Shown piece after piece: positions 1-64,000 of a stretch of 64,000 nt of DNA (position 1 is its first letter; the number at the start of each line of letters is the position of its first letter). Location of the stretch: NCBI RefSeq assembly GCF_053078305.1, contig NZ_CP166875.1; one strand, written 5' to 3'. The notes below the pieces were generated by a model. It did not search any database. It was not told the origin of the DNA and was given only the letters and a program-made list of their open reading frames with translations. Source of the DNA: a plasmid. The translations under genes were made by a program, and so were the position numbers.

Positions 1-8
1 TGGATGTT

Positions 9-1067
9 ATGTCCCGGACAGTGGGGATCCTCTGGTTGATTCTGCTTCCCATGACATTCGGCTTTCTGTGGATGTGGTTTCACCATCCGGCCCAGCCCCG
101 TTTTACCCGCAGGCCACTGAATATCCACACACTGCCCCATATTTTTTCAGCTCTGTCACCGGCGATCGCCCCCGTTCTGGCTGATGGAGACAACAACAGA
201 CTCTTCCACGGACAAAAACGTCCCGAGCGCCGTGTCGCACTAACCCCCGAAGTCTTTGTGGAGCAGAACAACCTTATCCGCAACATGCAGCTCGATGTTG
301 CGTCCACACGCCAGTGCTTCATGGCGCAACTGGGGCAACCACTGACCAGCTGGAAAGACATGGCCCCACATGAAAAAGCGCTCTTTGCCATCTTTGGCCT
401 GCAGTTCTTCCTCGGTGACCGGAAAGCAGCGGTAGCCCTGATGAACAACCTCAATCTCTCCTGCAGGCTCAAAAGTAAACGGGACCAGGGGCGTTTCAGC
501 ACGCCGGTGTATTCACTGGCCAGAAACGCCTTTATCCGGGTCATCAAAACAGAAGGCGCACAACAGTGGCTCAGGCAGCACCGTTACGTTCGCAGCGGTC
601 TGGTCTGGCTTTACGCACATGATTTGCGCCTGACGCCTCCGAACTGGCTGTGGCTCAAGGGCGTTGACCGGACGCTCTTCTATGCCCTTCACCGGGCAAA
701 CACCACAAAAGGCTTCATCGAAGGGGCCGGCGTGGTGGCCGTTGCCCGGGCAGAAAATGAAGCCAGCCGTCTCGGCCTCCCCTGCCCGGAACCCTGTGTG
801 GAAGAGGCCATTGAAGGGCTTCGACGGGACATGCTGGGGCTGGGCCTGATATGGGACGAACCTCAGCCAGATCGCGATCGTAAACGTCAGATCAGGACCC
901 GCTGGTCACTCACGGATGACGTGATACCCCGCCGCCATGATAACGACGAAGACACTGACACTGGTGAAACCACCGAAACCACCGAAACCACCGAAACCAC
1001 CGAAACCACCGAAACCACCGAAACCACCGAAAAACAGCATCCCGCCGACAAGGAAAAAGAACAATGA
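9..1067 (+). CDS. trbA: TrbA-like conjugative transfer protein (I-type transfer region); N-terminal hydrophobic segment, C-terminal acidic (ETT)n repeat
   Basis: ATG at 9 confirmed in sequence; first gene of a three-gene set that ends opposite nikB as in IncI/IncL-M plasmids; assignment by synteny, not by motif. Confidence 0.45.
   Translation: MSRTVGILWLILLPMTFGFLWMWFHHPAQPRFTRRPLNIHTLPHIFSALSPAIAPVLADGDNNRLFHGQKRPERRVALTPEVFVEQNNLIRNMQLDVASTRQCFMAQLGQPLTSWKDMAPHEKALFAIFGLQFFLGDRKAAVALMNNLNLSCRLKSKRDQGRFSTPVYSLARNAFIRVIKTEGAQQWLRQHRYVRSGLVWLYAHDLRLTPPNWLWLKGVDRTLFYALHRANTTKGFIEGAGVVAVARAENEASRLGLPCPEPCVEEAIEGLRRDMLGLGLIWDEPQPDRDRKRQIRTRWSLTDDVIPRRHDNDEDTDTGETTETTETTETTETTETTETTEKQHPADKEKEQ
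964..1030 (+). repeat. 9-bp tandem repeat (gaaaccacc) x about 7, encoding (ETT)n inside trbA
   Basis: Directly visible perfect tandem repeats in sequence. Confidence 0.9.
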
Positions 1068-2188
1068 CCATCCACTACACTGCAACACTGAATAATAAAC
1101 ACCTGTCCCTGACCGCCCTGTACCCTGACGGTAATCGGGAGGTGATTGCCATCCTGCCGGTAACAGAACTGGGCGCACTGATTAACCGTAATAACAGGCT
1201 GATGCACCTGTCCTTCAGTTCCCCTTTTCGCGAAATAACCGAAACGGTGCTTGTTGATACCGTTGATGCAGAACGTCCCGGACATCACATCGGCAGAATG
1301 CTCTCAGCGATTGATGCCTGCCTGGATGCCGAATATGCCGGAAAAGGAAAACATCCCTCCCGGAAATATGGCTTCTGGCGGACACTGATGTGTGGCTTTA
1401 TCGCCGGAATTGCTCTGCCGGCGACAGTTGCAGGTTACCACTGGATGAAGGCAGAGCCCCCTTCCACGCTGGCTTACCCTAAATCTCAGGAATGGAGAGC
1501 TGAACCAGTAACCGACACAGAGACACCACGCCCACATACGGAACATCATGTTAACAGCATCCCGGCCCGCCCGGCTCCCACACAGCAGGAACCTTCTTCT
1601 GCCCCCGCCCCGACGGCAGTGACGGAAGAACAACACGTTCAGGCCGCTGAGGCCCGCCGTAATCTGGCCACAGTACTTAAACGCAACGCAGACCGGGGGA
1701 TGTTCACCATTAACCTGTCCACTGGTCATGAACGCACGCTGTACGCCTTCCTTGACCCCGCATGCATCAACTGCCGTCTGCTGGAACCCGCGCTTAAGCA
1801 ACTGGCCCGGGAATTCAGCGTGGTGATTTATCCGGTCTCCGTGATTGGCGGGGAGTCCAGTACAAAGCGGACTGCTCCGCTGCTGTGTGAACCGGACTCA
1901 CAAAAACGGGCGACCGGATGGCATCAGCTGTATTCCGCTGACAGTGGTATGGCCCCCACCGGCGATGCACCGGCCGCACAGGATGGACAGTGTCTGACCG
2001 CCGCACGTGCTGCCATCGATGTCAATAACCAGGCTTTCCGCCAGTTCGGTTTTGGCGGAACCCCCTGGGTGTTATCAGATACCGGCTGGCACCTGCCGTC
2101 CGGCATCCTGAAAGACGCCACTTCCGTTCGCCTCTTCCTGAAAGCAACAGATAGCGAGGAGTATCACAATGAGCCAGCACCACGTTAA
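1064..2188 (+). CDS. trbB: Thioredoxin-fold DsbC-like disulfide isomerase of the transfer system (TrbB-like)
   Basis: CxxC motif (DPACINC) in a thioredoxin-like C-terminal half; overlaps trbA stop; synteny with trbC/nikB. Confidence 0.55.
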   Translation: MTIHYTATLNNKHLSLTALYPDGNREVIAILPVTELGALINRNNRLMHLSFSSPFREITETVLVDTVDAERPGHHIGRMLSAIDACLDAEYAGKGKHPSRKYGFWRTLMCGFIAGIALPATVAGYHWMKAEPPSTLAYPKSQEWRAEPVTDTETPRPHTEHHVNSIPARPAPTQQEPSSAPAPTAVTEEQHVQAAEARRNLATVLKRNADRGMFTINLSTGHERTLYAFLDPACINCRLLEPALKQLAREFSVVIYPVSVIGGESSTKRTAPLLCEPDSQKRATGWHQLYSADSGMAPTGDAPAAQDGQCLTAARAAIDVNNQAFRQFGFGGTPWVLSDTGWHLPSGILKDATSVRLFLKATDSEEYHNEPAPR

Positions 2189-4469
2189 TCCTGACCTCAT
2201 ACACCGCACGGCCTGGGGAAACCCGCTGTGGAATGCACTGCATAACCTGAACATCATTGGTCTGTGTCTGGCCGGCAGTATCATTACGGCCCTGATATGG
2301 CCACTGGCCCTTCCTGTCTGTCTGCTGTTCACCCTGGTCACCTCCGTGATATTCACGCTGCAACGCTGGCGATGCCCCCTGCGTATGCCCATGACGCTCA
2401 GCCTTGATGACCCCTCCCAGGACAGAAAGGTCAGGCGAAGCCTCTTCAGCTTCTGGCCCACCCTGTTTCAGTATGAAGCAGATGAAACATCCCCCGCACG
2501 GGGGATTTTTTATGTCGGTTACCGCCGTATCAATGATATCGGTCGTGAGCTCTGGCTGAGCATGGATGACCTCACCCGGCATGTCATGTTTTTTGCCACC
2601 ACCGGTGGCGGTAAAACAGAAACCACCTTTGCCTGGCTGCTCAACCCGCTCTGCTGGGGAAGAGGCTTTACCTTTGTTGACGGAAAGGCACAGAACGATA
2701 CCACGAGGACAATCTGGTATCTCTCCCGACGTTTTGGCAGGGAGGATGATATCGAGGTCATCAACTTCATGAACGGCGGAAAATCCCGCAGCGAAATCAT
2801 TCAGAGTGGCGATAAATCCCGCCCACAGTCAAACACCTGGAACCCGTTCGCATTCAGCACCGAAGCCTTCACCGCCGAAACCATGCAGTCCATGCTGCCC
2901 CAGAACGTTCAGGGCGGTGAATGGCAGTCACGGGCGATAGCCATGAACAAGGCACTGGTCTTTGGCACAAAATTCTGGTGCGTCCGGGAAGGTAAAACCA
3001 TGTCCCTGCAGATGTTACGGGAACATATGACGCTGGAAGGGATGGCAAAACTCTATTGCCGTGGCCTTGATGACCAGTGGCCGGAAGAAGCCATCGCACC
3101 ACTGCGAAACTACCTGCAGGATGTCCCGGGATTCGATATGTCACTGGTGAGAACGCCGTCAGCCTGGACTGAGGAGCCCCGTAAACAGCATGCTTATCTC
3201 TCCGGTCAGTTCTCGGAAACGTTCACAACCTTTGCCGAAACCTTCGGGGACGTCTTTGCGGCAGATGCCGGCGACATCGATATTCGCGACAGTATTCACA
3301 GCGACCGCATTCTGATTGTGATGATCCCTGCACTGGACACATCGGCCCATACCACGTCGGCACTCGGTCGTATGTTCGTCACCCAGCAGAGCATGATCCT
3401 CGCCCGTGACCTGGGCTACCGCCTGGAAGGCACAGATGCACAGACCCTGGAAGTCAAAAAATACAAAGGCAGCTTCCCCTATATCTGTATCCTTGACGAA
3501 GTCGGTGCCTACTACACAGACCGCATTGCTGTGGAGGCCACCCAGGTACGTTCACTGGAGTTTTCCCTGATAATGATGGCGCAGGATCAGGAGCGAATTG
3601 AAGGGCAGACCTCCGCCACCAACACCGCCACACTGATGCAGAACGCCGGCACCAAATTCGCCGGACGCATTGTCAGTGACGACAAAACGGCAAGAACGGT
3701 GAAAAATGCCGCCGGTGAAGAGGCACGGGCCAGAATGGGCAGCCTGCAGCGCCACGATGGTGTGATGGGTGAGTCCTGGGTGGACGGTAACCAGATCACC
3801 ATCCAGATGGAAAGCAAAATCGACGTGCAGGATTTGATCAGACTGAATGCCGGTGAGTTCTTTACCGTTTTCCAGGGGGATGTGGTGCCGTCAGCCTCTG
3901 TGTATATTCCGGACAGCGAGAAAAGTTGCGACAGTGATCCGGTGGTCATCAACCGCTATATTTCCGTTGAAGCCCCCCGGCTGGAGCGTCTCCGCCGTCT
4001 CGTCCCCAGGACAGTGCAGCGCAGGCTCCCCACACCGGAGCATGTCAGCAGCATCATCGGTGTACTGACAGCAAAACCATCCCGTAAACGTCGTAAAAAC
4101 CGTACAGAGCCTTACCGTATCATTGATACATTCCAGCGCCGGTTGGCAACAGCGCAGACATCACTGGATCTGCTTCCGCAATATGATACAGATATCGAAT
4201 CCCGGGCAAACGAACTGTGGAAAAAGGCTGTGCACACTATCAATAACACAACCTGGGAAGAACGCCGGGTATGTTATATCACACTGAATCGTCCGGAAGA
4301 GGAACACTCCGGTCCTGAAGATATACCTTCAGTAAAGGCGATTCTGAATACCCTGCTCCCCCTGGAGATACTGTTACCGGTCGCTGAAAATAATAAATCG
4401 CAGACAATAAATAATGATCATCCCCAGAAATCATGTGGAGCACAACCAACAACTGACGAAAAATACTGA
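2169..4469 (+). CDS. trbC: Type IV coupling protein (TrbC-like, VirD4/TraG-type ATPase)
   Basis: N-terminal transmembrane helices, Walker A (ATTGGGKTET) and Walker B-like (ICILDEVG); 766 aa; adjacent to relaxase operon. Confidence 0.6.
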   Translation: MSQHHVNPDLIHRTAWGNPLWNALHNLNIIGLCLAGSIITALIWPLALPVCLLFTLVTSVIFTLQRWRCPLRMPMTLSLDDPSQDRKVRRSLFSFWPTLFQYEADETSPARGIFYVGYRRINDIGRELWLSMDDLTRHVMFFATTGGGKTETTFAWLLNPLCWGRGFTFVDGKAQNDTTRTIWYLSRRFGREDDIEVINFMNGGKSRSEIIQSGDKSRPQSNTWNPFAFSTEAFTAETMQSMLPQNVQGGEWQSRAIAMNKALVFGTKFWCVREGKTMSLQMLREHMTLEGMAKLYCRGLDDQWPEEAIAPLRNYLQDVPGFDMSLVRTPSAWTEEPRKQHAYLSGQFSETFTTFAETFGDVFAADAGDIDIRDSIHSDRILIVMIPALDTSAHTTSALGRMFVTQQSMILARDLGYRLEGTDAQTLEVKKYKGSFPYICILDEVGAYYTDRIAVEATQVRSLEFSLIMMAQDQERIEGQTSATNTATLMQNAGTKFAGRIVSDDKTARTVKNAAGEEARARMGSLQRHDGVMGESWVDGNQITIQMESKIDVQDLIRLNAGEFFTVFQGDVVPSASVYIPDSEKSCDSDPVVINRYISVEAPRLERLRRLVPRTVQRRLPTPEHVSSIIGVLTAKPSRKRRKNRTEPYRIIDTFQRRLATAQTSLDLLPQYDTDIESRANELWKKAVHTINNTTWEERRVCYITLNRPEEEHSGPEDIPSVKAILNTLLPLEILLPVAENNKSQTINNDHPQKSCGAQPTTDEKY

Positions 4470-4504
4470 AGGAATACAAATATTTTCTGGTGACCATATC
4501 TGTC

Positions 4505-4545
4505 AATCCGACTGTAAAACCCTGTTCACTAAGTCCGGGGTTTTA
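4505..4545. terminator. Hairpin (aaaaccc...ggggtttt) between convergent trbC and nikB, probable bidirectional terminator
   Basis: Inverted repeat visible in intergenic sequence between convergent genes. Confidence 0.4.
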
Positions 4546-4689
4546 CGGCACACTGGATAAGGGCCGCAGACACGGCCCTTAATTCAGAGTTAACCGGGTA
4601 TAAACTCAATTCAGTGACTACTCCCGCCCTTATTGACGAAGGTTCCTGCCGTTTTGGGGCTGAATCTTTGCACCATCACTTATCCGGGC

Positions 4690-7410
4690 TTACATTCCAG
4701 GTGATGGTGGCTCCCATGTTTTCTCCTGCCGTAACGTATAATTATCATCATGGCTCTCCGATAAACGGGTCTGCTGTCTGATATATTCCCGGTAATACTG
4801 CTCACTGCGTTGACGGTGCAAATCCACGTCCGGACGAGTAATGGTGAAGTGTCCGTTTCCGGTTATTCCCGCTGCATTGTGCCAGGCCACCATTTCTGCA
4901 AACACATCATTAAACTGCTGGTATGAACCTTCCGGCTCAAAACCAAGCTTTCCGTTGCGGCTGAACAGAACTGGCGCAATTAAATCAAGCTTCTCTGCCA
5001 GTTCATTTCGGTCCGTGTGATGGTAGAACACAACCCGATCTCCGTAATCCGTACAGACATTTTTTCCTGTCCGCGTATCCCTGAAATGAACACTTCCATT
5101 TTTCTGAAGACGAGCTTCAAGTTTTGCAACATTATTAAAAAGTGGCGTTCCTCCGGGTTCGCAGAGTACGACACAACGATCAGCATTAGTTGTGCGTCTT
5201 TTATCCTTATTACGCGAGCGACGATCACGATAATCCCAGCCACGTAACTGCGATACTGCAGCCCTGTCTCCCTGAGCCGCCTGTTGTTCCACCCACTGCC
5301 GGTAGGACAAAGGATACCACTTACCCTCCGCAATCAGTGACAACCGCTCTTCCTTCACACTCTCCTTCAGCCTGATCAGCGCCTGCATACGCTGCACTTC
5401 CGCAATATGGTAATGCAGCTTACGCAATTGTGGATCCCGGAACTGCACACGGATATACGCCTTGCGCCGACGGCAGGCAGCATGAATTTCCCGTAACCGT
5501 TCTCCGTAACGTAAGTCGGGTTTACGCCAGTGCTCCTTCCATGCAAGATAACGCGCACGCAAATCTTCCCGCGCAGCTGCACGGGCTTCACGGCGCTCAC
5601 GACGAATCTCAGGATCGCGCCGGAAGCCTGGTTCCACTTCATCACTGGCAGCAAGTTCCGGATTGTAACGACATTCAGGCTTCACCCGTTCGAAAATATC
5701 TGCAGCCGCAATTTCAAATGGCCCGGCCTGAGGCTCGGCACGGGATAACGTCAAATCCGGGTGGATACTGCTGGCCTTCACCGGTGTCAGCTCATGATTA
5801 AACGCATCCACAATCACAAGACCATGATGCTGTTTCTGCAGCATAAGCCCTTTACGCGCAAACATCTCATGACATGCCTGCCAGCTGAAATCCCCGCCAG
5901 CTATCATCTCTTCAATCTGGCTCCTGCACTGAATAAGAGCGTATCCCCACAGACTTTCCTTATCGGAAAACAGTTCACGCTTTATAGCCCCCTGCGGACC
6001 TGTGCCCATCCTCATGCGATACCATTCGTAATCACTGACAGGCTGAGAGCCAATACTGTGTCCCCGGAATCGTTCTCCGGGAACGACCTGAGTAAAAATA
6101 TCCTTCGGTACAGGCTGCCATCCACCATCCAGATCCTGCATATAATCCAGCGTCATTAACGGCCACACACTGTCTGCACGTACTGGTGTCTGTTGTTTAT
6201 CAAATCCATCATGCAGTACCAGATGCCCGTGCTGAATCCCCATCCATAATCCCGCCTCTGCCAGAGTACGGTGTACAGCCAGGCAGCTTTTCAGTTCACC
6301 ATTGCGCGCCATTGCCGGTAAGCGTTCGGCAAAATGACGGCAGGCGTACTGTTTCAGACTCTCCGTTTCTGCCACTTTTTCCGGCCGGATATCAACGTTT
6401 ATGGCTTCCGGATCATAACGACCGGGTGTCCCCACCTGACTGAAAATATCTGTCGGTACAGGCTGATATTCCCCCAGTTTCCGCCCCAGTTTTTCAGCCG
6501 TCCATGACGGTCCGAACGAACTGAGTGCAACACCTTCCCGCGCTCTGTCCCAGCCATCCTTCACCACCAGTTCCCCTTCCTGCATCGTGATATACAGACC
6601 ATCGCTGGCCAGCCGTTTATGCAAAGATAACCAGTCCTGTGCAGGCTCTTCACGCAGCCCGGCAATCGACATCTGAGCAATATATTCCCTGAACGTCTGC
6701 TTTTTCCCGCGTCGCCAGGCATTACGGCGCTCACGTACCAGCGCTGTTTTGCGCACAATACGGTTGCCGGGTGCATGCACAAAGCAGCCATTATCCGGCG
6801 CGAATCCGTGCTTAAGTTCAAGTTCACGACATGCACGGCTGAGTTTTTCCTGGCTCCACGGAAGGCAATTGATATAGCCGGTTTCAGGGTGGACACGATT
6901 CACTGCAACATGTACATGCAGGTTATCCGTGTCTGTATGAACGGCTGCCACATACTGATGTTTTGACAGCTCAAGGGATTTCAGGGTGTGACGCACACAG
7001 TCAAAAAGCTGCTCAGAACGCGGACTTTCGTGCGCAGGCCAGGAGAGAATATAGTGAAAAACAGGATCTGTATCATCTTTGGAAAAATGAGCAAGGTCTG
7101 CTGCTTTCTGCATTTCTTCAGCCGCAGATTCAAGAGACAAACAGTTATGAAAGCAGGTCACACCATAGAAATTCACCCACTGACTGCCGTCTTTCATCAC
7201 ATCAATCAGGGAAACAAATTTTTCATTACGCAGACGTGTTGCATAATCAACAAGACGTCTGAAGCGATTCCGGTGCGGAACCTCACCTTTCACTTCCGTG
7301 TCTGGTCTGAGTTCATCTTCCGGCACATCATCCCGCACTGAGGTGTACGCAATCAGGTCTTCAAAAGAAGACTTTCCGTCGCGTCTTTTTTTCGGAATGA
7401 TGGCATTCAT
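4690..7410 (-). CDS. nikB: MOBP-type relaxase NikB
   Basis: 906 aa; N-terminal relaxase domain with HxDxxxxHxH-type motif (HTDTDNLHVHVAVNRVHPETG); directly downstream of nikA and oriT. Confidence 0.85.
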   Translation of the reverse strand: MNAIIPKKRRDGKSSFEDLIAYTSVRDDVPEDELRPDTEVKGEVPHRNRFRRLVDYATRLRNEKFVSLIDVMKDGSQWVNFYGVTCFHNCLSLESAAEEMQKAADLAHFSKDDTDPVFHYILSWPAHESPRSEQLFDCVRHTLKSLELSKHQYVAAVHTDTDNLHVHVAVNRVHPETGYINCLPWSQEKLSRACRELELKHGFAPDNGCFVHAPGNRIVRKTALVRERRNAWRRGKKQTFREYIAQMSIAGLREEPAQDWLSLHKRLASDGLYITMQEGELVVKDGWDRAREGVALSSFGPSWTAEKLGRKLGEYQPVPTDIFSQVGTPGRYDPEAINVDIRPEKVAETESLKQYACRHFAERLPAMARNGELKSCLAVHRTLAEAGLWMGIQHGHLVLHDGFDKQQTPVRADSVWPLMTLDYMQDLDGGWQPVPKDIFTQVVPGERFRGHSIGSQPVSDYEWYRMRMGTGPQGAIKRELFSDKESLWGYALIQCRSQIEEMIAGGDFSWQACHEMFARKGLMLQKQHHGLVIVDAFNHELTPVKASSIHPDLTLSRAEPQAGPFEIAAADIFERVKPECRYNPELAASDEVEPGFRRDPEIRRERREARAAAREDLRARYLAWKEHWRKPDLRYGERLREIHAACRRRKAYIRVQFRDPQLRKLHYHIAEVQRMQALIRLKESVKEERLSLIAEGKWYPLSYRQWVEQQAAQGDRAAVSQLRGWDYRDRRSRNKDKRRTTNADRCVVLCEPGGTPLFNNVAKLEARLQKNGSVHFRDTRTGKNVCTDYGDRVVFYHHTDRNELAEKLDLIAPVLFSRNGKLGFEPEGSYQQFNDVFAEMVAWHNAAGITGNGHFTITRPDVDLHRQRSEQYYREYIRQQTRLSESHDDNYTLRQEKTWEPPSPGM

Positions 7411-7421
7411 CAGCGATTATC

Positions 7422-7754
7422 TCAGCGTCCCATTAAATCTCTTCGCAGAGTATTAGCGAGTTCTGTAATAGCAACGAGAACCTCTGCATACTCTTTATCT
7501 CCCGTGCGTTTTCCTTCCACAAACAGATGCTTCTGCAGGCGACCAAGACGCATCAGCTCTTTCAAAAACTCTTCGTCAATGCGGGCATTTATCTGTTTTC
7601 CCAGCACAGTTTTTCTTATCAGAGTTGAAACTGTCAGTCCGTTTTTTTCTGCCTTTTCTCTAACAATCTCAGCCTCTTCTGGTGAAAAACGAACAGCAAT
7701 GAGGACATTCTTTTGCCGTTTCTCACTGCCACTTCGGGTTTTCTTCTCACTCAT
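7422..7754 (-). CDS. nikA: Relaxosome accessory protein NikA (ribbon-helix-helix)
   Basis: 110 aa basic RHH-like protein immediately upstream of the relaxase, adjacent to oriT hairpins. Confidence 0.8.
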   Translation of the reverse strand: MSEKKTRSGSEKRQKNVLIAVRFSPEEAEIVREKAEKNGLTVSTLIRKTVLGKQINARIDEEFLKELMRLGRLQKHLFVEGKRTGDKEYAEVLVAITELANTLRRDLMGR

Positions 7755-7759
7755 GGTCT

Positions 7760-7900
7760 GCTCCTTACCGGGGTGTCGGGGCTAAGCCCTGACCAGGTGG
7801 TAATCGTATAGCCGTGCGTGCGCGGTTATACGATTACACATCCTGTCCCGTTTTTCGGTCCATTATAGCCTGTTATTTTTGTGCATCATAGTCTTATGCA
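7760..7900. other. Origin of transfer (oriT) region with two inverted repeats
   Basis: Hairpin ggggctaagccc (about 7779-7790) and inverted repeat taatcgtatagccg...cggttatacgatta (about 7801-7836) just upstream of nikA. Confidence 0.6.
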
Positions 7901-7980
7901 GACGGCAGAGGCAGGGCGCAGCCCTGCCAGGAGTCAGTTTTTGATGATAAAATCAGACTTCAACATGAAACGGAGAGAAA

Positions 7981-8322
7981 GTGCCAATGGCTTCTAAAAA
8001 ATTTTACTCAGATGATGACATCCAGCTGGCAAAAGCTGCTTTATCAGAATTGCCGGACCTCACCGCTCAACGGAAAACATTGCGTGATTTTCTTGATGCC
8101 ATTCGTGATGACATTATTGTCCTGGTAAGGACAAAGGGTTATGCACTGGCAGATGTTCGTGACACGCTCAAAAATGCAGGGTATGAAGTAGGAGAGAAGG
8201 CACTTCGTGACATTATTCGGGAAGCAGAATCGAAAAAACCATCCCGCCGTTCTTCCTCTAAAACAGCACCTAAAAAGACAGATTCAGGCAGGAAAGATGG
8301 CATCGATATGAACAACAATTGA
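7981..8322 (+). CDS. Hypothetical protein with lysine/serine-rich basic tail
   Basis: ORF with upstream purine-rich stretch; no recognised domain. Confidence 0.35.
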   Translation: MPMASKKFYSDDDIQLAKAALSELPDLTAQRKTLRDFLDAIRDDIIVLVRTKGYALADVRDTLKNAGYEVGEKALRDIIREAESKKPSRRSSSKTAPKKTDSGRKDGIDMNNN

Positions 8323-8407
8323 TGTGACAATGTCACATCGTGTTCTGAGATTATGATGATTACAGAAAAAAAAGCCCCGGCATAAATACCAGGGCTTTTC
8401 TGTTTAA

Positions 8408-9259
8408 TCAGACTCGTGGCGGCAATGCACCAGGATAATGCCGTGCAATAATATCATTCAGTTTTTCAACAAGGTCAGAACGCTTAAAGACAATGTGTAC
8501 GGTCCCTTTCTGGTAGCCACGCACCGTAAAATATTCCCCTTCTAACAGCTTACCGACATTGTCGCCGTTCCCGAGAAATTCACCGTACTGCGCCCCGATG
8601 CTGCTCCGGAAGTCAGGAACGTTGCGCCCCTCCAGCAGATAAAACGGACGTACCAGGTCATCCAGTGCCTCCCGTCCGCTGCAGTCCAGCGTCACACGCC
8701 CGTTACTCCAGCGGTACAGCAGGTTTTCAATAATGATTTTCTTACCCAGACGGCAGGGATTATTGGTTCTGTAATCCCATGACAATTTCCGGTAGACATC
8801 AATCAGTCCCTGTTCAAATGTTTGCATCTTACTGGCATTCAGATAGCGAAAAGTTGCCAGTACATTGTCCAGGGTGATTTCAGGACAGGTGTCGCTCATC
8901 AGCTGGCTGTTCCACTCATCACGCTGGCATGAACTCATGAAGGTGTACATGCCAGTATCCGTCATCAGGCGATCCCAGATTTTCCGGTCGGCAAGACGGG
9001 TGATATTCTTTTTTGCTTCTTCCGGTTTATCCATGCATCGAACGGAGTCAGTCACGCAGTCTTCAAACCCGTAGAGAAAAATGTCACCGGAAGCATCGAG
9101 CAGAATCCTGCGCGCTGTCGCCAGGCATTCCATCGCCTGCATGAACAGTGCAATACCTTCGTTACGCTGCGCGATAATGCGGTCGATGGCCACAGACGGA
9201 ATAATATCTGTCGTGCCGGCAGTATTCAGGTCAGCAGTGGGTAAAGTCTGATTCATCAC
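8408..9259 (-). CDS. Leading-region hypothetical protein (DUF4942-like)
   Basis: 283 aa ORF in leading orientation, preceded by repeat A1; family assignment from memory only. Confidence 0.45.
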   Translation of the reverse strand: MMNQTLPTADLNTAGTTDIIPSVAIDRIIAQRNEGIALFMQAMECLATARRILLDASGDIFLYGFEDCVTDSVRCMDKPEEAKKNITRLADRKIWDRLMTDTGMYTFMSSCQRDEWNSQLMSDTCPEITLDNVLATFRYLNASKMQTFEQGLIDVYRKLSWDYRTNNPCRLGKKIIIENLLYRWSNGRVTLDCSGREALDDLVRPFYLLEGRNVPDFRSSIGAQYGEFLGNGDNVGKLLEGEYFTVRGYQKGTVHIVFKRSDLVEKLNDIIARHYPGALPPRV

Positions 9260-9284
9260 ATTGTCTCCTCATCGTCACGACTGC

Positions 9285-9645
9285 CGGGTCAGCCAGGTCA
9301 TTTCCCGGAGGAGCGAAGCTCCTTCTGCCGTCCGGGTCTTCGGGGATTTCCCCGCAGTGGACCTTTCCGATGGGGGCCCGTTTACCGCCTCACGGGACAG
9401 CTGTCCGGGGGCGGACGCAAAATTTTTAGCCGGGTTCATGGCTAAAAATTTTGTGGCCGGTGCATCTCACCCTGGACAGATGGAACGGGAGGGGGTTACG
9501 TCTGCCCCCTGGAAAGTCCACAGCGGGAAACAGGCCGCAGGGGTGGCGGCAGGAGGGAAGACTGCTGCGCCATCAGGCGCAGTTTCCTCACACACCGTCA
9601 GGTGTGCAGGGAGCGCAGGTCACGGCGCGACTGAAGAAAAACGAC
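9285..9645 (-). repeat. Repeat family A copy 1: GC-rich structured element (Frpo/ssi-like single-strand promoter candidate)
   Basis: Shares long near-identical blocks (ccgcagtggacctttccgatggg; cagctgtccgggggcggacgcaaaa; ggaaagtccacagcgggaaacaggccgcag) with copies at 12.7, 28.1 and 33.4 kb. Confidence 0.55.
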
Positions 9646-9719
9646 GGCACAACAATGGCATGTGGTGGTCACTGGCACACCACTCCCGCACAGGTGAAAA
9701 CAGAGAAAACCGCACGACA

Positions 9720-9830
9720 TTTACAACCAAAAAAAAGTGAAATTTCTTCACTTTTTCACGCTTATTTTTCGCGTTGATTTGGTGATTATGATGATAAAAT
9801 AAAGTGAAATTTTTTCACTTTTTCAAAGGT
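9720..9830. promoter_or_regulatory. Tandem palindromic operator-like sites (aaagtgaaa-N-tttcacttt, two copies) upstream of the HTH gene
   Basis: Two near-identical palindromes directly visible about 60 bp apart. Confidence 0.5.
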
Positions 9831-9835
9831 GTTTT

Positions 9836-10087
9836 ATGACCGGCTGGGAACTGCGAATCTGGCGAAAAAGCATGCTCTGGTCACGCGAAAAAGCGGCCAG
9901 AGAATTTGGCGTGACGCAGAGAACATGGCACGCCTGGGAAAATGCGGAACAGGTGGATGTCACCGTCTGGAGGACCACCCAGGCACTTTCAGTCCGTGAC
10001 CTGCTGCCTCACATGCAGGGGATGCGTAAGGCAGATATCATCAGGCGTCTGGAAAATGAACTGGGGGAAACGGCAGGGAATGTGTGA
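9836..10087 (+). CDS. Small HTH DNA-binding regulator
   Basis: 83 aa; helix-turn-helix-like segment (REKAAREFGVTQRTWHAWE); preceded by palindromic operators. Confidence 0.45.
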   Translation: MTGWELRIWRKSMLWSREKAAREFGVTQRTWHAWENAEQVDVTVWRTTQALSVRDLLPHMQGMRKADIIRRLENELGETAGNV

Positions 10088-10117
10088 GCGTGATTCACAG
10101 CCTGGCTGAATGCCAGG

Positions 10118-10387
10118 CTACTGCTCATCAGGAAACAGCTTTTTCAGTTCTTCACCGGAAAGTCCCGTGACCTCCTGAATCCGTTCCGGCGGCCAGCCTA
10201 TATCCCGCAGCCGGCAGGCTATTTCCCGCGCCACTTCAAGAACCCCTTGTTTAAAACCTTCTTTAAAACCTTCTTTAAAACCCTCGTCGAAACCTTTCTG
10301 TATAAGACGTTCTGCAATCGTCATGCTGTTTGCTCTGCTCCTGCTGGCAAAAAAGCCCGGGATTTTGCCGGGCTTTGTGGTTCTCAT
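10118..10387 (-). CDS. Small protein resembling the C-terminal domain of Rpn nucleases, with KEGF tandem repeats
   Basis: C-terminus (ACRLRDIGWPPERIQEVTGLSGEELKKLF) parallels the C-terminus of the adjacent Rpn protein; 12-bp tandem repeats in DNA. Confidence 0.5.
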   Translation of the reverse strand: MRTTKPGKIPGFFASRSRANSMTIAERLIQKGFDEGFKEGFKEGFKQGVLEVAREIACRLRDIGWPPERIQEVTGLSGEELKKLFPDEQ

Positions 10388-11301
10388 CAGTGAGTGATTT
10401 TCTTCAGTTCGTCATCGGAAAGTCCGGTAGCCTGCTTAATCTGCTCCGGCGTCATCCCCATTTTCTGAAGCTGGCACGCAATAGCCAGGGCTTTTTCAAG
10501 CGCTCCTTCCATGCGTCCTTCCATCCTGCCTTCCTGGCGACCTTTTTGCTCAAGACGTTCTGCGATAGTCATCAGTTTATCCTCATGCTGCGGCAGACGC
10601 TCAGCCAGCGCCCGCATAAATTCCGGTGATACAGAGTCCCCTGCGTTAACGATGTAATGAATCAGAACACGCACCTGTTCATCTGAAATTTCCACCATGA
10701 CCTGCGGGAGTTTGTCCAGCAGCTCCATCATGTCACGATGGCGGATATGCTTCATCAGCAGCGTCAGTGCGGCCATCCGGCGATGGTTCATGATTTCATT
10801 GTCATCAACGACAGTGATATCAACCAGCGGAAACGGCTTTGTGTATATTTTAGCCGCAAGAGCCGGATTCTCAAAACAGCCCAGCCAGTTCATGCTGTAC
10901 GGGTACGGGCTGCGCTCACCGTGATAGAACAGCACCGGAATCACCAGTGGCAACGTTTTGTGCTGCTCCAGATGTCTCTGCATCGCCGCCACACTGTAAC
11001 GTAACATGCGAAAAGGCATGTACAGATTTTCGGTGCTCTGGTGCTCGATGAGCGTATAAACATAGCCGTCTTCACCCCCGGTGGTTTTCACGCTCCAGAG
11101 GATATCGCTGGCGTACTGATGCAGGTCCGGCTCTACAAAGGTGGCGGGTTCCAGCTTCAGCGTGGACAGGTCGCACAACTGCCGGTACTCCGCAGGAAGA
11201 TGCAGTTCCAGAAAATCTCTGGCGACGTCGGGATTCGCCAGGAACGACCGGAACGCGGCATCATGCGGCGTGGGCGTTGTGGTGTTTTTCTTCTTACTCA
11301 C
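10387..11301 (-). CDS. Rpn-family recombination-promoting nuclease (YhgA-like PD-(D/E)xK)
   Basis: 304 aa; conserved Rpn N-terminal nuclease region (FLANPDVARDFLELHLP...TLIEHQS) recognised from memory. Confidence 0.7.
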   Translation of the reverse strand: MSKKKNTTTPTPHDAAFRSFLANPDVARDFLELHLPAEYRQLCDLSTLKLEPATFVEPDLHQYASDILWSVKTTGGEDGYVYTLIEHQSTENLYMPFRMLRYSVAAMQRHLEQHKTLPLVIPVLFYHGERSPYPYSMNWLGCFENPALAAKIYTKPFPLVDITVVDDNEIMNHRRMAALTLLMKHIRHRDMMELLDKLPQVMVEISDEQVRVLIHYIVNAGDSVSPEFMRALAERLPQHEDKLMTIAERLEQKGRQEGRMEGRMEGALEKALAIACQLQKMGMTPEQIKQATGLSDDELKKITH

Positions 11302-11762
11302 GGTTCCTCCATCAAATCAGCAGCATCGCAGCAATCATCGCCCAAATCCCCACAACCGAGAGGACAGCAATTGCGTTCAAAGCCATGACAACAATAGCCG
11401 CGTTCTGAGTCACGGCGTATTTCTTCAGCAATCTCTTCTGCGGAAAGGTAATCAAACTCCTCACGGGCCAGTTCCAGGACCAGTAGATGTTGTTCTGTCG
11501 GCAATGTGGCCACAAAATTATCAATAGCAGCACTCAAACGTCGCTGATATAGCTCATAAACAAGACCACAACGGGGCATTAGTTCTTCGGATAATAGTTC
11601 CAGTTTTGAGCGAATTCTGTCAGCGTTGAAAGTGACTTCATCAAAAGACATATGAAAAGCTTTGTCAGTATCAAAACAAGACTTCATTGTTATCTCCAGC
11701 CCTCCCGGGCCCTGAATGAAAGAGAATCTGTTTCCCTTTTCTGTTTTTTGTGGAGACACCAT
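11298..11762 (-). CDS. Hypothetical leading-region protein with Cys-rich C-terminus
   Basis: ORF in leading orientation; no recognised domain; true start may be internal. Confidence 0.35.
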   Translation of the reverse strand: MVSPQKTEKGNRFSFIQGPGGLEITMKSCFDTDKAFHMSFDEVTFNADRIRSKLELLSEELMPRCGLVYELYQRRLSAAIDNFVATLPTEQHLLVLELAREEFDYLSAEEIAEEIRRDSERGYCCHGFERNCCPLGCGDLGDDCCDAADLMEEP

Positions 11763-11863
11763 GCAACACAGACGTCGTGATGTTTTTCATCTTGCTCACG
11801 GTTCCTCCTGGTAAAGTACCTGAACACATCCTGCCACCTGCACAGGCAGACGGCAGGGGTTAA

Positions 11864-12130
11864 TCAGTGACAGACCCGTTCAATTTCAAGCGCGCGGAGC
11901 AGGTGGCCCCATTCGCTGACTTTCATGGCGGGGATACGTACCCGCTTCTGCTCACTGCAGCGTCTGGCGATATGACCGCCCATCGCCAGGACGTCCGGGT
12001 TAATCTCATCCGGTGCCAGTTCCTGGCGTCTGAAGCGGGTATGGCGGTGCAGGGGTTTATTCTCCCGCAGGCACTCTTCACGCAGACGCTTTACATACTC
12101 GGCGGTTGCGAAGATAATTGATGGTCTCAT
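11864..12130 (-). CDS. Hypothetical small leading-region protein
   Basis: Start refined to the internal ATG (MRPSIIF...); no recognised domain. Confidence 0.3.
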   Translation of the reverse strand: MRPSIIFATAEYVKRLREECLRENKPLHRHTRFRRQELAPDEINPDVLAMGGHIARRCSEQKRVRIPAMKVSEWGHLLRALEIERVCH

Positions 12131-12222
12131 GGCATAATCTCCATAGTTAGTGAATGAGATGCCGGACTTCCGTACGGGGAAGCGCCGGCGGAGAGAGGCA
12201 GGGTTTATCGCCCTGCTTTTTT

Positions 12223-12657
12223 TCATTCCGGACAGCGACGCAGTGCCAGCGCGAGCGCTTTCATCTTCCAGCCTTCCGGCGTGCGGTACATCACCTTCCA
12301 GTAGCCGTCGATGAACACATAATGGAAGCGCACCTCTTCAGTGCTTTCCGTGGCGATGGCCTCCCTGAAAGAACGGTACTCACGCGCCTCACTGTCCATC
12401 CGGAAACCACTGTCACGTCCGTAATAAGCCGTCACACCGTCCACCGGGTTCTGAAGCGTATGCCCGGCGGGTTTGTCGCAACGGGGACCGAGGCAACGGA
12501 TATCACCGTGTTCAACCAGGGCTTCGGCCTGCTGACCGGTGGCATAGTGGGTATGCAGGATGCGACCGTTCCAGGTCGGCTCACCGTGCAGGTGGCAGTA
12601 AACGGTACGGAACACCCCGTCGCGGCAAAAAACGGAAATCGTGCTGCTGACTGTCAT
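12223..12657 (-). CDS. Hypothetical leading-region protein (about 144 aa)
   Basis: Start refined to ATG at MTVSSTISVF; lies directly downstream of repeat A2. Confidence 0.4.
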   Translation of the reverse strand: MTVSSTISVFCRDGVFRTVYCHLHGEPTWNGRILHTHYATGQQAEALVEHGDIRCLGPRCDKPAGHTLQNPVDGVTAYYGRDSGFRMDSEAREYRSFREAIATESTEEVRFHYVFIDGYWKVMYRTPEGWKMKALALALRRCPE

Positions 12658-12689
12658 GAAAACGTCTCCTTCTGCTGAATCAGGTCGCC

Positions 12690-13210
12690 GGGCCGACCGA
12701 TTGCTCCCCCGGAGGGGCGAAAGCCCCTTCTGCCGTCCACTTCTTCGGGGTTTCTCCCCGCAGTGGACCTTTCCGATGGGGCAGCGACAGCCACGGCACG
12801 GGGCAGTTGTCCGGGGGCAGACGCAAAAGTTTTTGACGCTTGCGGCAAAAAGTTTTGTGGCTGGTACATCTCCCCCCTGGACGGCTGACACGTGTTGTGG
12901 CCGCTTCAGCCCCCGGAAAGTCCACAGCGGGAAACAGGCCGCAGGGGTGGCGGCGGAAGGGCAGACAACTGCGCCATCAGGCGCAGTTTCCTTACACACC
13001 GTCAGGTGTGCAGGGAGCGCAGGTCACGGCGCGACAGAGGCGGCGCGACCGGAACGGTCGCTGCAAGCCTGGTTTTTCAGACATCGGACCGTAGCGGCAG
13101 CCCGAAACCGCGCCAGCGGGTTCGGCGGAGACTGGCGGGTGCGCCAGCAGCTGCCTGTCGGAGTCGGGCCTGACGACCGGATGCCGCCAGGCAGCCGGGA
13201 GCCGAAGGTG
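12690..13210 (-). repeat. Repeat family A copy 2 (Frpo/ssi-like candidate)
   Basis: Shares conserved blocks with copies A1, A3, A4. Confidence 0.55.
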
Positions 13211-13388
13211 TCCCCGCCTCCGGAAATCAGAACAACAGAAACGACATAACAGAAAAATGCCTCACACCATGACGGGCAGGAAGGGCAGCGCCGCAGGCGC
13301 GGCCCTCCTGCATTTCAGGCAGGCGTAAGCCTGCCAGGGTTTTCCGGCGGCCTGGCAGGCCATACCCCCGCCGGAGCGGGGGAGTAAA

Positions 13389-13889
13389 TCACCGACGGAA
13401 CACATGACCGTCAATAAAGGTGAAGGAGTCCAGGAATAAATCCCGCGCATACGCCTCATAGTCAAAATAGAGCGCCACCGTCTCCGGCACGTCAGCCAGC
13501 AGGCCGGTATCACTGGCGAACTCAACCGCAAAAGCCTCCTCACTGTCAGCCTCGCCCCACCAGGCATCGCGGAAGCTGTCAAAATCCGTCTCACCGGTAT
13601 CATCCACCCAGAGACGATAAGCCTCTTCGCAGCCTTCATCCCGTGCCCGGCGGAAGCCTTCAACCCAGGCCCAGTTGATATGACATTCAGAGGCCATATT
13701 CCCCGGGAATCCCTCATAATCCTGAAACATCAGTTCAGGATCGGCTTCATCCTGGTGAAGAGCACGGCAGGCGGCGAAAAAGTCGCGCTCATCATCAAAC
13801 GTGGTCAGGTCAAACCAGCGTCCGGCGATGCTTCCACAGTTGTATTTGTGCCAGGTTCCAACGTATACAGCAGGTGCAACAACAGACAT
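13389..13889 (-). CDS. ardA: Antirestriction protein ArdA
   Basis: 166 aa from ATG at MSVVAPAVYVGTWHKYNCGSIAGRWFDLTTFDD; acidic C-terminal half; RBS-like sequence upstream. Confidence 0.9.
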   Translation of the reverse strand: MSVVAPAVYVGTWHKYNCGSIAGRWFDLTTFDDERDFFAACRALHQDEADPELMFQDYEGFPGNMASECHINWAWVEGFRRARDEGCEEAYRLWVDDTGETDFDSFRDAWWGEADSEEAFAVEFASDTGLLADVPETVALYFDYEAYARDLFLDSFTFIDGHVFRR

Positions 13890-13904
13890 TCCCGAATCCT
13901 CCAT

Positions 13905-14100
13905 AGTCACATGTTCTGCGACACCGGGCGGTGCCGTGCCTCCATCTTTGCCGGGCCTGCAGGGATGCAAGGGCGCAAGGAAAGCCGCAGCCCGACGCGC
14001 ACGGCTGACGGGAGTTGGAGGGTGAGACCGCGAAATCTGAGCGGGTGAACGACCGGAAAATCACGGCAGACGGGAAGGAGGGACCGGGTGACCGCAGCGG
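13905..14100 (-). repeat. Repeat family B copy 1 (upstream leader element of ardA)
   Basis: About 190 bp near-identical to 35140-35335, which sits upstream of the KlcA-like gene. Confidence 0.6.
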
Positions 14101-14302
14101 TTCATCTTACCTTGCAACCCGCCCGCAGAAGCCCGGCTACGATGGAGGCACGGCACAGCCCGCACACGACGCTGAGGCCACATAACTGAAAACCCACAAG
14201 GCCATGCCCCGCATGGCCGGGTAAAGCGGAGCCTGCGGCGACATCCTTTTGCTCTTTCCGGGGACCGGCTGGAAAAGGCGGAGATTTTCCCCGCCAGCGT
14301 CA

Positions 14303-15073
14303 TCATTTCCGGATTTTCGCCAGTGCATCCGCCATGCTGCGGATTTCAGTCCGGGCTTCCAGGACCACCTCCCGCAGAATATCCCGGTCAAACCAGCGAC
14401 GGGACGGTTCATCAGGTATACGCAGCACATCGCAGGCCAGCCCACTGGACAGGATATGCTCCACACACTCACTGACCAGATACATTTCCACCGACGAAAA
14501 ACGAGCGCCCCGGTTCAGGATGGCATCGAGCACCACGGGCAGGTTTTCGTCGTCTTCATCGAGCCAGCAGGGGTGATCGCTTTCCTTCACAACCAGACGA
14601 AAGCGGCGCGTCTGGCGGGTCAGCAACGTCTGACCGGTGGTAGTCAACGCCGCACGGATACGCCGCGCATCTTCTGCCACCCGGCAACTGACACTGCATA
14701 CTGCATCGCGCACCGCATCAAGAACTGCCCTGATTTCGTCTTCGGTCAGCCATTCTCCGGCATACGGGAAAGACACCTGCGTTCCGTCTGCCGGAAGTAC
14801 CGGCAGCGACTGCCACTGACTGCCGGACAGAACAAGTTCCGCCCCGGTTCCGGTCAGTTTCTGAATGGCAGAGGCCAGGAGCGGCGGCAGTACGCCGCCG
14901 TGACGGTTGATAAGTAACGTCGCCAGCCGGGGCGCATCCAGCCGCACGTAAATGCTGATCCAGCCCGGATACTTCGGGTTCCGCTGGTCAACATCCGTTT
15001 CTTCCGGCCAGCCCTGCGCCAGCAACAGGTTGCTGGCGTGGCGATAAATCAGTGCATTCAGCGTTTCATTCAT
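14303..15073 (-). CDS. Hypothetical leading-region protein (256 aa)
   Basis: ORF in leading orientation; no recognised domain. Confidence 0.4.
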
Positions 15074-15117
15074 AATTCATGAACTCCCTGTATCGCCGCC
15101 CGAAGGCGGCGATAACA

Positions 15118-15552
15118 TCAGTCGTTTTCGTGTGTGTTGTTTTTCAGCAGGGTGCGGGCCTGATTAACCACCTCCTGACGGCGGGTGACGCATTCCGGGA
15201 CGGCGAGGCCATGATCCCGGGCGGCCCATTCACGTTTCCACAATGCCTGCTCAGCGGTCTGAATCAGGGACGCCAGCAGTTCAGCAGGGACGGTCACCTG
15301 GCGGTTTTCGCTCACGTTATTGATGATCTCCATCACCGCAGCGGAAGAAATACCGGACTCAATCCGCTGTTCTTCCGGGATGTCCTCCAGGCGTGCCAGG
15401 ACGGTCCTGATTTCATGACCGGTCAGAGAAATTTCCATACCGTCAGCCAGTGCCTGAATCTCTTCCGGGGACCAGACAACCAGCATCAGCGGCGTGTTCT
15501 CCGTATACTGCGCTGCCAGCTCACGGCAGAGCGTTTCGCATGTTCCGTACAT
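15118..15552 (-). CDS. Hypothetical leading-region protein, paralog of 34229-34648 (DUF1380-like)
   Basis: Shared start MY(G/C)T and shared motif RxVTVPAxLL with the second copy. Confidence 0.45.
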   Translation of the reverse strand: MYGTCETLCRELAAQYTENTPLMLVVWSPEEIQALADGMEISLTGHEIRTVLARLEDIPEEQRIESGISSAAVMEIINNVSENRQVTVPAELLASLIQTAEQALWKREWAARDHGLAVPECVTRRQEVVNQARTLLKNNTHEND

Positions 15553-15565
15553 TCTCGTCTCCTTC

Positions 15566-15787
15566 TCAATCTTTAAAGCACGCATCCAGTTCCAGAATTT
15601 CGGTATATGCCTCCATCAGGAGGCGGTTTGCGCGAAACAACGTCTGACGCACCAGACGTTCCGGCAGGGTGTCAGCATTAAAGCTGTACCGCCGCTCCAT
15701 CTCATTCATGGTTGTACGCAGGTCGCACATGGCATTGGCCACATCCGCCACTTCGGCGCGAAGTTTTTCGTGTCCGGCATAGTTCAT
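15566..15787 (-). CDS. Hypothetical small protein
   Basis: 73 aa ORF tightly packed between neighbouring genes. Confidence 0.3.
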   Translation of the reverse strand: MNYAGHEKLRAEVADVANAMCDLRTTMNEMERRYSFNADTLPERLVRQTLFRANRLLMEAYTEILELDACFKD

Positions 15788-16471
15788 TTACGCAGCCTCC
15801 GGCATAAACCAGTCATCATTCGCGGCCCCCTGCTGCATGGCCCGTTGTACGGCGGCAAGGCGTTGCTGCCCGGCACGGTGATACTGCTCAAGCAGCTCGA
15901 TACCGATATACCGGCGTCCGGACTGGAAGGCGGCCACGCAGGTTGAGCCGCTGCCTGCAAACGGGTCCAGCACAATTGCGTTCGGGTGTGTGAAGCTCTC
16001 AATCAGCGGTTGCAGGCTGGTAACGGGCTTTTCCGTCGGGTGATGACGATTGCCTGAATATTTCCAGCCCAGCACGTCCGGCAGCGGGTTTTGTGGCAGA
16101 CGTGGACGGCCTTTTGCCAGGATGTAGGCACATTCGTGGCGATAGCCCACATATGCGGCCTTCGATGTGTAGTTTTTGGTGAAGACCAGGTGACCAACAA
16201 CGCTGAATCCCGCATTTTTCCAGGCAGACATAAAACGATCGACGCGATTCCAGCCATAGAAGCTCACCATTAACGCGTCTTTTTTGAGTACGCGGTACAT
16301 CTCATTACAGGCCGGTTGCAGCCATTCATCGGTTTTATCGCCGGCAATGGTACGCCCCTGACGGTCACGAAAACCGACGAGGTACGGCGGGTCGGTGAGG
16401 ATGAAATCAATGGCGTTATCAGGGATACGGGCCATAACATCGATGCAGTTACCGAGGACAAAACGGGACAT
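15788..16471 (-). CDS. Orphan N6-adenine DNA methyltransferase (beta class)
   Basis: DPPY catalytic motif near N-terminus and FxGxG SAM-binding motif (DPFAGSGST) near C-terminus; no adjacent restriction gene. Confidence 0.8.
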   Translation of the reverse strand: MSRFVLGNCIDVMARIPDNAIDFILTDPPYLVGFRDRQGRTIAGDKTDEWLQPACNEMYRVLKKDALMVSFYGWNRVDRFMSAWKNAGFSVVGHLVFTKNYTSKAAYVGYRHECAYILAKGRPRLPQNPLPDVLGWKYSGNRHHPTEKPVTSLQPLIESFTHPNAIVLDPFAGSGSTCVAAFQSGRRYIGIELLEQYHRAGQQRLAAVQRAMQQGAANDDWFMPEAA

Positions 16472-16479
16472 ACCAAACT

Positions 16480-16850
16480 CCTTCTCTTACAGAGGGCACC
16501 GGGAGGGCCCCCCTGTGGTGCCCGTTCCCCGCTGCCTGTGGGCTGTTCACCGCGTCCGGTAACGGGTCAGGCCGACCGTGGAATACCGCAGCCGTCGTCT
16601 TTTTGACGGCAAGGTTATGCCGCGAAAGCGGCTTGAAGGGCGTTCATCAGAAAAGGGCGACGGGCTGGCGTACACTGTCACCGGTGCCAGCCGGGAGCGG
16701 TAAAAGCGCCCGTCCCGTGCCCGGCCGGACGCGGGACACTGACCACAGGCAGCGTTTATGCCGCGCCGCGTCAGCCGGCGCAGTAAAAAGAGGAGCACGG
16801 CGACATCCTTTGTCGGAAAAGAAACGGGCGGTTGCCCGCCCGTCTCCGTC
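16480..16850 (-). repeat. Repeat family C copy 1 (about 330 bp GC-rich structured element)
   Basis: Near-identical to 17795-18125. Confidence 0.6.
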
Positions 16851-16855
16851 ATACT

Positions 16856-17782
16856 TCATCCGCCATAATGCGCCACCTTGTCGACTATCCACGCAGGTCC
16901 GGTGACTTCCGGCAGCTCATCGTCATCTGTCGGGGAAGACCATTCCAGTTCCCCCCACAGCACATCAACGAGCTCTCCGCGCTCATACAACTGCCAGCCA
17001 CAGAAATTGCAGCCCTGTTCGGCGTACCAGTGCTCCAGCGTGCAGCCGAAACGGCGGCTTAATTCTGCAACAACGTCGCTTTCCGGCTGACACCACGGCG
17101 TGTCGAAATCTACCTGAATGAAGTTTTCCCCCTGACTGCTGATATTCAGGTCATACCCACAAGGCCACTTCACGCCATACCGTTCTGTATACCAGTGATA
17201 TGCAGAAGGAACACCGTTCAGAACACCGCCGTTAAAGCCATTCACTTCAATATCCAGGCGGGTCGGCAAAACCGTCAGCAGGTCAAACGGCATGGTTTTT
17301 TCCGGCAGTACGTTGTCACACAGACGGTTCCACCACACCGATACATCCTCGTTACCCCAGATGTCACACCAGTCACCTCTTTTTGCGGTGAAATGCACAG
17401 TGATAGTTTCCCTGACATCATCCGGTAACTCTTCCCAGCGACGCTGTCCAGTACCGCTCTGCAGCCAGAGTTCATGCAGCATCAGGCAGTTTTGCTCATC
17501 CAGCAGTACACCGTTCTGCAGGTGTGTCAGCCAGCGGGTGAACGCGATATTTTCCGGTGATACAGCACCACGTCCGGCAGCCGTCACTCCGGGGCACTGC
17601 TCAGAGCGGATATTTTCAGTGATCTGCAGAAGTCCGGCACTTCCGGCCAGAAACAGCTGAATACCTTCATTTGTGGCGCGGCGATAAAACGGTGTGACTG
17701 CACCGCTGGCCAGTCGTTTAATCTCAGCAATCTGTGCCGGTTCACCAGAAAAATACATACGATTCGAGCACCAGTTTGGCAT
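16856..17782 (-). CDS. Hypothetical leading-region protein (DUF1281-like)
   Basis: Start refined to ATG at MPNWCSNRMYF; flanked on both sides by repeat family C. Confidence 0.45.
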   Translation of the reverse strand: MPNWCSNRMYFSGEPAQIAEIKRLASGAVTPFYRRATNEGIQLFLAGSAGLLQITENIRSEQCPGVTAAGRGAVSPENIAFTRWLTHLQNGVLLDEQNCLMLHELWLQSGTGQRRWEELPDDVRETITVHFTAKRGDWCDIWGNEDVSVWWNRLCDNVLPEKTMPFDLLTVLPTRLDIEVNGFNGGVLNGVPSAYHWYTERYGVKWPCGYDLNISSQGENFIQVDFDTPWCQPESDVVAELSRRFGCTLEHWYAEQGCNFCGWQLYERGELVDVLWGELEWSSPTDDDELPEVTGPAWIVDKVAHYGG

Positions 17783-17794
17783 GGGAATTCTCCT

Positions 17795-18125
17795 CACAGG
17801 AGCACCGGGAGGGAGCCCCTGTGGCGCCCGTTCCCCGCTGCCTGTGGGCTGTTCACCGCGTCCGGTAACGGGTCAGGCCGACCGTGGAATACCGCAGCCG
17901 TCGTCTGTTTGACGGCAAGGTTATGCCGCGAAAGCGGCTTGAAGGGCGTTCATCAGAAAAGGGCGACGGGCTGGCGTACACTATCACCGACGCCAGCCGG
18001 GAGCGGTAAAAGCGCCCGTCCCGTGCCCGCCGGACGCGGGACACTGACCACAGGCAGCGTTTATGCCGCGCCGCGTCAGCCGGCGCAGTAAAAAGAGGAG
18101 CACGGCGACATCCTTTTCCCCTGAA
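17795..18125 (-). repeat. Repeat family C copy 2
   Basis: Near-identical to 16480-16850. Confidence 0.6.
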
Positions 18126-18139
18126 CATCCGTCAGCCTT

Positions 18140-18380
18140 TCTCTGCGGCAAGATCAATCCTTAACAGAAAAAAAACCAACAAGCACCCACATAAAAAACA
18201 AAAAACCCAAGCAACACCCACACAAACAAAAAAAACACCCAGAAAACACCCAAAGACAAACAACAATAAAGTAATGAAACCCATAAAACACCCAAAAAAA
18301 GACAAAAAAGATTAAATAGCACTTGAACGCCACCAAAAAAATACTATTATGGGTATAGACACCCAAACGACACCCAAAAG
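18140..18380. other. A/C-rich iterated array (CACCC-type motifs), parC-like centromere candidate
   Basis: More than 10 spaced (A)CACCCA motifs in a very A/C-biased stretch directly upstream of the ParM-like gene. Confidence 0.5.
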
Positions 18381-18388
18381 AGGATTTT

Positions 18389-19360
18389 ATGATTAAGATA
18401 TTCTGTGATGATGGTTCTACAGCGGTTAAGCTGGCATGGTTTGAAAACGGGGAACTAAAAACCCTCATTAGTCACAATTCTTTCAAGGAAGGCTGGAACA
18501 CATCAGGATTTGGCAGTGAGAAAACTTATAATTACTTAGTCGATGGAGAGAAATATGCGTTTGATACACATAACCCATCAGCAATAGTCACAACCAATAT
18601 TGAGTTTCAATATAGTGTAGAAAATCGTCTCGCTGTACATCACGCACTACTACAAACAGGAATGGAGCCTGGGGATGTAGAGCTTTGGGTTACATTACCT
18701 GTATCTGAATATTTCACTACAGATATGCAAGAGAATTCGGATAACATAAGAAAAAAAATAGAAAACCTGAAAAAAGAAATTACACTGAATAAAGGCAGCG
18801 TATTTTCAATCAAGAAAGTTCATGTATTACCCGAGTCTCTACCTGCAGCGTTGACCTCTCTCGAAGAGGATAAAGTCAGTGATCTTGAAACGTCCCTTGT
18901 CGTCGATCTTGGTGGAACAACTCTTGATTGTGGCGCTATAGCTGGCAGATATAAAAATGTAACACAAGTATCCGGAGAACCTGGTCTTGGCGTAACTCTG
19001 GTAACAACGGCGACAATGAATGCCCTGAAACAGGCAGGAACGCATACCAGCTACTATATTGCAGATCAACTGGTTAGAAACAGAAATGCTGATGATTTAT
19101 TCGAAATTGTTGTTAATGACAGCAGTAAAATAGATGATGTGAAATCAGTAATTGAAAACAGTATTACAAGACTTTCAGACAGAGTTATAAATCATTTACA
19201 CTCGTACAAAGGGATAAATCGTATATACATGACTGGTGGTGGTGCGGAACTAATCTACCCTGCAATAAAAAAAGCATTCCCCTTATTAAAGGATAAAGTA
19301 AAAATTTTACCAGATGCGCAATTAGCCCTTGTTATTTCTATTGCTGAAATAAATCGATAA
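18389..19360 (+). CDS. parM: Actin-like segregation ATPase (ParM/StbA family)
   Basis: 323 aa; actin-fold phosphate motifs (DDGST; DLGGTTLD; MTGGGAE); RBS aagagga upstream. Confidence 0.75.
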   Translation: MIKIFCDDGSTAVKLAWFENGELKTLISHNSFKEGWNTSGFGSEKTYNYLVDGEKYAFDTHNPSAIVTTNIEFQYSVENRLAVHHALLQTGMEPGDVELWVTLPVSEYFTTDMQENSDNIRKKIENLKKEITLNKGSVFSIKKVHVLPESLPAALTSLEEDKVSDLETSLVVDLGGTTLDCGAIAGRYKNVTQVSGEPGLGVTLVTTATMNALKQAGTHTSYYIADQLVRNRNADDLFEIVVNDSSKIDDVKSVIENSITRLSDRVINHLHSYKGINRIYMTGGGAELIYPAIKKAFPLLKDKVKILPDAQLALVISIAEINR

Positions 19361-19923
19361 TGAGGTACAGGATGAGTGATGAACGTCGTAAATTATGGCT
19401 ATACTTATATCCTGATGAGCCACAGCAAAAATCCGCAATAGAAACCATTGAAGAAATACCTCAAAGACAACGTTCTGATTTCTTCAGAGATAGTATTGTT
19501 GCAGGTATTGCATTATCAAAACTCGATAAACGATTACCTGCACTTGTATCTATGTTACTACAGCAAGATAGTAATATAGATACTCTTGTACGTATTTTAA
19601 AAATACTATTCCCCAAGCTTGATATTGACTCAACGGAAGATAAATCTACACTCTGTGCCGTTGCTTGGCAAAAAAGATGTCGGGATGAATTACAACAAGG
19701 CACACCATGGTCTGCCTGGTTTGCGATTAGTGAGGATGAATATAATCATCATCTTAATCATCCAGAATCAAACAGTCAGGTACGTGCATTATGGGCTTAT
19801 GATGAAAACGAGCAGAAAAAGGATATACAGGATAAAGAGAGAACGCCCTTTCCGGAGGCCAACACCAATACAAGTTCAGAAACATTGAGTAATGCTAAAA
19901 AATTATTTGGTAATTCAAATTAA
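19360..19923 (+). CDS. Partition adaptor (ParR/StbB-like)
   Basis: Translationally coupled to the ParM-like gene; assignment by position only. Confidence 0.45.
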   Translation: MRYRMSDERRKLWLYLYPDEPQQKSAIETIEEIPQRQRSDFFRDSIVAGIALSKLDKRLPALVSMLLQQDSNIDTLVRILKILFPKLDIDSTEDKSTLCAVAWQKRCRDELQQGTPWSAWFAISEDEYNHHLNHPESNSQVRALWAYDENEQKKDIQDKERTPFPEANTNTSSETLSNAKKLFGNSN

Positions 19924-20033
19924 TTATTCAAAGAAAATCCCGGTCGAAGGGCCGGGATGTTTACACGTTAACCACCCTGCAATTCTGCCACTCCTGATGC
20001 GGAATAACAGGACAGGACCGGGAACAGTCAGGC

Positions 20034-21560
20034 TCACTTTTTTCTCCGTCGTCTGCCACGCGCTCTGCTGCCTGTATTTTTTTCCCGGGATGCCGGCTCA
20101 CTCTGCAATGCCGGGGGAGGTACCTGTTTCAGGAGCTGGCGCAGCACACTGTTGAGGATCAGCGTCCGCCGAGCCCGTGTGGCAGCCACATAGAGCAGGT
20201 TGAGTTCATCCCGCAGTTTCTCTTCAAATTCCTGCACATTGTCCGTTCCCGGCTGCTCAAGCTCCTGAAAATCCTCATGCAGCCTCACTGTGTCCCATTC
20301 CAGGCCTTTGGCCCTGTGCACCGTGGTGACAGTCACGGCAGCAGCCTTTTCGTCACGGACCTCATATTTTCGCAGCGTGGCCACATGTTCCGGCAGCGGC
20401 GAAAACTTCTGAATGATAGCCACTGACTGCAGCATTTCCGCGTCCCGGCTTGCCTTTGCCGTCGCCTCATAGTCAGAGAACGACTCCCACGCAGCAAAGC
20501 GAGCCGGCTCCCGGATTTTTTCCGTCATTCCCACAGAAAACCACCACAGATCCAGCAGGCGGGCAACCGGCCAGGCATTCATACCGTTGATCCAGTATGT
20601 TTTCTGCTTCCTCCGGGCCGCGTGAAGCGCAGCACCAATCACGCCCATCACTGTCCGGCACAGCACCGCACAGTGAGGCATATTCCTCTCGGGTTTCAGC
20701 AACAGACGGTCATCACCGCCAAGCCCACAGACTTTTTTCGTCTCCCCGTCCAGAGCCAGCACAGCATTTGCCACATCTGCCACACAGGGACCGAAACGGA
20801 AACTGCCGGTAAGCCACAGCCTGTCTGCCGTGGCCAGAGAGGGGGTATTCAGCGCATCCACGGCACCCCGGAAGCGATAAATCTGCTGATGTGGATCACC
20901 CACCATCACCAGCGTTCCACGGTGGCGCAGGACCAGGTCGGAGATCACCGGACTGGCGTCCTGGGCTTCATCAAACAGGATTTCATCGTACTTTGCGGAC
21001 AGATCCGGCTGCGAAAGCTGGTACAGCTTCAGATACAGATCATGAACGACCGGAAAGTCATCACTGCGGTCGCACATTCTTTGCCAGAGACGCACGGCCA
21101 GCGGCAGCACCTCTGCTGCGCGCAGTGGCGGCCTGGCACGGACATGCACCTCAGACAACGTCGTGTCCGCACTGTTCATGAAAGCCTGTAGGGTTTCCCT
21201 GACGGCCGCAGCCAACGGCCACTGGCGCAGTGAAAGCGCCCCGGCGATATCAGTAATGCCCAGGGAAGGCACGAGACGGTGGGAGTAATGTCGTCCAAAT
21301 TCCGGCCACGCCAGCTGATGTGCAGTCCGGCAACAGACATTCACCGGGAAGCGTGCCTGAGCCTCCTCCCGGACAGACCGGTTGAATGCGATATAGAGCA
21401 TACGGCGTTCAGGCCGGGCCTGCGCATAAGCCACCAGTGTGGCTGTTTTGCCGGTGCCGGCAAAAGCCCTGACAACCAGTCGCTGTCCCTGCCAGTTAAT
21501 GACAGCCTGTTGTTCAGCGGTCGGAGCGTGACGGATTTTCCTGACCGGGTGCTGAGTCAT
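20034..21560 (-). CDS. UvrD/Rep-family superfamily I helicase-like protein
   Basis: Walker A (AGTGKT), Walker B-like (LFDEAQD) and UvrD C-terminal motif (TVHRAKGLEWDTV); start uncertain. Confidence 0.6.
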   Translation of the reverse strand: MTQHPVRKIRHAPTAEQQAVINWQGQRLVVRAFAGTGKTATLVAYAQARPERRMLYIAFNRSVREEAQARFPVNVCCRTAHQLAWPEFGRHYSHRLVPSLGITDIAGALSLRQWPLAAAVRETLQAFMNSADTTLSEVHVRARPPLRAAEVLPLAVRLWQRMCDRSDDFPVVHDLYLKLYQLSQPDLSAKYDEILFDEAQDASPVISDLVLRHRGTLVMVGDPHQQIYRFRGAVDALNTPSLATADRLWLTGSFRFGPCVADVANAVLALDGETKKVCGLGGDDRLLLKPERNMPHCAVLCRTVMGVIGAALHAARRKQKTYWINGMNAWPVARLLDLWWFSVGMTEKIREPARFAAWESFSDYEATAKASRDAEMLQSVAIIQKFSPLPEHVATLRKYEVRDEKAAAVTVTTVHRAKGLEWDTVRLHEDFQELEQPGTDNVQEFEEKLRDELNLLYVAATRARRTLILNSVLRQLLKQVPPPALQSEPASREKNTGSRARGRRRRKK

Positions 21561-22183
21561 TTTGCCGTTGCGTCCTCCCCGTCCGTCATCCCGGCCAGAG
21601 CGACCTGTTTTTTCTCCCACCGTCGGTCCCGGATGGCCAGCCAGCGTTGAGCATTTTTTGCCTCATCCTCAGAAACCAGCCCGGCAGGCTTACCGTCGAG
21701 GTCATAGCGGGTGGCACCGGTGACAGCGGTACGCAACAGATAGACACGGCGGGAGGTGATACAGGATACGGCACAGTCCCATTCATCCCGGGTGAGTCCG
21801 GCTTCAGGGTGCTCAGCCAGCCAGGCAGGAATATCGCGGGAGATACCGACCCTGAGAGGCAGAAAACCGCCGCCTTCAGCGCGAAGATGCGGGAAAATCG
21901 CCTTGACCTTTTCCATGCACTGGTCGGTGAACTCCCGTGTCCAGTGCTCTCTGAGGGGTCTGCGTGGTGGTCTTCCTTTCCTTTTTTTTCCGACGGCAGC
22001 AGGCGCAGGAGACGCATCCTGGATGGGGGCTGGCAGCTGCTCATCAGCAGCAGCCGGTGGTGCCCCCACTTCCGGTACAGGCGAAATGACAGTCTCTGTT
22101 TTATCGACGACAGGTGGTGGTGAAATAACGCGACGTTTTTTCACCACAATGACGGGCGTTTTCTTTTCCTGATTCCTGGCCAT
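21557..22183 (-). CDS. ProQ/FinO-family RNA-binding protein (FopA-like)
   Basis: C-terminal region matches the ProQ/FinO pattern (FPxLRAEGGGFLPLRVGISRDI...SRRVYL...ATRYDLDGKPAG); paralog at 53208-53789. Confidence 0.6.
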   Translation of the reverse strand: MARNQEKKTPVIVVKKRRVISPPPVVDKTETVISPVPEVGAPPAAADEQLPAPIQDASPAPAAVGKKRKGRPPRRPLREHWTREFTDQCMEKVKAIFPHLRAEGGGFLPLRVGISRDIPAWLAEHPEAGLTRDEWDCAVSCITSRRVYLLRTAVTGATRYDLDGKPAGLVSEDEAKNAQRWLAIRDRRWEKKQVALAGMTDGEDATAK

Positions 22184-22635
22184 TAATACCCCGACAAGAT
22201 TAAATTCTGGTTAACGATATCATTATACAGCGAATAATATAATTATGGTTCACGTATTATTATCCGTGACTCTTTCCTGGTAACTCCCGCATAATAACTT
22301 CACTTTTCCAGTATTCCAGAAGATGATGTTTTTTCCTCGATAATAAAAATGTGCCAATATGGAAATAAGAAATCGGATTTTTTATCAGCATACGCAAATT
22401 TTCAGATAACAATGAATACAGATGTATTTTATATACACAGATAAAACCGCGCAACAGACATAAATATGACAGTAGCATGAAAAAGCAGAGAGAGACAGGG
22501 TGATACAGAAAAGTAACTATTTTTTTAGCTATAGTATTATTGGTTTTACCTATTTTCGTGATTGTGTTTCTGTATATTGGGGGTTCGCGCCCATTTCCTC
22601 TAAAAGTCTCACCTTGCTTAGGTAATTAATTGAAT

Positions 22636-23217
22636 TTATTTATAAAACGTTGCAATTTTAGCATCATTTTTTATTGTTCTTTTTAACCTGAAGTACGTCG
22701 ATCGAGAGATACCTGTTTTTTCTGTCACACTGCCCAGAGATTCTCCCTGTGATATAAGCTCCAACGCTGTAGGCGTTCGTGGATGCTTCTTCCTGCCAAA
22801 TTTTACGCCTGCGGCAAGTGCCGCTATTCTTCCGTCGTTTGTCCGCTCCAGAATACGCTCACGTTCCGCTTCAGCTACAGCAGCAAGGATTTGGATAACC
22901 ATTTTGCCCATTGTCCCTTCTGTACTGAGACCGTTCTCCAGGAACCGGATGGCGATCCCCTTTTTGTAACAGCTATCAACCACACGAATCATGTCAGCAG
23001 TGTTACGCCCCAGTCGGTCCATTTTTGTACAGATGATTACGTCGTCTTTCTCTGCACGGGCCAACAACCGCTGTAGTCCTTCCCGTTCATCAGTTGCGCC
23101 AGTCATCATATCCGTAAAAATACGATCTTCCCGTACCCCGGCATTTTTTAGCTCCGAGATTTGATGTGTTAGCTTCTGATGACTGGTTGATACCCGTGCA
23201 TACCCCAATAACGCCAT
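22636..23217 (-). CDS. tnpR: Serine recombinase / resolvase
   Basis: N-terminal catalytic serine motif (GYARVSTSHQ), C-terminal HTH; divergent from the transposase gene. Confidence 0.85.
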   Translation of the reverse strand: MALLGYARVSTSHQKLTHQISELKNAGVREDRIFTDMMTGATDEREGLQRLLARAEKDDVIICTKMDRLGRNTADMIRVVDSCYKKGIAIRFLENGLSTEGTMGKMVIQILAAVAEAERERILERTNDGRIAALAAGVKFGRKKHPRTPTALELISQGESLGSVTEKTGISRSTYFRLKRTIKNDAKIATFYK

Positions 23218-23373
23218 TTTTAGTCTCACTTATCGTTTTTGACACTGCATGGTATCATAATGTACAAAATACGATTTTTGAAACCTGCTTTTATGCTGTT
23301 TTAGACAGGTATCAGATATCTTAATATTTGATACTAGCCATATTTAACAAATATTTAGCATTTTGGTAAATGT

Positions 23374-26300
23374 ATGCAGAAGTACAAGAAAAGAATTAGT
23401 ATATTAACAAAAAGTGAAATAAATGAATTATATCAAGTCCCCTCTTTTAATCCTGTTGAAAGGGATGAGTTTTTTTCGCTGGATATCAGCCTTAAAAGAG
23501 AAATTGATAAAATAATAAATATAGAAAGCAGGGTGTATCTGATATTAATAACAGGGTATTTCAGATATAAACCTGTGATTCCTGAATTTACATTAAAAGA
23601 CGTAAAAAGGGATGTGAAATATATTATCCAGACATATTATAAAAACGAAAGTACTAATCTCAATTTAAACATACCTAAAAGTACAAAGTACCGCCTTGTT
23701 AAACGAATGCTTTCTACTCTAGGATTTGAACAACTCACCCCATCTATAAAAAATGAGTTAAGTGAACGTCTGAATGATGTTGCTACTATATGTATGGAAC
23801 CAAAATATATTTTTGATGAATTACTTGCTTTTTTAGGACAGCGGCGTATAGCTCTTCCTGGATACAGTACTGTCCAGAACCTCGTTTCAGATGCTTTAAA
23901 CTTTGAAAGGAAAAGGACAATTAATATTTTGTCAAAGAGAATTTATCCTGCCACTGCACAAAAGATTACATCCATCATCCATGATGATGGAATATTAAAT
24001 TCCATCAGGGGATATAATTATAGCACGAGAGACTTCTCAGCATCAGAAATAGAAAATGAATTAAGAACTCACAATGTGATAAGTAGTATTTACTATGAAA
24101 TAAAAGATATAATTAATTCATTAGGTATATCCCAGGGAAACATGGAGTACTATGCAACTATCGTAAAACACAGTACAACATTCAGACTTAAGCGACACCC
24201 TAAATGGCAAGGAATACTTTATTTGTGCTGCTACTTGTACTTCAGATACAGAGAGATAAATGATAAAATAATCACAGCCTTCAGATATTTAGTAAAAAAA
24301 CATAAAGACGCTTCAGTTTTGTTTGCAAAAGCTCGGGCAACAGAGGAAATAGATCTAATAAATAAAAAGCTTAAGTTTGCGAGTAAAATATTTAACTTCT
24401 TCGTTGATAGTAACATTGAAGACAGCATCCCTTTTGGATATGTTCGTGAAAAGGTTTTTTCACTTATATCGAAAGATGATATGCATCTTGTGAGTGAATT
24501 TTTTGACAAAAATAAAATCGATGTAATTGAATATCAATGGCAGTATATTGACAGCCATCACCTTAAGATCGCCAATTCAATCCGAAAGCTTTTTCTGGCT
24601 ATAGATATAGTATATGACAACGAGAAGTCTGTTATTGGCCAGCAAATTACTGCTGCCAAGGATGATCTCAGAGGAAAAGGAAAGCTGGATGCTAAGGATC
24701 TGAGGGTAATTCATCCATCCGAGAAAAATTACATTGTAAAAGAAGGAGAAATTAACACTCAACGATTCGAATTTCATATGTACAGCAGGGTATCTAACCA
24801 TCTGGAAAACGGTGTCTTTTATGCTGCGGAGAGTGAACAAAACAAGAGACTGGAAGATGATCTCATAGAACGAAGTTACTGGCATAAGAATAAATCGATT
24901 TTGATAGAGAAAACAGGCCTTGAACGACTTATCACACCAATAACGCAGACTCTTAATGAGCTGGAGAATACCTTTAGCGATAAACTGGCTCGTATAACCA
25001 TTGGAATAAACTCAGATGCTAATGAGTTTGTGAAAAAACAACCACACTCCAACAGATTACAGTGGAGTCTGGCCAGTAAAAAATGGAAGACCAGCATCGA
25101 TAATCCGATTTACAATCAGATAAAAAATATCGGAATAGTTGACGTAATGAAGTATGTAAACAATGAGACGAATTTTTTGTCTGTGTTTAATGCCATATCA
25201 TCCAGGAAAAATAATCTTGAAGCTGACTATAATGACCTTCTTGCCTGTATATTTGGTAATGGCGCAAATTATGGTGTTCACAGAATGGCATCTGCATCAG
25301 ACCGTAGTATTGGAATACTACGTGATGTGAATGACAAATTCATTCGTCCAGAAACAACAGGAATGGCCAACACAGTAATATCTGATGCAATTGCAAATCT
25401 TTCTGTATATAAATACTGGACGATAAATGAAGATTCTCCATTTGGAAGTGTTGATGGGCAGAAGCACACTTGCAGAATAAATACATTTAAAGCCCGTTAT
25501 TCTGCCAAGTATTTCAGAAAGGGGAAAGGGGTTTCTGCGATGACACTGGTATCTAATCATGTGCCATTATCAACTGTGGTAATTTCTCCAAATGAATATG
25601 AAGGTCATTTTGCATTTGACTTGTTATATAACAACACCAGTGAAATACAACCAAAGTCATTAGCGACTGACAATCATGGTATAAACAACGTTAATTTTGC
25701 GATTCTTGACATTTTTGGCTATCAGTTTTCACCACGTTATGCAAAATTCAAGAAAATATTTAATGAATTATTTGATGTTATACTGGAGAGTGATAAACTC
25801 ATTATAAAACTTAAAAAACAATTTAACTTTAAGCTCATTGAACATGAATGGGAAAACATCCAACATATTATTTGTTCTTTAAGCAGAAAAACAACCATTC
25901 AAAGTACGGTTGTTAAGAAGTTATCTAATACAAAGCGTAGCAACAAGACATTAGCAGCACTTCGGGAGTATGACCGAGTTATAAAATGCATATATGTCCT
26001 GGATTATGCTGACAATAAAACCTTAAGGCAATTTGTGCAACAAGCACTGAACAGAGGTGAAGCTTATCATCAACTAAGAAGAGCAATAGCATCAGTAAAT
26101 GGAAATCAATTTCGCGGTGGTAATGACTACCAAATAGATCAATGGAACGACTGTGCGAGGTTAATAGCTAATTGTGTAATCTATTATAATTCAGCAATAT
26201 TATCCAGGCTGGTCGAGAAATTTGAAAAAGAAAATAATAAAAAAGCGATAGATGTTCTGGCTAACTTATCCCCAGTAGCATGGAGACACATTCTCCTTGG

Positions 26301-26412
26301 AGGGAATTATTCTTTTGAAGATCAAGTTGCGATCACAAATTTGGACAGTCTTTTGGAGGGAGTAGACCCACTAAGTGATATCGGAGATATTGAGTCCGAA
26401 TATGACGGTTAA
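23374..26412 (+). CDS. tnpA: Tn3-family DDE transposase
   Basis: 1012 aa, size and organisation typical of Tn3-family TnpA; AT-rich codon usage unlike the backbone. Confidence 0.8.
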   Translation: MQKYKKRISILTKSEINELYQVPSFNPVERDEFFSLDISLKREIDKIINIESRVYLILITGYFRYKPVIPEFTLKDVKRDVKYIIQTYYKNESTNLNLNIPKSTKYRLVKRMLSTLGFEQLTPSIKNELSERLNDVATICMEPKYIFDELLAFLGQRRIALPGYSTVQNLVSDALNFERKRTINILSKRIYPATAQKITSIIHDDGILNSIRGYNYSTRDFSASEIENELRTHNVISSIYYEIKDIINSLGISQGNMEYYATIVKHSTTFRLKRHPKWQGILYLCCYLYFRYREINDKIITAFRYLVKKHKDASVLFAKARATEEIDLINKKLKFASKIFNFFVDSNIEDSIPFGYVREKVFSLISKDDMHLVSEFFDKNKIDVIEYQWQYIDSHHLKIANSIRKLFLAIDIVYDNEKSVIGQQITAAKDDLRGKGKLDAKDLRVIHPSEKNYIVKEGEINTQRFEFHMYSRVSNHLENGVFYAAESEQNKRLEDDLIERSYWHKNKSILIEKTGLERLITPITQTLNELENTFSDKLARITIGINSDANEFVKKQPHSNRLQWSLASKKWKTSIDNPIYNQIKNIGIVDVMKYVNNETNFLSVFNAISSRKNNLEADYNDLLACIFGNGANYGVHRMASASDRSIGILRDVNDKFIRPETTGMANTVISDAIANLSVYKYWTINEDSPFGSVDGQKHTCRINTFKARYSAKYFRKGKGVSAMTLVSNHVPLSTVVISPNEYEGHFAFDLLYNNTSEIQPKSLATDNHGINNVNFAILDIFGYQFSPRYAKFKKIFNELFDVILESDKLIIKLKKQFNFKLIEHEWENIQHIICSLSRKTTIQSTVVKKLSNTKRSNKTLAALREYDRVIKCIYVLDYADNKTLRQFVQQALNRGEAYHQLRRAIASVNGNQFRGGNDYQIDQWNDCARLIANCVIYYNSAILSRLVEKFEKENNKKAIDVLANLSPVAWRHILLGGNYSFEDQVAITNLDSLLEGVDPLSDIGDIESEYDG

Positions 26413-26478
26413 CAACATGATAAATAATGGTTTTTATGCTAAGAGTGAGACTTTTGGAGGAAATGGGCGCAGAACCCC

Positions 26479-26702
26479 TGTATCTGCCGTTCGGTTTTTG
26501 CACGAAGTTTTTCTGAGCTTTTACCGAACTGCATACGTTGCAGTTTCGCAACCAGCGCCTTCAGCCGGTTGATTTCGGAAGCATAAGCCGCCACCCGCTG
26601 TGAGAGCAGGCGGTTGTATTCAGCCATCTGGCGGATGGTGTCCTGTTGCGTCTGCAACAGTGCCCGCAGGCGGGCGTTCTCATGAGCAAGTGAGGTGTCC
26701 AT
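26479..26702 (-). pseudogene. IS66-family transposase TnpC, N-terminal fragment
   Basis: MDTSLAHENARLRALLQ... N-terminus typical of IS66 TnpC; reading frame continues into the transposon inverted repeat. Confidence 0.7.
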
Positions 26703-26721
26703 ATCCTCACTTTACAACGGG

Positions 26722-27069
26722 TTATATGCGGATTCCAGCGCGTTCCGTTCGTTTCGGGTGCTTCCAGTTGATACCTTCAAGAAGCATGGATAACTGAGCC
26801 GGAGTAAGGTGCACCTTGCCGTCACGGGTGACTGGCCAGACGAAGCGGCCCCGCTCCAGGCGTTTGGTGAAGAGGCACAGTCCGTCACTGTCAGCCCACA
26901 ACACTTTTATCTGGTCACCCCGGCGTCCGCGGAAGATGAACAGGTGTCCGGAGAACGGGTCATCCTTCAGGACGTTCTGAACTTTTGATGCCAGGCCGTT
27001 AAAGCCATTTCGCATATCGGTGATACCTGCAACCAGCCAGATACGCGAACCTGCAGGGAGAGATATCAT
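26722..27069 (-). CDS. IS66-family accessory protein TnpB (orfB)
   Basis: 115 aa with conserved IS66 orfB sequence (WLVAGITDMRNGFNGLA...). Confidence 0.75.
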   Translation of the reverse strand: MISLPAGSRIWLVAGITDMRNGFNGLASKVQNVLKDDPFSGHLFIFRGRRGDQIKVLWADSDGLCLFTKRLERGRFVWPVTRDGKVHLTPAQLSMLLEGINWKHPKRTERAGIRI

Positions 27070-27746
27070 CAGTGGCTGCTCCCTTTTATTTCGCGGATAA
27101 GTGTCTGTAATAACGCCGGCGTCAGTTTACCTTTAAGCCTGAGAGTTCCGGCCGGCAGAACCAGCTCACAACACAGACTGTCGGACGGTGTATTTATCTG
27201 CTCTGGTTCCTGTGCGGGGGCCGGGATTTTATTATCCGGCTCCGGCGTTAACGTCACGGGAAGCAGTGCCGGCATATTTTTTCCGGAAGGCAGCAGGCCA
27301 CCTTTCCGGTATTGATGGCGCCAGTTGAAGAGCAGGTTATCGTTGATTCCGTTTTCCCGGGCGATCTGCGCCACACAGGCTCCGGGCTGCAGTGACTGCT
27401 CCACTAAGGCGATTTTAAACTCATAAGGGAAGTTGGGCCGCCGGGGACGTTTTTTTACCACGGGGGCTTCGGATATAACGGTGCTTTCAGGACGTACGAC
27501 TGGTACCGTGGAAAATTGTCCGTAAAGGCAGGCATCAAGTTCCTGCTCCGACATGCCTGCGGGCAAAGGCCACGAAAGGCCAGCTCTCCGAAAGCGCACG
27601 AACATACTACAAACTGTTGATTTTGGTACACCCAGGCGACGCCCGGCCACAACCCGGGGTAAATGTTCTTCAAAGTGAAGACGTAAAGCTTCAGTGATCC
27701 AGGTCCGGTGTTTCATACGATAGTGTCCATTAAAAATGATGGACAT
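27069..27746 (-). CDS. IS66-family accessory protein TnpA (orfA), extended form
   Basis: Contains the conserved KRPRRPNFPYEFKIALVEQSLQPGA...NLLFNWRHQYR block. Confidence 0.7.
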   Translation of the reverse strand: MSIIFNGHYRMKHRTWITEALRLHFEEHLPRVVAGRRLGVPKSTVCSMFVRFRRAGLSWPLPAGMSEQELDACLYGQFSTVPVVRPESTVISEAPVVKKRPRRPNFPYEFKIALVEQSLQPGACVAQIARENGINDNLLFNWRHQYRKGGLLPSGKNMPALLPVTLTPEPDNKIPAPAQEPEQINTPSDSLCCELVLPAGTLRLKGKLTPALLQTLIREIKGSSH

Positions 27747-27997
27747 TATTTTTGTAGAGCCGGAGGAAACAGACCAGACGGTTTAAATGAGCCGGTTACA
27801 AACAAATTCGCTTCATAAATTTCATAGTGCAGACCACATCCCCAATGAGCCTGCTTTTCCAGCCTGCTGATCACCACATCAGCCCGGATAACATCAAAGG
27901 GATTGCGGGAATGAATATTACGAATAAAGCCATCGGTACGTGCTGCTGACATATTTCTGCCCATCTTTAATACACCTCTGTTTTTTGCCCCCATCAT
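27746..27997 (-). CDS. Hypothetical protein, possibly 3'-truncated by the IS66 insertion
   Basis: ORF ends exactly where IS66 orfA begins; located downstream of repeat A3. Confidence 0.25.
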   Translation of the reverse strand: MMGAKNRGVLKMGRNMSAARTDGFIRNIHSRNPFDVIRADVVISRLEKQAHWGCGLHYEIYEANLFVTGSFKPSGLFPPALQK

Positions 27998-28089
27998 CTG
28001 TTGAGTTTCGGGAGCCGCGGTTTTGACGTTTTGCGGGGACCTGCCTTTTGTTCCCTCCGGTATTCACCATCACCTGTTTGAGAACCTTC

Positions 28090-28490
28090 GCCGCAAGGGG
28101 CATCACTGCCACGGCCGGAAACGACTGTCCGGGGGCAGACCGCAAAAGTTTTTGCCTGCTTTTGGGCAAAAAGTTTTGCGGGATGTGCATTTCACCCCTG
28201 GACTGGCGGAGACGGTTGTGGCTGTCTTTGCCCCCGGCGACAGGGGCTTAAACAGGTGTATGGCACCGGACACAACAACGGGCAGGGACCCGCCGCAACG
28301 ACGAAGAGCGCGTGCGCGAAACGGCGTTGCCCCTTACATCCCGGCGGCCTTTTGCCGGGATGCCAGGAGCGCAGGCCACGGCGCGACAGAGGCGGCGCGA
28401 CCGGAACGGTCGCTGCAAGCCCGGGGTTTCGCGTCAGGGATGGAAGCCCGCCAGGGCGGAGACAGCTTCGCTGGCTCCGTTCACGACAGC
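28090..28490 (-). repeat. Repeat family A copy 3 (partial, more divergent)
   Basis: Shares the ctgtccgggggcagac...gcaaaagttttt and ggcgcgaccggaacggtcgctgcaagcc blocks. Confidence 0.5.
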
Positions 28491-28856
28491 CCGCCCCGCC
28501 TGGGGGACGCCCGGAAAAGGCATAAGCAGGAGAACAACAAAACAGACAATAATCAGGGCAGCAGTAATCAGAGTCAGAACAGGAGGAAAAAGAGAATAAT
28601 CAAAGGGAAGGTGATGTGATTTCCGACAGGTCATAAACAGAGAAGGCGGGGGAAAAGAACGGGCGCCGCAGGCGCGCGTTCATCCCCGTTCCCGGAGGGA
28701 ATCGGCCTTCCTGGCAGTCTGGTTGTTCATGCTGCTGCAATGTCAGCAAGGAGAAAGGGGCCACCGGCGAACCAGCAGCCCCTTTATAAAGGCGCTTCAG
28801 TGCAGTCAGACCAGCATCAGCCCTGAAAAGGCGGGCCTGCGCCCGCCTCCAGGTTG

Positions 28857-29015
28857 CTACTTACCGGATTCGTAAGCCATGAAAGCCGCCACCTCCCTGT
28901 ATCCGTCTCTGTAACGAATCTCGCACAGCGATTTTCGTGTCAGATAAGTAAATATCAACAGTGTGAGACACACAATCAACACACACCAGACAAGAGAGCT
29001 GCGTGGTAGTTTCAT
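28857..29015 (-). CDS. hok: Hok/Gef-family type I toxin (FlmA/Hok-like)
   Basis: 52 aa [52 protein letters not shown]; adjacent to psiA. Confidence 0.85.
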
Positions 29016-29289
29016 GGCCTTCTTCTCCTTGCGCAAAGCGCGGTAAGAGGCTATCCTGATGTTGTCAGACATATGGGATGCCTCGTGGGTTAATGAAAAA
29101 TTAACTACGGGGCTATCTTCTTTCTGCCACACAACACGGTAACAAACCACCTTCACGTCATGAGGCAGAAAGCCTCAAGCGCCGGGCACATCATAGCCCA
29201 TATACCTGCACGCTGACCACACTCACTTTTCCTGAAAATAACCCGCTCATTCAGGCTGTTTACGGGTAATCTGTGTGATTGTTGCCGCA

Positions 29290-30009
29290 TCACGCCGCCT
29301 CCCGGAGTTTGTTCGGCACCATCCACCGCTCCATCTCACGGACAGCGTGACCCGCCTCCCTTGCTGCCATACCTGCCTCTGCGATGACCTGCCAGAATGG
29401 CATATCCTGCCACTGCCAGCGTTCCATCCCGGCCAGTGACGGAAAACGCTCACCCCACTGCCAGAACAGGGTTTCCAGGTCATGCTCTGCCACCCGGTCA
29501 CTCCAGCGTGCATACCAGCTTCCGACTGTTTCCGGTGAATGGAACGCCAGTTCGATTTCAGCCTGAGCGACCAGCGTCTGGTACGCACGGGCTTTCTGCT
29601 CTGCCTCCCGTGCCTGCTGGCGGCTGTACTTCTGCATGACCAGCACGGATTTATGGCGACTGCGTTCCCTGACACGGAACCGCACCGACGGGAACAACCG
29701 CTCTGCTGCATCACCGGGAAGGGGAAGGAGGCAGACCTCGCCCTGTGTTTCAATCAGCACATCGACGGCATACAGCCACTGAGAACGGTTGCCGCGCAGT
29801 TCTTCTGCGGTCAGGGACGGCATGAAAAATCGCAGGTCAGACAGCGAAATCCTGCGGCTTCCGTTCAGACAGCGGAAAAACGCCCCCGCATACGGATATT
29901 CCGCCAGCGTGTTACCCTGGTGGCGGCGTTTTTCTGTCTCCGCCACCGCCCGCCATGCGGCCTGTTGCTCTGTGCTGAGAGGAACCAGTGCCTGTGAACG
30001 TGCGCTCAT
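29290..30009 (-). CDS. psiA: Plasmid SOS inhibition protein PsiA
   Basis: 239 aa with the recognised PsiA N-terminus ([24 protein letters not shown]). Confidence 0.9.
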
Positions 30010-30443
30010 GCCTGACCTCCTTCCGCCATCAGGATATGGATGATGTCACTGACGCTGTATCCCTGTTCATCCAGTGATGCCGCCAGTGCCAGTGAATGGC
30101 TGACAGCTTCCGGTGCAAACCGCCGCTGCACCTGAACCACCGCAAACGGCTCACCACCGGCATTCACCAGAACCAGCACCCAGACCTGAGAGACATCGCC
30201 CGGTGAACATAACGCCAGGTGAAAACGTTCGTGGGCAGGCGTGAAACGGACCTGGACGGGGAAAAAGCCGCCGAACTCGCTGCCGTACTCGCCATTCATC
30301 GTCCAGTTGTCCGGCGCATCCAGTTCCCGCATCACGGCGTGTGTCAGCTCACGGCGTTCATCACTTCCGGCAGCCCGGATATCTTCATATTCCTGTGCGC
30401 TCATGGTCTGTAATACATTCAGGGTCAGTTCAGTTTTCATCAC
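30006..30443 (-). CDS. psiB: Plasmid SOS inhibition protein PsiB
   Basis: 145 aa with the recognised PsiB sequence; overlaps psiA start. Confidence 0.9.
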
Positions 30444-30494
30444 GGTATCTCCCTTGCTGCCGCCCCGTCTCCGGCGGGGCGGTGTGGTTGTTCA

Positions 30495-32513
30495 TCAGGC
30501 GGCATCAGCCAGGTTATCGGCGCGTTCAGTGGCATCCGTCTGTGGACGTGGTGAACCCATCCAGCCAGGCACCCAGCGGTTGTCTTTCATGTGGAACTCT
30601 GCATGTTCAGCGGCATCGCCTTTCTTCATCTTCTCCGCGTCCCGTGCGGCACCGGACAGTCCGGCATCATTCAGGGCATCGATAATCTGCGGCTTTTTCA
30701 GGTGACCGAAGAAGTTTGCTTTTGTCGGCTGCCACCAGTCACGCATGTGAAAGCCGATGGCGCTCTCCAGCGAGTCCAGCGGACTGCGTGACGTGTGACC
30801 ATACTCGCGGGTCTGAACGCCGTGGATGCTGCACGCGGTGCAGAAACTGAGCAGTGATAACAGCACGTCCTGGCTGAGTGACAGGAACGTCGTCATGTCC
30901 CGTGCCCATCCCTCCGGTAACAGGGCAGCAAGACGGGCTTTTTCTGCCATCATCGCCATGAATGCGGCACCGTCCTTCCCCGATGGCGCATCGCTGGTCA
31001 GCGAATAATGTTTACATTCCAGGCTGATTTGTGCTGGTTTACTGTACGCTCCGCTGCCAAACACATTCAGGCAGAGCGTCCATGCCAGCAGTGCCAGAGA
31101 TTTGTCCGGTTGCTGCATGAGTGCCGCCTGGACTGCCAGCGTGCGTTCGGAAGACATTTTCGTCAGCAGTGGCAGACTGATTTCCTCCACTGACGCTTTC
31201 TCCTGCACCTGTTCCGTGCGGTCAGCGTCGTCAGTCACGTCATCTTCACTGCGCAACTGCACACCACGCTGGACACACACATTACCGTAACGCCAGGACA
31301 CCACCACGCCACTTCCGGCACGCATCTCCGGCGTCCACGCCCTGACCTTCGCCATGCAGTCAATCAGCTTCATTTCTGCTGCCAGCAGGTCAGATTCCTC
31401 ACACTGGTTTTCCAGCGCGTCGTAACGCATCATCAGTTCGTTCAGGCGTTCTTCTTCTGCCTCCGTCAGCACCGCTTCCGGCTCCGGCAGGTTGCGGTAT
31501 GCCCGGGAATCTTCACGGCACTCACCGACAGGCTCCATGCGTCCGGCGCACCATTCCCAGCCTTCGGCTTCCCGAAGGTGTTCAGCGACAGCCTGGAGTT
31601 TTTCCAGCAGGGCGGCATCGAGCGCCACGCAGTCCACATAGCCACCCTCGTCATCGCTGAACAAATCAGTACGCAGTTCGTCAGGTGAGAAAGCATCAGC
31701 CCCCACGAAGCGGAATTTAGTGTTGTCCTTCACCGCCACTTCACTTTCCGTAATCAGATTGCGGATAACCCGCACATCCGGTTTACCGCCCCATCCTGAC
31801 TGGCAGGCCGCTTCAAACACCTGCACCTGACGCGCGGTGTCGTTCTCCAGCGCCAGCGCCTGACAGTGCTCGGTGGTGATGCGGTCTTCTGCCAGCGCAT
31901 CGAGGATGACAGGCGCAAGGTCTGCCAGTTTCAGCATTCGCTGAACGTGGCGGGGCGAATAACCCAGCAAATCACCGATTTGTGCAGGTGTTTTGCCTTC
32001 CTGCGCCATTGCACGGAATCCGGCAATCTGTTCGGCAGGGTGCATATCCCGACGATGACCGTTCTCGGTCATCGATGCGGCAGTCGCCAGCTCCTGCGGA
32101 ATGACCTTCACACGGACAGGCCAGTCAACCTGAATGATGTCACGCTCTGCCAGCATGTTGAGTGCTGCCAGTCGGCGACCACCTGCGGCGACACCGTAAC
32201 GGTCACCTGGCAGGGCATGAACAACCAGATTCTGTAACAGGCCGACACCTTTAATGGAGTCCGCCAGTTCGCTGACGGACTCCGCAGAATACGGCACCGT
32301 GCGCACATTCAGCGGAGACTTAATCAGCGAGGCCAGCGGCACGCTCACTTCCTCCGTCTGCGCCAGCAGGGCCGACAGGACTGTTTCCTGCGTTTTTGCA
32401 GGTTTACGGCTGGATTTACGCTCCGTTTTTGCCTTAGACTCTGTAACTGACATAGTTAGTACCTCCCAAAACGGTAATAATGATTGTCTGCCGGACGCGT
32501 TCCCGTCCGGCAC
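30495..32513 (-). CDS. ParB-like nuclease-domain protein of the leading region
   Basis: About 650 aa; ParB/Srx-like N-terminal domain; conserved position between ssb and psiB; start may be the internal ATG (MSVTESK). Confidence 0.7.
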   Translation of the reverse strand: MPDGNASGRQSLLPFWEVLTMSVTESKAKTERKSSRKPAKTQETVLSALLAQTEEVSVPLASLIKSPLNVRTVPYSAESVSELADSIKGVGLLQNLVVHALPGDRYGVAAGGRRLAALNMLAERDIIQVDWPVRVKVIPQELATAASMTENGHRRDMHPAEQIAGFRAMAQEGKTPAQIGDLLGYSPRHVQRMLKLADLAPVILDALAEDRITTEHCQALALENDTARQVQVFEAACQSGWGGKPDVRVIRNLITESEVAVKDNTKFRFVGADAFSPDELRTDLFSDDEGGYVDCVALDAALLEKLQAVAEHLREAEGWEWCAGRMEPVGECREDSRAYRNLPEPEAVLTEAEEERLNELMMRYDALENQCEESDLLAAEMKLIDCMAKVRAWTPEMRAGSGVVVSWRYGNVCVQRGVQLRSEDDVTDDADRTEQVQEKASVEEISLPLLTKMSSERTLAVQAALMQQPDKSLALLAWTLCLNVFGSGAYSKPAQISLECKHYSLTSDAPSGKDGAAFMAMMAEKARLAALLPEGWARDMTTFLSLSQDVLLSLLSFCTACSIHGVQTREYGHTSRSPLDSLESAIGFHMRDWWQPTKANFFGHLKKPQIIDALNDAGLSGAARDAEKMKKGDAAEHAEFHMKDNRWVPGWMGSPRPQTDATERADNLADAA

Positions 32514-32518
32514 CTCTC

Positions 32519-32794
<276 letters not shown>

Positions 32795-32809
32795 TCACAG
32801 TCAGGCCAG

Positions 32810-33337
32810 TCAGAACGGGATATCGTCTGAAAATCCGTAATCCTCCCCCTCCGGCGGCTGAGGCTGAGGCTCGGGCTGCGCGGCCTTACGTCCACGGCCT
32901 TTCGTTTTCGCGCCACTTTTTTTCGTCGCGTCAGCACTCTGTGGCTGCCCATTCTGCTGAGGCTGCGGTTGTGCCTGAGCGTTCTGCTGTGGTGCAATCC
33001 CCAGCATCTGCATGGTGCCCGTGGTCTTAACAAGAATTTCAGTGACGTAACGGGTGATACCGTTATCTTCCCAGCTACGGGTTCGGAGTTGCCCCTCGAT
33101 ATAGACCTGCGCGCCCTTGCGCAGATATTCACCAGCCACTTCCGCGAGCTTGCCGAACAGCACCACGCGGTGCCATTCCGTCTGCTCCCGCATCTCCCCC
33201 GTCTTTTTGTCGCGCCAGCTTTCTGATGTGGCCACCTGCAGGTTTGCCACTGCGCCCCCGTTGGGGATGTAACGGACCTCCGGATCATTGCCCAGACGCC
33301 CGACGAGGATGACCTTGTTGATACCACGTGCACTCAT
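32810..33337 (-). CDS. ssb: Plasmid single-stranded DNA-binding protein
   Basis: 175 aa; OB-fold N-terminus, Gln/Pro-rich linker and C-terminal acidic tail DDIPF. Confidence 0.9.
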
Positions 33338-33394
33338 GAGAACCTCCTGACTGAAAGATGTGAGATAAACCGGATACCGGAGACGGGACGTTCA

Positions 33395-33850
33395 TATGCC
33401 CCTTCAGAGGAGCGAAAGCTCCTCCTGCCGTCCACTTCTTCGGGGTTTCTCCCCGCAGTGGACCTTTCCGATGGGGGCCCGTTTACCGCCTCACGGGACA
33501 GCTGTCCGGGGGCGGACGCAAAATTTTTTGCCGGGTTCATGGCTAAAAATTTTGTGGCCGGTATATCTTCCCCTGGACTGATGGAACGGGAGGTGGTTAC
33601 GTCTGCCCCCCGGAAAGTCCACAGCGGGAAACAGGCCGCAGAGGTGGCGGCAGAAGAGGAGCGCAGGCCACGGCGCGACAAAGGCGGCGCGACCGTTCCG
33701 GTCGCTGCAAGCCCGGGTTTTCACGCATCGGACCGTAGCGACAGCCCGAAACCGCGCCAGCGGGTTCGGCGGAGACTGGCGGGTGCGCCAGCAGTTGCCT
33801 GTCGGAGTCGGGCCTGACGACCGGATGCCGCCAGGCAGCCGGGAGCCGAA
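33395..33850 (-). repeat. Repeat family A copy 4 (upstream of ssb)
   Basis: Nearly identical to copy A1 over about 250 bp. Confidence 0.6.
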
Positions 33851-34037
33851 GGGGCGCATGTGTAAGAAGGTTCTTTAACGACAGGTCTGTAACAGGTACT
33901 TCCTGAAACAACGCCTGTCACCAACAGGAAGGGTAACGGGCGACGCGCCAGCGTGGCCCGCATCCCTTCCGGCAGGCGCCAGCCTGCCAGGGGTTTTCGC
34001 GCGGGCTGACAGGCGGCCTCCACCGCCTACCCCTGTA

Positions 34038-34229
34038 TCACCTGTGCCTGCTGCCCTGAAGGATGTAGTGACCACCGAGGAAAACCGCCTGCTGATTCGC
34101 CACAAAATCACAGATTTCATCAACAATCTGCGCGGTGGTGAGCGGTTTCTGCCCCATTTCACGACGCCGCGCATTAATCACGGCTTTGTAATTGCGCAGA
34201 ATTTCGCGGGTTTCCGTGCTGATATTCAT
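34038..34229 (-). CDS. Hypothetical small protein
   Basis: 63 aa ORF in leading orientation. Confidence 0.3.
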   Translation of the reverse strand: MNISTETREILRNYKAVINARRREMGQKPLTTAQIVDEICDFVANQQAVFLGGHYILQGSRHR

Positions 34230-34648
34230 TACCCGTTCTCCCCGTCCAGCGCCTGACGCATTACCCGCATAATCTCACGTTCTTCCCTGACAAATGCGTC
34301 ACCGTCGCCCCCGTTCTCGCTCCCTACAGCATGGAGGCGATAAATTTCACTACCAGCCATCACCATCACTTTTTCCAGCAGCACCGCAGGGACTGTTACA
34401 AGACGGTTTACGCGCTTTTCCTCCATCAGTTCATTGACAATATCGGAAACAACTCTGTCACATGCGCCATATACAAAAGCATCGTCCAGCCGCTGCATGA
34501 CGGTTTCCAGCTCATCGTCTGACAGGTTCCAGTCCCGGGCTATGTGGCGCACATCCCCGCGGGTCAGCACCACGGCAAAAACACATTCACTGTCCGGCAC
34601 GTCTGTATTCAGCACTTCGCGGATAATTTCTTTAACAGTACAGTACAT
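34229..34648 (-). CDS. Hypothetical leading-region protein, paralog of 15118-15552 (DUF1380-like)
   Basis: Shares start and RxVTVPAxLL region with the first copy. Confidence 0.45.
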   Translation of the reverse strand: MYCTVKEIIREVLNTDVPDSECVFAVVLTRGDVRHIARDWNLSDDELETVMQRLDDAFVYGACDRVVSDIVNELMEEKRVNRLVTVPAVLLEKVMVMAGSEIYRLHAVGSENGGDGDAFVREEREIMRVMRQALDGENG

Positions 34649-34694
34649 GTTCTCGTCTCCTTTACAGGGGCGGCATTGCCGCCCCGTCCGTTAA

Positions 34695-35120
34695 TCAGTC
34701 CAGTGCCGCGTAAATCGCGTTACATTCGGGGTGAAATTCGATGTGGCTCCACAACTGCGCATCGCGCATCCGGTAAAGCTGGGTCAGTCCTGCATCCCCG
34801 CTGTCGTGGTACAGCCACAACTGGCGGTTAATCACAAGGGAAGTCAGGATGATACCTGCGGCATCAGCACTCACAGTGCGGTCAAACCAGTTTTCACCGT
34901 TGACCAGATGAAAACGGTCGCCATCCGGCATCATGTAACCGCCACCGTCCGGCAGGCGGATGAAATGCCAGAAGCCTCCCTGATATTCCGGCATCATTTT
35001 TTGCGCCAGCGCGTACACATACGCCTCGGCATACAGAAAATCGTTGCCAAACAGGTAAGGCAGAAAGGAGAGACGGTCGCACTCTTCAACGTTCAGAGTG
35101 ACAGATTTCGCATACTGCAT
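34695..35120 (-). CDS. Antirestriction protein, KlcA/ArdB family
   Basis: 141 aa from ATG at MQYAKS with RBS ggagg; family assignment from memory; preceded by repeat B2. Confidence 0.6.
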
Positions 35121-35139
35121 GGGATTTCCTCCGTTGTTC

Positions 35140-35335
35140 ACATATTCCGCGACACCGGGCGGTGCCGTGCCTCCAGAAAAGCCGGGCGATAAGGCGGGGA
35201 TGCAAGGGCGCAAGGGAAGCCGCAGCCTGACGCACACGGCTGGCGGGAGTTGGAGGGTGAGACCGCGAAATCTGAGCGGGTGAACGACCGGAAAATCACG
35301 GCAGACGGGAAGGAGGGACCGGGTGACCGCCGCGT
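35140..35335 (-). repeat. Repeat family B copy 2 (upstream leader element of the KlcA-like gene)
   Basis: Near-identical to 13905-14100. Confidence 0.6.
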
Positions 35336-35746
35336 GCACATTATATTCAGCGCCACATCCGGTAGCCTGCGATATAACACAGTTATCCTGTCAGTAAGAG
35401 CAGGTATGATGAATACACGGAGATTAAAAATATAATCTCCGTCACATGTTACCCCCGGAAACCGGTAACGCCGTCACGGGAAAGACGTGACAGAAAAAGC
35501 AGCCTCCGTTACTCCAGGTATCAGAAGGCTGAATAATGCATGAGACTTTCTTTCTTATGTGTCTGGTCAGGCTGGCTGACCAGCGTTTTTAGTAACACAT
35601 AGCCATATGTGTATTAAGCCACCTCATCTTATTTTGTTGAATTGATCACAATTCAACGGTTTATTTTTGGCGTGATGTGTGAGCCGTTATTCATCCCGGC
35701 ATGGAATTCATGCAATAACGAAAAGTAATCAGTGACGGAGAGTAAA

Positions 35747-36208
35747 ATGAAGAAATATATACCACTGGTATTATTTGTTTTTTCATGTCAGGTATTTTCT
35801 GCTGATATTCATGGACGGGTTGTGCGTGTTCTGGATGGCGATACCATTGACGTTATGTTATCTCAGCATCCGGTGCGTGTCCGTCTTGTTAATATTGATG
35901 CACCTGAAAAGAAACAGGACTATGGCCGGTGGTCTGAAAAAATAATGAAATCTCTGGTTGCGGGAAAAACGGTTACTGTCACATATTTTCAGCGAGATCG
36001 TTATGGTCGTATTCTCGGGCAGGTTTATGCACCAGACGGAATGAATGTTAATCAGTTTATGGTCCGTGCAGGCGCTGCATGGGTTTATGAGCAGTACAAC
36101 ACCGATCCTGTTCTTCCCGTCCTGCAGGGAGAAGCACGACAGCAGAAACGTGGTCTGTGGGCAGACAGCGCTCCTGTTCCGCCCTGGGTATGGCGCTCAC
36201 GGAAATAA
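35747..36208 (+). CDS. nuc: Secreted thermonuclease-family (SNase-like) endonuclease
   Basis: Signal peptide (MKKYIPLVLFVFSCQVFSA), SNase-like motifs; RBS ggagag; AT-rich. Confidence 0.7.
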   Translation: MKKYIPLVLFVFSCQVFSADIHGRVVRVLDGDTIDVMLSQHPVRVRLVNIDAPEKKQDYGRWSEKIMKSLVAGKTVTVTYFQRDRYGRILGQVYAPDGMNVNQFMVRAGAAWVYEQYNTDPVLPVLQGEARQQKRGLWADSAPVPPWVWRSRK

Positions 36209-36295
36209 TGATATTTCTGTGGCTATTGAGTTCTCATTGAAATGCGATATTTAAAAGTATGAAGCATATTACATTATTAACTTATTTCTCTGTTA

Positions 36296-36694
36296 ATGAA
36301 AGGTGAACAAATGAACTATCAGGCAGTATCAGAATTAATCACATCGTCTAATCATAATGTTCTTATTGTGGGGGACTCAGCTTCTGAAGTTGATAGCTTT
36401 TTAAATAAACTGAATATTACTGATTATAAGTATTATGATTTCAGCCAGATTTACAGTTGTTCTGACAGAACATTAAATGATTATGCGGTTATTTTTATCA
36501 GGGATGCACTGAACGCCAGTGAGCATATTATTATTTTTAATTGTACAGGATGGCCTGATTTGAATAATGAATCTGCCGTCATGCAGTTTGCCAGAGTGGC
36601 ACGAAAATCAGGAAAACAACTGATAGTCGCAGTAAGAGAACAGGATATGAAAAAAATGGAAGCAGAGTTTGGAAGGATCATAAAAATCCACTGA
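36296..36694 (+). CDS. Hypothetical AT-rich protein
   Basis: 132 aa ORF; no recognised domain. Confidence 0.35.
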   Translation: MKGEQMNYQAVSELITSSNHNVLIVGDSASEVDSFLNKLNITDYKYYDFSQIYSCSDRTLNDYAVIFIRDALNASEHIIIFNCTGWPDLNNESAVMQFARVARKSGKQLIVAVREQDMKKMEAEFGRIIKIH

Positions 36695-36973
36695 CGCCTT
36701 CGCGTTGCTCAGTTGTCCAACCCCGGGGACGGGAAAAAGCAAGTTTTCCCCGCCCCCGGCGTTTCTGTAGTGAAAAGCGGGAAATGGAGGGAATGGTCAG
36801 TAACAGGGAATGTGGTATTATCGCGGCGGGTGTCTGAGCCTTTCTGGTTCAGGCAAGACGCAGGTACTAGAAATGCGAAGACCCCACTTGTTAATCCATT
36901 AACTCGTGAGGCCTGCATGAAGTACTTGAACACTACTGATTGTAGCCTCTTCCTTGCAGAGAGGTCAAAGTTT

Positions 36974-37123
36974 ATGACGAAATATGCCCTTATCGGGTTG
37001 CTCGCCGTGTGCGCCACGGTGTTGTGTTTTTCACTGATATTCAGGGAACGGTTATGTGAGCTGAATATTCACAGGGGAAATACAGTGGTGCAGGTAACTC
37101 TGGCCTACGAAGCACGGAAGTAA
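36974..37123 (+). CDS. srnB: Hok/Gef-family type I toxin (SrnB/PndA-like)
   Basis: 49 aa MTKYALIGLLAVCATVLCFSLIFRERLCELNIHRGNTVVQVTLAYEARK; leader ORF starts at about 36917. Confidence 0.75.
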   Translation: MTKYALIGLLAVCATVLCFSLIFRERLCELNIHRGNTVVQVTLAYEARK

Positions 37124-37406
37124 GCTGCCGGGCGGGGACGGAAGTCCCCGCTTTCCGGAAGTGTGAGGTATTTCAGGGGCAGACACCCGACATGCCAGAA
37201 ACCGCCGGTCCCGCCCGGGGCCGGCACACAGGTTAAGGCATTTCCTGTTTTTCAGCCATTTCGCAACAAAAATCACATTAAACAACAGTAATCACCGTTG
37301 ATTTGTGCGCCAACACAGATCTTCGTCACAATTCTCAAGTCGCTGATTTCAAAAAACTGTAGTATCCTCTGCGAAACGATCCCTGTTTGAGAATTGAGGA
37401 GGCGAG

Positions 37407-37667
37407 ATGTCGCAGACAGAAAATGCAGTGACTTCCTCATTGAGTCAAAAGCGGTTTGTGCGCAGAGGTAAGCCTATGACTGACTCTGAGAAACAAATGG
37501 CCGCTGTTGCAAGAAAACGTCTTACACACAAAGAGATAAAAGTTTTTGTCAAAAATCCTCTGAAAGATCTCATGGTTGAGTACTGCGAGAGAGAGGGGAT
37601 AACACAGGCTCAGTTCGTTGAGAAAATCATCAAAGATGAACTGCAGAGACTGGATATACTAAAGTAA
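37407..37667 (+). CDS. copB: IncFII replication regulator CopB (RepA2)
   Basis: 86 aa with the recognised RepA2 sequence ([23 protein letters not shown]...). Confidence 0.85.
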
Positions 37668-37754
37668 AGACTTTACTTTGTGGCGTAGCATGCTAGATTA
37701 CTGATCGTTTAAGGAATTTTGTGGCTGGCCACGCCATAAGGTGGCAGGGAACTG

Positions 37755-37850
37755 GTTCTGATGTGGATGTACAGGAGCCAGAAAAGTGAAAACCCCGATA
37801 ATCTTCTTTAACTTTGGCGAGTGAGAAAGATTACCGGGGCCATCTAAAAA
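37755..37850 (-). ncRNA. copA: CopA-type antisense RNA (replication control), inferred
   Basis: Imperfect long stem-loop (ccccgataatctt...aagattaccgggg) in the repA leader between copB and tap; position as in IncFII replicons. Confidence 0.4.
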
Positions 37851-37890
37851 CCGTATAGCCAACAATTCAGCTATGCGGGGAGTATAGTTA

Positions 37891-37965
37891 TATGCCCGGA
37901 AAAGTTCAAGACTTCTTTCTGTGCTCGCTCCTTCTGCGCATTGTAAGTGCAGGATGGTGTGACTG
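37891..37965 (+). CDS. tap: RepA leader peptide Tap (RepA6)
   Basis: 24-codon [27 protein letters not shown] whose stop overlaps the repA start. Confidence 0.7.
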
Positions 37966-38816
37966 ATCTTCAACAAACGTATTACCGCCAGGTAAAGAAC
38001 CCGAATCCGGTGTTTACACCCCGTAAAGGTGCCGGAACGCTGAAGTTCTGCGAAAAACTGATGGAAAAGGCGGTGGGCTTCACCTCCCGTTTTGATTTCG
38101 CCATTCATGTGGCGCATGCCCGTTCGCGTGGTCTGCGTCGACGCATGCCACCGGTGCTGCGTCGACGGGCTATTGATGCGCTGCTGCAGGGGCTGTGTTT
38201 CCATTATGACCCGCTGGCCAACCGCGTCCAGTGTTCCATTACCACACTGGCCATTGAGTGCGGACTGGCGACAGAGTCCGGTGCAGGAAAACTCTCCATC
38301 ACCCGGGCCACCCGGGCCCTGACGTTCCTGTCAGAGCTGGGACTGATTACCTACCAGACGGAATATGATCCGCTTATCGGGTGCTACATTCCGACCGATA
38401 TCACGTTCACACCGGCGCTGTTTGCCGCCCTTGATGTGTCTGAGGATGCAGTGGCAGCTGCGCGCCGCAGCCGTGTGGTATGGGAAAACAGACAGCGCAA
38501 AAAGCAGGGGCTGGATACCCTGGGTATGGATGAGCTGATAGCGAAAGCCTGGCGTTTTGTCCGTGAGCGTTTCCGCAGTTACCAGACAGAGCTTAAGTCC
38601 CACGGCATGAAACGTGCCCGTGCGCGCCGCGATGCAGGCAGAACCCGCCAGGACATTGTCACCCTGGTGAAACGGCAGCTGACGCGTGAAATCGCGGAAG
38701 GGCGTTTCCGGGGAAGCCTGGAGGCCGTGAAGCGCGAAATCGACCGTCGTGTGAAGGAACGCATGATAATGTCGCGTAACAACAACTACACACGGCTGGC
38801 CACTGCCTCCCCCTGA
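37959..38816 (+). CDS. repA: IncFII replication initiator RepA1
   Basis: 285 aa from the start overlapping the tap stop; recognised RepA1 sequence. Confidence 0.9.
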
Positions 38817-38829
38817 GTTTTACCTCATC

Positions 38830-39250
38830 TGAATAATCCGGCCTGCGCCGGAGGCATCTGCACGCCTGAAGCCTGTCAGCGAACAAAAAAACAGCACCAC
38901 ATACAAAAAACAATCTCATCATCCCGCTTCTGGTGCATCCGGCCCCCCTGTTTTCGATACAAAACATGCCTCACTGACGGGGAATTTTGCTTATCCACAT
39001 TTAACTGCAAGGGACTTCCCCATAAAGTTACAACCGTTCATGTCATAAAGCGCCAGCCGCCAGCCTTACAGGGTGCAATGTATCTTTTAAACACCTGTTT
39101 ATATCTCCTTTAAACCACTTAACTACATTCATTTAAAAAGAAAACCTATTCACTGCCTGTCCTGTGGACAGACAGATATGCACCTCCCACCGCAAGCGGC
39201 GGGCCCCGACCGGAGCCACTTTAGTTACAACACTCAGATACAACCACCAG
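38830..39250. other. Vegetative replication origin region (oriR) with DnaA box
   Basis: DnaA box ttatccaca at about 38987, AT-rich stretch downstream of repA1. Confidence 0.55.
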
Positions 39251-39384
39251 AAAAACCCAAGTCCCGCGCAGAACTGAAACCACAAAGCCCCTCCTCATAA
39301 CTGAAAAGCGGCCCCGCCCCGGCCCAAAGGGCCGGAACAGAGTCGCTTTTAATTATGAATGTTGTAACTATACTCCATCATTGC

Positions 39385-39665
39385 TGTCAGTATTCTGGCT
39401 GGAAGTCCTCAGTACACGCTCGTAAGCGGCCCTCACGGCCCGCTAACGCGGAGATACGCCCCGACTTCGGGTAAACCCTCGTCGGGACCACTCCGACCGC
39501 GCACATAAGCTCTATCATAGCTGACAGCGGGTATGGCTTTGCAGGGTGGGGATGGGTAAGGTGAAATCTATCAATCAGTACCGGCTTACGCCGGGCTTCG
39601 GCGGTTTTACTCCGGTATCACATGTAACCACAGCGTGCCGCCTTACATGCGCTGACGCGCATAAA
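39385..39665 (+). repeat. Repeat family D copy 1 (about 280 bp, upstream of a toxin-antitoxin cassette)
   Basis: Near-identical to 41273-41548 and partially to 49862-49950; contains GC hairpins including a terminator-like cgccgggcttcggcggtttta. Confidence 0.6.
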
Positions 39666-39751
39666 CAACAAGTTGCTACATTAGCTTACAGGTTAATTCA
39701 CCTTGCATAAGATTAGCATATAGGTTAATGTTTATCGAAATGGGAGGTCAT

Positions 39752-40081
39752 ATGTTTAGCGTTGTTTATCACCCGGAAGCCAGGGAAGAAGCCACAGCAT
39801 TACCCATAAAAATCAGGGTGAAGTTTGACCGTCTCATCAGCAAACTGGAATATGACGCCCGATTACTGCGGGAACCGGATACAAAGCCCCTGGGGGATGG
39901 ACTTTTTGAGATCCGCACGATGGGGACGGACATAGCCAGAGGCATCTGGGTATACCACAAAGGCAATACCATCATCATGCTCCGGGTTTTCATCAAGAAG
40001 TCTCAGAAAACGCCAGCAAAAGAAATCGATCTCGCCAAAAAGCGGTTAGCGGAGGTACTTAATGAAACTGGTAAGCCATAA
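39752..40081 (+). CDS. higB: RelE/ParE-superfamily toxin, HigB-like
   Basis: Toxin-first arrangement with overlapping HTH antitoxin; RBS gggagg. Confidence 0.55.
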   Translation: MFSVVYHPEAREEATALPIKIRVKFDRLISKLEYDARLLREPDTKPLGDGLFEIRTMGTDIARGIWVYHKGNTIIMLRVFIKKSQKTPAKEIDLAKKRLAEVLNETGKP

Positions 40082-40343
40082 AGAACTGCATAACGAGTGG
40101 ATGCAGGACGACGAATATCGCGCTGCATGGCAGGAAGAAGAACGTAAGGAGAAACTCAGGGAGTTGCTTGCAGAATGGCGTAAGCATGACAATTTGACAA
40201 AAGCGCAGGTTGCTGAACGCATGGGGGTTACTCCTCCTGTTATTTCCCGCCTGGAAAACAACATCACTAAAGCCAGCATCGACACCCTGACTCGCTATGC
40301 CCATGCGTGCGGTATCAAAAAACCTGTTATTACGCTGTACTGA
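40062..40343 (+). CDS. higA: HTH (XRE-type) antitoxin, HigA-like
   Basis: HTH segment (LTKAQVAERMGVTPPVISRLENN); overlaps toxin stop. Confidence 0.55.
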   Translation: MKLVSHKELHNEWMQDDEYRAAWQEEERKEKLRELLAEWRKHDNLTKAQVAERMGVTPPVISRLENNITKASIDTLTRYAHACGIKKPVITLY

Positions 40344-40531
40344 ACTCTGCTCTATGGCTGCCAGTTCTGGAGAAATCAGTAACTAAATTTTAATTAGCTA
40401 CGTTATGGTAAATCTGCCTGATGTGTCGATTTCTCTGAAAGTAATTCGGCTTCTGTGGGCTGCGTTTGCCTTGTGCCACCTGAATGTAATCACTATGATT
40501 AAATATGATTAACAACTAATCGGATATACAA

Positions 40532-40810
40532 ATGAAAAACAATACCGCACAGGCAACAAAAGTAATTACCGCGCATGTGCCATTACCTATGGCTGATAAA
40601 GTCGACCAGATGGCCGCCAGACTGGAACGCTCCCGGGGCTGGGTTATCAAACAGGCACTTTCTGCATGGCTTGCCCAGGAGGAGGAGCGTAATCGCCTGA
40701 CGCTGGAAGCCCTGGACGATGTGATATCCGGACAGATTATCGACCATCAGGCTGTACAGGCCTGGGCAGACAGCCTCAGTACTGACAATCCGTTACCGGT
40801 TCCACGCTGA
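40532..40810 (+). CDS. Ribbon-helix-helix antitoxin (ParD/CopG-like)
   Basis: 92 aa; stop overlaps start of the downstream toxin. Confidence 0.55.
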   Translation: MKNNTAQATKVITAHVPLPMADKVDQMAARLERSRGWVIKQALSAWLAQEEERNRLTLEALDDVISGQIIDHQAVQAWADSLSTDNPLPVPR

Positions 40811-41085
40811 TGGAACTGAAGTGGACCAGTAAGGCGCTTTCTGATTTGGCGCGGTTATATGATTTTCTGGTGCTGGCCAGTAAACCTGCCGCCGCCAGAA
40901 TGGTACAGTCCCTGATACAGGCACCGGTCATTCTGTTAACTCATCCACGTATGGGAGAACAGTTGTTTCAGTTTGAACCCAGGGAGGTCAGACGGATTTT
41001 TGCTGGCGAGTACGAAATCCGTTACGAACTTAATGGGCTGCGTTTGGGAAACGTACAATATTGTACGGTTGCGCTATTGCGGTAG
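40810..41085 (+). CDS. ParE/RelE-family toxin
   Basis: 91 aa, coupled to the upstream RHH antitoxin. Confidence 0.55.
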   Translation: MELKWTSKALSDLARLYDFLVLASKPAAARMVQSLIQAPVILLTHPRMGEQLFQFEPREVRRIFAGEYEIRYELNGLRLGNVQYCTVALLR

Positions 41086-41272
41086 GGTGTACTCCAACGC
41101 TATACGGTATTTGGCAGACCTTTAGGGACATGAGATAACCTAAATGCAATAAGAGAAAAGCAATAACTTAAAGGCGATAGCTGATCACGATGAATCAATC
41201 AGTTACTTATCCGCATCGATTAAAAAATGCTCCTAACGTACAATAATTCCGTTTCCCAAACCGACCCCTCAG

Positions 41273-41548
41273 TGTTCTGGCTGGAAGTCCTCAGTACACG
41301 CTCGTAAGCGGCCCTGACGGCCCGCTAACGCGGAGATACGCCCCGACTTCGGGTAAACCCTCGTCGGGACCACTCCGACCGCGCACAGAAGCTCTCTCAT
41401 GGCTGAAAGCGGGTATGGCTTAACAGGGTGGGAATGGGATAGGCGAAATCTATCAATCAGTACCGGCTTACGCCGGGCTTCGGCGGTTTTACTCCGGTAT
41501 CACATGTAACCACAGCGTACCGCCTTCCATGCCGCTGGCGCGGCATAT
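41273..41548 (+). repeat. Repeat family D copy 2
   Basis: Near-identical to D1. Confidence 0.6.
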
Positions 41549-41600
41549 CATGGTGACGATATCTGAATCGTTATATACTGTGTATATACGTGGTAATGAC

Positions 41601-41700
41601 GAGGTGATAAATGGCACAGGTTAATATGAGTTTAAGAATCGACGCTGAACTGAAGGATGCTTTTATGGGGTCAGCCTGGAATTCGGAAAATAAACCACGT
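41601..41700 (+). pseudogene. RelB/DinJ-like antitoxin N-terminal fragment, truncated by a miniature element
   Basis: MAQVNMSLRIDAELKDAF then runs straight into the GGGG terminus of the Tn3-type inverted repeat. Confidence 0.5.
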
Positions 41701-41856
41701 TAAGACTATTTTTTAGCCAAATGACTGTCAGGAATCCGGACGGTCGGAACATTTCGTACAGCCTTTACGTTCAGTGAGTTAGCTGGCCTGGATGTAACCA
41801 CTCGTTCAACTCAATTCTCTTAGCGTGGGAAAATTTCCGTTTTCCAAGCGGACCCC
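41667..41856 (+). mobile_element. Tn3-derived miniature element (TIME-like, 190 bp)
   Basis: Left IR GGGGTCAGCCTGGAATTCGGAAAATAAACCACGTTAAG (41667-41704) and right IR, reverse complement GGGGTCCGCTTGGAAAACGGAAATTTTCCCACGCTAAG (41819-41856); no coding capacity. Confidence 0.65.
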
Positions 41857-41875
41857 TAGAAGAAGGGAAGCGATA

Positions 41876-42292
41876 TCAAGCCCAGGGATTAATAATTGAT
41901 ACTCCGGTTAATTCAAAATCACCAACATTTCTGGTTACAACCGTCATCCCATGTACCAGCGCCGTTGCTGCGATCAATGCGTCTCGTTCACTGCGCCTGT
42001 CGGGAACATGTAAACGAGAACAACGTAATGCAACCGCAGTATCTACAGGAAGTATCTTATCAGAAAACGCTGGTAACACATGCTGATCCATCCAAGAACG
42101 TAGCATAATCCCTTGTCGCATATCTCGACGTTCAACTTGTAATATTCCCTGTTCAAGTTCCATTATGGAAATAACAGAAATAAAGAAATCTGCCGCATCT
42201 GTATGCAATACCCATTTTGCAACATTATTATCTATACGTCCTGTCCGAGCCTTCCGTAGCTCAGAGATAACATTAGTATCAAGAATATACAC
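41876..42292 (-). CDS. vapC: PIN-domain toxin VapC
   Basis: 138 aa starting MYILDTNVISELRK; PIN acidic residues. Confidence 0.8.
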   Translation of the reverse strand: MYILDTNVISELRKARTGRIDNNVAKWVLHTDAADFFISVISIMELEQGILQVERRDMRQGIMLRSWMDQHVLPAFSDKILPVDTAVALRCSRLHVPDRRSERDALIAATALVHGMTVVTRNVGDFELTGVSIINPWA

Positions 42293-42546
42293 TATAAAAA
42301 CTCCGCAGGTTTTAAACTAACCGTAATACGAGGCGGTTCAAATTCAACTGCATCAGCATCGGGCATCGCCAGAATGTCAATGAGAGTTCGTCGTTGTTGC
42401 GTCAATTTTCGGTATTCTTCGATACTAAGAAGTACATGTGCGGTTTTACCCCGATCAGTAATAAATACTGGACCATAATTCGTGGCGCGTTTGGCTCGAG
42501 TTACATCTTGATTAAGTTCCCGACTGGATAGGGTTGTAATCTTCAT
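42292..42546 (-). CDS. vapB: Antitoxin VapB (Phd/YefM-type)
   Basis: Start refined to MKITTLSSREL; overlaps vapC start. Confidence 0.7.
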   Translation of the reverse strand: MKITTLSSRELNQDVTRAKRATNYGPVFITDRGKTAHVLLSIEEYRKLTQQRRTLIDILAMPDADAVEFEPPRITVSLKPAEFL

Positions 42547-42657
42547 GCTGTTGCCTTTTGATGTATATAGGTACGTTACTACATTGTAGGGCATGAAATA
42601 GTACAATGCAAGAAATGTACTTGATTAGGGGTAGTCTTCGCCGCTTGTTGCTGTCAG

Positions 42658-42692
42658 ATATTAATGCTAATGTATGCATACATTAGCATTAA
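42658..42692. promoter_or_regulatory. Perfect 34-bp palindrome attaatgctaatgtatgcatacattagcattaat, copy 1
   Basis: Directly visible; identical copy at 47242-47275. Confidence 0.6.
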
Positions 42693-42729
42693 TGAGGGAT
42701 GATATGTGAGAGACAAAACCAGGGAGGCC

Positions 42730-43068
42730 ATGCGGTTTTTTTTAGGCGGCAGGTGTTACACGGCTGAAAACCTTGAAAAGGATTATCTGGCTGAAGTTGC
42801 TAATTACAGTGACGACCGCTGGGAAGCACCCCAACGCGCCGCACGTCTGGCAGCTGCCGTAAAGCGTTACAAGACATCAGAAATGCTGCGCTTTATTTTT
42901 GCTACCACTGCCTACGATCCCGATCCAGATTTAACCCCGCTGACTGTGAGACGTTTGTGCAAGGCATTGTTCGGCAGAACAGGAAGCCAGTGGCTGGTTG
43001 TTGAAGTTTTTGGGGAGAAGGGGCGTCAGCACCGCAGCGCGGACAGCAATCCGGAGATGGTGGAAAAA
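42730..43068 (+). pseudogene. Hypothetical gene (about 160 aa when rejoined), 5' part, interrupted by Tn3-family copy 2
   Basis: ATG with RBS agggagg; frame continues across the transposon into 46969-47214. Confidence 0.5.
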
Positions 43069-43125
43069 GGGGGTTCGCGCCCATTTCCTCTAAAAGTCTC
43101 ACCTTGCTTAGGTAATTAATTGAAT

Positions 43126-43707
43126 TTATTTATAAAACGTTGCAATTTTAGCATCATTTTTTATTGTTCTTTTTAACCTGAAGTACGTCGATCGAGAGAT
43201 ACCTGTTTTTTCTGTCACACTGCCCAGAGATTCTCCCTGTGATATAAGCTCCAACGCTGTAGGCGTTCGTGGATGCTTCTTCCTGCCAAATTTTACGCCT
43301 GCGGCAAGTGCCGCTATTCTTCCGTCGTTTGTCCGCTCCAGAATACGCTCACGTTCCGCTTCAGCTACAGCAGCAAGGATTTGGATAACCATTTTGCCCA
43401 TTGTCCCTTCTGTACTGAGACCGTTCTCCAGGAACCGGATGGCGATCCCCTTTTTGTAACAGCTATCAACCACACGAATCATGTCAGCAGTGTTACGCCC
43501 CAGTCGGTCCATTTTTGTACAGATGATTACGTCGTCTTTCTCTGCACGGGCCAACAACCGCTGTAGTCCTTCCCGTTCATCAGTTGCGCCAGTCATCATA
43601 TCCGTAAAAATACGATCTTCCCGTACCCCGGCATTTTTTAGCTCCGAGATTTGATGTGTTAGCTTCTGATGACTGGTTGATACCCGTGCATACCCCAATA
43701 ACGCCAT
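43126..43707 (-). CDS. tnpR: Serine recombinase / resolvase (copy 2)
   Basis: Identical to 22636-23217. Confidence 0.85.
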   Translation of the reverse strand: MALLGYARVSTSHQKLTHQISELKNAGVREDRIFTDMMTGATDEREGLQRLLARAEKDDVIICTKMDRLGRNTADMIRVVDSCYKKGIAIRFLENGLSTEGTMGKMVIQILAAVAEAERERILERTNDGRIAALAAGVKFGRKKHPRTPTALELISQGESLGSVTEKTGISRSTYFRLKRTIKNDAKIATFYK

Positions 43708-43863
43708 TTTTAGTCTCACTTATCGTTTTTGACACTGCATGGTATCATAATGTACAAAATACGATTTTTGAAACCTGCTTTTATGCTGTTTTAGACAGGT
43801 ATCAGATATCTTAATATTTGATACTAGCCATATTTAACAAATATTTAGCATTTTGGTAAATGT

Positions 43864-46800
43864 ATGCAGAAGTACAAGAAAAGAATTAGTATATTAACAA
43901 AAAGTGAAATAAATGAATTATATCAAGTCCCCTCTTTTAATCCTGTTGAAAGGGATGAGTTTTTTTCGCTGGATATCAGCCTTAAAAGAGAAATTGATAA
44001 AATAATAAATATAGAAAGCAGGGTGTATCTGATATTAATAACAGGGTATTTCAGATATAAACCTGTGATTCCTGAATTTACATTAAAAGACGTAAAAAGG
44101 GATGTGAAATATATTATCCAGACATATTATAAAAACGAAAGTACTAATCTCAATTTAAACATACCTAAAAGTACAAAGTACCGCCTTGTTAAACGAATGC
44201 TTTCTACTCTAGGATTTGAACAACTCACCCCATCTATAAAAAATGAGTTAAGTGAACGTCTGAATGATGTTGCTACTATATGTATGGAACCAAAATATAT
44301 TTTTGATGAATTACTTGCTTTTTTAGGACAGCGGCGTATAGCTCTTCCTGGATACAGTACTGTCCAGAACCTCGTTTCAGATGCTTTAAACTTTGAAAGG
44401 AAAAGGACAATTAATATTTTGTCAAAGAGAATTTATCCTGCCACTGCACAAAAGATTACATCCATCATCCATGATGATGGAATATTAAATTCCATCAGGG
44501 GATATAATTATAGCACGAGAGACTTCTCAGCATCAGAAATAGAAAATGAATTAAGAACTCACAATGTGATAAGTAGTATTTACTATGAAATAAAAGATAT
44601 AATTAATTCATTAGGTATATCCCAGGGAAACATGGAGTACTATGCAACTATCGTAAAACACAGTACAACATTCAGACTTAAGCGACACCCTAAATGGCAA
44701 GGAATACTTTATTTGTGCTGCTACTTGTACTTCAGATACAGAGAGATAAATGATAAAATAATCACAGCCTTCAGATATTTAGTAAAAAAACATAAAGACG
44801 CTTCAGTTTTGTTTGCAAAAGCTCGGGCAACAGAGGAAATAGATCTAATAAATAAAAAGCTTAAGTTTGCGAGTAAAATATTTAACTTCTTCGTTGATAG
44901 TAACATTGAAGACAGCATCCCTTTTGGATATGTTCGTGAAAAGGTTTTTTCACTTATATCGAAAGATGATATGCATCTTGTGAGTGAATTTTTTGACAAA
45001 AATAAAATCGATGTAATTGAATATCAATGGCAGTATATTGACAGCCATCACCTTAAGATCGCCAATTCAATCCGAAAGCTTTTTCTGGCTATAGATATAG
45101 TATATGACAACGAGAAGTCTGTTATTGGCCAGCAAATTACTGCTGCCAAGGATGATCTCAGAGGAAAAGGAAAGCTGGATGCTAAGGATCTGAGGGTAAT
45201 TCATCCATCCGAGAAAAATTACATTGTAAAAGAAGGAGAAATTAACACTCAACGATTCGAATTTCATATGTACAGCAGGGTATCTAACCATCTGGAAAAC
45301 GGTGTCTTTTATGCTGCGGAGAGTGAACAAAACAAGAGACTGGAAGATGATCTCATAGAACGAAGTTACTGGCATAAGAATAAATCGATTTTGATAGAGA
45401 AAACAGGCCTTGAACGACTTATCACACCAATAACGCAGACTCTTAATGAGCTGGAGAATACCTTTAGCGATAAACTGGCTCGTATAACCATTGGAATAAA
45501 CTCAGATGCTAATGAGTTTGTGAAAAAACAACCACACTCCAACAGATTACAGTGGAGTCTGGCCAGTAAAAAATGGAAGACCAGCATCGATAATCCGATT
45601 TACAATCAGATAAAAAATATCGGAATAGTTGACGTAATGAAGTATGTAAACAATGAGACGAATTTTTTGTCTGTGTTTAATGCCATATCATCCAGGAAAA
45701 ATAATCTTGAAGCTGACTATAATGACCTTCTTGCCTGTATATTTGGTAATGGCGCAAATTATGGTGTTCACAGAATGGCATCTGCATCAGACCGTAGTAT
45801 TGGAATACTACGTGATGTGAATGACAAATTCATTCGTCCAGAAACAACAGGAATGGCCAACACAGTAATATCTGATGCAATTGCAAATCTTTCTGTATAT
45901 AAATACTGGACGATAAATGAAGATTCTCCATTTGGAAGTGTTGATGGGCAGAAGCACACTTGCAGAATAAATACATTTAAAGCCCGTTATTCTGCCAAGT
46001 ATTTCAGAAAGGGGAAAGGGGTTTCTGCGATGACACTGGTATCTAATCATGTGCCATTATCAACTGTGGTAATTTCTCCAAATGAATATGAAGGTCATTT
46101 TGCATTTGACTTGTTATATAACAACACCAGTGAAATACAACCAAAGTCATTAGCGACTGACAATCATGGTATAAACAACGTTAATTTTGCGATTCTTGAC
46201 ATTTTTGGCTATCAGTTTTCACCACGTTATGCAAAATTCAAGAAAATATTTAATGAATTATTTGATGTTATACTGGAGAGTGATAAACTCATTATAAAAC
46301 TTAAAAAACAATTTAACTTTAAGCTCATTGAACATGAATGGGAAAACATCCAACATATTATTTGTTCTTTAAGCAGAAAAACAACCATTCAAAGTACGGT
46401 TGTTAAGAAGTTATCTAATACAAAGCGTAGCAACAAGACATTAGCAGCACTTCGGGAGTATGACCGAGTTATAAAATGCATATATGTCCTGGATTATGCT
46501 GACAATAAAACCTTAAGGCAATTTGTGCAACAAGCACTGAACAGAGGTGAAGCTTATCATCAACTAAGAAGAGCAATAGCATCAGTAAATGGAAATCAAT
46601 TTCGCGGTGGTAATGACTACCAAATAGATCAATGGAACGACTGTGCGAGGTTAATAGCTAATTGTGTAATCTATTATAATTCAGCAATATTATCCAGGCT
46701 GGTCGAGAAATTTGAAAAAGAAAATAATAAAAAAGCGATAGATGTTCTGGCTAACTTATCCCCAGTAGCATGGAGACACATTCTCCTTGGAGGGAATTAT

Positions 46801-46902
46801 TCTTTTGAAGATCAAGTTGCGATCACAAATTTGGACAGTCTTTTGGAGGGAGTAGACCCACTAAGTGATATCGGAGATATTGAGTCCGAATATGACGGTT
46901 AA
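43864..46902 (+). CDS. tnpA: Tn3-family DDE transposase (copy 2)
   Basis: Identical to 23374-26412. Confidence 0.8.
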   Translation: MQKYKKRISILTKSEINELYQVPSFNPVERDEFFSLDISLKREIDKIINIESRVYLILITGYFRYKPVIPEFTLKDVKRDVKYIIQTYYKNESTNLNLNIPKSTKYRLVKRMLSTLGFEQLTPSIKNELSERLNDVATICMEPKYIFDELLAFLGQRRIALPGYSTVQNLVSDALNFERKRTINILSKRIYPATAQKITSIIHDDGILNSIRGYNYSTRDFSASEIENELRTHNVISSIYYEIKDIINSLGISQGNMEYYATIVKHSTTFRLKRHPKWQGILYLCCYLYFRYREINDKIITAFRYLVKKHKDASVLFAKARATEEIDLINKKLKFASKIFNFFVDSNIEDSIPFGYVREKVFSLISKDDMHLVSEFFDKNKIDVIEYQWQYIDSHHLKIANSIRKLFLAIDIVYDNEKSVIGQQITAAKDDLRGKGKLDAKDLRVIHPSEKNYIVKEGEINTQRFEFHMYSRVSNHLENGVFYAAESEQNKRLEDDLIERSYWHKNKSILIEKTGLERLITPITQTLNELENTFSDKLARITIGINSDANEFVKKQPHSNRLQWSLASKKWKTSIDNPIYNQIKNIGIVDVMKYVNNETNFLSVFNAISSRKNNLEADYNDLLACIFGNGANYGVHRMASASDRSIGILRDVNDKFIRPETTGMANTVISDAIANLSVYKYWTINEDSPFGSVDGQKHTCRINTFKARYSAKYFRKGKGVSAMTLVSNHVPLSTVVISPNEYEGHFAFDLLYNNTSEIQPKSLATDNHGINNVNFAILDIFGYQFSPRYAKFKKIFNELFDVILESDKLIIKLKKQFNFKLIEHEWENIQHIICSLSRKTTIQSTVVKKLSNTKRSNKTLAALREYDRVIKCIYVLDYADNKTLRQFVQQALNRGEAYHQLRRAIASVNGNQFRGGNDYQIDQWNDCARLIANCVIYYNSAILSRLVEKFEKENNKKAIDVLANLSPVAWRHILLGGNYSFEDQVAITNLDSLLEGVDPLSDIGDIESEYDG

Positions 46903-46968
46903 CAACATGATAAATAATGGTTTTTATGCTAAGAGTGAGACTTTTGGAGGAAATGGGCGCAGAACCCC

Positions 46969-47214
46969 ACTGTGAGACGTTTGTGCAAGGCATTGTTCGG
47001 CAGAACCGGAAGCCAGTGGCTGGTTGTTGAAGTTTTTGGGGAGAAGGGGCGTCAGCACCGCAGCGCGGACAGCAATCCGGAGATGGTGGAAAAAATGGCT
47101 GCCAGATATCGTCATGCCGCCGAACTACACTGGTCCGCAACGCTGGCAGAAATTGAACGGGTAAAGCGGCTTTATCAGACGAAAATTAAGAAATCCAAAA
47201 AAGAAGTGGGTTGA
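46969..47214 (+). pseudogene. 3' part of the interrupted hypothetical gene
   Basis: Repeats residues LTVRRLCKALF...EMVEK of the 5' part, then continues to a stop. Confidence 0.5.
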
Positions 47215-47241
47215 CTGCCATTGTTATTCTTTTCCTTCATC

Positions 47242-47275
47242 ATTAATGCTAATGTATGCATACATTAGCATTAAT
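47242..47275. promoter_or_regulatory. Perfect 34-bp palindrome, copy 2
   Basis: Identical to copy 1. Confidence 0.6.
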
Positions 47276-47299
47276 GATGGTGCGTTGAACGTACAATAA

Positions 47300-47420
47300 G
47301 GGGTCCGCTTGGAATTCGGAAATTTTCCCACGCTAAGTGAATTGAGTTGAACGAGTGGTTACATCCAGGCCAGCTAACTCACTGAACGTAAAGACTGTAC
47401 GAAATGTTCCGACCGTCCGA
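47300..47420 (+). repeat. Solo Tn3-type terminus: inverted copy of the right 120 bp of the miniature element
   Basis: Begins GGGGTCCGCTTGGAATTCGGAAATTTTCCCACGCTAAG; reverse complement of 41739-41856; no partner IR found to its right. Confidence 0.6.
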
Positions 47421-47577
47421 TAACCATTTGGCTTACTTCCGTACATTTCCTTGCGTAGATGTACAGAATTGTACGTTTTCGTACGGTTGGCCCTCAAACC
47501 CCATCCTTGAGTAGTGGCATAAGAAAACGGCTCCCTGTTGTGGAAGCCGTTATCAGTTGCACGATTAGCATTGGAGT

Positions 47578-48003
47578 TTAAAGGATACCTTTCTGAGAAA
47601 ATGTGATCCGGGTTGCTTCATTTAAATCCATATATTTTAGGGTGTCAGGAGATGCCCAGACTATATCCTGAAACTCCTCATTAAATGTAACTGTACGGTT
47701 TGTACTGATACAGTCGAATATTAGGTAAATCATGTAAATGTCCTCGTGGGTACCATCCGGGTACGTTTTTGTACGGATATCATCACGAAAGGCCCAGGGT
47801 TTTACGTCAGTGATATGCAGTTCTTTTCCCAGTTCTTCCTTTATTTCACGCCTCAATGCTGTTTCCATAGTCTCTCCGGGTTCCATTCCTCCACCGGGCA
47901 GTGCCCATTGGCCCGGGAATACTCCGCGATCAGAGGCCATTTTACAAAGTAGAAACTCACCTTCATTTTGTATCACAGGGCACACTATTACTCTCTGGCG
48001 CAT
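47578..48003 (-). CDS. Nudix hydrolase
   Basis: Nudix box [23 protein letters not shown]; low-GC operon. Confidence 0.8.
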
Positions 48004-48004
48004 T

Positions 48005-48739
48005 TTATGTCCTCAACATCATGGCTTTTTGGATAACCTTATCAGAAAAATCATCAATGTCATCCGGGTGAGCACATACCATAATCCGCTCACGAAGGTG
48101 TAACGGAAGATTATCAGTAAAATGTTGATATTCCGCATGCCATCCTGTGATCCATTTTATCTTCATTTCCTCATCTGGAAATTCTTCAGGCCGTACACCA
48201 TGAATTTCATCATCATTGAGATGCATGAGTGAATGTGCGATGGGATAATTAATGAATGCTATAATGTCTGGCTCTGTAAGTAATTCATTTATTCTACTCC
48301 AGAGCACCATGTATGCATCATATTGTGCTTTATTTATATATTCGGACTTCAGCATGAAGTTGATAAAAATATAATCCTCAATATGGGATCTCTCCATAAT
48401 AAGGTTAAACCCTTTATCCAGCCAAGATTTTATCAGTAATGCCCGTTGTATCATAAAATTAAGCTGGATTAGATAACCGTAGTTACTGGTATCGTCAAAA
48501 AGGTAAGGAAGGAGAGTGTGGTGGACACTTTTTTCATCTATCGCGACAGTGTCTGGATCTACCTTAAATAACTCCTTTGACATGCGTCTCAGAAGAGTAC
48601 TTTTACCTACACCGGAATTACCCGACAGACATATATACAGAGGATTTCGAGTTTTATTCTTCTCTTTTTTATCTGCTGACCAAGGATCCATATACAAGTA
48701 ATTATATCTCATACTGTAAACTCCATTTTGTCCAACCAA
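48005..48739 (-). CDS. P-loop nucleoside/nucleotide kinase (dNK/TMK-like)
   Basis: Walker [10 protein letters not shown] in an about 240 aa protein; overlaps both neighbours; start uncertain. Confidence 0.6.
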
Positions 48740-49575
48740 AAGCGGTTGTTCTTACATTTTTGCATGATTTCATTATTTCCGAAAATTGCACTGATTATAT
48801 GATCTTGTGAATCTGTCAGCATATTTCCCAACAGAGTATAGTTTTCTCCATCAGGGATAATAATGTCAAAATTGGGTTCCATAACAACATTGGCTTTGTC
48901 CCGTTCTTCGAAAGTTGCCCAACTAATGGGCATGTTAGGGTGTTGTTTTTTTAGCATTACCATTTTCTCTTTAAATATATCCGTATTGATTTCCAGTTTA
49001 TCTCTTTTTTCTTTTCCGACTCCTAGAGGACAGAACTGGTAAAATCGCCAAGCTTGGATCTTATAGGGCAGAGAATCAACCCAGCAAACAATATCACTGA
49101 GATGATTAATGTTAGACTGAGATACGACGGTCGTGAGTTTTATATTAATTCGATTATTATTTTGGGGTAACCATGTTAATATATTTTTGATAACCCTGTG
49201 TTGGTTACTCATTTTATCACTGCGAATTTCTGAATTGACAAGACTGTCAATTCCATCAATTGGTATTCCTACCCAGTCTAACACCGGATTTAACCGAGCA
49301 TGATCCATAATAAATCGATGCCCGACCGTGGAGAGATATGTCATAAAACCCAGTTGCTTAGCGTATTCAATCAGATCAATGAAATCACTCCGGGATGTAG
49401 GTTCCCCTCCGGTAAAACCGATACGACGGAATCCCATTTTATACATCCGCTCAATTACATTACGAGCACTAGCAAGAGAAGAGTCCTGAATTCCAGGTGT
49501 ACGAAAACACTGATCACATCCTAGGTTACAATGTGAAGTTATTCTGAAATCTAAAAGAAGGGTGCTAATATCCAT
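48709..49575 (-). CDS. Radical SAM enzyme, viperin-like (prokaryotic viperin candidate)
   Basis: CxxxCxxC (SHCNLGCDQCF), GGEP motif (IGFTGGEPT), and C-terminal WRFYQFCPLG region resembling viperin RWKVFQCLLIEG; 288 aa. Confidence 0.6.
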   Translation of the reverse strand: MDISTLLLDFRITSHCNLGCDQCFRTPGIQDSSLASARNVIERMYKMGFRRIGFTGGEPTSRSDFIDLIEYAKQLGFMTYLSTVGHRFIMDHARLNPVLDWVGIPIDGIDSLVNSEIRSDKMSNQHRVIKNILTWLPQNNNRINIKLTTVVSQSNINHLSDIVCWVDSLPYKIQAWRFYQFCPLGVGKEKRDKLEINTDIFKEKMVMLKKQHPNMPISWATFEERDKANVVMEPNFDIIIPDGENYTLLGNMLTDSQDHIISAIFGNNEIMQKCKNNRFWLDKMEFTV

Positions 49576-49861
49576 AACAAGTCCTCTGACTATGATACAT
49601 CAATAACCATTAAAACATAATGGTTATTGCAGACCATGACAAAGCGCAACCTTCGGCTTACCAGGGATATAATATCTGCCAGTAATCAGAGCAGTGGGTT
49701 GCGCAAGGAACTCATGAATGATGAGTTCCGGTAATCGCATTACTGGAAGCCCATGATCGGAGGGACGCTATCAGTCACACCAGTGAAAATTGTGCACAGA
49801 AGCATTTTCATCACTGACAGGCCGTATGCCTCACAAGACGGGAGATAACTGGAGAATATTT

Positions 49862-49950
49862 AGTTCTTCTACCGGCTTACGCCGATTTTACTCCTGTGTT
49901 ATATGTAACCACTGTGTGCCACCTTCCATGCGCTGGTGCGGCATCAGAGT
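49862..49950 (+). repeat. Repeat family D copy 3 (3' portion only)
   Basis: Matches the 3' 85 bp of D1/D2; followed by a TA cassette. Confidence 0.5.
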
Positions 49951-50059
49951 AAAAAATCAGCATTAAATTTATTTGCAAATGTATGAGTAATACAGACTTG
50001 TTAACGGGTCCTTTCAGATGTATCTTTAAGACTTATTAAACAGTCTTAAAAGGTGCATT

Positions 50060-50311
50060 ATGCCTAACATCATTCTGTCTGACATCAGTGCAAGTGTCAG
50101 TGAACTGAAAAAAAATCCGATGGCGACAGTCGGTGCTGGTGATGGTTATCCGGTCGCCATTCTGAATCGCAATCAGCCGGCATTCTACTGTGTTCCTGCT
50201 GAACTGTATGAAAGGATGCTTGATGCTCTGGATGACCAGGAGCTGGTGAAACTGGTTACTGAACGTAGCAGTCAACCTCTGCATGATGTTGACCTGGACA
50301 GTTATTCATGA
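50060..50311 (+). CDS. Phd/YefM-family antitoxin
   Basis: 83 aa; stop overlaps start of the downstream toxin. Confidence 0.65.
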   Translation: MPNIILSDISASVSELKKNPMATVGAGDGYPVAILNRNQPAFYCVPAELYERMLDALDDQELVKLVTERSSQPLHDVDLDSYS

Positions 50312-50595
50312 CTTATACGATAAAATTCAGGGATGATGCGCTTAAAGAATGGCTGAAACTGGATAAGACCATTCAACAACAGTTTGTGAAAAAACTAAAA
50401 AAATGTAGCAAAAATCCTCATATACTGTCTGCAAAACTACGTGGGCTAAAGGACTGCTACAAAATTAAACTTCGTGCATCGGGATTTCGTCTGGTTTATC
50501 AGGTGATTGATGATATGTTAATTATTGCGGTTGTTGCGGTAGGTAAACGAGAACGTAGTAACGTTTATTATCTCGCCAGTGAGAGAATGAGATAG
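50308..50595 (+). CDS. RelE/ParE-family toxin
   Basis: 95 aa; coupled to the YefM-like antitoxin. Confidence 0.65.
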   Translation: MTYTIKFRDDALKEWLKLDKTIQQQFVKKLKKCSKNPHILSAKLRGLKDCYKIKLRASGFRLVYQVIDDMLIIAVVAVGKRERSNVYYLASERMR

Positions 50596-50759
50596 TAACA
50601 TAAATAGCCTTTCCCGCAGATAACTCTCAGAATTGTTATTCTCTCTGTGGCCTCGCCTGAGGCGGAAAAAGAAAAGTTTTGTTGAGAGAATGATTTTACC
50701 TGCCGGGATGAGTCTGGGGTTATTTATATTACCAGACAAATTGAAACGGAGGGACATGT

Positions 50760-51167
50760 TTGATGACAATACTTGTGACGGCACAGGCTCAACTCATAGT
50801 TGGTGAGGCTATGGCGATAAAAAGTTTAGCTCCTGATGGAATGTTGGCCGCTGTATTTGAAGACGACGGGAATACCGGATATTTCTATGCACTTGATGAG
50901 TCCGTTGAAGGTAACCCTGTCAGGGATGCTGTGCATATATATAACGTTGAAGACATTTCAGATGCTCACATCCCCTCTGATGTGAAGATTGGCTGGTCTG
51001 AGGATTGCCTGAAGTGTGTTCTGCTGATAAACGGATATCCACATGGGGTATTCGATTTTGAGGGGAAGAACGGCTACTGTCGAAGTGGATTCCCGCCACC
51101 GGTTAATCATGAATGGTCTGTTCAGGGGCATTCATGGGATGATTACGTCGATAATTTCTTCCGGTGA
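50760..51167 (+). CDS. Hypothetical protein (DUF2251-like)
   Basis: 135 aa ORF; no recognised motif. Confidence 0.4.
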   Translation: MMTILVTAQAQLIVGEAMAIKSLAPDGMLAAVFEDDGNTGYFYALDESVEGNPVRDAVHIYNVEDISDAHIPSDVKIGWSEDCLKCVLLINGYPHGVFDFEGKNGYCRSGFPPPVNHEWSVQGHSWDDYVDNFFR

Positions 51168-51475
51168 TTGAACCGAAAAATTACCTGACGGACAAGTCTG
51201 GGGCCGAATCGTGATGATTCATCATGGCCGTTTATAGTTCAGCAGTCTTGTTCTTTTGCTGTCAGTGGGATACCAGGAAAATAACCGATTGTTACCAGAC
51301 AGAATAACCATCATAAGACGTCACAAGACGGTGACGCTTACATAGTTCCGGGGAGTTAAACAATATACCCTGACTTTGTAATCATTTGAATTATATCCGT
51401 AACGTGTAACTTCCTGCCGTAACACCGGATTTAAGATATTCAAACTTTATCTTTATACCGATATTAAGAGACACA

Positions 51476-52960
51476 ATGCGAAAAATAATTGCTCATTTCA
51501 AGATAGTTTTAACCTTACTTTTGCCCGCAACAGTATCTGCCCAGTCGATAGAGTGGCAATCCTGTATGACCACTCCATTTAGTAACTGGTTTGGTGAGGA
51601 AAAACCGTCTCCTGACTTACTATGTGGTTATTTGTCTGTTCCATTAAAATATACAGACACAGGCGGAGATAGTTCTTCTGTAAAAAGACAGCAGGTAAAA
51701 CTGGCGCTGACAAAATTGCCAGCAAAAAGCAGGCATAAAGGGAGTATCATTATAATAAGTGGTGGACCAGGATTACCTGGCATTAATCCTTATATTAACT
51801 TTGACTGGCCGGTAACAAATCTTCGCGAATCATGGGATATTATTGGCTTTGATCCACGGGGAGTCGGCCAGTCCATTCCTGCAATAAACTGCCAGCAATC
51901 AGATACAGGGATTCAGGAAAACATAACTGAAAAGCAACGGGTATTAAATAAAATTAACAGCTGTATCCATAATACCGGAACTGAAGTTATTCGCCATATT
52001 GGTTCTAACGAGGCGGTATATGATATTGATCGTATCAGGCAAGCCCTGGGTGACGAGCAACTGACAGCTGTGGCATATTCGTATGGAACACAAATTGCAG
52101 CCTTATATGCAGAACGTTTCCCATCCAGCATCAGATCTATCGTTCTTGATGGGGTCGTCGATATTGATGACCTGGGGGACAACTTCACATGGCAACTCAA
52201 ACAAGCACAGAGTTATCAGGAAACGTTCGATCGCTTTGCATCCTGGTGTGCACGTACAAAAAGTTGCCCACTTTCTTCAGTCAGAGATAAGGCAATAACT
52301 CAGTTCCATGAGCTGTTATCAAAATTGCATCACAAGCCTTTATTAGACAGCAAGGGAGAAAATATATCTTCAGATGAACTCATATTATTAACAACAGACC
52401 TTTTGTTATGGCGTTCATCATGGCCAACCCTTGCAACTGCCATACGTCAGTTCTCTCAGGGGATTGTCAGTAATGAAATTGAAACTGCGCTCAGTACTCC
52501 TATAGCCTCAGAAGAGTCAAGTGATGCTCTGGGGGTAATCCTTTGTGTTGATCAGGGGGGGGAGCAATTAACCCCAGAAGAGCGAAAATCCCGAAAAGAC
52601 GCTCTTGCGAATGCCTTCCCGGCTATTAACTTTGACAATGGACGTTCCGATTCACCTGATTTTTGTGAATTATGGCCAATACATAGCAACCTGAATAAAA
52701 CCCGGCTGAAAAATACAGTTCTGCCCTCTGGTTTACTGTTTGTAGCACACAAATACGATCCAACAACACCATGGATTAATGCTCGTAAGATGGCAGAGAA
52801 ATTTTCCAGCCCGTTGCTGACAATAAATGGTGATGGGCATACATTAGCTCTTACCGGAGTCAATTTATGTGTAGATAAGGCCGTTGTTCGTCATCTTATC
52901 ACCCCTATGAAAATGGGAAATATATCCTGTCCAGGAAATGCTGAAATAGATATAAAATAG
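51476..52960 (+). CDS. Secreted alpha/beta-hydrolase (S33 peptidase-like)
   Basis: Signal peptide; nucleophile elbow AYSYGT (GxSxG); 494 aa. Confidence 0.6.
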   Translation: MRKIIAHFKIVLTLLLPATVSAQSIEWQSCMTTPFSNWFGEEKPSPDLLCGYLSVPLKYTDTGGDSSSVKRQQVKLALTKLPAKSRHKGSIIIISGGPGLPGINPYINFDWPVTNLRESWDIIGFDPRGVGQSIPAINCQQSDTGIQENITEKQRVLNKINSCIHNTGTEVIRHIGSNEAVYDIDRIRQALGDEQLTAVAYSYGTQIAALYAERFPSSIRSIVLDGVVDIDDLGDNFTWQLKQAQSYQETFDRFASWCARTKSCPLSSVRDKAITQFHELLSKLHHKPLLDSKGENISSDELILLTTDLLLWRSSWPTLATAIRQFSQGIVSNEIETALSTPIASEESSDALGVILCVDQGGEQLTPEERKSRKDALANAFPAINFDNGRSDSPDFCELWPIHSNLNKTRLKNTVLPSGLLFVAHKYDPTTPWINARKMAEKFSSPLLTINGDGHTLALTGVNLCVDKAVVRHLITPMKMGNISCPGNAEIDIK

Positions 52961-53207
52961 TTTAAAAATTGCCCGCCATTTGCTCCTGATACCGGACATA
53001 TTTTGCATTGGGAGCAAAATGCGTTCAGTGCGATCACGGCACCAGAAACGTCAAACTGGATACACGTAAAAAATGTCGCGATCGCGCAAAATCAAGCCAT
53101 TACTCTCGGGAGTGCTTAAATAATACGCACAATATACAACGCTCTCTTCTCTACAGTCTGTTTCCTGTAATATCCTGCGGTTATTTTGATTTCTCAGAAA
53201 TATTTTC

Positions 53208-53789
53208 CTACCGGGCCTTCATACTCAGCCACCTCTGCTCTTTCGCCGCCAGCCAGCGCCTGGAATTTTGAGCATCACATTCCGATACTTCCCCCTCTGG
53301 TTGACCATCCAGGTTATAACGGGGAGTTCCTGCAACAGAGGTTCTCTGCAGGTAGATCCGGCGACTGGTAATGCAGGATACTGCACAATTCCATTCGTCC
53401 AGGGTCAGCGCTGTTTCCGGATGTGCTGCCAGATATGTAGTAATGTCACGGGTTATGCCTGTTTTCAGAGGCAGAAAACCGCCCCCTTCGGCACGAAGTT
53501 GAGGAAACAGCGCTTTCACCTTCTCCAGACAATCGTGAGTGAACTCACTGGTCCAGTGGGATGGTCTTGGAAAGCGTTGTCTTTTCTTTTTCTTCTTCCT
53601 GGCTGGCGCTTCGGGGATATGAGTTTCGACGGCAGGTGAACTGATTCCGGAGGAGACTGATTCTGTCGCCTGTTCAGTGAGTGCAGGCGCGATAACATCT
53701 TTTTTTTCGGCTAAGGAAGGCGGTGAAAAAGAGCGACGTTTTTTCACCACAATGACGGGATTTTTCTTTTCTTCCAGATCTTTTCCCAT
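53208..53789 (-). CDS. ProQ/FinO-family RNA-binding protein (FopA-like), second paralog
   Basis: Same domain pattern as 21557-22183; AT-rich upstream region. Confidence 0.6.
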   Translation of the reverse strand: MGKDLEEKKNPVIVVKKRRSFSPPSLAEKKDVIAPALTEQATESVSSGISSPAVETHIPEAPARKKKKKRQRFPRPSHWTSEFTHDCLEKVKALFPQLRAEGGGFLPLKTGITRDITTYLAAHPETALTLDEWNCAVSCITSRRIYLQRTSVAGTPRYNLDGQPEGEVSECDAQNSRRWLAAKEQRWLSMKAR

Positions 53790-54025
53790 AAATACCTCTG
53801 CTTCAGAATTTATTTTTTAATAATATCACAAATTATAAATTAATAAAGATTCTCATCTGATAAATTTGTTTAATAATCGGCCTCTAAAAAATATATTGTA
53901 TCCACTTTGTTGTGGTTCTGACAGAAGTAAATTAATTTGAAGTAAATAAAGCAAAATATCAGAAGAATATATCGGGGCGCACAGTCTATCTCTGCCTTTG
54001 TTTCATGGGATGTTCTTTGTATATT

Positions 54026-54062
54026 TTACTTGCTGTTTACTTGCTGTTTACTTGCTGTTTAA
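54026..54062 (+). repeat. 11-bp tandem repeat (gtttacttgct) x 3
   Basis: Directly visible. Confidence 0.8.
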
Positions 54063-54416
54063 GTATGTATATAAGGAGTGCATTCATTATGCCAATGAAG
54101 CTTGTAAAGAAGAATCCCCGGAGCAAAGTGATTCGGGAGCTTAGCTGTGAGCAAGAGATGGCAGTAAAGGCGGTCTGCGGACTGAAAAAACAGCAACTAC
54201 GGCACTACATGCCCTGGCCAATGATCTTCTCCGGGAAATGCGTGAGTATGATGCATGGTTACAGTGTGACTGTATTCCGGGAGATTCGCCGACCATGAAT
54301 TTTGCTGCTCTTAAAAACAACACGGGAACTTTTTATCTGTCCAGTTTGGATATAGATAATTATTGTACTAATAAGGGAAGCCAACACCAGCCGACAGACC
54401 AGACGCCGCTGCTCAT

Positions 54417-54638
54417 TCAGTGAAACGCAGATAAACAGTAAAGCAAATCCAGACTCCAGTACGGAATAATCGTCAGCGGTATTAACGGGATCCGGTGCTC
54501 CCAGTCAAACACCAGGCTGCTGATGTTTTCTCTCCCGGCGGTAAACTGATTCGTCATGCCATAAGTAAGAAAGAAGAATGGGGCCAGCACCATTAGCCAG
54601 CCGATTCCCTGAATAATCACCGCACGCCGCGTTGTCAT
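54417..54638 (-). pseudogene. YnbD-like membrane protein, N-terminal fragment only
   Basis: 73 aa with transmembrane segment, coupled to the upstream gene, then premature stop. Confidence 0.35.
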
Positions 54639-56395
54639 GGTTGACGTCGTACCGCCATAGAGACCGTGAAGATGCCCATTTCATCAATTAGTTGCGTGCA
54701 TTTCTCAAAACCGGCGTCACGGACCAGCGCGTCCATCTCGCCCTGAGTACGTACGCGCATTACCCAGGCTTTGCCATTTTTGTGACTGGTGAGTGACCAG
54801 GCGATGGTTTTTAACTGAGGGTGCCAGGGCTGACAGGTGTAGATCAGAATGCCTCCCGGTTCAATCGCTGCAGCCAGCCCGGCAAGCGAATCTCGTACCG
54901 GCCCGTTTTCCGGGAACAGTTCATACAGACCGGACACGATCCCCAGCGTCGGACGCGGTTCCAGTGCCGCCAGTTCATTACGATTAAAGGCATCCCCCTG
55001 CTCAAATCGCGCACGGCCCACCATACCGCGAGAGGCTATCATCTCCTGACCTTTCGCCACGTTTAATTCGCTGTAATCGCGCAGAAGGATCTCGCTTACC
55101 GCCGTTTCGCCTTGCAGGGCATCAAGCACATAGCGTCCATGCCCGGCGGCAATATCCACGATCCGGACCGAGCTACCCTGCTCTGTTAACCGAGCAACAG
55201 CCTGCTGAATTAACATCTGCAGATGAATTTTACGCTGGCGGATCCCCTTCCAGCCCACGCTATTCAGGTAGTTTTTATCAATGAGGCGCCCCAACGAGGT
55301 GCTGCCCTGAGGCTGGTTGCGATAGATGTAGTCTAGGGTACTGCCGGAATCGAAACCAGTCTCAAATCCCAGACGCACCCCCGTGGACTGCGTGCCCAGC
55401 ACTTTCATCCCGTAGCGCAAACAGCGGTAAGAGATATCGTCCAGCGAATACAGCGCAGGGCCACCGCTCAGTATGCGCCAAGTATCGGCGCTGGGGCTCC
55501 AGCGATCTTCCTGGCTGTAATCAAAACGCTGCACGGGACGGGCATACAAGGTATCAATAAAACTGCGCATCCTGTCAAATGCCAGATGCCGCTCTTTTTC
55601 GCCTAAGGTGTCATGATAAAATCCCGGCAGTACATGCAGTTCTTTCTGCGGATTTCGCAGGTTCTGATAAAAATCAAGCTGCGGCTGGCGGTGCACAACG
55701 TAATCTTCCCCGGAGACCAGCAACTGCACAGGTAGCGTAATGGCGCTGGCATCGCTGACGACTCGCTCAGCCGTTTTGTAGAGATCAAGCAGAATATTCA
55801 CAGCAATTGGTCGGGTAATCAGCGGATCCTTATTGAAGCTTGCCACCCGCTCGGGATCGTGCGTCAGATACTTGCCTTTCACATACGAGTTGACGAAGAA
55901 AAGACCGCGCAGGCGATACATCAATTCCAGCCCCTGGCGAGCAAACGGCACATACAATTTGACCTTAAACGCCGGTGATGCCAACACCAGGCCACGAATG
56001 TCCGGGGCATAATCATGCGCCCAGGTTGCCGCCAGAACCGCCCCGACGCTTTGCGCCACGACGACCACATCCGTCATCCCAGCTTGGCTATCTGCGGCGG
56101 CGAAACGCACAAACTCGTCAACATCCTGCACCGAACGCACGAGCGACGGACTGTAACCACGCAGACCCGGTGAGCGACCATGACCTCGGGCATCCATGGC
56201 ATAAAACGCTGTATCCGGCATCGCCAGCTCATCAACAATGTGTTGCAAACGCCCGGAGTGCTCATGCCCACGATGAAACAGGACCACCACTTTTGGCGTT
56301 GAACTGGCTTCTTGTGCTGGCCAGTGGCGATAAAACAGCTCTGTATTATCACTGGTCAGAAACTGCCGTTCATCGGGTATGCGGGAATTAGTCAT
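54635..56395 (-). CDS. Bifunctional alpha/beta hydrolase + class I SAM-dependent methyltransferase (YnbC-like)
   Basis: 586 aa; N-terminal hydrolase region (HRGHEHSGR..., AQSVGA) and C-terminal MTase region (VDIAAGHGR). Confidence 0.6.
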
Positions 56396-57029
56396 GGGGA
56401 TGATTTCCTTGCGAGGGTTGCAAAAGCGCCGTTAGTCTTTGCTCCAGGTCGTCCATAAACGTTTTCTTCTCCGGATGCGTACTTAGCGCATCGCCAATAT
56501 TTACATCAATAAACAGCGGCAAAGGGATACGATTACCTTTCGCCATCACACGCTCAGTACCGCGCAACCCAACGGGGATAATGGGCACCTCCGGCATGCG
56601 CTGACTCAAATGCCACACTCCGGATTTCAATGGCGCAAGTACGCCTGGCTCACCGCGCGTCCCTTCCGGAAACAGGATCAGTGTTTTACCTTCACGCAGC
56701 GCCTGTTCACATTGCGCCAGCGGATCGGTATAACAGCCCTTTCTTGAAATAGGAATGATGTTAAGGATCTTCAGCGCAAACCAAGCCATGCGTTTATCCC
56801 GCAGAAAATAATCCGCGGCAGCAACCGGATGAACAGAAGCCTGGTAACGCAGCGGAAAAAGCGAAAGCAAGGCGAAAACATCCATATGGCTGTTGTGATT
56901 TGCCACGATTATCGAAGGCCCGTGCTTCGGCAGTCGCTCGCGGTGGCGGACACGCAGACCAAGCCACAGCCAGATGACCGGCCAGACGATACACAGCGTA
57001 AACAGGGTACGGAGTAGTCGTGTCATCAT
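56388..57029 (-). CDS. Lysophospholipid acyltransferase (PlsC-like)
   Basis: HxxxxD motif (ANHNSHMD) and PEGTR motif (FPEGTRG). Confidence 0.7.
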   Translation of the reverse strand: MMTRLLRTLFTLCIVWPVIWLWLGLRVRHRERLPKHGPSIIVANHNSHMDVFALLSLFPLRYQASVHPVAAADYFLRDKRMAWFALKILNIIPISRKGCYTDPLAQCEQALREGKTLILFPEGTRGEPGVLAPLKSGVWHLSQRMPEVPIIPVGLRGTERVMAKGNRIPLPLFIDVNIGDALSTHPEKKTFMDDLEQRLTALLQPSQGNHPHD

Positions 57030-57032
57030 AGG

Positions 57033-57950
57033 TTAGTAGCAGAAATAGCGAACAAAATGGAAGAAGACCGGTGCGGTAAAAATCAGCGAATCCAGCCGAT
57101 CAAGGATGCCTCCATGGCCGGGTAGCAGCGTACCACTGTCTTTGACGCCGATATCACGCTTGATTGCCGACATCACCACGTCGCCGCAAAAGCCAGTAAC
57201 GCCGATAATAACCCCGGCTAACAGTGCCATCGGCCAGCTCAGGGGAGTCAACAGTGGCCCCAGGACTGTTGCCGCCAGCGCCGTCGTTGCCACCCCACCC
57301 AGCAATCCCTCCAGGGTTTTGTTTGGGCTGACCTTCGGTATGACTTTTATACGACCAAGCGACTTGCCCCACAGGTATTGCGCGATGTCGTTAAATTCGG
57401 TCAGGCCGACCAAAAACAGCACCAACAGCGCGCTGGTTTGCATTCCATCCGCCGGTAACACCAGTAAAAACGCGACATGGCTGAAGGCAAATACGGTGGT
57501 CATCAGACTCCAGTGCAACTGGGAAACGGTACGTAAAAAGCCCTGTGTATCCCCAGCAATCACCATTCGCGCCGGTAAAAAAAGGAACACGTAGACCGGG
57601 ATAAACACCACAAACATGCCGTACCAGCCGATACCTATCAGCCAGTAGTTAAGGGGAATTGCAATAAACATCCATAACAGCGGCATGCGGTCGGACTGGC
57701 GGGAAGGCACCAGCGTCAAAAACTCTTTTAGCGCCATAAAGCTGACCAGCGCGAAGAACGTCAGTGCCAGCCAGCTAGGACTTAATAGTGCGAAGGAAAA
57801 CAGGACGATAATCACCCACCAGGTGCGAATACGTAATGTCAGCTCGCGCCAGTCTTTACCTGGACGCAGCCACACCAGCAACCCGTTGATTACGGTGGCA
57901 ATCAACAGCAGGGAAAAAATAACGATCAGTGATTTTTCAAGTAGCGTCAT
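57033..57950 (-). CDS. CDP-diglyceride synthetase-like membrane protein (CdsA/YnbB-like)
   Basis: 305 aa polytopic membrane protein; C-terminal PGHGGILDRLDS signature. Confidence 0.65.
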   Translation of the reverse strand: MTLLEKSLIVIFSLLLIATVINGLLVWLRPGKDWRELTLRIRTWWVIIVLFSFALLSPSWLALTFFALVSFMALKEFLTLVPSRQSDRMPLLWMFIAIPLNYWLIGIGWYGMFVVFIPVYVFLFLPARMVIAGDTQGFLRTVSQLHWSLMTTVFAFSHVAFLLVLPADGMQTSALLVLFLVGLTEFNDIAQYLWGKSLGRIKVIPKVSPNKTLEGLLGGVATTALAATVLGPLLTPLSWPMALLAGVIIGVTGFCGDVVMSAIKRDIGVKDSGTLLPGHGGILDRLDSLIFTAPVFFHFVRYFCY

Positions 57951-58558
57951 TTCACACCCTCTTCACGCAATGCGCTGCGACAGCGATTAAAAATCGTCCA
58001 TAACAACAACAGTGTTGCGACACCCCATATGACATTATTCCAGGCGACAATCTGCGGCCAGATCGACAGTGACAGCCCCCATGCACCAAACACCAGCGCT
58101 CTGTCGCTTTTGCCCAGCGGACCGGCATAGCTGCGCACGCCGTTAATCGTTTGCGCCAGCACGCCGCAAAACTCGGTCATCAGCGCACAAAACACCACGA
58201 TCAGCACCAGCGGTATACTGCTCTGCGGGAGTAGCATAAAGGGCAGATAAAGCGAGATGTCGGAAATTACATCACCCGTCTCATTGAGGATGGCCCCCAG
58301 ACGCGATCTTTGATTACATTCACGCGCCAGCATACCATCGAGCGCATTGAGCGCCATTCGTACAAACAACACCACGGGCAGAAGGACGAATAATCCGGGC
58401 TGAGGATGAATAATGAGCACCACGCCGGTGATAAGGGAAAGCACCATCGCGCACAGTGTAATGTGATTAGCGGTGACGCCGCGCCTGTTCAGCCAGAACA
58501 TCAGCGGTCTTAACAGAGCCTGAAACGAGGGCTTTATCTGGTAAAGGGTCATCATCAC
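57947..58558 (-). CDS. CDP-alcohol phosphatidyltransferase-family membrane protein (YnbA-like)
   Basis: 203 aa; motif DGxxAR...G...D...D pattern (LDGMLARECNQRSRLGAILNETGDVISD). Confidence 0.65.
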   Translation of the reverse strand: MMMTLYQIKPSFQALLRPLMFWLNRRGVTANHITLCAMVLSLITGVVLIIHPQPGLFVLLPVVLFVRMALNALDGMLARECNQRSRLGAILNETGDVISDISLYLPFMLLPQSSIPLVLIVVFCALMTEFCGVLAQTINGVRSYAGPLGKSDRALVFGAWGLSLSIWPQIVAWNNVIWGVATLLLLWTIFNRCRSALREEGVK

Positions 58559-59035
58559 TCCTTAATAAGCATATTTGACGGGGTTGAGTCTGGCCTTTTA
58601 TTGGGGCTGTCACTGGCACACTGAAAGTGAATACAGTTCCGGGCGCGGAAATCCTGCCTGCTGCGCCGGTAAAGGCGACTGACTGGTATTACGGGAGGCC
58701 AGAGAGCCAGTACCTGTGCCGGTAGACTGTGTGGCTGAACCATAAACATAGTGTCCTGGACAACGGTACAGCACTCTGTGCAGCTGTGTCAGCATGCGCT
58801 TTTCTTTAATTATGCCCAGTCATGTGCGGAGGCAAGGATTTCAAAATATCCGTTACATTTGTTGCATGATGCCTTATCGCTGGTCCGGGCTATTGCTTTA
58901 CTTCTTTTAAATCAGCTCTGATGAACATTTTTTACCACTTTATCGCATTAAGGTTATGTCATTCATCGTCTGGCATCACGTTTTTGGTTATGGTGTCAGG
59001 GTGTACCCTACCGCGATAACGCAACCCTAATAAAG

Positions 59036-59902
59036 TCATTCGATGGCATATTTCTTATTGAGAATATATACGCATAAAATAGTTATAAAAACGCCTAGTC
59101 CCTGAATAAATGATATATCTTCCTGCAGGAAGAACCAGGACAACAGCAATGCTACCAGAGGAATAAAATAGAGCATTGCTCCTGCTATGTGAACGGGAAT
59201 CCAGCGTAGGGAATAAAGATAGAAACAAAAAGCCAAAAAATATTGTAAAATTCCTGACAAAAACACAAGAAATACAGATTCTATTGGCAGTTGCAGGGAT
59301 GTGCCAGTTAGAACAATAAAAAAACAAGCAAGAATAAAAGAGAAAGTCAACTGCCCGGTTAACAACGTAACAGGCTCAAAATTCACAATAAGTCGTGATG
59401 AGATAACAACATAAAAGGATGCTGAGAGTACACCTGCAACAATAAGTATATATCCTGTAATATTATCAATGCGGTCATTGATATCAGGTAGGGCAACCAT
59501 TATACTGCCTGCCATTGCTCCAGCAAGCAATAATATAAAGTGTAATGGTGAGTTAATTTTAACGGAAAATAATATAACAGATAGTATAAGAATAAATACT
59601 GACTCAAGTGAAAAAATAACAGCTGTTATACCAGCAGAAATAAATTTTAGGCCATAGAGAGTGAATGTATACGCCAGAAATGGCTCAAAAATTCCTGTTG
59701 AATAGGCAAGGATTGATTTTTTTGTTACCGGGAGTTTTTTTCTGCTAATTGCGAGAACAAACCATGATAACATTGCAGCACTACCAACTTGCCAGAAAAA
59801 CAACTCTCCGGCATCCATGTTTTCGAGACCTTTTTTGCTCATCACTATTGCTGCTCCCCATGAAAAAGCAGCAAGAAATGCAAACATAATTCCCTTAATC
59901 AT
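59036..59902 (-). CDS. DMT-superfamily (EamA-like) transporter
   Basis: 288 aa, about ten hydrophobic segments, very AT-rich. Confidence 0.55.
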   Translation of the reverse strand: MIKGIMFAFLAAFSWGAAIVMSKKGLENMDAGELFFWQVGSAAMLSWFVLAISRKKLPVTKKSILAYSTGIFEPFLAYTFTLYGLKFISAGITAVIFSLESVFILILSVILFSVKINSPLHFILLLAGAMAGSIMVALPDINDRIDNITGYILIVAGVLSASFYVVISSRLIVNFEPVTLLTGQLTFSFILACFFIVLTGTSLQLPIESVFLVFLSGILQYFLAFCFYLYSLRWIPVHIAGAMLYFIPLVALLLSWFFLQEDISFIQGLGVFITILCVYILNKKYAIE

Positions 59903-60604
59903 ATTTAGTTATCTCCTCAGTATAAAGAGGTTTATTTTCAAACGCTCTTGGTGGAAATGGATTAAAAAACTTTGCTTCTTCATCCACAGGAATACCTGGA
60001 ATTTCTCCATAATAAGGATTGCCAACAGGAAACTTTTCCAGTGAGACATAAAACAATACATTCCAGTTAAAAATCATAGGATCATTACTATCAACATCAT
60101 GGATTATGATGGCGTCCTAAGCCAGTTCTCCAGGAATTAATACATCTGTATGATAAAAACCTGAATAGTAATCACTATTAGTAGAATGTATAGGGCAAGC
60201 AAAGCGATTCATTTTAGTATCTGAGTGCCATGTGGTTGATATTTTTTCTGGTGCGGGAATGATGAAATCTGCTATCATAATATTAAGAAAATACTTTACA
60301 GATATATCCAGTTTCATCTGGTTTCTCCTTTATTGTTATCGTGTACCGGTGCATGACAACATAATCACAGCATGATAATAACAATCAATAACAATCAATA
60401 ACAATAAGCTGTGTCACGTTTACATCATGGAACGGAGGTGCTCCTGTGACCTTTGAGCAGAAAAAAGCCCGGCCATGCCCTGATGGACAGCAAAAAGATG
60501 TGGCGGAGCAATTATGCCCCTCCTCTTCTGCGTATTCTCTGGCGGCTGGGTATCCGGCTTCCGCCATTACCCTTTATGCCGTTCTGGCAGGTCACGCTGT
60601 TGAT

Positions 60605-60642
60605 GGGGCTCTGTGGGAATTTCTGCGATAACACCCGCTAAG
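60605..60642 (+). repeat. 38-bp left terminal inverted repeat of a Tn3-family transposon
   Basis: GGGGCTCTGTGGGAATTTCTGCGATAACACCCGCTAAG, matching the GGGG...CGCTAAG pattern of Tn3-family ends. Confidence 0.6.
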
Positions 60643-60779
60643 CGATTTCTCCCTGACGGAAATCACTTGTTTTCCGTCAGGTCCTGCAGTTGAAGAACAT
60701 TGAATCCATAAATCTGCGATTTTTTGCGTGACAAACCCTGTCGGAATGAGAAACTGTACGGAAACTTCAATTTTAAGGT

Positions 60780-61412
60780 TTGTCGCACATGTTGATTGGT
60801 TATATGCGGGTATCAAGCAATGATGAACGTCAGTCAGTTTCTTTGCAGCGTGATGCGTTGATTGCTGCCGGAGTGGATCCCCGGCATTTACATCAGGATC
60901 ATGCTTCAGGTGCTCGTGATAATCGCCCGGGACTTAAGTCCTGTCTCGCTGAACTTCGCGAAGGTGATGTACTGATAGTCTGGAAACTGGATCGACTTGG
61001 TCGTTCACTCTCACATTTGCTCCGAATTATTGAAGACCTGAAAATTCGTGGTATTGCTTTCCGATCATTGACTGAATCTATTGATACAACAACGCCACAC
61101 GGCTCGTTCCTCTTTAACCTTTTTGGCACGCTCGCGGAGTACGAAAGAGCACTTATCACAGAACGCGTTAATGCTGGTCTGGCTGCTGCTCTCCGGCGGG
61201 GGCGAAAAGGCGGAAGGCCACCGGCGATAGATGCTGAAAAGGTTGATCAAATCCTCGCAGCTCTGGAAGGAGGTGCCAGTAAAGCGTCAGTATGTCGCGC
61301 ATTCAGTGTGCCACGCTCAACACTCACCGATACTCTACGACGAATTGGCTGGGCCGGACCTGGGGGCCGTAATCTGACAACGGATCAGAGCAATGTCATT
61401 TCTCGACGCTAA
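60780..61412 (+). CDS. tnpR: Serine recombinase / resolvase
   Basis: Catalytic serine motif (GYMRVSSNDERQ); C-terminal HTH. Confidence 0.85.
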   Translation: MSHMLIGYMRVSSNDERQSVSLQRDALIAAGVDPRHLHQDHASGARDNRPGLKSCLAELREGDVLIVWKLDRLGRSLSHLLRIIEDLKIRGIAFRSLTESIDTTTPHGSFLFNLFGTLAEYERALITERVNAGLAAALRRGRKGGRPPAIDAEKVDQILAALEGGASKASVCRAFSVPRSTLTDTLRRIGWAGPGGRNLTTDQSNVISRR

Positions 61413-64000
61413 ATCGTACGATACGCTTTTTGGATTACCTGAACTTTATGAGGATGCACTTCCCCGGTTTTCGCTCTCCTGCGAGGATATTGCATTCGCC
61501 AGAACTCATCGTCGATCTCATAACCGTCTGGGTTTTGCCATTCAGCTTGCACTTGTCCGTGATCTCGGTCGTACACTGCGTGCAGGAGAGATTCCCCCGG
61601 AGGCTGTTATCACCGTTGTTGCGGAACAACTGGATATTGACCCTGCTGTTTTTACACTTTACGCGCAACGTGAGGAAACCCGTCGGGAACATGCCCGCGA
61701 AATAGTTTCGGCTTTGGCGCTTCGTTCCATCCGGAGTAGCGATTACAGAATGCTCATTATCGCGGCTACACGCGAAGCAGCAACCACCGAAAAAGGACTG
61801 CCGATCACCAGAGCAGTTATCAATAAGCTGAAGGACCAGAAGTTACTTGCTCCTGCTCCGGCGCAACTAATCCGTCTGGCAATGGCGGGCCGGGCGGCTG
61901 CCCGTCGCCTTTCTTATCGGGAACTCATCAGGGATCTGAAACCTTCATCCATTAGCGCTCTCGAGCAGTTGCTTACCGAACGAGTCGGAGAAAAGAGCAT
62001 TTTAGGCTGGATAGCTGAAGCGCCGGAAGGCGTGAAGCTCAAGAATCTTAAGGGGTTAATTGCCAGGCTGGAGGTATTACGAGCAGCGGCAATCTCCGAT
62101 GAGCAACGTAAACGGATTCATGTAAACCGTTACGGTATTATTGCCCGGGATTCTCGCGTTTTACATGCGCGTGAAATACAACGAATGGCATCCGAACGCC
62201 GTCATGCCACGCTGGTAGCCTTTGTTATTGAAAAGCAGGCAACAATTACAGATCTGGCAATTGATATGTTCTGCAAATTGATTGGCAGCACGAGGCGCAG
62301 AGCAGAGATAAGCCAGAAAGAGCGTCGTCTGAAAGCCGCTGAAGTACTTGAAGTCGTAGCTCAGGATCATATTAAGCTGGGACGGGCTCTCCTGGCAGCA
62401 CGTGATGGTAATACTGATATTGAATCTGTAATAACAGCATCACTCGGCTGGGAAGGTTTGATTGCCAGTATGGAGGCTGCAGCTTCGGTGGCATCTTCCC
62501 ATCACTGTTCTGAACTGGATGAACTTATTGGACGACAAAAATCATTACGTAAGCTTGGACGACTCATTTTCAGTGCTTTTTCTTTCAGAGCTTTTCGCCC
62601 GGATGATAGCGTTTTGTTGGCGATTGGGTATTTGCAGGCGTTCTATCATGGCCGAAAATTACCCAAACAAATTCCGCTCGATTTTATGTCCCATAAATGG
62701 CGACGTCGTGTCATCCATGGAGAAAATACCGATCTGCAGGCGTGGGAAGTCGCCGTATTCGTTCATTTGCGAGAACGCCTGAAAACAGGTGACATATGGG
62801 TTGATGGTAGTCGGGCCTGGCGTAGTTTTGAGGACTACCTTCTTCCTCACCATGTTTTCGGGCAGATGCGGGCAGAATCCCGGCTGGGACTTGCCATTCC
62901 GGACAACTTTGCTGAATGGCGGGCTGAGCGAACCACCACACTCAACGCAAAACTGAAAGCGCTGGCAAAAGCTGCTTCGGAGAATGCCATACCCGATGCA
63001 GAACTTTCCAGCAGAGGGTTGTCTGTGTCTCCGATTCGCGAAGAAGAGAACGACAAAATTAAGGCTCTCAGCCGTAAACTATACATGCTGGTACCACGCA
63101 TCAGAATTACCAGTTTGCTGGCAGAAGTTCATAGCTGGACCAGTTTTCTTGATTGTTTCACACATTATCGCACCGGGGAACAGGCGGAAGATGAAGCTGC
63201 ACTTATGGCTGCGATCCTTGCCGATGCGACGAATGCGGGAGCAGAACGGATGGCGCAGAGTTCCCGGGGGGTCACCATTCACCAGATGATGGTAATGATG
63301 GATCGTCATTTACGCACTGAAACCTATGCGTCTGCCACATCAGTTCTGGTCGATGCGCAACAGGAACATCCTTTTGCTGCTATATGGGGTGATGGGCATG
63401 TGTCATCCTCGGACAGGCAGTTTTTTCCTGCGGGTGGACGAGGAGAAGCCAGCCTCGAATATAACGCCAAATACGGCAAACGACCTGGCGCGTCGATTTA
63501 TGGTTTTTTATCGAACCGTTTTGCATCCTTTTTTTCCAGAATGATTCAGGCCTCTGAAAGCGAGGCTCCCTACGTACTTGACGGCTTACTTCATAACGAA
63601 AGTTCTGTGGAGATTCATGAGCATGCCACCGATACAGCCGGTGCGACTGAAACAACATTTTCAATGTTTCACTCTTTTGGTTACAGACTCATACCCCGTA
63701 TTCGCAACCTCGGCAGTCGCAGGTTGTACGTTATTTCACCTTCTGAGGAATATAAACCACTTGATGCCCTGATCGCCGGAAAGGCCAAAATGGAAGTAAT
63801 AGAACAGCACTGGGATGAAGTTTTGCGGCTTAAGGCCTCGATCGGCGCTGGTCTGGTACCACCATCGGTAATACTGAAAAAGCTGGCAGCATCTCCGAGA
63901 CAAAACAGGCTCAATCTGGCCCTGCGTGAAATGGGACGTATTGAACGCTCAATTTTTATCTGTGACTGGTTGCTTGACACTCGGTTACGTCGCAGATCAC
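61393..64000 (+). CDS. tnpA: Tn3-family transposase, 3'-partial (runs off the window)
   Basis: Hand translation from ATG at about 61393 gives an uninterrupted frame to the window end with a TnpA-like N-terminus (NRLGFAIQLALVR); absent from the ORF track because it has no stop. Confidence 0.75.
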   Translation, partial: MSFLDAKSYDTLFGLPELYEDALPRFSLSCEDIAFARTHRRSHNRLGFAIQLALVRDLGRTLRAGEIPPEAVITVVAEQLDIDPAVFTLYAQREETRREHAREIVSALALRSIRSSDYRMLIIAATREAATTEKGLPITRAVINKLKDQKLLAPAPAQLIRLAMAGRAAARRLSYRELIRDLKPSSISALEQLLTERVGEKSILGWIAEAPEGVKLKNLKGLIARLEVLRAAAISDEQRKRIHVNRYGIIARDSRVLHAREIQRMASERRHATLVAFVIEKQATITDLAIDMFCKLIGSTRRRAEISQKERRLKAAEVLEVVAQDHIKLGRALLAARDGNTDIESVITASLGWEGLIASMEAAASVASSHHCSELDELIGRQKSLRKLGRLIFSAFSFRAFRPDDSVLLAIGYLQAFYHGRKLPKQIPLDFMSHKWRRRVIHGENTDLQAWEVAVFVHLRERLKTGDIWVDGSRAWRSFEDYLLPHHVFGQMRAESRLGLAIPDNFAEWRAERTTTLNAKLKALAKAASENAIPDAELSSRGLSVSPIREEENDKIKALSRKLYMLVPRIRITSLLAEVHSWTSFLDCFTHYRTGEQAEDEAALMAAILADATNAGAERMAQSSRGVTIHQMMVMMDRHLRTETYASATSVLVDAQQEHPFAAIWGDGHVSSSDRQFFPAGGRGEASLEYNAKYGKRPGASIYGFLSNRFASFFSRMIQASESEAPYVLDGLLHNESSVEIHEHATDTAGATETTFSMFHSFGYRLIPRIRNLGSRRLYVISPSEEYKPLDALIAGKAKMEVIEQHWDEVLRLKASIGAGLVPPSVILKKLAASPRQNRLNLALREMGRIERSIFICDWLLDTRLRRRS

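Follow-up and report, generated by a model that had tools for sequence, protein, structure and literature searches.

The small gene behind plasmid rpnP2 as the terminal unit of an array of Rpn C-domain cassettes

Rpn toxin–antitoxin modules and the plasmid locus

Rpn genes encode both halves of a toxin–antitoxin pair. RpnL is a DNA endonuclease, and RpnS, its C-terminal three-helix domain made alone, binds RpnL through a long, repeat-bearing first helix and blocks it (PMC10400941). The plasmid-encoded RpnP2 has been shown to be a toxin and a phage-defence nuclease (Zhong et al., PNAS 2023, PMC10400941): RpnP2-L of ECOR13 is toxic but is neutralised by RpnP2-S, and together they confer protection against T-even phages. 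RpnP2 without the internal start (iTIS) is toxic, RpnP2-LS is non-toxic, and the published RpnP2 construct was both non-toxic and protective against phage (PMC10400941). RpnA-S and RpnB-S do not cross-protect, for RpnC a single-repeat mismatch abolishes inhibition, and variation in the number of 4-aa repeats of Rpn proteins has already been described (PMC10400941). The same study reported internal transcription start sites for chromosomal rpn genes, and rpnSs genes that lie separately downstream, for example ypaA behind rpnE; RpnC-Ss and RpnE-Ss group closest with the RpnS of their own upstream gene (PMC10400941). Beyond Zhong et al. and its commentary, literature searches brought up no further work on rpnSs and none on Rpn in the leading regions of plasmids.

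The locus described here lies in a window of 64,000 nucleotides (contig NZ_CP166875.1), the leading region of an E. coli plasmid of IncI type. The initial annotation of this DNA had placed a 304-aa Rpn nuclease at 10387-11301 and an 89-aa product, regarded as a paralogue of its C-terminal domain, at 10118-10387; both are indeed minus-strand open reading frames with these boundaries. The arrangement of rpn with a downstream rpnSs is thus correctly recognised but was already described in 2023 and hence is not new (PMC10400941). Over 2 kb, the DNA around the two genes shows 100% identity with IncI-type plasmids, in which the small gene is annotated as 'RpnC/YadD family protein', and the locus is the RpnP2 toxin–antitoxin and anti-phage module carried in the leading region of a conjugative plasmid of IncI type. 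PADLOC 2023 had no model for any gene at the locus and returned only weak, chance-level matches.

The nuclease (10387..11301, minus strand; RefSeq WP_021540571.1) is an allele of rpnP2 encoding the PD-(D/E)XK toxin RpnP2-L. Residues 11-207 match Pfam Transposase_31 (PF04754; E=1.2e-77), and the score against TIGR01784 is 178.4 bits, with a cutoff of 52.1. Scores against the K-12 equivalogs RpnA and PRK09956 (319 and 328 bits) stay below their cutoffs of 583; the protein belongs to a separate plasmid lineage, RpnP2, outside the K-12 equivalogs. Its residues 1-133 equal the RpnP2 gBlock of Zhong et al. with the exception of four engineered active-site changes. Since the N-terminus differs from the gBlock only at these sites, the catalytic D14, D66, E86 and Q88, which are the four positions altered in the published inactive '+M' gBlock, are intact. 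The ECOR13 RpnP2-LS locus (PMC10400941) has the same gene and the same downstream sequence, which takes in the beginning of the small gene (primer AO619). It differs in that the window allele has an extra 129-aa open reading frame inserted upstream, and in that the published construct ends 101 bp past rpn, cutting the small gene after 13 codons.

On sequence grounds, the rpn gene of the window carries its own cognate inhibitor within the gene, from ATG 10572, a start that the initial annotation had overlooked. This frame, rpnP2-S (10387..10572, minus strand; internal start ATG 10572-10570), encodes a 61-aa antitoxin beginning MTIAERLEQKG. The start stands in the context GAGGA-TAAACTG-ATG, with a Shine–Dalgarno (SD) motif at 10580-10584, 7 nt upstream, and by position and sequence it matches the iTIS published for all Rpn proteins (PMC10400941). 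The 85-nt context upstream of the internal start is kept in all surveyed loci. Further upstream in rpn, a consensus scan (10/12 matches) found a promoter-like site, TTGAGA-16-TAAAAT (10847..10874, minus strand), a candidate internal promoter for a transcript covering S and Ss. An ssDNA-promoter-like element at about 12700-13060, upstream of the locus, may also drive it.

Start, leader and fold of the small downstream gene

The similarity between the small protein and the Rpn C-terminus holds on pairwise alignment. BLASTP aligns residues 22-84 of the 89-aa product with Rpn residues 244-302, 35 of 63 being identical (56%; E=1e-17), and sets Met22 opposite M244 of Rpn. At the DNA level the homology between the small gene and the rpn 3' end extends over this ATG and some 20 nt in front of it. 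The 89-aa product proposed initially therefore stands as a reading frame and in its similarity but not in its first 21 codons, as the similarity begins exactly at Met22 (MTIAERL) and the extension is probably not coding. The real product is probably a 68-aa protein read from ATG 10324. Homology, annotation and pN/pS point to this coding sequence (rpnP2-Ss, 10118..10324, minus strand; MTIAERLIQKG), a free-standing HTH_Rpn_C protein of what we call type S. About half of the database homologues are annotated from this methionine, and the start codon is kept in 9 of 10 head variants. The 21-codon extension (10325..10387, minus strand; included in RefSeq WP_032072251.1) is absent or in another frame in variants P0058, P0087, P0094 and P0108 and in locus L004, and its mean column entropy is 0.52 versus 0.31 for the core. 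The Rpn stop overlaps the first ATG of the longer frame in the sequence TGATG (10385-10389); translational coupling of the 89-aa form through this overlap was considered and is less likely, given that the extension varies in frame and sequence. The AGGAG at 10338-10342, 13 nt before ATG 10324, is a poorly spaced SD motif.

The extension spans a terminator-like hairpin, AAAGCCCGG-caaaauc-CCGGGCUUU-UUU (10349..10376, minus strand), with a 9-bp stem in the folded RNA followed by a U-run, located between the rpn stop and Met22 of the small gene; the extension is probably a non-coding leader. The hairpin is conserved in front of each of the free-standing cassettes; it shows a single compensatory change, from A-U to G-C, and is flanked by indels on either side. 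The consensus terminator scan missed it because the stem runs into the U-run, and it was found by folding and by comparison of the leaders. At the other end of the gene a perfect 8-bp hairpin, aGCCTGGC-tgaat-GCCAGGCt (10099..10119, read off the sequence), overlaps the stop codon and separates the small gene from a convergent gene for an 83-aa helix-turn-helix protein (9836..10087, plus strand; RefSeq WP_000148286.1). The convergent gene adjoins the small gene in nearly all surveyed loci reaching that far, typically with a gap of 30 nt; this usual neighbour is missing in L034, for which no helix-turn-helix gene was called, and in L051, in which an IS21 element comes next.

The proposal of a free-standing C-terminal-domain paralogue is borne out by the alignment and by the family alignment, and a three-helix model, whose top though not significant match is RpnA-S, agrees with it. 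The C-terminal part of the small protein matches TIGR01784 (E=5.4e-6). A Pfam-A scan of the small protein itself gave nothing significant; close homologues carry precomputed matches to PF27070 (HTH_Rpn_C), and the alignment puts the protein in a wide family of small proteins with G-hydrophobic-x-x repeats. The AF2 model of the 68-aa protein (pLDDT 67) has helices at residues 3-41, 46-53 and 57-63, and its top Foldseek match is the crystal structure of E. coli RpnA-S (7th0), a three-helix bundle with a long first helix; the probability is 0.89 and the TM score normalised to the target 0.72, with an E of 0.96. The next matches are DNA-binding helix-turn-helix domains, e.g., Hin and TetR N-domains, and all fold matches, at E of about 1, are not significant. 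Searched by sequence, the PDB gave only designed repeat proteins for the 68-aa product and not RpnA-S, which the fold search recovered. The small proteins of the HTH_Rpn_C (PF27070)/DUF4351 type have a long G-hydrophobic-x-x repeat helix, two short helices and a TGLS..E motif at the end; the protein, with the same domain and such helices in its model, is no different in kind.

The gene is very probably a free-standing, diverged paralogue of the RpnP2 C-domain of the known rpnSs type. Like rpnE-ypaA (rpnE-Ss) and rpnC-Ss of E. coli chromosomes, it repeats the Rpn C-domain immediately behind the nuclease gene, in the same orientation, and starts with MTIAERL; as in rpnE-ypaA, where YpaA equals RpnE-S plus one unit, it differs from the intragenic copy in its 4-aa repeats. 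YpaA is, however, 75% identical to RpnE-S, whereas the window copy, at only 56%, is much more diverged. In addition, ypaA begins 12 nt after the stop with a duplicated ribosome-binding site of the iTIS, whereas the window copy has a 63-nt leader with a conserved hairpin and lies in an array able to hold two free cassettes.

Repeats, cassettes and selection

The tandem repeats noted initially in the small gene do consist of 12-bp DNA units (Tandem Repeats Finder, 12-bp x3.2, 96% matches, 10245-10282). The array (10245..10296, minus strand) has four units, GFDE-GFKE-GFKE-GFKQ, and in the 68-aa form the 4-aa repeats begin at residue 11. This agrees with the RpnS and RpnSs proteins, whose 4-aa repeats (one hydrophobic residue plus charged or Gly) begin 8-20 residues after the Met and vary in number between strains. 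Among 120 cluster representatives, repeat segments of 9, 13, 17, 21 and 25 aa, i.e., 2-6 units, occur 7, 77, 31, 3 and 2 times, respectively. The rpnP2 gene has a corresponding array of three units, GRQE-GRME-GRME (10505..10534, minus strand; Tandem Repeats Finder, 12-bp x2.5), and alleles on other plasmids with 0, 1, 2 or 3 units give Rpn proteins of 292, 296, 300 or 304 aa. The repeat number of the small gene was counted as unmatched to that of the adjacent Rpn C-domain in 11/11 distinct combinations, listed as A3/S4, A2/S4, A1/S4, A2/S3, A0/S6, B3/S3 (equal as written), B4-5/S3, B6-7+A2/S5, C3/S4 and C5+A1/S3.

The letters in this list stand for types of C-domain, of which B and C were recognised from the tails of the open reading frames upstream. 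RpnP2-L of the window ends in an HTH_Rpn_C domain of type A. In the non-repeat part, the four types A, B, C and S lie at nearly the same distance from one another (14-23/36 identical), type A being the nearest to the small-protein domain (19/36). In the window and in L001-4, L011-12 and L031-40, the type A domain is fused to Rpn; in L013/14 and L041-50 it stands free behind the same hairpin leader, with Rpn-B or Rpn-C on one side and the S cassette on the other. In L053 an A/S chimera is joined at the shared TGLS segment and the small gene is deleted. The small gene stands last in a tandem array of cassettes, each a C-domain with a hairpin leader. Two processes shape the evolution of the array, 12-nt slippage (2-6 units) and homologous recombination between cassettes.

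A survey of other loci, suggested with the initial annotation, found the same layout, with the small gene directly downstream of rpn on the same strand. The exceptions, such as L031, L051 and L053, are truncated or rearranged, and some plasmids, e.g., that of L053, have lost the small gene. The gene occurs on 2002 PLSDB plasmids, 1879 of them conjugative, in Escherichia, Salmonella, Shigella and Klebsiella, and its commonest variants (470, 247, 98 and 60 contigs) are all intact. The pN/pS of its non-repeat codons is 0.22 versus 0.38 for the Rpn N-domain, a ratio by which the small gene is under purifying selection.

The role of the small protein

The initial annotation suggested an inhibitor or partner of the nuclease. 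The class of the domain agrees with this, as RpnS binds and blocks RpnL (PMC10400941), but the part of a primary inhibitor fits poorly: the truncated published construct, the repeat mismatch, and the terminator-like hairpin with the poorly spaced SD motif all argue against it. The small gene is dispensable for neutralisation in the published construct; since this construct is non-toxic without an intact copy and the repeat numbers are unmatched, the small gene is most probably not the main inhibitor. The explanation that we moderately favour combines an rpnSs-type paralogue, a cassette array and an accessory RpnS-like partner. The Ss protein would be made at a low level through read-through of the hairpin and would dimerise by helix 1, as RpnS does. 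Such a protein could be an accessory RpnS-like partner, or a non-cognate one, and could tune the antitoxin pool or back it up, while RpnP2-L would be restrained by an inhibitor other than Ss. Taken by itself, the assignment as an accessory partner is plausible but tentative. Against this explanation, too, weigh the unmatched repeat numbers, the non-toxic and phage-protective construct with its truncated small gene, the distant SD motif behind the hairpin, and the absence of a full-length Rpn with an S-type domain among the best 120 of 337 homologues.

The cassettes could instead be a reserve of specificities, a stock of alternative C-domains swapped into the expressed rpn by homologous recombination, perhaps promoted by Rpn, so that toxin and antitoxin specificity change together as in pilE/pilS. 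We regard this as unlikely, although type A does occur both fused to Rpn and free-standing behind Rpn-B and Rpn-C with the same leader, the L053 junction lies in the shared TGLS segment, the hairpin and the weak SD motif are low-expression features, and a fusion of the rpn N-domain with rpnSs regions was mentioned by Zhong et al. (PMC10400941). The events seen so far are deletions, neither reciprocal nor reversible switches, and the pN/pS of the small gene suggests that the protein itself is in use. Moreover, the best 120 of 337 homologues of the small protein are all small, and no full-length Rpn with a complete S-type domain, which would be the cognate toxin, is among them; the best full-length representatives reach only 44-50% identity. 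Judging from these homologues, the terminal cassette is consequently rarely or never a donor. No S cassette was seen as a complete fused domain. As an analogy only, Neisseria pilE/pilS and the IncI shufflon likewise pair an expressed gene with partial copies further downstream that have conserved flanks in common and recombine with it. In the window array, however, no dedicated recombinase or site was identified, the rpn array has given only deletion and fusion products, and its cassettes carry their own start codons. A bolder version is more doubtful still. It holds that the free-standing HTH_Rpn_C cassettes behind rpnP2 on IncI-complex plasmids would be a selected specificity-switching system, in which cassette recombination, possibly Rpn-triggered, swaps the toxin C-domain and the intragenic antitoxin together, and the terminal S cassette, always kept on this view, would be a lasting anchor or decoy whose expression from the leading region begins early in recipients.

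That the small protein is the dedicated inhibitor of the adjacent nuclease, in a classic two-gene toxin–antitoxin pair, is very unlikely. Domains of its class are proven antitoxins of Rpn nucleases (PMC10400941), and the gene is adjacent, on the same strand, with the TGATG overlap with the rpn stop. Nevertheless, the cognate antitoxin is intragenic, from the iTIS at 10572; RpnP2-LS without an intact small gene is non-toxic and becomes toxic on removal of the iTIS (PMC10400941); the repeat numbers are unmatched in the combinations counted; and some plasmids (L053) lack the gene altogether. Only 19 of the 36 non-repeat residues are shared, and RpnA-S and RpnB-S fail to protect across systems (PMC10400941).

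Even less likely is an independent small helix-turn-helix regulator recruited from the antitoxin domain, a homodimeric three-helix protein that binds DNA and controls transcription of the leading region or of rpn. The fold matches to Hin and TetR N-domains after RpnA-S, the relatedness to helix-turn-helix motifs noted with HHpred by Zhong et al. (PMC10400941), and the lack of a cognate toxin among the best 120 of 337 homologues speak for it; yet every one of those fold matches is insignificant, no operator-like repeat was identified, and protein binding is the only demonstrated activity of the domain. Least probable of all is that the gene is a decaying, untranslated and functionless remnant of an rpn 3' end that was duplicated in tandem, for although the gene sits behind a terminator-like hairpin with a weak SD motif, RefSeq lists K-12 ypaA as a pseudogene and some plasmids have lost the small gene, its pN/pS is low, its frame is intact in the common variants on about 2,000 plasmids of the four genera, its start codon is conserved, and tagged YpaA protein is detectable (PMC10400941).

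To the described rpn–rpnSs layout the present analysis adds the probable 68-aa start, the conserved leader hairpin, purifying selection, the plasmid spread, the cassette array and the repeat-number mismatch, and it does so in the one Rpn system with a demonstrated anti-phage effect, from whose published constructs the downstream rpnSs copy had been cut. Purifying selection, a repeat number unmatched with the neighbour and the constant terminal place in the array suggest that the small gene is more than a redundant antitoxin. Its role would help to explain the diversification of Rpn toxin–antitoxin specificity, as well as the place of the module in the early-expressed leading region of resistance plasmids.

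Identity and plasmid setting of the nuclease gene

The nuclease gene of the window (304 aa, 10387–11301, minus strand) is, judging by its sequence, RpnP2. Its residues 1–133 equal the RpnP2 gBlock in the oligonucleotide table of the Zhong et al. preprint (PMC10327210, supplement 3), apart from four engineered active-site substitutions; as these are the only differences, D14, D66, E86 and Q88 are intact in the window Rpn. The protein carries a YhgA-like PD-(D/E)XK domain (PF04754, E=1.2e-77), scores over the TIGR01784 cutoff and is labelled an Rpn family nuclease in RefSeq; family-model scoring did not assign it as an RpnA or RpnB equivalog. The small ORF that follows (89 aa as first called, 10118–10387, minus strand) is labelled 'RpnC/YadD family protein' (WP_032072251.1), and its ATG shares bases with the rpnP2 stop (TGATG). 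The locus is securely identified as the toxin–antitoxin and defence module RpnP2, followed downstream by a paralogue of rpnSs type.

Three E. coli plasmids match the 2-kb stretch round the locus at 100% identity, and 1,489 RefSeq records, nearly all of them plasmids, have matches to it. In pDW54_2 a relaxase with nikA-type MobA, a DUF4942 gene and a convergent HTH gene precede the small ORF and the Rpn gene, beyond which lie hypothetical genes, ArdA, PsiA/PsiB and a ParB-like gene. The locus lies in the leading region of a conjugative plasmid of IncI type, and plasmids with this locus have the types IncI-gamma/K1, MOBP and MPF_I. Gathering-level Rfam matches at 29013–29184, 35428–35570, 36828–36984 and 37784–37874 are ordinary plasmid features (two sok antitoxin RNAs, AS-pc02 antisense RNA and a CopA-like replication-control RNA).

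Two direct repeats of ~330 nt, 85% identical, lie at 9300–9680, upstream of the DUF4942 gene, and at about 12700–13060, upstream (for minus-strand transcription) of the gene string ending in rpn and the small gene. The plus strand of the first copy, folded as single-stranded DNA, gives a long, imperfectly paired hairpin (-107 kcal/mol, z=-8.9), and we take both copies to resemble Frpo/ssi-type single-strand promoter elements. A second pair in the leading region (16496–16811 and 17802–18116, ~315 nt, 97–99% identical) is spaced 1.3 kb apart. The stop of a Cys-rich acidic ORF (129 aa, WP_000833767.1, 11298–11687, minus strand), for which a search for a family match found none, overlaps the rpn GTG start. 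Some IncI plasmids carry this ORF; others, including the ECOR13 RpnP2 gBlock, lack it. Since its upstream border is a 79% copy of the rpn ribosome-binding site and first 15 codons (11757–11808 versus 11259–11310), the arrangement at 11298–11808 suggests that the ORF was inserted into an rpn 5' end that had been duplicated.

Internal antitoxin and the published construct

Full-length Rpn (RpnL) is a toxic DNA endonuclease, which is bound and blocked by RpnS, its variable C-terminal domain translated alone from an internal start (Zhong et al., PNAS 2023, PMC10400941). RpnS forms a three-helix bundle that dimerises via a long first helix bearing 4-aa repeats; the repeat number differs among strains, and a repeat added to one partner only, as tested for RpnC, abolished inhibition (PMC10400941). 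RpnS can also come from a gene of its own, on chromosomes or on plasmids, for example ypaA (rpnE-Ss) after rpnE and rpnC-Ss after rpnC, and deletion or fusion to the rpn N-terminal region can remove such copies (PMC10400941). The initial annotation had overlooked the internal start in rpnP2: an ATG at 10572, with GAGGA 7 nt before it, predicts a 61-aa RpnP2-S. The context of this start is invariant across all surveyed loci, and a promoter-like site lies within rpn at 10847–10874.

RpnP2 gave E. coli protection from T-even phages; RpnP2-LS, which was protective and not toxic, became toxic when the internal start was removed (PMC10400941). The construct includes just 101 bp 3' of rpn, and its reverse primer AO619 anneals to ...CTTATACAGAAAGGTTTCGACG (PMC10327210), which corresponds to small-gene codons 7–13 numbered from Met22. 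The small gene was thus truncated in all RpnP2 experiments, and RpnP2-LS protected without toxicity even so.

Extent, similarity and repeats of the small gene

The initial annotation placed both frames correctly, and the C-terminal similarity that it had noticed holds on pairwise alignment (35/63 identical, E=1e-17, BLASTP). The match starts at Met22 of the small product, equivalent to Met244 of the large one, and DNA-level homology takes in this ATG and ~20 nt upstream. Tandem Repeats Finder recovered the reported 12-bp units of the small gene (x3.2, 10245–10282, encoding GFDE-GFKE-GFKE-GFKQ) and a 12-bp array within rpnP2 (10505–10534, GRQE-GRME-GRME).

The 89-aa frame exists; its first 21 codons are, we think, non-coding, and the product is likely 68 aa (10118–10324). 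We think so because this stretch contains a GC-rich stem of 9 bp with a U-run behind it (10349–10376, minus strand). The hairpin is kept in the leaders of all free-standing cassettes, where it shows a single compensatory change (A-U to G-C), and its flanking bases carry frame-shifting indels. Moreover, the extension is missing, shorter or out of frame in five variants (P0058, P0087, P0094, P0108 and L004), its mean column entropy as protein is 0.52 versus 0.31 for the core, and MTIAERL is the annotated start in about half of the homologues. An SD-like AGGAG lies 13 nt ahead of the shorter form's ATG, and no promoter-like site was found between rpn and the small gene; expression would therefore need read-through at the hairpin and is likely to be low. 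A perfect 8-bp hairpin (GCCTGGC-tgaat-GCCAGGC plus a closing A-T pair, 10099–10119), without a T-run on either side, overlaps the small-gene stop codon in the 30-nt gap to the convergent 83-aa HTH gene.

A survey covered 50 further loci. The Rpn-fused C-domain occurs in three diverged types: A (the window's), B (GIQKGIQQG...RMEEKQDIARQLQKTGMPSAQICQITGLS) and C (GIQQGIQQG...ALQKAREIARELRNAGMPTAQICQLTGLS); the S type with GF repeats is always last and always free-standing. The four are nearly equidistant (14–23/36 identities outside the repeats), and neither the best 120 of 337 homologues nor the representative library included a full-length Rpn that carries a complete S-type domain. Repeat numbers of the Rpn C-domain and the small gene do not match across loci: A3/S4 (window), A2/S4, A1/S4, A2/S3 and A0/S6; B3/S3, B4-5/S3 and B6-7+A2/S5; C3/S4 and C5+A1/S3. 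The mismatch extends to the type example, as K-12 YpaA exceeds RpnE-S by one 4-aa unit (KLEG); there (3905–5002 of the K-12 locus) ypaA starts 12 nt after rpnE with the internal-start ribosome-binding site duplicated (AAAGGAGAGATTAATG). RefSeq marks ypaA as a pseudogene and describes rpnE as 'inactive'.

Twelve loci (L013/14, L041–50) hold a free A cassette that follows a type C or type B Rpn and precedes the S cassette, both cassettes with the same hairpin leader, and the window form would be the expected product of the N-domain fusing to such an A cassette. A 299-aa Rpn (NZ_CP027601.1, 975–1874), whose A-type domain ends in the small protein's last 12 residues (...ATGLS|GEELKKLFPDEQ), is a recombinant in which the small gene has been deleted. 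In one locus (L031, 2501–2731) the small gene is kept and rpn is reduced to its 3' part, the N-terminal half being replaced by a DUF1281/DinI/peptidase S24 region. That free cassettes are chiefly recombination substrates for swapping the specificity domain is the main rival to an accessory protein function, though we regard it as rather unlikely.

Possible roles of the small gene

 

The small-gene sequence is carried by 2,002 of 72,556 PLSDB plasmids, 1,879 of them conjugative, with Escherichia (1,435), Salmonella (403), Shigella (105) and Klebsiella (50) as hosts. Among 5.8 billion proteins searched, 337 homologues were found; the best 120 are small proteins throughout, with lengths in four-residue steps and repeat segments of 2, 3, 4, 5 and 6 units in 7, 77, 31, 3 and 2 cases, respectively. 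Four proteins of the representative library (P0133, P0136, P0149 and P0204; 220–720 aa) have 3–8 tandem matches to the small protein and are polyproteins of repeated HTH_Rpn_C-like units.

The AlphaFold2 model (51-sequence alignment, pLDDT 67) predicts a long helix (3–41) and two short ones, and its top-ranked PDB match is E. coli RpnA-S (7th0); for a fold as small as this, the E of ~1 is not significant. Recruitment as a DNA-binding HTH regulator is possible. A strict two-gene toxin–antitoxin pair, with the small protein restraining the nuclease, is a further possibility and corresponds to the inhibitor half of the original inhibitor-or-partner proposal; speaking against it are the intragenic RpnS, a published construct in which the small gene was dispensable, mismatched repeat numbers and weak expression signals. 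A decaying remnant is possible too, but the gene is retained near-universally and is under purifying selection (pN/pS 0.22 over 51 non-repeat codons in ten DNA alleles, versus 0.38 for the Rpn N-domain).

Zhong et al. (2023, PMC10400941) already describe this kind of arrangement, the variation in repeats, the domain's function as an antitoxin, and the fusion or deletion of rpnSs copies. The accessible text of that paper does not include the conserved hairpin leader, the probable start of the 68-aa form, the three-plus-one domain types and two-cassette arrays of the RpnP2 locus, the repeat mismatch as a systematic feature or the removal of the small-gene copy from the tested constructs. We tentatively favour, at somewhat under even chances, an accessory role, in which the small gene would supply, at a low level, a dimerising protein similar to RpnS that adjusts the antitoxin pool or serves as its reserve.

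What the first reader, a model, noticed from the sequence alone, without database searches (positions are those of the whole stretch)
11298..17782. Cluster of uncharacterised leading-region genes beside ardA and an orphan methyltransferase
Seen in sequence: at least six ORFs with no motif I can recognise (11298-11762, 11864-12130, 12223-12657, 14303-15073, 15566-15787, 16856-17782) sit in the same orientation as ardA and the orphan N6-adenine methyltransferase, several directly downstream of the repeat elements. Established knowledge: leading regions are enriched in anti-restriction and other anti-defence genes. Inference: some of these are undescribed anti-defence or establishment functions.
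Basis: inference. Interest (0 to 1): 0.6.

Follow-up and report, generated by a model that had tools for sequence, protein, structure and literature searches.

The report
Early-entry plasmid genes of unknown function
These are real, conserved genes that IncI/IncF-type resistance plasmids probably switch on in the first minutes after entering a new cell, next to known anti-restriction genes; the families are already catalogued, but their function is still unknown.

Summary
All six ORFs exist on the minus strand at the stated coordinates and look like real genes. A seventh, DUF1380 at 15118-15552, was missed. The block is the leading region of an IncI1-type plasmid. It is 93-96% identical to pESBL and is present in more than 5,000 PLSDB plasmids.

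The ORFs fall into operons behind three kinds of single-stranded-DNA promoter hairpin. In pESBL these promoters were shown by RNA-seq and 5' RACE to fire only in fresh transconjugants.
- Class 3 drives DUF1281.
- Class 3 drives M.EcoGIX methylase, the 73-aa gene, DUF1380 and YchA.
- Class 2 drives ardA.
- Class 1 (Frpo/ssi) drives the 144-aa, 88-aa and 129-aa genes and Rpn.

The families are already listed among the most abundant uncharacterised leading-region families (Samuel et al. 2024). In pESBL, four of them (DUF1281, 73-aa, DUF1380, YchA) are dispensable for transfer into E. coli K-12.

New details:
- The 144-aa protein, named 'PndC' in databases, belongs to a large family shared with jumbo and T4-like phages.
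- YchA keeps the order DUF1281, YchA, then KlcA or ArdA even at 23-31% identity.
- The 129-aa protein resembles IncN CcgAII.

An anti-defence role is plausible but untested, and the finding is a known open question.

The parts
17788..18116 (-). Class-3 (M.EcoGIX-type) ssDNA-promoter hairpin, second copy, upstream of DUF1281. It folds in the + (transferred) strand and would drive minus-strand transcription.
   Evidence: 96% identical to 16482-16811 and to the pESBL M.EcoGIX promoter region. ssDNA fold z = -4.2. pESBL has no such copy upstream of its DUF1281 gene.
16856..17782 (-). DUF1281 / Api92-like protein, 308 aa, acidic (pI 4.5). Equivalent to pESBL Hp8.
   Evidence: Pfam DUF1281 8e-46 and DUF1281_C 4e-14. 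PDB 2IJR 'hypothetical protein api92' 1e-46. pN/pS 0.12-0.27. pI.
16482..16811 (-). Class-3 ssDNA-promoter hairpin upstream of the methyltransferase operon.
   Evidence: 97% identical to the pESBL region 5' of M.EcoGIX, whose start site was mapped by 5' RACE (PMC12672017). Fold z = -5.8. The ORF annotated inside it (16547-16852) has pN/pS about 2.
15788..16471 (-). M.EcoGIX-type ssDNA-specific N6-adenine methyltransferase. This is a known function.
   Evidence: NF010253 5e-151. PMC4288162 and PMC7736820.
15566..15787 (-). 73-aa protein, equivalent to pESBL Hp9. It starts directly after the methylase stop codon.
   Evidence: phrog_4830 5e-34. 34% identical over full length to phage N15 gp50. 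pN/pS 0.26. This allele is only 79% identical in DNA to those of two close relatives (L001, L008).
15118..15552 (-). DUF1380 protein, 144 aa, acidic (pI 4.7). Equivalent to pESBL Hp10.
   Evidence: Pfam PF07128 1.4e-50. pN/pS 0.27. In-frame DUF1380::YchA fusions occur naturally.
14303..15073 (-). YchA-like protein, 256 aa. Equivalent to pESBL Hp11.
13897..14248 (-). Class-2 ssDNA-promoter hairpin upstream of ardA. It is a hybrid of the pESBL klcA-type and ardA-type copies.
   Evidence: 87-88.5% identical to both pESBL class-2 regions. The two pESBL-collinear blocks overlap here. Fold z = -4.5.
13389..13889 (-). ArdA anti-restriction protein. This is a known function.
   Evidence: phrog_2059 'anti-restriction protein' 2e-29. 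RefSeq annotation of the homologue.
12708..13208 (-). Class-1 (Frpo/ssi) ssDNA-promoter hairpin upstream of the 144-aa gene.
   Evidence: Homologous to copies at 9304-9634 and at 33407-33852, the latter upstream of ssb. 94% identical to the pESBL region between ardA and the 144-aa gene. Fold z = -11.6.
12223..12657 (-). 144-aa protein, labelled 'PndC' in databases. It belongs to a large uncharacterised family shared by phages and plasmids.
11864..12130 (-). 88-aa basic protein (pI 9.9), found only in plasmids.
   Evidence: At least 5,000 plasmids carry a homologue, about half at 40-47% identity. No phage, Pfam or PDB match. Probably Samuel family 1, YdaB/YdfB, inferred from its position.
11298..11687 (-). 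129-aa acidic (pI 4.4) CcgAII-like protein with a Cys-rich C-terminus. The longest ORF runs to 11762. Its stop overlaps the Rpn start by 4 nt.
   Evidence: 57% identical to IncN CcgAII over residues 26-106; 1,319 plasmids carry a homologue. RBS and coordinates. pI.
10387..11301 (-). Rpn-family recombination-promoting nuclease, the last large gene of the class-1 operon.
   Evidence: TIGR01784 2.5e-52.
9304..9634 (-). Class-1 ssDNA-promoter copy upstream of the DUF4942 (YdiA-like) gene at 8408-9259. Included as context.
   Evidence: DUF4942 annotation of the homologue.

Best explanation
The cluster is the conserved early-entry ('zygotic induction') gene set of an IncI1-type leading region.

Proposed mechanism:
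- During conjugation the + strand of the window enters the recipient 5' first from oriT, which lies just left of 8 kb.
- While single-stranded, it folds into long hairpins at about 17.8-18.1 kb and 16.5-16.8 kb (class 3), 13.9-14.25 kb (class 2), and 12.7-13.2 kb and 9.3-9.6 kb (class 1, Frpo/ssi).
- The hairpins mimic double-stranded promoters. Host RNA polymerase transcribes leftwards from them, giving five units: DUF1281; M.EcoGIX, 73-aa, DUF1380 and YchA; ardA; 144-aa, 88-aa, 129-aa and Rpn; DUF4942.
- Complementary-strand synthesis removes the hairpins and the genes fall silent.

What the products do:
- M.EcoGIX methylates the incoming single strand, and ArdA blocks type I restriction. 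Both are known.
- I infer that the uncharacterised products act in the same short window as accessory counter-defence or establishment proteins.
- The acidic ones (DUF1281, DUF1380, the CcgAII-like protein) most likely work by binding and blocking host proteins.
- The 144-aa protein may carry out a host-takeover function shared with large lytic phages.

The operon layout and its equivalence to pESBL are shown here. Early expression is taken from the pESBL homologues. The protein functions are inferred.
For: - Context. A MOBP relaxase and IncI transfer genes lie to the left. The region is collinear with pESBL at 93-96% identity and with IncI1/B/O and IncI-gamma plasmids.
- Orientation. All genes are on the minus strand, so the transferred strand is the template.
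- Hairpins. Every intergenic region ahead of an operon folds as ssDNA far better than shuffled sequence, with z from -4.2 to -11.6. These regions are repeated in the window, including upstream of ssb.
- Experimental counterpart. The regions are 88-97% identical to pESBL regions whose transconjugant-specific start sites were mapped by 5' RACE. The pESBL operons were induced up to about 500-fold at 15 min (PMC12672017).
- No alternative promoters. There is no excess of ordinary sigma-70 promoter matches in the double-stranded sequence.
- Tight gene spacing. The methylase stop abuts the 73-aa start, a 13-nt gap precedes DUF1380, and the 129-aa stop overlaps the Rpn start by 4 nt.
- Purifying selection. 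pN/pS is 0.10-0.27.
- Enrichment. The families are significantly enriched in leading regions (Samuel 2024 Supplementary Table 1).
- Synteny. YchA homologues at only 23-31% identity still sit between DUF1281 and KlcA or ArdA, beside umuDC.
- Phage link. The 144-aa family also occurs in blocks of small genes annotated only as hypothetical in jumbo and T4-like phages.
- Charge. Several products are small and acidic, like ArdA.
Against: - No protein matched any known anti-defence family. The structure models gave no functional analogue.
- In pESBL TnSeq, Hp8-Hp11 were fully dispensable for maintenance and for transfer into E. coli K-12.
- Early induction was measured in pESBL, not in this plasmid.
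- In pESBL the DUF1281 gene is not among the genes preceded by a mapped ssDNA promoter. Its early expression here rests only on the extra class-3 copy.
- The DUF1380::YchA fusions could be by-products of deletions, as the YchA::SSB fusion appears to be.
Confidence: 0.6

Rival explanations
1. The genes are early-expressed, but they serve DNA processing of the incoming strand rather than defence evasion. Possible roles are cofactors or regulators of the ssDNA methyltransferase (73-aa, DUF1380, YchA), or factors that time complementary-strand synthesis, circularisation or recombination (88-aa basic protein, Rpn partner).
For: - The 73-aa gene, DUF1380 and YchA share an operon with M.EcoGIX.
- M.EcoGIX activity was lost during purification and appeared to depend on association with PolI. 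That leaves room for partner proteins.
- A 73-aa homologue lies about 0.7 kb upstream of an adenine methylase gene in phage N15.
- In-frame DUF1380::YchA fusions exist.
- The 88-aa protein is strongly basic.
- The 129-aa gene is translationally coupled to an Rpn nuclease.
- Leading-region hairpins and UvrD control conversion timing.
Against: - Distant YchA homologues occur without any methylase in the locus and instead keep KlcA or ArdA as neighbour.
- The genes were dispensable for transfer into K-12. That would be unexpected for core DNA-processing factors.
- The N15 methylase shares only the SAM-binding motif with M.EcoGIX.
Confidence: 0.25
2. The genes act in conflicts between mobile elements, or as addiction or selfish cargo. 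Examples would be toxin-antitoxin-like or exclusion functions linked to Rpn. On this view they sit in the leading region only by linkage.
For: - The class-1 operon ends in an Rpn nuclease, followed by a free-standing ORF that resembles the Rpn C-terminus.
- Toxin-antitoxin genes are over-represented in leading regions.
- The region is highly mosaic, with deletions and duplications at the repeats.
Against: - The families keep the T-strand-template orientation and promoter linkage across thousands of plasmids.
- pN/pS is low.
- There were no matches to toxin or antitoxin families.
- No maintenance phenotype appeared in TnSeq.
Confidence: 0.1
3. Some of the ORFs are not genes but chance reading frames in GC-rich repeat-containing DNA.
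For: - The region is 56-61% GC and full of long overlapping ORFs on both strands.
- One RefSeq-annotated ORF inside the class-3 hairpin (16547-16852) behaves as non-coding, with pN/pS about 2.
- The N-terminal extensions 11688-11762 and 12131-12226 lack ribosome-binding sites.
Against: - All six listed ORFs have protein-level homologues at 23-57% identity in other replicons or phages.
- They show low pN/pS where it is measurable.
- Two of them give confident AF2 models.
Confidence: 0.03

Closest known systems
pESBL (IncI1, E. coli O104:H4) leading-region operons: Hp8, M.EcoGIX, Hp9, Hp10, Hp11, and the genes between ardA and Rpn
   Same: - Same genes in the same order and orientation, at 93-96% DNA identity.
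- Same three classes of ssDNA promoter.
- Early induction and start sites were shown experimentally there (PMC12672017).
- TnSeq dispensability was shown there (PMC4288162).
   Different: - The window lacks the roughly 6.6 kb klcA-ssb-parB-psiB-psiA segment, through a junction inside the class-2 hairpin.
- It has a second class-3 copy upstream of DUF1281.
- It carries a diverged 73-aa allele.
Uncharacterised leading-region families of Samuel et al. 2024 (Nature 635:186): family 10 YchA, 7 DUF1380, 11 YfcA, 27 DUF1281, 1 YdaB/YdfB, and the 'PndC' family
   Same: - Same proteins by name, position relative to oriT and T-strand orientation.
- Same hypothesis of an anti-defence role.
   Different: - That study filed the 144-aa family as Hok/Sok-related 'PndC' and did not analyse it structurally. 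Here it proves to be a large family shared with phages, with no hok partner.
- My matches to family numbers rest on names and positions, not on sequences from that study.
IncN (pKM101/R46) leading-region ccg genes, specifically CcgAII
   Same: The 129-aa protein is 57% identical to CcgAII over residues 26-106. Both are leading-region genes of unknown function near ardA (the location in IncN is from my own knowledge of Delver and Belogurov 1997).
   Different: - It has a different N-terminus and a Cys-rich acidic tail.
- Here it is translationally coupled to an Rpn nuclease and sits behind an Frpo-type hairpin rather than a CUP repeat. The CUP element was not tested.
Api92 (PDB 2IJR) / DUF1281
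   Same: Full-length sequence homology, E = 1e-46 over residues 3-274, and the same two Pfam domains.
   Different: Api92 is a structural-genomics entry with no assigned function, so the match names the fold but not the activity.
ArdA, KlcA/ArdB and Ocr-type protein inhibitors of restriction enzymes
   Same: Early expression from the entering DNA, small size and strong negative charge for DUF1281, DUF1380 and the 129-aa protein, and immediate neighbourhood to ArdA or KlcA.
   Different: No sequence or fold similarity was detected for the proteins tested. DNA or protein mimicry is an analogy, not a result.

Membership tests
Leading-region ssDNA-promoter (Frpo/ssi) early regulon, or 'anti-defence island' | Located within the first roughly 30 ORFs on the leading side of oriT. 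| tested here: met
   The relaxase is at 4690-7410 and the genes lie at 8-18 kb. The layout is collinear with pESBL from nikA/oriT onward.
Leading-region ssDNA-promoter (Frpo/ssi) early regulon, or 'anti-defence island' | Genes oriented so that the transferred strand is the template. | tested here: met
   All are on the minus strand and point toward oriT.
Leading-region ssDNA-promoter (Frpo/ssi) early regulon, or 'anti-defence island' | A hairpin-forming ssDNA promoter lies upstream of each operon. | tested here: met
   Fold z-scores are -4.2 to -11.6. The regions are 88-97% identical to pESBL promoters mapped by 5' RACE (PMC12672017). The -35 and -10 boxes were not located here.
Leading-region ssDNA-promoter (Frpo/ssi) early regulon, or 'anti-defence island' | Transient expression in the transconjugant before the complementary strand is made. 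| not testable with these tools
   Shown for the pESBL operons that start at ardA, M.EcoGIX, klcA and ssi1-3. Not shown for this plasmid, nor for DUF1281.
Anti-defence protein (any known family) | Homology to a described anti-restriction, anti-CRISPR or other anti-defence protein, or a demonstrated inhibition of a defence system. | tested here: not met
   Only ArdA and the methylase match. The six ORFs and DUF1380 give no such hit in PHROGs, PADLOC, NCBIfam, Pfam or PDB. No dedicated anti-defence HMM library was available.
PndC / Mok (hok-sok type post-segregational killing), for the 144-aa protein | The reading frame overlaps and is translationally coupled to a Hok/PndA toxin gene. | tested here: not met
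   The only Hok-like peptide in the window is at about 28.9 kb, and none lies near 12.2-12.7 kb. The family has at least 6,958 clusters, many in lytic phages.
ArdA, for YchA (flagged 'ArdA?' in Samuel 2024 Supplementary Table 1) | A match to PF07275 or to the ArdA fold. | tested here: not met
DUF1281 / Api92-like | PF06924 plus the PF18406 domain. | tested here: met
   8e-46 and 4e-14. PDB 2IJR 1e-46.
DUF1380 | A full-length match to PF07128. | tested here: met
   1.4e-50, covering model positions 1-137 of 137.
CcgAII (IncN) | Sequence homology to CcgAII. | tested here: met
   57% identity, E = 3e-22, over residues 26-106.
CcgAII (IncN) | Control by a CUP repeat. | not tested
   No CUP sequence was available for comparison. 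Here the gene lies in a class-1 Frpo-type operon.

The most novel reading that the evidence does not exclude
At least one of these proteins is a new kind of counter-defence factor whose fold has no solved relative. Two candidates stand out:
- The 144-aa protein mislabelled 'PndC'. Its family is shared by IncI/IncF leading regions and by jumbo, T4-like and Caulobacter phages, and it has nearly invariant Ser, Tyr, His and Asp positions that could form a binding or catalytic site.
- The DUF1281 and YchA pair, which stays directly upstream of KlcA or ArdA across very divergent plasmids.
Probability: 0.35. Interest if true: 0.65.

Novelty: already known. Interest (0 to 1): 0.3.

Why it matters
IncI1 and IncF plasmids are major carriers of ESBL and other resistance genes. 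Their success depends on surviving the first minutes in a new host. These genes are among the most widespread leading-region genes and are still without a function. Working out what they do would show which host barriers limit plasmid spread, and might offer ways to block establishment.

This analysis adds a prioritised and corrected candidate list:
- the operon and promoter assignment for each gene;
- the phage link of the 144-aa family;
- the conserved order DUF1281, YchA, then an anti-restriction gene.

The existence of the genes, their early expression in close relatives and the anti-defence hypothesis are all already published.

Full report
**Observation.** The six ORFs are all present on the minus strand at the stated coordinates, in the same orientation as ardA (13389-13889) and the methyltransferase (15788-16471). 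Three corrections apply.
- The first ORF most likely starts at 11687, giving 129 aa. That start has a GGAGG ribosome-binding site and matches the RefSeq call.
- A seventh gene, DUF1380 at 15118-15552, lies between two of the listed ORFs.
- An ORF that RefSeq annotates at 16547-16852 lies inside a repeat and evolves like non-coding DNA, with pN/pS about 2. The real genes with enough divergence give 0.10-0.27.

The 129-aa and 88-aa genes were too similar in the plasmids compared for that test. They do have protein homologues at 35-57% identity elsewhere.

**Where it is.** To the left are IncI-type transfer genes and a MOBP relaxase at 4690-7410. The 7.2-kb query matches at least 5,000 PLSDB plasmids, mostly Escherichia, Klebsiella, Salmonella and Shigella. 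The best match is an IncI1/B/O plasmid at 97%. The region is collinear with the well-studied IncI1 plasmid pESBL:
- window 8000-14248 matches at 96%;
- window 13897-17798 matches at 93%.

The two blocks overlap inside a repeat upstream of ardA. The window therefore lacks the roughly 6.6 kb klcA-ssb-parB-psiB-psiA segment that separates YchA from ardA in pESBL. A separate hok-psiA-parB-ssb block sits at 28-35 kb between two Tn3-family copies.

**Promoters and operons.** The + strand is the transferred strand and is the template for all these genes. Each intergenic region ahead of an operon folds as single-stranded DNA into a long hairpin far more stable than shuffled controls.

| Region | z-score |
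|---|---|
| 17783-18160 | -4.2 |
| 16472-16855 | -5.8 |
| 13890-14302 | -4.5 |
| 12658-13388 | -11.6 |

Within the window the elements form three families:
- 12708-13208, 9304-9634 and 33407-33852. The last lies upstream of ssb, which is the classic Frpo/ssi position.
- 13897-14099 and 35127-35334.
- 16482-16811 and 17788-18116.

They are 88-97% identical to the pESBL regions that Wen et al. classify as class 1 (ssi1-3), class 2 (5' of klcA and ardA) and class 3 (5' of M.EcoGIX). In that work the start sites were mapped by 5' RACE in transconjugants, and the operons were induced up to about 500-fold at 15 min (PMC12672017).

The resulting units are:
- class 3, then DUF1281;
- class 3, then M.EcoGIX, 73-aa, DUF1380 and YchA;
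- class 2, then ardA;
- class 1, then 144-aa, 88-aa, 129-aa and Rpn;
- class 1, then DUF4942.

Ordinary sigma-70 promoter matches are no more frequent than in shuffled sequence. pESBL has no class-3 copy upstream of DUF1281, so early expression of that gene here is an inference.

**What is already known.**
- The methyltransferase is the M.EcoGIX type. [quoted passage not shown]
- In pESBL TnSeq, Hp8 (DUF1281), Hp9 (73 aa), Hp10 (DUF1380) and Hp11 (YchA) were scored 1.00 non-essential for maintenance and for transfer into K-12.
- Samuel et al. 2024 list YchA, DUF1380, YfcA, DUF1281, YdaB/YdfB, 'PndC', DUF4942 and Rpn among the largest families enriched in leading regions. They propose that many are anti-defence genes.
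- I found no paper that assigns a function to any of them.

**The individual proteins.**
- **DUF1281 (308 aa).** Matches PF06924 and PF18406, and the structural-genomics entry 2IJR (Api92), which has no assigned function. It is acidic, pI 4.5.
- **DUF1380 (144 aa).** pI 4.7. It has only the DUF label.
- **73-aa protein.** 34% identical over its whole length to gp50 of the linear phage-plasmids N15 and phiKO2.
- **YchA (256 aa).**
  - It has no Pfam family, even among divergent members.
  - Only 181 representative clusters match it among 1.84 billion proteins, and it has no phage homologue.
  - Homologues at 23-31% identity are found in the order DUF1281, sometimes a 156-aa gene, YchA, then KlcA or ArdA, next to umuDC. 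This synteny is the strongest association evidence obtained.
- **144-aa protein.**
  - It is named 'PndC' in NCBI and UniProt. The only Hok-like peptide in the window is about 16 kb away, so the name is misleading here.
  - It has homologues at 27-45% identity in jumbo phages (GAP32, BF, CBB), KVP40-like vibriophages, T4-like cyanophages (gene cluster T4-GC_66) and Caulobacter phages. There they lie in runs of small genes annotated only as hypothetical.
  - A profile search finds at least 6,958 clusters.
  - Several Ser, Tyr, His and Asp positions are nearly invariant.
- **88-aa protein.** Basic (pI 9.9), found only in plasmids, and present in at least 5,000 plasmids.
- **129-aa protein.** 57% identical to IncN CcgAII, acidic (pI 4.4), with a Cys-rich tail. 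Its stop overlaps the start of the Rpn nuclease gene.

**Interpretation.** The layout, the orientation, the hairpins and the near-identity to experimentally characterised pESBL operons make it very likely that these are early-entry genes. Expression in this plasmid is inferred, not shown.

The idea that their products help the plasmid survive host defences fits three things: the company they keep, the phage link of one family, and the acidic character of three others. No homology or structural analogy supports it directly. The K-12 TnSeq result fits a conditional role but does not demonstrate one.

A role in processing the incoming strand is the main rival, for example as partners of the methylase. 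It is weakened by the distant YchA loci, which lack a methylase. DUF1380::YchA in-frame fusions exist in several lineages. A YchA::SSB deletion fusion in 82 contigs shows that fusions in this repeat-rich region can be accidental.

**Verdict.** The finding restates a published open question for a gene set that is nearly identical in thousands of plasmids. Interest is modest. The best candidates for follow-up are the 144-aa family shared with phages and the DUF1281-YchA pair.

Noticed in passing
window 13897-14248: The two pESBL-collinear blocks overlap inside the class-2 hairpin upstream of ardA. This plasmid therefore appears to have lost the roughly 6.6 kb klcA-ssb-parB-psiB-psiA segment by recombination between the two class-2 promoter repeats. 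The ardA promoter here would be a hybrid of the two copies.
   Followed up: partly
window 17788-18116: A second copy of the class-3 (M.EcoGIX-type) promoter element lies upstream of DUF1281. pESBL has no such copy there. To the right the sequence switches to low-GC ParM-like genes on the + strand (18389-19923).
   Followed up: partly
window 16547-16852: A 101-aa ORF that RefSeq annotates as a hypothetical protein (for example WP_012615291) lies entirely within the class-3 hairpin. Its pN/pS is about 2, so it is probably not a gene.
   Followed up: yes
window 12223-12999: The database name 'post-segregation killing protein PndC' for the 144-aa protein looks like a misnomer. The 251-aa UniProt version runs through the Frpo-type hairpin. 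There is no hok or pndA partner here, and the family is widespread in lytic phages.
   Followed up: yes
window 10118-10387 and 11757-11808: An 89-aa ORF directly downstream of the Rpn gene resembles the Rpn C-terminus. It may be a free-standing small Rpn-type protein or the remnant of a second Rpn gene. A 52-nt copy of the Rpn ribosome-binding site and 5' end also lies upstream of the 129-aa gene.
   Followed up: no
window 15566-15787: The 73-aa gene is only 79% identical in DNA to its counterparts in two close relatives (L001, L008), while the flanking genes are 93-99.8% identical. pN/pS is 0.26. This suggests allele replacement or mosaic recombination at this one gene.
   Followed up: partly
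window 20034-21620: A 528-aa UvrD/Rep-like helicase gene lies on the same strand just beyond the leading-region block, followed by a ProQ/FinO-like gene at 21557-22183. This is notable because host UvrD is reported to help convert the incoming strand to double-stranded DNA.
   Followed up: no
window 22636-26412 and 43126-46902; 28000-35400: Two ORF pairs of identical lengths (197 aa and 1012 aa) lie about 20.5 kb apart. The first pair matches a serine recombinase and a Tn3-family transposase; the second pair was not checked. Between them lies a second leading-region-type block with hok, psiA, a ParB-like gene, ssb, and class-1 and class-2 hairpin copies.
   Followed up: partly
proteins P0071, P0104, P0032 (375 aa) and P0095 (417 aa), from related plasmids: In-frame DUF1380::YchA fusions, joined at a shared ARNLL motif, occur in several diverged lineages. 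A YchA::SSB fusion occurs in 82 contigs. Both show frequent deletions in this region.
   Followed up: partly

Follow-up and report, generated by a model that had tools for sequence, protein, structure and literature searches.

A candidate R1-type parC centromere and operator upstream of parMR on an IncK2/Z I-complex plasmid

Introduction

The centromere parC of plasmids R1 and NR1, which belongs to the type II (ParMRC) partition systems, is traced to Dam & Gerdes 1994, as cited in PMC5016525. The 159-bp parC of R1 is strongly curved DNA in which five 11-bp iterons stand on either side of a 39-bp promoter core, each iteron binding one ParR dimer (PMC2241845). An oligonucleotide carrying iterons 1 and 2, AAACAAAACCCAAAAACAACCC, was gel-shifted by R1 ParR, two iterons being the minimum for binding, and a parC-like sequence at the R1 oriT was termed ‘A/C rich’ (PMC4949242). 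In the pSK41 system, ParR forms a super-helix on which the DNA wraps, and each 10-bp half repeat takes up one dimer (PMC5016525).

Partition in the I-complex has been addressed in a transposon study of resistance plasmids, according to which about 15% of 460 plasmids have no known parAB and further partition systems remain; a ParB-like gene of the ‘parB_2’ type was not required for maintenance (PMC10286972). Our literature search found no described parC on IncK/IncZ plasmids.

Here, we analyzed a 64-kb stretch of plasmid DNA (hereafter, the window), in which a sequence-only reading had pointed to an A/C-biased repeat array upstream of a parM-like gene and proposed that it is a centromere-like site. 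From the features of the sequence, we consider it very probable that this block is the parC of a type II (ParMRC) cassette on an IncK2/Z I-complex plasmid, acting both as the cis-acting centromere of this cassette and as its autoregulatory operator. The array is an uncharacterized member of the R1-type parC family and not a novel kind of element.

Results

Composition of the block upstream of parM

The block at 18140-18380 contains 131 A, 64 C, 22 G and 24 T, amounting to 81% A+C, and it ranks first in A+C among all 241-nt segments across the 64 kb (0.813; window mean 0.516, sd 0.045). Its core, at 18165-18310, reaches 90% A+C (92 A, 40 C, 9 G and 5 T). The earlier description of the block as almost devoid of G and T is accurate for approximately 18165-18310; it does not apply to 18311-18380, where the predicted promoter resides. 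The interval 18160-18388 is intergenic and lies directly upstream of a 323-aa ORF, which we identify below as parM. The coordinates of all features are given in Table 1.

Table 1 Features of the parMR cassette, its upstream array and its borders (positions in the window)
Feature	Position	Strand	Remarks
GC-rich backbone element, ~330 bp	17788-18116	-	Left boundary of the cassette, outside parC
parC-like array, whole	18170-18379	+	Nine direct ACCCA, one inverted, two degenerate ACCAA; promoter embedded
Upstream block of 11-bp units	18170-18297	+	Cores at 18175 (ACCAA), 18185, 18205, 18216, 18237, 18248, 18279, 18290
Predicted sigma-70 promoter of parMR	18323-18350	+	-35 TTGAAC 18323-18328, 16-nt spacer, -10 TATTAT 18345-18350
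Downstream block, presumed operator	18350-18379		Inverted TGGGT 18350-18354; direct cores at 18361, 18372
Shine-Dalgarno GAGGA of parM	18380-18384	+	Read from the sequence
parM, actin-like segregation ATPase, 323 aa	18389-19360	+	Pfam and PDB matches
parR/stbB adaptor, 183 aa	19372-19923	+	PF10784, 2JD3; alternative upstream ATG at 19360
GC-rich hairpin, candidate terminator	19937-19958		Lies where parR and a UvrD-like helicase gene converge

The sequence-only reading had called this composition unusual. A/C richness is, in fact, typical of R1-family parC, reaching 77% A+C in the parC of an R1-type locus on an IncF plasmid (hereafter, L007). Since R1-type parC on the IncF plasmid is likewise A/C-rich and likewise built from 11-bp units with an ACCCA core, we regard the composition of the block as a family trait rather than an oddity. 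The bias is so extreme because an asymmetric unit made only of A and C is directly repeated, and decayed units and A-tract spacers add to it.

Repeat units and their helical phasing

The array had been described as holding more than ten copies of ACACCCA. We found six exact copies of this heptamer in the block, seven of CACCCA, and ten of ACCCA, nine direct and one inverted (TGGGT). The feature itself is thus real, and the original observation was only partly confirmed because its motif count was overstated. We rejected exact ACACCCA as the repeat unit: across the whole window it occurs 8 times against 8.6 expected, that is, with no enrichment.

The informative core is ACCCA, the top non-homopolymer 5-mer of the block, and its nine direct copies in 229 nt compare with approximately 0.12 predicted from the whole-window rate. 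Mononucleotide shuffles of the block contained 1.1 copies on average, and none of 20,000 reached nine; under a local first-order Markov (dinucleotide) model the mean was 2.3, and nine copies were reached in 8 of 20,000 cases. Two degenerate units, ACCAA at 18175 and 18332, lie in phase with the exact ones.

Successive direct cores are spaced by 20, 11, 21, 11, 31, 11, 71 and 11 bp. Their best period is 10.4 bp, with a Rayleigh R of 0.94 that none of 5,000 random placements matched. The repeated unit is 11 bp long, with the consensus AAAACACCCAA; 11 bp is also the commonest spacing, and periods of both 11 and 31 bp were detected in the array. The units are arranged mainly as 11-bp doublets, separated from one another by 31, 32 and 42 bp, and the base that precedes the core is usually C (7 of the 9 direct cores read CACCCA). 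When a matrix of the unit was scanned over both strands of the 64 kb, the seven best matches all fell within 18170-18379, and no comparable cluster of units was found elsewhere in the window.

We also estimated DNA curvature with two wedge models. By these estimates, only 0.03-0.5% of the 160-bp segments of the window would be as curved as the array; for R1-type parC, our positive control, the models predict more curvature than for the array, and the predicted curvature of the homologous Escherichia marmotae and Arsenophonus arrays is weaker (0.79-0.86, against a mean of 0.95).

A predicted promoter embedded in the array

The predicted parMR promoter, which agrees with the consensus at 9 of 12 positions, separates the last three units from the upstream ones, and the second of the degenerate ACCAA units (18332-18336) lies inside its spacer. 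The inverted core shares the last base of the -10 element, and an inverted repeat was detected there. The array ends at 18379, 10 nt before the parM start codon. Because the likely transcription start and the 5' leader fall within the downstream block, we regard this block as the presumed operator. The -35 element and the -10 region beside GGGT are kept in the E. marmotae homologue despite the divergence of the array.

Such an arrangement raises the question of whether the array could be an operator and promoter only, with ParR binding the units, the A-tracts acting as UP-like or bending elements, and the true centromere located elsewhere or partition lost altogether. Three units do overlap the -10 element and the start region, A-rich DNA upstream of a -35 element is typical of UP elements, and parM is frameshifted in one carrier plasmid. 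We nevertheless judge this reading unlikely, because eight units lie far upstream of the promoter, 30-150 bp from the -35 element, which exceeds the needs of repression. The window contains no second cluster of units, its parM and parR are both intact, as they also are in 10 of the 12 records that match in complete E. coli genomes, and every characterized type II system uses the same repeats as both operator and centromere (PMC2241845, PMC5016525).

The parM and parR genes

The gene beside the array had been read as ParM-like, and homology searches bear this out: its product matches StbA_N (1.6e-63) and ParM_N (1.5e-42) in Pfam and R1 ParM in PDB (4.4e-76), and it is 42% identical to R1-type ParM. 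The start of the adaptor gene had been placed at 19360, which is the less likely choice; the start at 19372, which follows a GAGG Shine-Dalgarno sequence and coincides with the RefSeq start, is most likely the correct one.

The adaptor is a ParR protein, matching PF10784 with an E-value of 2.8e-19 and 69 bits (cutoff 25). Residues 8-81 match the sequence of pB171 ParR (2JD3, 1e-12), the predicted N-domain aligns to the same structure with a Foldseek probability of 1.0 and a TM of 0.70, and this domain is 40% identical to that of R1-type ParR. Behind an N-terminal ribbon-helix-helix, the protein has an additional folded module in its middle part (residues ~94-143), and its C-terminal tail, SNAKKLF, aligns to the R1 ParR C-terminal tail NAMKLIN. 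The module, which falls outside the PF10784 family definition, carries the invariant pattern VAWQ.R..L..W..W...VR.L and is modelled with confidence as a small sheet and a helix (pLDDT 87). Searches with it returned no Pfam match and no significant PDB neighbour; Pfam likewise returned nothing for the C-terminal 98 residues of ParR, and NCBIfam nothing meaningful for the protein.

Comparison with characterized partition sites

The IncF locus L007, whose parM product is near-identical to the crystallized R1 ParM (708 bits), allowed a direct comparison with R1-type parC. Upstream of its parM, L007 reads aaACCCAaaaacaACCCAaaacacACCACAataaACCCAaaaacaACACA, a promoter, and then ACCCAtttaaaACCCAaagcaACCCCaaaagcacACCAaaaaaacACCA, forming an array of 5+5 units of 11 bp around the promoter on the same strand as the array described here, with unit cores ACCCA/ACCAC/ACACA...ACCCA/ACCCC/ACCA. 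Kinship to the R1 iteron (AAACCCAAAAAC type) is evident in the ACCCA core, the strand and the A/C-rich flanks, which are common to our array, L007 and the published oligonucleotide of iterons 1 and 2.

The two systems resemble each other in several respects. In both, the array lies upstream of parM-parR with units on both sides of a promoter, here a predicted one; the units are direct, 11 bp long and strongly A/C-rich, and the parM coding strand carries their ACCCA core. Both encode a ribbon-helix-helix ParR of the PF10784 family with a similar tail, and curvature is known for R1 and predicted here. Overall, the centromere-like role that the sequence-only reading had proposed is supported by the location of the array in front of the parMR operon, by its phased 11-bp units on either side of a predicted promoter and by this comparison.

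There are also clear differences. In place of R1’s 5+5 contiguous units over 159 bp, the array has approximately eight upstream units, a promoter region of ~52 bp and three further units, spanning ~210 bp in total. Its doublets are 31-42 bp apart, unlike the contiguous R1 iterons, and one of the last three units is inverted. Because the R1 layout (five units, 39 bp and five units, all contiguous) is not found here, we consider the array a relative of R1 parC and not a copy of it. Before the core, C is the preferred base here and A (AACCCA) in R1, and the 183-aa ParR with its extra folded module contrasts with the 114 aa of R1 ParR.

The residues of the ParR strand predicted to face the DNA differ from those of R1 at all four positions (K/T, W/A, Y/K and Y/N). 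This comparison aligned the N-terminus of ParR, encoded at 19372-19410 of the window, with 5777-5815 of L007; the ACCCA core is nonetheless common to both. The sharing of this core could stem in part from shape readout or from common descent of the DNA.

Other partition sites are less similar. The par1 system of pB171 provides the closest solved structure to the ParR N-domain (2JD3) and has the same parM-parR operon order. Using the 2JD3 sequence fragment, we found a pB171-type locus (100% match to the fragment); it carries two ATTGAGTATT repeats upstream, with no ACCCA array and no A/C bias, and, unlike the locus studied here, it adjoins a divergent gene for a ParA-type ATPase. The parC of Staphylococcus plasmid pSK41 is likewise a type II tandem-repeat centromere upstream of its operon. 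It differs in its continuous 20-bp repeats of unrelated sequence, in its Gram-positive host and in having a promoter that does not lie between two blocks. The parH site of TP228 (ParF/ParG, type Ib) shares a ribbon-helix-helix adaptor, short degenerate boxes, AT-rich spacers and a double role as operator (PMC3130281). Its motor is ParA-type, its boxes are tetramers and its adaptor belongs to another protein family; the analogy is architectural only.

Conservation and co-variation in relatives

Plasmids of E. marmotae and of sheep E. coli carry the cassette at 89% nucleotide identity. In these plasmids, the array is far more diverged than the genes, with indels of 2, 11 and 67 nt that are frame-breaking in the E. 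marmotae homologue. The arrays of these relatives nevertheless keep the cores, the ACACCCAnAAAACACCCA doublet, the -35 element and the stretch TATGGGTATAGAyACCCAA...ACACCC. In another E. coli plasmid (NCCP 13963; positions 381-719, aligned with 18100-18395 of the window), the array is longer by 41 bp, comprising a doublet plus spacer, and the helical phase is kept. The same plasmid has TTGGT in place of the TGGGT adjacent to the -10 element, and its annotation marks parM as frameshifted.

The indels bear on a further possibility, that the locus encodes a protein on the minus strand. The sequence-only reading had noted a spurious ORF there, and we recovered three, at 18154-18468 (104 aa), 18132-18305 (57 aa) and 18161-18322 (53 aa). 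Their presence is all that favours a protein, whose probability we consider negligible: the translations are low-complexity peptides rich in F, V, L, G and C, and also W, the E. marmotae indels break all of the frames, RefSeq annotates no gene over the array, and the 104-aa ORF extends antisense into the 5' end of parM.

The subfamily of long ParR proteins is small, with 19 clusters in a search of 5.8 billion proteins and 34 full-length PLSDB records. Its hosts are chiefly Arsenophonus, and also include Xenorhabdus and a 5-kb Hoaglandella plasmid. All relatives at 53-84% ParR identity possess ACCCA/TGGGT arrays together with an identical N-terminal strand, RRKLWLYLYP. Even at 53-57% identity (in loci from Arsenophonus, Xenorhabdus and metagenomes), ACCCA or TGGGT is still the most repeated 5-mer in front of parM. 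The orientation of the array is reversed in some relatives, one of which (L017) has 78% G+T on the parM coding strand. Across the loci of the family, 11 bp is the commonest spacing between units of the same orientation (13 of 41), and nearly all other spacings are multiples of ~10.4.

The strand RRKLWLYLYP is found in every long-form ParR locus with an ACCCA array, and ParRs with the strand TKKYYFYLN are accompanied by ACACC/GGTGT motifs instead. Across relatives, the motif tracks the ParR recognition strand, which also supports the reading of the array as a centromere. Three more distant relatives (L004, L010 and L011) showed no clear common motif and were left out of the evidence.

These patterns argue against the view that the block is neutral low-complexity DNA, either a slippage-prone A/C tract or the decayed remains of an older R1-type parC from which selection has gone. 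Such a view could account for the fast divergence and indels of the spacers, for the different array lengths of near-identical plasmids and for the degenerate units (ACCAA, ACAAA). We consider it very unlikely, as the cores and their 10.4-bp register are retained while the spacers change, the core recurs upstream of parM down to 53% ParR identity, even in inverted arrays, the motif co-varies with the ParR strand, and the enrichment of the core holds under null models of local composition.

Plasmid context

Positions 17800-20000 of the window match the E. coli IncK2/Z (I-complex) plasmid pL2-87 at 100%. Among 5,426 complete E. coli genomes, the cassette was present in 11, always on plasmids. 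The annotation of the reference plasmid lists no ParA and only a leading-region ParB-like gene, of the ‘parB_2’ type, and the motif KGGxGK[ST] is absent from all frames of the window. This plasmid type thus appears to rely on ParMRC in place of parAB.

The GC-rich element to the left of the cassette, with which the conserved backbone ends, is a 96% direct copy of 16482-16811, across the DUF1281 gene, and recurs at ~98% in over 5,000 IncF and IncI plasmids. It also precedes the array of L007. The parMR cassette (18389-19923) has ~38% GC within a backbone of 50-70% GC. This low GC content, together with the fact that the nearest non-Escherichia relatives of ParR are found in the low-GC Morganellaceae (Arsenophonus and Xenorhabdus), suggests that the cassette took over the backbone site of an R1-type cassette.

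Several additional observations concern the surroundings of the array. A segment of ~47-67 bp, ccttttcccctgaacatccgtcagcctttctctgcggcaagatcaatccttaacag (18113-18159), separates the GC-rich element from the array and is missing in both the E. marmotae homologue and the IncF locus. RefSeq places a 91-aa hypothetical ORF (17853-18128, minus strand) inside the GC-rich element, and further GC-rich repeats of ~330 bp are located at 9304-9631, 12708-13035 and 33407-33660. In the closest reference plasmid, pL2-87 (5630-7354 of its matching locus), a group II intron (ltrA) separates the DUF1281 gene from the GC-rich element; this intron is missing from the window (~17797-17800).

When folded as single-stranded DNA, the minus strand of the GC-rich element (17800-18125) forms a long hairpin (dG -87 kcal/mol, z -3.3), and we presume that it resembles the single-strand promoter or initiation (Frpo/ssi-type) elements of conjugative leading regions. 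The array might accordingly be suspected of being a single-strand or structural leading-region element itself, either a G-quadruplex on its G/T-rich strand or part of the adjoining hairpin. Nine TGGGT runs on the minus strand, the fold of the neighbouring element and the proximity of leading-region genes are in line with this idea. It is highly improbable all the same: no canonical G-quadruplex is present, as there are no four GGG runs with loops of up to 12 nt, a strand of nearly pure A and C is unable to pair with itself, and the array accompanies parMR in non-conjugative and unrelated plasmids, including the 5-kb Hoaglandella plasmid, with no tie to a leading region.

A whole-window scan at the Rfam gathering thresholds returned no match within 17800-20000. 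Elsewhere, at 37784-37874 (-), 36828-36984 (+), 29013-29184 (-) and 35428-35570 (-), it matched ordinary plasmid maintenance RNAs, namely a CopA-like antisense RNA of the replicon, two sok antitoxin RNAs and AS-pc02. The window also contains what is probably a duplicated mobile element, a perfect 3,900-bp direct repeat (22579-26478 and 43069-46968, 100% identity) with a 1,012-aa ORF (23374-26412); its second copy is flanked by near-identical 126-bp segments (42943-43068 and 46969-47094).

Discussion

Our analysis assigns a predicted centromere to a ParMRC cassette, left unannotated by RefSeq. In the mechanism that we propose for this parC, ParR dimers would bind one ACCCA core after another by inserting the strand RRKLWLYLYP of their N-terminal ribbon-helix-helix into the major groove at each. 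Cores lying on one helical face, in a 10.4-bp register and mostly as 11-bp doublets, would suit cooperative binding by dimers of dimers, a packing with precedent in the pSK41 and pB171 crystals (PMC5016525). A-tracts phased with the CCC cores may pre-bend the DNA and thereby favour its wrapping on a helical ParR scaffold. The SNAKKLF tails of ParR would then capture the ends of ParM filaments, and the filaments would push sister plasmids apart, through which the cassette could stabilize the plasmid. Occupation of the three units over the -10 element and the transcription start would, in turn, repress parMR.

For R1, an A/C-rich iteron array in front of parM is textbook knowledge, and the finding will not surprise the wider field. 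The locus differs from R1 in its spaced doublets, its 8+3 asymmetry with one inverted unit, and its long ParR with the extra folded module. The interest of the locus rests on this unstudied long ParR and on its relevance to the maintenance of I-complex plasmids, as the cassette is a candidate partition system for some of the ~15% of these plasmids that have no known parAB. The ACCCA core shared with R1 parC also raises the question of partition cross-talk between IncF and I-complex plasmids that reside in the same cell.

More speculatively, and with considerable doubt on our part, the long ParR with its extra module, the spaced 11-bp doublets and an array that flips its orientation between relatives may build a partition complex unlike the R1 ring. 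The core shared with R1 might then entail either cross-reaction with the ParR of IncF plasmids, and with it a hidden partition incompatibility between the I-complex and IncF, or insulation provided by the flanking bases and the module. If functional, the cassette would also count among the partition systems ‘missing’ from the ~15% of I-complex plasmids with no known parAB.

What the first reader, a model, noticed from the sequence alone, without database searches (positions are those of the whole stretch)
20034..22183. UvrD-like helicase and ProQ/FinO-like RNA chaperone paired in the leading region; second ProQ/FinO paralog at 53.2 kb
Seen in sequence: a superfamily I helicase-like gene (Walker A and B, UvrD C-terminal motif) overlaps the stop of a ProQ/FinO-family gene, and a paralog of the latter occurs at 53208-53789, each with a long AT-rich upstream region. 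Inference: two plasmid-borne RNA chaperones could regulate antisense-RNA-controlled loci here (copA, hok/sok-type), and the helicase may act on incoming DNA.
Basis: partly seen in the sequence, partly recalled or inferred. Interest (0 to 1): 0.5.

Follow-up and report, generated by a model that had tools for sequence, protein, structure and literature searches.

The report
FopA-type RNA chaperones and plasmid helicase
This E. coli plasmid carries two copies of a known kind of RNA-binding regulator of plasmid copy number (FopA family), one of them in a two-gene operon with an intact but unstudied DNA helicase typical of mobile elements; the annotation is correct and largely ordinary, and the helicase is the only open question.

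Summary
Gene 21557-22183(-) and gene 53208-53789(-) both hit Pfam ProQ/FinO. They are full-length homologues (55% and 71% identity) of FopA/YafB of pCol1B9, a characterised chaperone of the Inc antisense RNA. ORF 20034-21560(-) is an intact UvrD-type SF1 helicase with all motifs. Its ATG overlaps the FopA stop (ATGA).

The window is a mosaic plasmid. Bases 1-22580 are IncK2/Z backbone, followed by two identical Tn3-family copies flanking an IncFII segment, then an accessory block that holds the second paralogue.

The pairing is not a family-wide association. About 95 helicase loci elsewhere lack FopA, and most of 734 matching plasmids, which match mainly over the fopA1 gene, lack the helicase. 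A representative one keeps a ~44-codon stub, so the operon looks ancestral and mostly deleted. Both genes are under purifying selection.

The helicase belongs to a mobile-element clade whose closest solved relative is human FBH1 (36% identity). Relatives sit next to MOBH relaxase genes in ICEs and RecT/RecE genes in phages.

The best reading is two independent functions in one operon: copy-number control by RNA, and accessory DNA processing. The I-complex Inc/repZ target lies outside the window. This is a new member of known kinds, of modest interest.

The parts
21557..22183 (-). fopA1: FopA/YafB-family FinO-domain protein, 208 aa, IncK2/Z type
   Evidence: Pfam ProQ PF04352 4.6e-14. 55% identity over the full length to FopA of pCol1B9. 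The family profile hits the ProQ N-terminal domain 5nb9 (2.8e-7) and RocC (4e-5). dN/dS is 0.32-0.37.
20034..21560 (-). UvrD-type SF1A helicase, 508 aa from the ATG (PGAP uses GTG 21620, 528 aa); FBH1-like clade of mobile elements
   Evidence: Pfam hits. Motifs I-VI are invariant. Human FBH1 9xzj_F scores E 6.5e-66 with 36% identity. phrog_1967 scores 1e-84. dN/dS is 0.16 against L009.
21557..21560 (-). ATGA overlap of the fopA1 stop and the helicase start (translational coupling likely)
   Evidence: Read directly from the sequence. The same junction occurs in L009 and in the helicase-less L004.
22184..22578 (-). AT-rich (31% GC) upstream region of fopA1 with promoter-like sites; cut at 22579 by a Tn3-family insertion
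   Evidence: GC content. A -35/-10 match lies at 22283-22256. An extended -10 TGTATAAT at 22229-22222 was read. Identity to the parent plasmid ends at 22580.
19937..19958 (-). Terminator-like hairpin plus T-run 76 nt after the helicase stop; probable end of the operon
   Evidence: consensus match only.
53208..53789 (-). fopA2: second FopA-family gene, 193 aa, closer to canonical FopA
   Evidence: Pfam ProQ 1.8e-11. 71% identity to pCol1B9 FopA. 99.5% identical to the copy in the IncFIA/FIC plasmid L002, and about 9 aa shorter at the C-terminus.
53790..54347 (-). Upstream region of fopA2, homologous (82%) to the fopA-yagA intergenic region plus about 260 bp of the yagA 5' end; an I-complex backbone fragment inside an accessory block
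   Evidence: Homology runs over window 53185-54347 against L003 3711-4927.
37784..37874 (-). CopA antisense RNA of the IncFII replicon; the only replication-control antisense RNA in the window and a candidate (untested) foster ligand
   Evidence: Rfam CopA 98.9 bits. It shares the hairpin, CGCCAA loop and GGGGUUUUC tail with Inc RNAs.

Best explanation
Two independent functions share one operon.

fopA1, and separately fopA2, encode FopA-family FinO-domain RNA chaperones. By homology, they bind the terminator-type hairpin and 3' U-tail of the replicon's antisense RNA (Inc RNA of I-complex plasmids) and speed its pairing with the rep leader. This holds down initiator synthesis and plasmid copy number.

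The helicase is co-transcribed with fopA1 and is probably translationally coupled to it through the ATGA overlap. It is an active UvrD/FBH1-type 3'-5' SF1A DNA helicase that works on plasmid DNA, not with FopA on RNA. Its most likely role is as an accessory enzyme of conjugative DNA processing or establishment. That could mean unwinding for a relaxase that has no helicase domain, or clearing RecA or hairpins from single-stranded plasmid DNA as host UvrD does.

The operon is ancestral in the IncK2/Z fopA1 lineage, and the helicase has been deleted from most descendants, so it is dispensable. The second paralogue is in the window because the plasmid is a mosaic.

Shown here: domains, motifs, operon structure, distribution and purifying selection. 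Inferred: RNA ligands, helicase substrate and helicase role.
For: FopA identity: Pfam ProQ hits and full-length 55% and 71% identity to FopA of pCol1B9, including its N-terminal PVIVVKKRR segment. The family profile hits the ProQ and RocC FinO domains with the Tyr and Arg of the conserved YL / GATR-DLDG stretch retained. FopA biochemistry comes from PMC7491321 and PMC9977716. The parent IncK2/Z plasmid has the I-complex PK-repZ control region (164 bits), about 4.6 kb from fopA1.

Operon: the ATGA overlap, no terminator-like site at the fopA1-helicase junction and a terminator-like site after the helicase, and equal GC content of 58.5% and 58.7%. The same pair sits in different flanks in L009.

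Functional genes: dN/dS is 0.16 for the helicase and 0.32-0.37 for fopA1, and the helicase motifs are intact.

Independence of the two functions: no FopA-like ORF lies near about 95 helicase loci outside this lineage, and no PF04352 neighbour appears in ICE or plasmid contexts. The helicase family is in 1855 plasmid records. Sequence from this locus, mainly the fopA1 gene, is in 734 records, of which about 5 hold the full pair. The full pair is in 6 of 5426 complete E. coli genomes. The PerC-type plasmid L004 keeps the ATGA junction and a ~44-codon helicase stub.

DNA role: relatives are adjacent to or overlap MOBH TraI_2 relaxase genes in four ICEs (five loci) and one plasmid. Others lie next to RecT-like genes (14 loci) and RecE-like genes (12 loci) in phages. 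The closest solved relative, FBH1, is described in the literature as limiting RAD51-driven recombination. Host UvrD is needed in recipients for ss-to-ds conversion (PMC10085688; bioRxiv 2026.01.09.698686). The window's relaxase matches only a relaxase model, over residues 1-321, and no helicase family.
Against: No experiment exists on these alleles. The I-complex Inc/repZ region is absent from the window, so it is unknown whether the cognate target is on this plasmid. fopA2 lies in a block also carried by an IncFIA/FIC plasmid with no I-complex replicon, so its ligand is unclear. A Tn3-family insertion 395 bp upstream of fopA1 may affect expression. The helicase has been lost from most relatives. 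In F, complementary-strand synthesis needs no plasmid-encoded protein, so any establishment role must be auxiliary. None of the ssDNA-promoter-type repeats matches the region upstream of the operon. The contexts of helicase relatives are varied (relaxase, Tus/tra, TopB-Hha-H-NS, TrfA, RecET), so a single role is not proven.
Confidence: 0.55

Rival explanations
1. The two proteins are a functional pair acting on RNA. The helicase remodels FopA-RNA complexes or RNA-DNA hybrids at the replicon, acting as an RNA chaperone plus helicase module.
For: There is translational coupling through the ATGA overlap. The pair is retained together in two lineages that are 95% identical but have different flanks. 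[quoted passage not shown]
Against: The pairing is confined to one small lineage. About 95 helicase loci elsewhere have no FopA, and hundreds of fopA1-type and fopA2-type plasmids have no helicase. FopA of pCol1B9 works without such a helicase. Helicase relatives associate with DNA-processing genes.
Confidence: 0.08
2. The helicase is a defence or anti-defence gene (Gabija GajB-like or similar), carried in the leading region to fight or evade host systems.
For: PADLOC GajB models hit at up to 2.7e-24. In ICEs and a Pantoea plasmid, relatives lie beside anti-restriction-type genes (ArdC-like, methylase, DUF1281). The window has a methylase and DUF1281 about 2-4 kb away.
Against: The GajB hits cover only the shared SF1 motif stretches, and GajB structures score only E~1e-3 against 6.5e-66 for FBH1. 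No GajA/OLD-type partner is adjacent; the neighbours are stbB, parM and fopA1. The leading-region anti-defence survey does not mention helicases.
Confidence: 0.07
3. The pair is an inert relic. The helicase is a decaying passenger with no role, and fopA2 is a non-functional hitch-hiker.
For: The helicase is deleted or truncated in most relatives. fopA2 is a solitary backbone fragment with a yagA 5' remnant and a C-terminus shortened by about 9 aa.
Against: The helicase has a dN/dS of 0.16 and all motifs intact. fopA2 is an intact ORF with the FinO domain conserved, and it is 99.5% identical to the copy in L002.
Confidence: 0.12
4. A -1 ribosomal frameshift near the end of fopA1 makes a FopA-helicase fusion protein.
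For: The helicase frame is open for 34 codons upstream of its ATG in all four plasmids examined. This open stretch contains A6 runs (GAGAAAAAACAG, GCAAAAAATGC).
Against: There is no canonical X XXY YYZ heptamer in the fopA1 frame, and no stimulatory structure was sought or seen. None of 120 listed helicase homologues carries a ProQ domain. The upstream 20 codons are not conserved in homologues.
Confidence: 0.02

Closest known systems
FopA (YafB) of Salmonella plasmid pCol1B9 (IncI); Gerovac et al. 2020, PMC7491321
   Same: Same family along the whole length: the N-terminal basic segment plus the central FinO domain. fopA2 is 71% and fopA1 55% identical. In native plasmids the gene is on the I-complex backbone, a few kb from rep and the yacAB toxin-antitoxin genes.
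   Different: fopA1 points the same way as repA and is followed by a helicase. Canonical fopA points the other way, is followed by two small ORFs, and faces yagA. fopA2 lies here in an accessory block away from any I-complex replicon. RNA ligands were not tested.
FinO (F-like plasmids), PcnR (IncI2) and ProQ / RocC
   Same: They share the FinO/ProQ domain. FinO and PcnR are also plasmid-borne repressors acting through structured RNAs.
   Different: Matches to the NCBIfam FinO and ProQ models are far below cut-off (21 and 27 bits against 136 and 127). The N-terminal region differs, and the targets differ (FinP/traJ, the repR leader, or global).
UvrD / PcrA / Rep (SF1A helicases)
   Same: All SF1A motifs and the Pfam UvrD domains are present. 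Host UvrD assists plasmid ss-to-ds conversion in recipients, and PcrA can replace it.
   Different: The protein is only 508 aa. Similarity is limited to the motif regions (E~1e-7), and all NCBIfam equivalog scores are far below cut-off.
Human F-box DNA helicase 1 (FBH1), PDB 9xzj
   Same: It is the closest solved relative by a wide margin: E 6.5e-66, 36% identity over 480 residues spanning the whole helicase core, with near-identical motifs.
   Different: There is no F-box or N-terminal region, because the plasmid protein starts at the helicase core. It is of bacterial mobile-element origin. Anti-recombinase activity was not tested.
Uncharacterised helicases beside MOBH (TraI_2) relaxase genes in Enterobacterales ICEs, in IncC plasmids, and in phage RecET modules
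   Same: They are 30-55% identical along the full length and belong to the same family.
   Different: Here the upstream partner is fopA1 rather than a relaxase or recombinase gene, and the plasmid's relaxase is MOBP (NikB type) 12 kb away.

Membership tests
ProQ/FinO domain family (PF04352) | Significant match to the family profile over the domain | tested here: met
   4.6e-14 (residues 87-192) and 1.8e-11 (residues 85-186). The profile of the six FopA-like sequences hits ProQ 5nb9 at 2.8e-7 and RocC at 4e-5.
ProQ/FinO domain family (PF04352) | Binding of structured RNA (terminator hairpin plus 3' tail) | not testable with these tools
   This needs EMSA or CLIP. Only the conservation of the Tyr and Arg in the conserved YL / GATR-DLDG stretch is seen.
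FopA subfamily | Full-length homology to FopA of pCol1B9, including its own N-terminal region | tested here: met
   55% (fopA1) and 71% (fopA2) identity from residue 1, with the PVIVVKKRR segment invariant.
FopA subfamily | Encoded on an I-complex plasmid near the Inc/repZ-type replicon that it controls | tested here: inconclusive
   This is met in the parent plasmids (PK-repZ at 164 bits in pJNE170426-2; fopA2-type next to yacAB). No PK-repZ or Inc region is in the window, and the rest of the plasmid is unseen.
FopA subfamily | Binds Inc RNA and accelerates Inc-rep leader pairing | not testable with these tools
   Known only for pCol1B9 FopA.
SF1A UvrD-like helicases | Helicase motifs I, Ia, II, III, IV, V and VI intact | tested here: met
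   GTGKT, DEAQD, VGDPHQQIYRFRGA, SFRFG, HRAKGLEWD and YVAATRA are invariant in a five-member alignment. Pfam UvrD-helicase, UvrD_C and AAA_19 also hit.
SF1A UvrD-like helicases | DNA-dependent ATPase and 3'-5' unwinding | not testable with these tools
   A biochemical assay is needed.
FBH1 (F-box DNA helicase) | Helicase core of the FBH1 type | tested here: met
   E 6.5e-66 with 36% identity over query residues 14-497 against FBH1 residues 371-888.
FBH1 (F-box DNA helicase) | N-terminal F-box / SCF ubiquitin-ligase module | tested here: not met
   The protein begins 13 residues before the aligned core, and there is no other Pfam domain. It is therefore not an FBH1 orthologue, only the same helicase clade.
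Gabija GajB | Full-length match to GajB and an adjacent GajA (OLD-type nuclease) gene | tested here: not met
   PADLOC hits cover only short motif stretches. GajB structures score E~1e-3. The neighbours are stbB/parM and fopA1.
Leading-region (early, zygotically induced) genes | Located on the leading side of oriT, in the same orientation as the leading genes, and preceded by an ssDNA promoter hairpin | tested here: inconclusive
   The side and the strand agree: the pair is 12-14 kb from nikA on the minus strand, like the leading genes. However, a partition locus intervenes, and none of the ~330-nt hairpin repeats matches 22184-22578; that region was not folded.

The most novel reading that the evidence does not exclude
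The helicase represents an unstudied clade of FBH1-type helicases carried by mobile elements: ICEs with MOBH relaxases, IncC and other conjugative plasmids, and phage RecET modules. On this reading the element supplies its own UvrD-like activity, either to unwind DNA for relaxases that lack a helicase domain or to strip RecA and melt hairpins on incoming single-stranded DNA. That would make establishment less dependent on the recipient's UvrD. Its coupling to fopA here would tie this activity to copy-number control. The clade may also mark the prokaryotic source of the eukaryotic FBH1 helicase core.
Probability: 0.2. Interest if true: 0.6.

Novelty: new member of a known kind. Interest (0 to 1): 0.3.

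Why it matters
FopA-type proteins set the copy number, and so the cost, of I-complex resistance plasmids. A mosaic plasmid with two diverged paralogues and an IncFII CopA replicon is a natural test of how selective FinO domains are for their RNA ligands. The helicase matters more. Host UvrD was recently shown to be needed in recipients for conjugative plasmid establishment. A widespread, unstudied helicase family on conjugative elements would be an obvious candidate for an element-encoded counterpart. It might also serve as a partner for relaxases that lack a helicase domain. As it stands, the locus itself is correctly described by existing annotation.

Tried and rejected
1. Defence-system reading: PADLOC gave only partial GajB motif hits and there is no GajA neighbour, so it was rejected.

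2. Fused or associated '3'-5' exonuclease': several relatives, and the identical protein P0001, carry that product name. Pfam shows only helicase domains, so the name appears to be an annotation habit rather than a real domain.

3. Recurrent FopA-helicase association: an HMM of the FopA family, searched over all ORFs of 80 phage loci and about 15 plasmid or ICE loci carrying the helicase, found none outside IncK2/Z. The HMM is narrow, so very distant FinO domains could be missed. Pfam-annotated neighbours also showed no PF04352.

4. Rfam scan for Inc/PK-repZ or other RNAs near either fopA: none was found in the window.

5. Simple cointegrate model for the two Tn3-family copies: the flanking 5-bp sequences do not match in any pairing.

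6. Accession look-ups HE654725 and AP005147 failed. NC_017718 supplied canonical FopA.

7. Literature searches for a bacterial FBH1 link and for the IncC helicase found nothing relevant.

8. Frameshift fusion: stop codons do not exclude it, but there is no positive evidence.
Full report
**What is there**

The ORF list shows two same-strand genes on the minus strand. One is a 208-aa gene at 21557-22183. The other is a helicase ORF at 20034-21620 from a GTG, or 20034-21560 from the ATG. A third gene of 193 aa lies at 53208-53789.

Pfam gives ProQ/FinO for both small proteins (4.6e-14 and 1.8e-11). For the large one it gives UvrD_C, UvrD-helicase and AAA_19. The two small proteins are 55% identical.

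The minus-strand sequence reads GCA AAA TGA / ATG ACT, so the stop of the first gene and the ATG of the helicase overlap as ATGA. The regions upstream of both small genes are AT-rich, at 31% and 33% GC. The window averages 49%, and both operon genes are at 58.5%.

**Where it sits**

The window is a mosaic E. coli plasmid.

- Bases 13897-22580 are 99-100% identical to the IncK2/Z conjugative plasmid pJNE170426-2, apart from a group II intron that the window lacks.
- A MOBP relaxase (4690-7410) and a MobA/NikA-type gene (7422-7754) mark the oriT end.
- Minus-strand leading-type genes follow up to 17.8 kb, then parM/stbB on the plus strand, then the helicase and the FinO-domain gene.
- In the parent plasmid the next genes are a 3'-5' exonuclease, yacAB and repA. 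The pair therefore lies at the junction of the partition and replication regions, 12-14 kb from oriT on the leading side.
- At 22579 a 3900-bp Tn3-family element (resolvase plus transposase) interrupts the backbone. An identical direct copy lies at 43069-46968. Between the two copies are an IncF-type leading region and an IncFII replicon with CopA and two sok RNAs.
- Bases 47467-60608 are 99.4% identical to an accessory block of an IncFIA/FIC plasmid. That block contains the second FinO-domain gene, between hydrolase and phospholipid-type genes.

**The small proteins are FopA**

FopA (YafB) of pCol1B9 is a characterised FinO-domain protein. About 80% of its bound RNA is the Inc antisense RNA. 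It binds Inc and the repZ leader at about 1 µM, speeds their pairing about 7-fold, and so represses the initiator (PMC7491321 and PMC9977716).

I fetched the pCol1B9 gene. It is 71% identical to the 53.2-kb copy (fopA2) and 55% identical to the 21.6-kb copy (fopA1). Identity runs over the full length and includes the N-terminal PVIVVKKRR segment that sets FopA apart from FinO.

A profile of six such proteins hits the ProQ N-terminal domain (2.8e-7) and RocC (4e-5). The Tyr and Arg of the conserved YL / GATR-DLDG stretch are retained.

Sequence from the fopA1 locus, mainly the fopA1 gene, occurs in 734 plasmid records. fopA2/canonical-type sequences occur in 1393 records. Nearly all of both are conjugative Enterobacteriaceae plasmids. 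fopA2-type genes sit natively next to yacAB on MOBP/MPF_I plasmids.

In the window, fopA2 is a backbone fragment. It comprises the gene, the intergenic region and about 260 bp of the yagA 5' end, at 82% identity to I-complex plasmids.

dN/dS values of 0.26-0.37 indicate constraint.

**Targets**

The parent plasmid has the I-complex control region (Rfam PK-repZ, 164 bits) upstream of repA. Nothing like it is in the window.

The only replication-control antisense RNA in the window is CopA of the IncFII replicon. It aligns with the Inc RNAs of pCol1B9 and pJNE170426-2 through the main hairpin, the CGCCAA loop and the GGGGUUUUC tail, and it folds the same way.

Binding of CopA by these FopA paralogues is therefore reasonable but untested. 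I found no reason to link them to hok/sok.

**The helicase**

All SF1A motifs are present and invariant in an alignment with relatives that are 31-96% identical.

NCBIfam equivalogs for UvrD, Rep, PcrA, RecB, AddA and helicase IV match only motif stretches, far below their cut-offs.

Against solved structures the best hit is human F-box DNA helicase 1, at E 6.5e-66 and 36% identity over 480 residues covering the whole core. UvrD and PcrA reach only about 1e-7, and GajB about 1e-3. The plasmid protein has no F-box, so it shares the clade of the helicase core without being an orthologue.

PHROG 1967 ('DNA helicase') matches at 1e-84.

The family is large. It is found in 1855 plasmid records, of which 1233 are conjugative, including IncC at 44.5% identity. 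There are 841 clusters at E<=1e-10 among the 8000 candidates scored, many of them from Salmonella, Serratia and Xenorhabdus chromosomes. It is also in 244 phage-collection stretches.

**Context of relatives**

- In four Enterobacterales ICEs (five loci) the helicase gene lies directly upstream of, or overlaps, a MOBH TraI_2 relaxase gene, which is followed by an integrase gene. ArdC-like and methylase genes lie upstream.
- A Pantoea plasmid has the order DUF1281, helicase, TraI.
- Other contexts are Tus-like/traF in IncC, TopB-Hha-H-NS and TrfA/HU.
- In phage contigs the recurrent upstream neighbours are RecT-like genes (14 loci) and RecE-like genes (12 loci).

These are all DNA-processing settings.

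**Is the pairing meaningful?**

As an operon, yes.

- The two genes share the ATGA overlap and have equal GC content.
- There is no terminator-like site at their junction, and there is a terminator-like hairpin 76 nt after the helicase stop.
- The pair is conserved in a second IncK2/Z lineage (95% nucleotide identity) whose flanks differ.
- The common PerC-type IncK2/Z plasmids still carry the ATGA junction and a diverged ~44-codon helicase stub after fopA1. The operon is therefore probably ancestral and the helicase was later deleted.
- The helicase has a dN/dS of 0.16.

As a recurrent functional couple, no.

- None of about 95 helicase loci outside this lineage has a FopA-like ORF nearby.
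- Only about five PLSDB plasmids carry the full pair, and only 6 of 5426 complete E. coli genomes do.
- Truncated copies exist (H6-H9; E. albertii fragments among IS elements).

**Mechanism proposed**

FopA1 and FopA2 act as Inc/CopA-type antisense RNA chaperones that limit initiator synthesis.

The helicase is a DNA enzyme expressed from the same transcript. The precedent closest to this setting is host UvrD. Recipients need it for ss-to-ds conversion of IncI, IncF and IncW plasmids, and PcrA can substitute for it (PMC10085688). It also resolves a leading-region ssDNA-promoter roadblock in F (bioRxiv 2026.01.09.698686).

The relaxase coupling seen in ICEs suggests a donor-side unwinding role as an alternative. 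Both roles are inference. Loss of the helicase from most relatives shows that it is auxiliary.

**Verdict**

The small genes are members of the already characterised FopA family. The helicase is an intact member of a widespread but unstudied mobile-element helicase family.

The presence of two paralogues reflects plasmid mosaicism. I rate this as a new member of known kinds, with interest of about 0.3. The FBH1-type helicase clade is the part worth experimental follow-up.

Noticed in passing
window 20034-21560 (-): The closest solved relative of the helicase is human F-box DNA helicase 1 (36% identity over the whole core, E 6.5e-66). Bacterial UvrD and PcrA score only about 1e-7. This points to a mobile-element clade of FBH1-type helicases without the F-box. 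No paper on this link was found.
   Followed up: partly
L097, L098, L099, L100, L101 (ICEs) and L005 (Pantoea plasmid): Relatives of the helicase (about 50% identity) lie immediately upstream of, or overlap, a MOBH TraI_2 relaxase gene followed by an integrase gene. This may be a partner helicase for relaxases that lack a helicase domain.
   Followed up: partly
phage loci, e.g. L057 2817-4607 and L069 2873-3910: In phage contigs the helicase family sits directly downstream of RecT-like annealing protein genes (14 loci) and RecE-like exonuclease genes (12 loci).
   Followed up: partly
window 22579-26478 and 43069-46968: There are two identical 3900-bp Tn3-family elements (resolvase plus 1012-aa transposase, ~35-bp terminal inverted repeats) in direct orientation. 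They bracket a 16.6-kb IncF leading region with an IncFII replicon. The flanking 5-bp sequences do not match, so the structure is not a simple transposition cointegrate.
   Followed up: partly
window 9304-9634, 12708-13038, 33407-33852, 28097-28430: These are ~330-bp repeats (68-93% identity between copies) in both leading regions. The copy at 12708-13038 folds as ssDNA into a long imperfect hairpin (-109 kcal/mol, z = -9.6), as expected of Frpo-type single-strand promoters.
   Followed up: partly
window 16482-16811 and 17788-18116: Direct repeats of 330 bp at 96% identity flank the DUF1281 gene (16856-17797). In the parent plasmid a group II intron lies between the gene and the second repeat, and the window lacks it.
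   Followed up: no
L004 4927-5070: Common PerC-type IncK2/Z plasmids keep the ATGA junction and a diverged ~44-codon stub of the helicase after fopA1, overlapping the convergent PerC gene. This is evidence that the helicase was deleted in most of the lineage.
   Followed up: yes
window 21560-21662 (-): The helicase reading frame stays open for 34 codons upstream of its ATG, inside fopA1, and this stretch includes two A6 runs. A -1 frameshift fusion is not excluded by stop codons, but nothing supports it.
   Followed up: partly
window 37784-37874 (-), 36828-36984 (+), 29013-29184 (-), 35428-35570 (-): Rfam finds CopA, two sok antitoxin RNAs and AS-pc02 in the IncF-derived segment. CopA shares its main hairpin, loop motif and U-tail with I-complex Inc RNAs.
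   Followed up: partly
window 47467-60608: This accessory block is 99.4% identical to one on an IncFIA/FIC plasmid. It carries alpha/beta hydrolases, a hydrolase-methyltransferase fusion, and acyltransferase, CDP-diglyceride synthase-type and radical SAM/nucleotide genes. The block embeds fopA2 and pieces of I-complex backbone (DUF6404 and neighbouring ORFs). Its function is unknown.
   Followed up: no
window 10387-11301 (-): An RpnA-like recombination-promoting nuclease / ISNCY-type gene lies inside the IncK-side leading region, which here differs from the parent plasmid.
   Followed up: no
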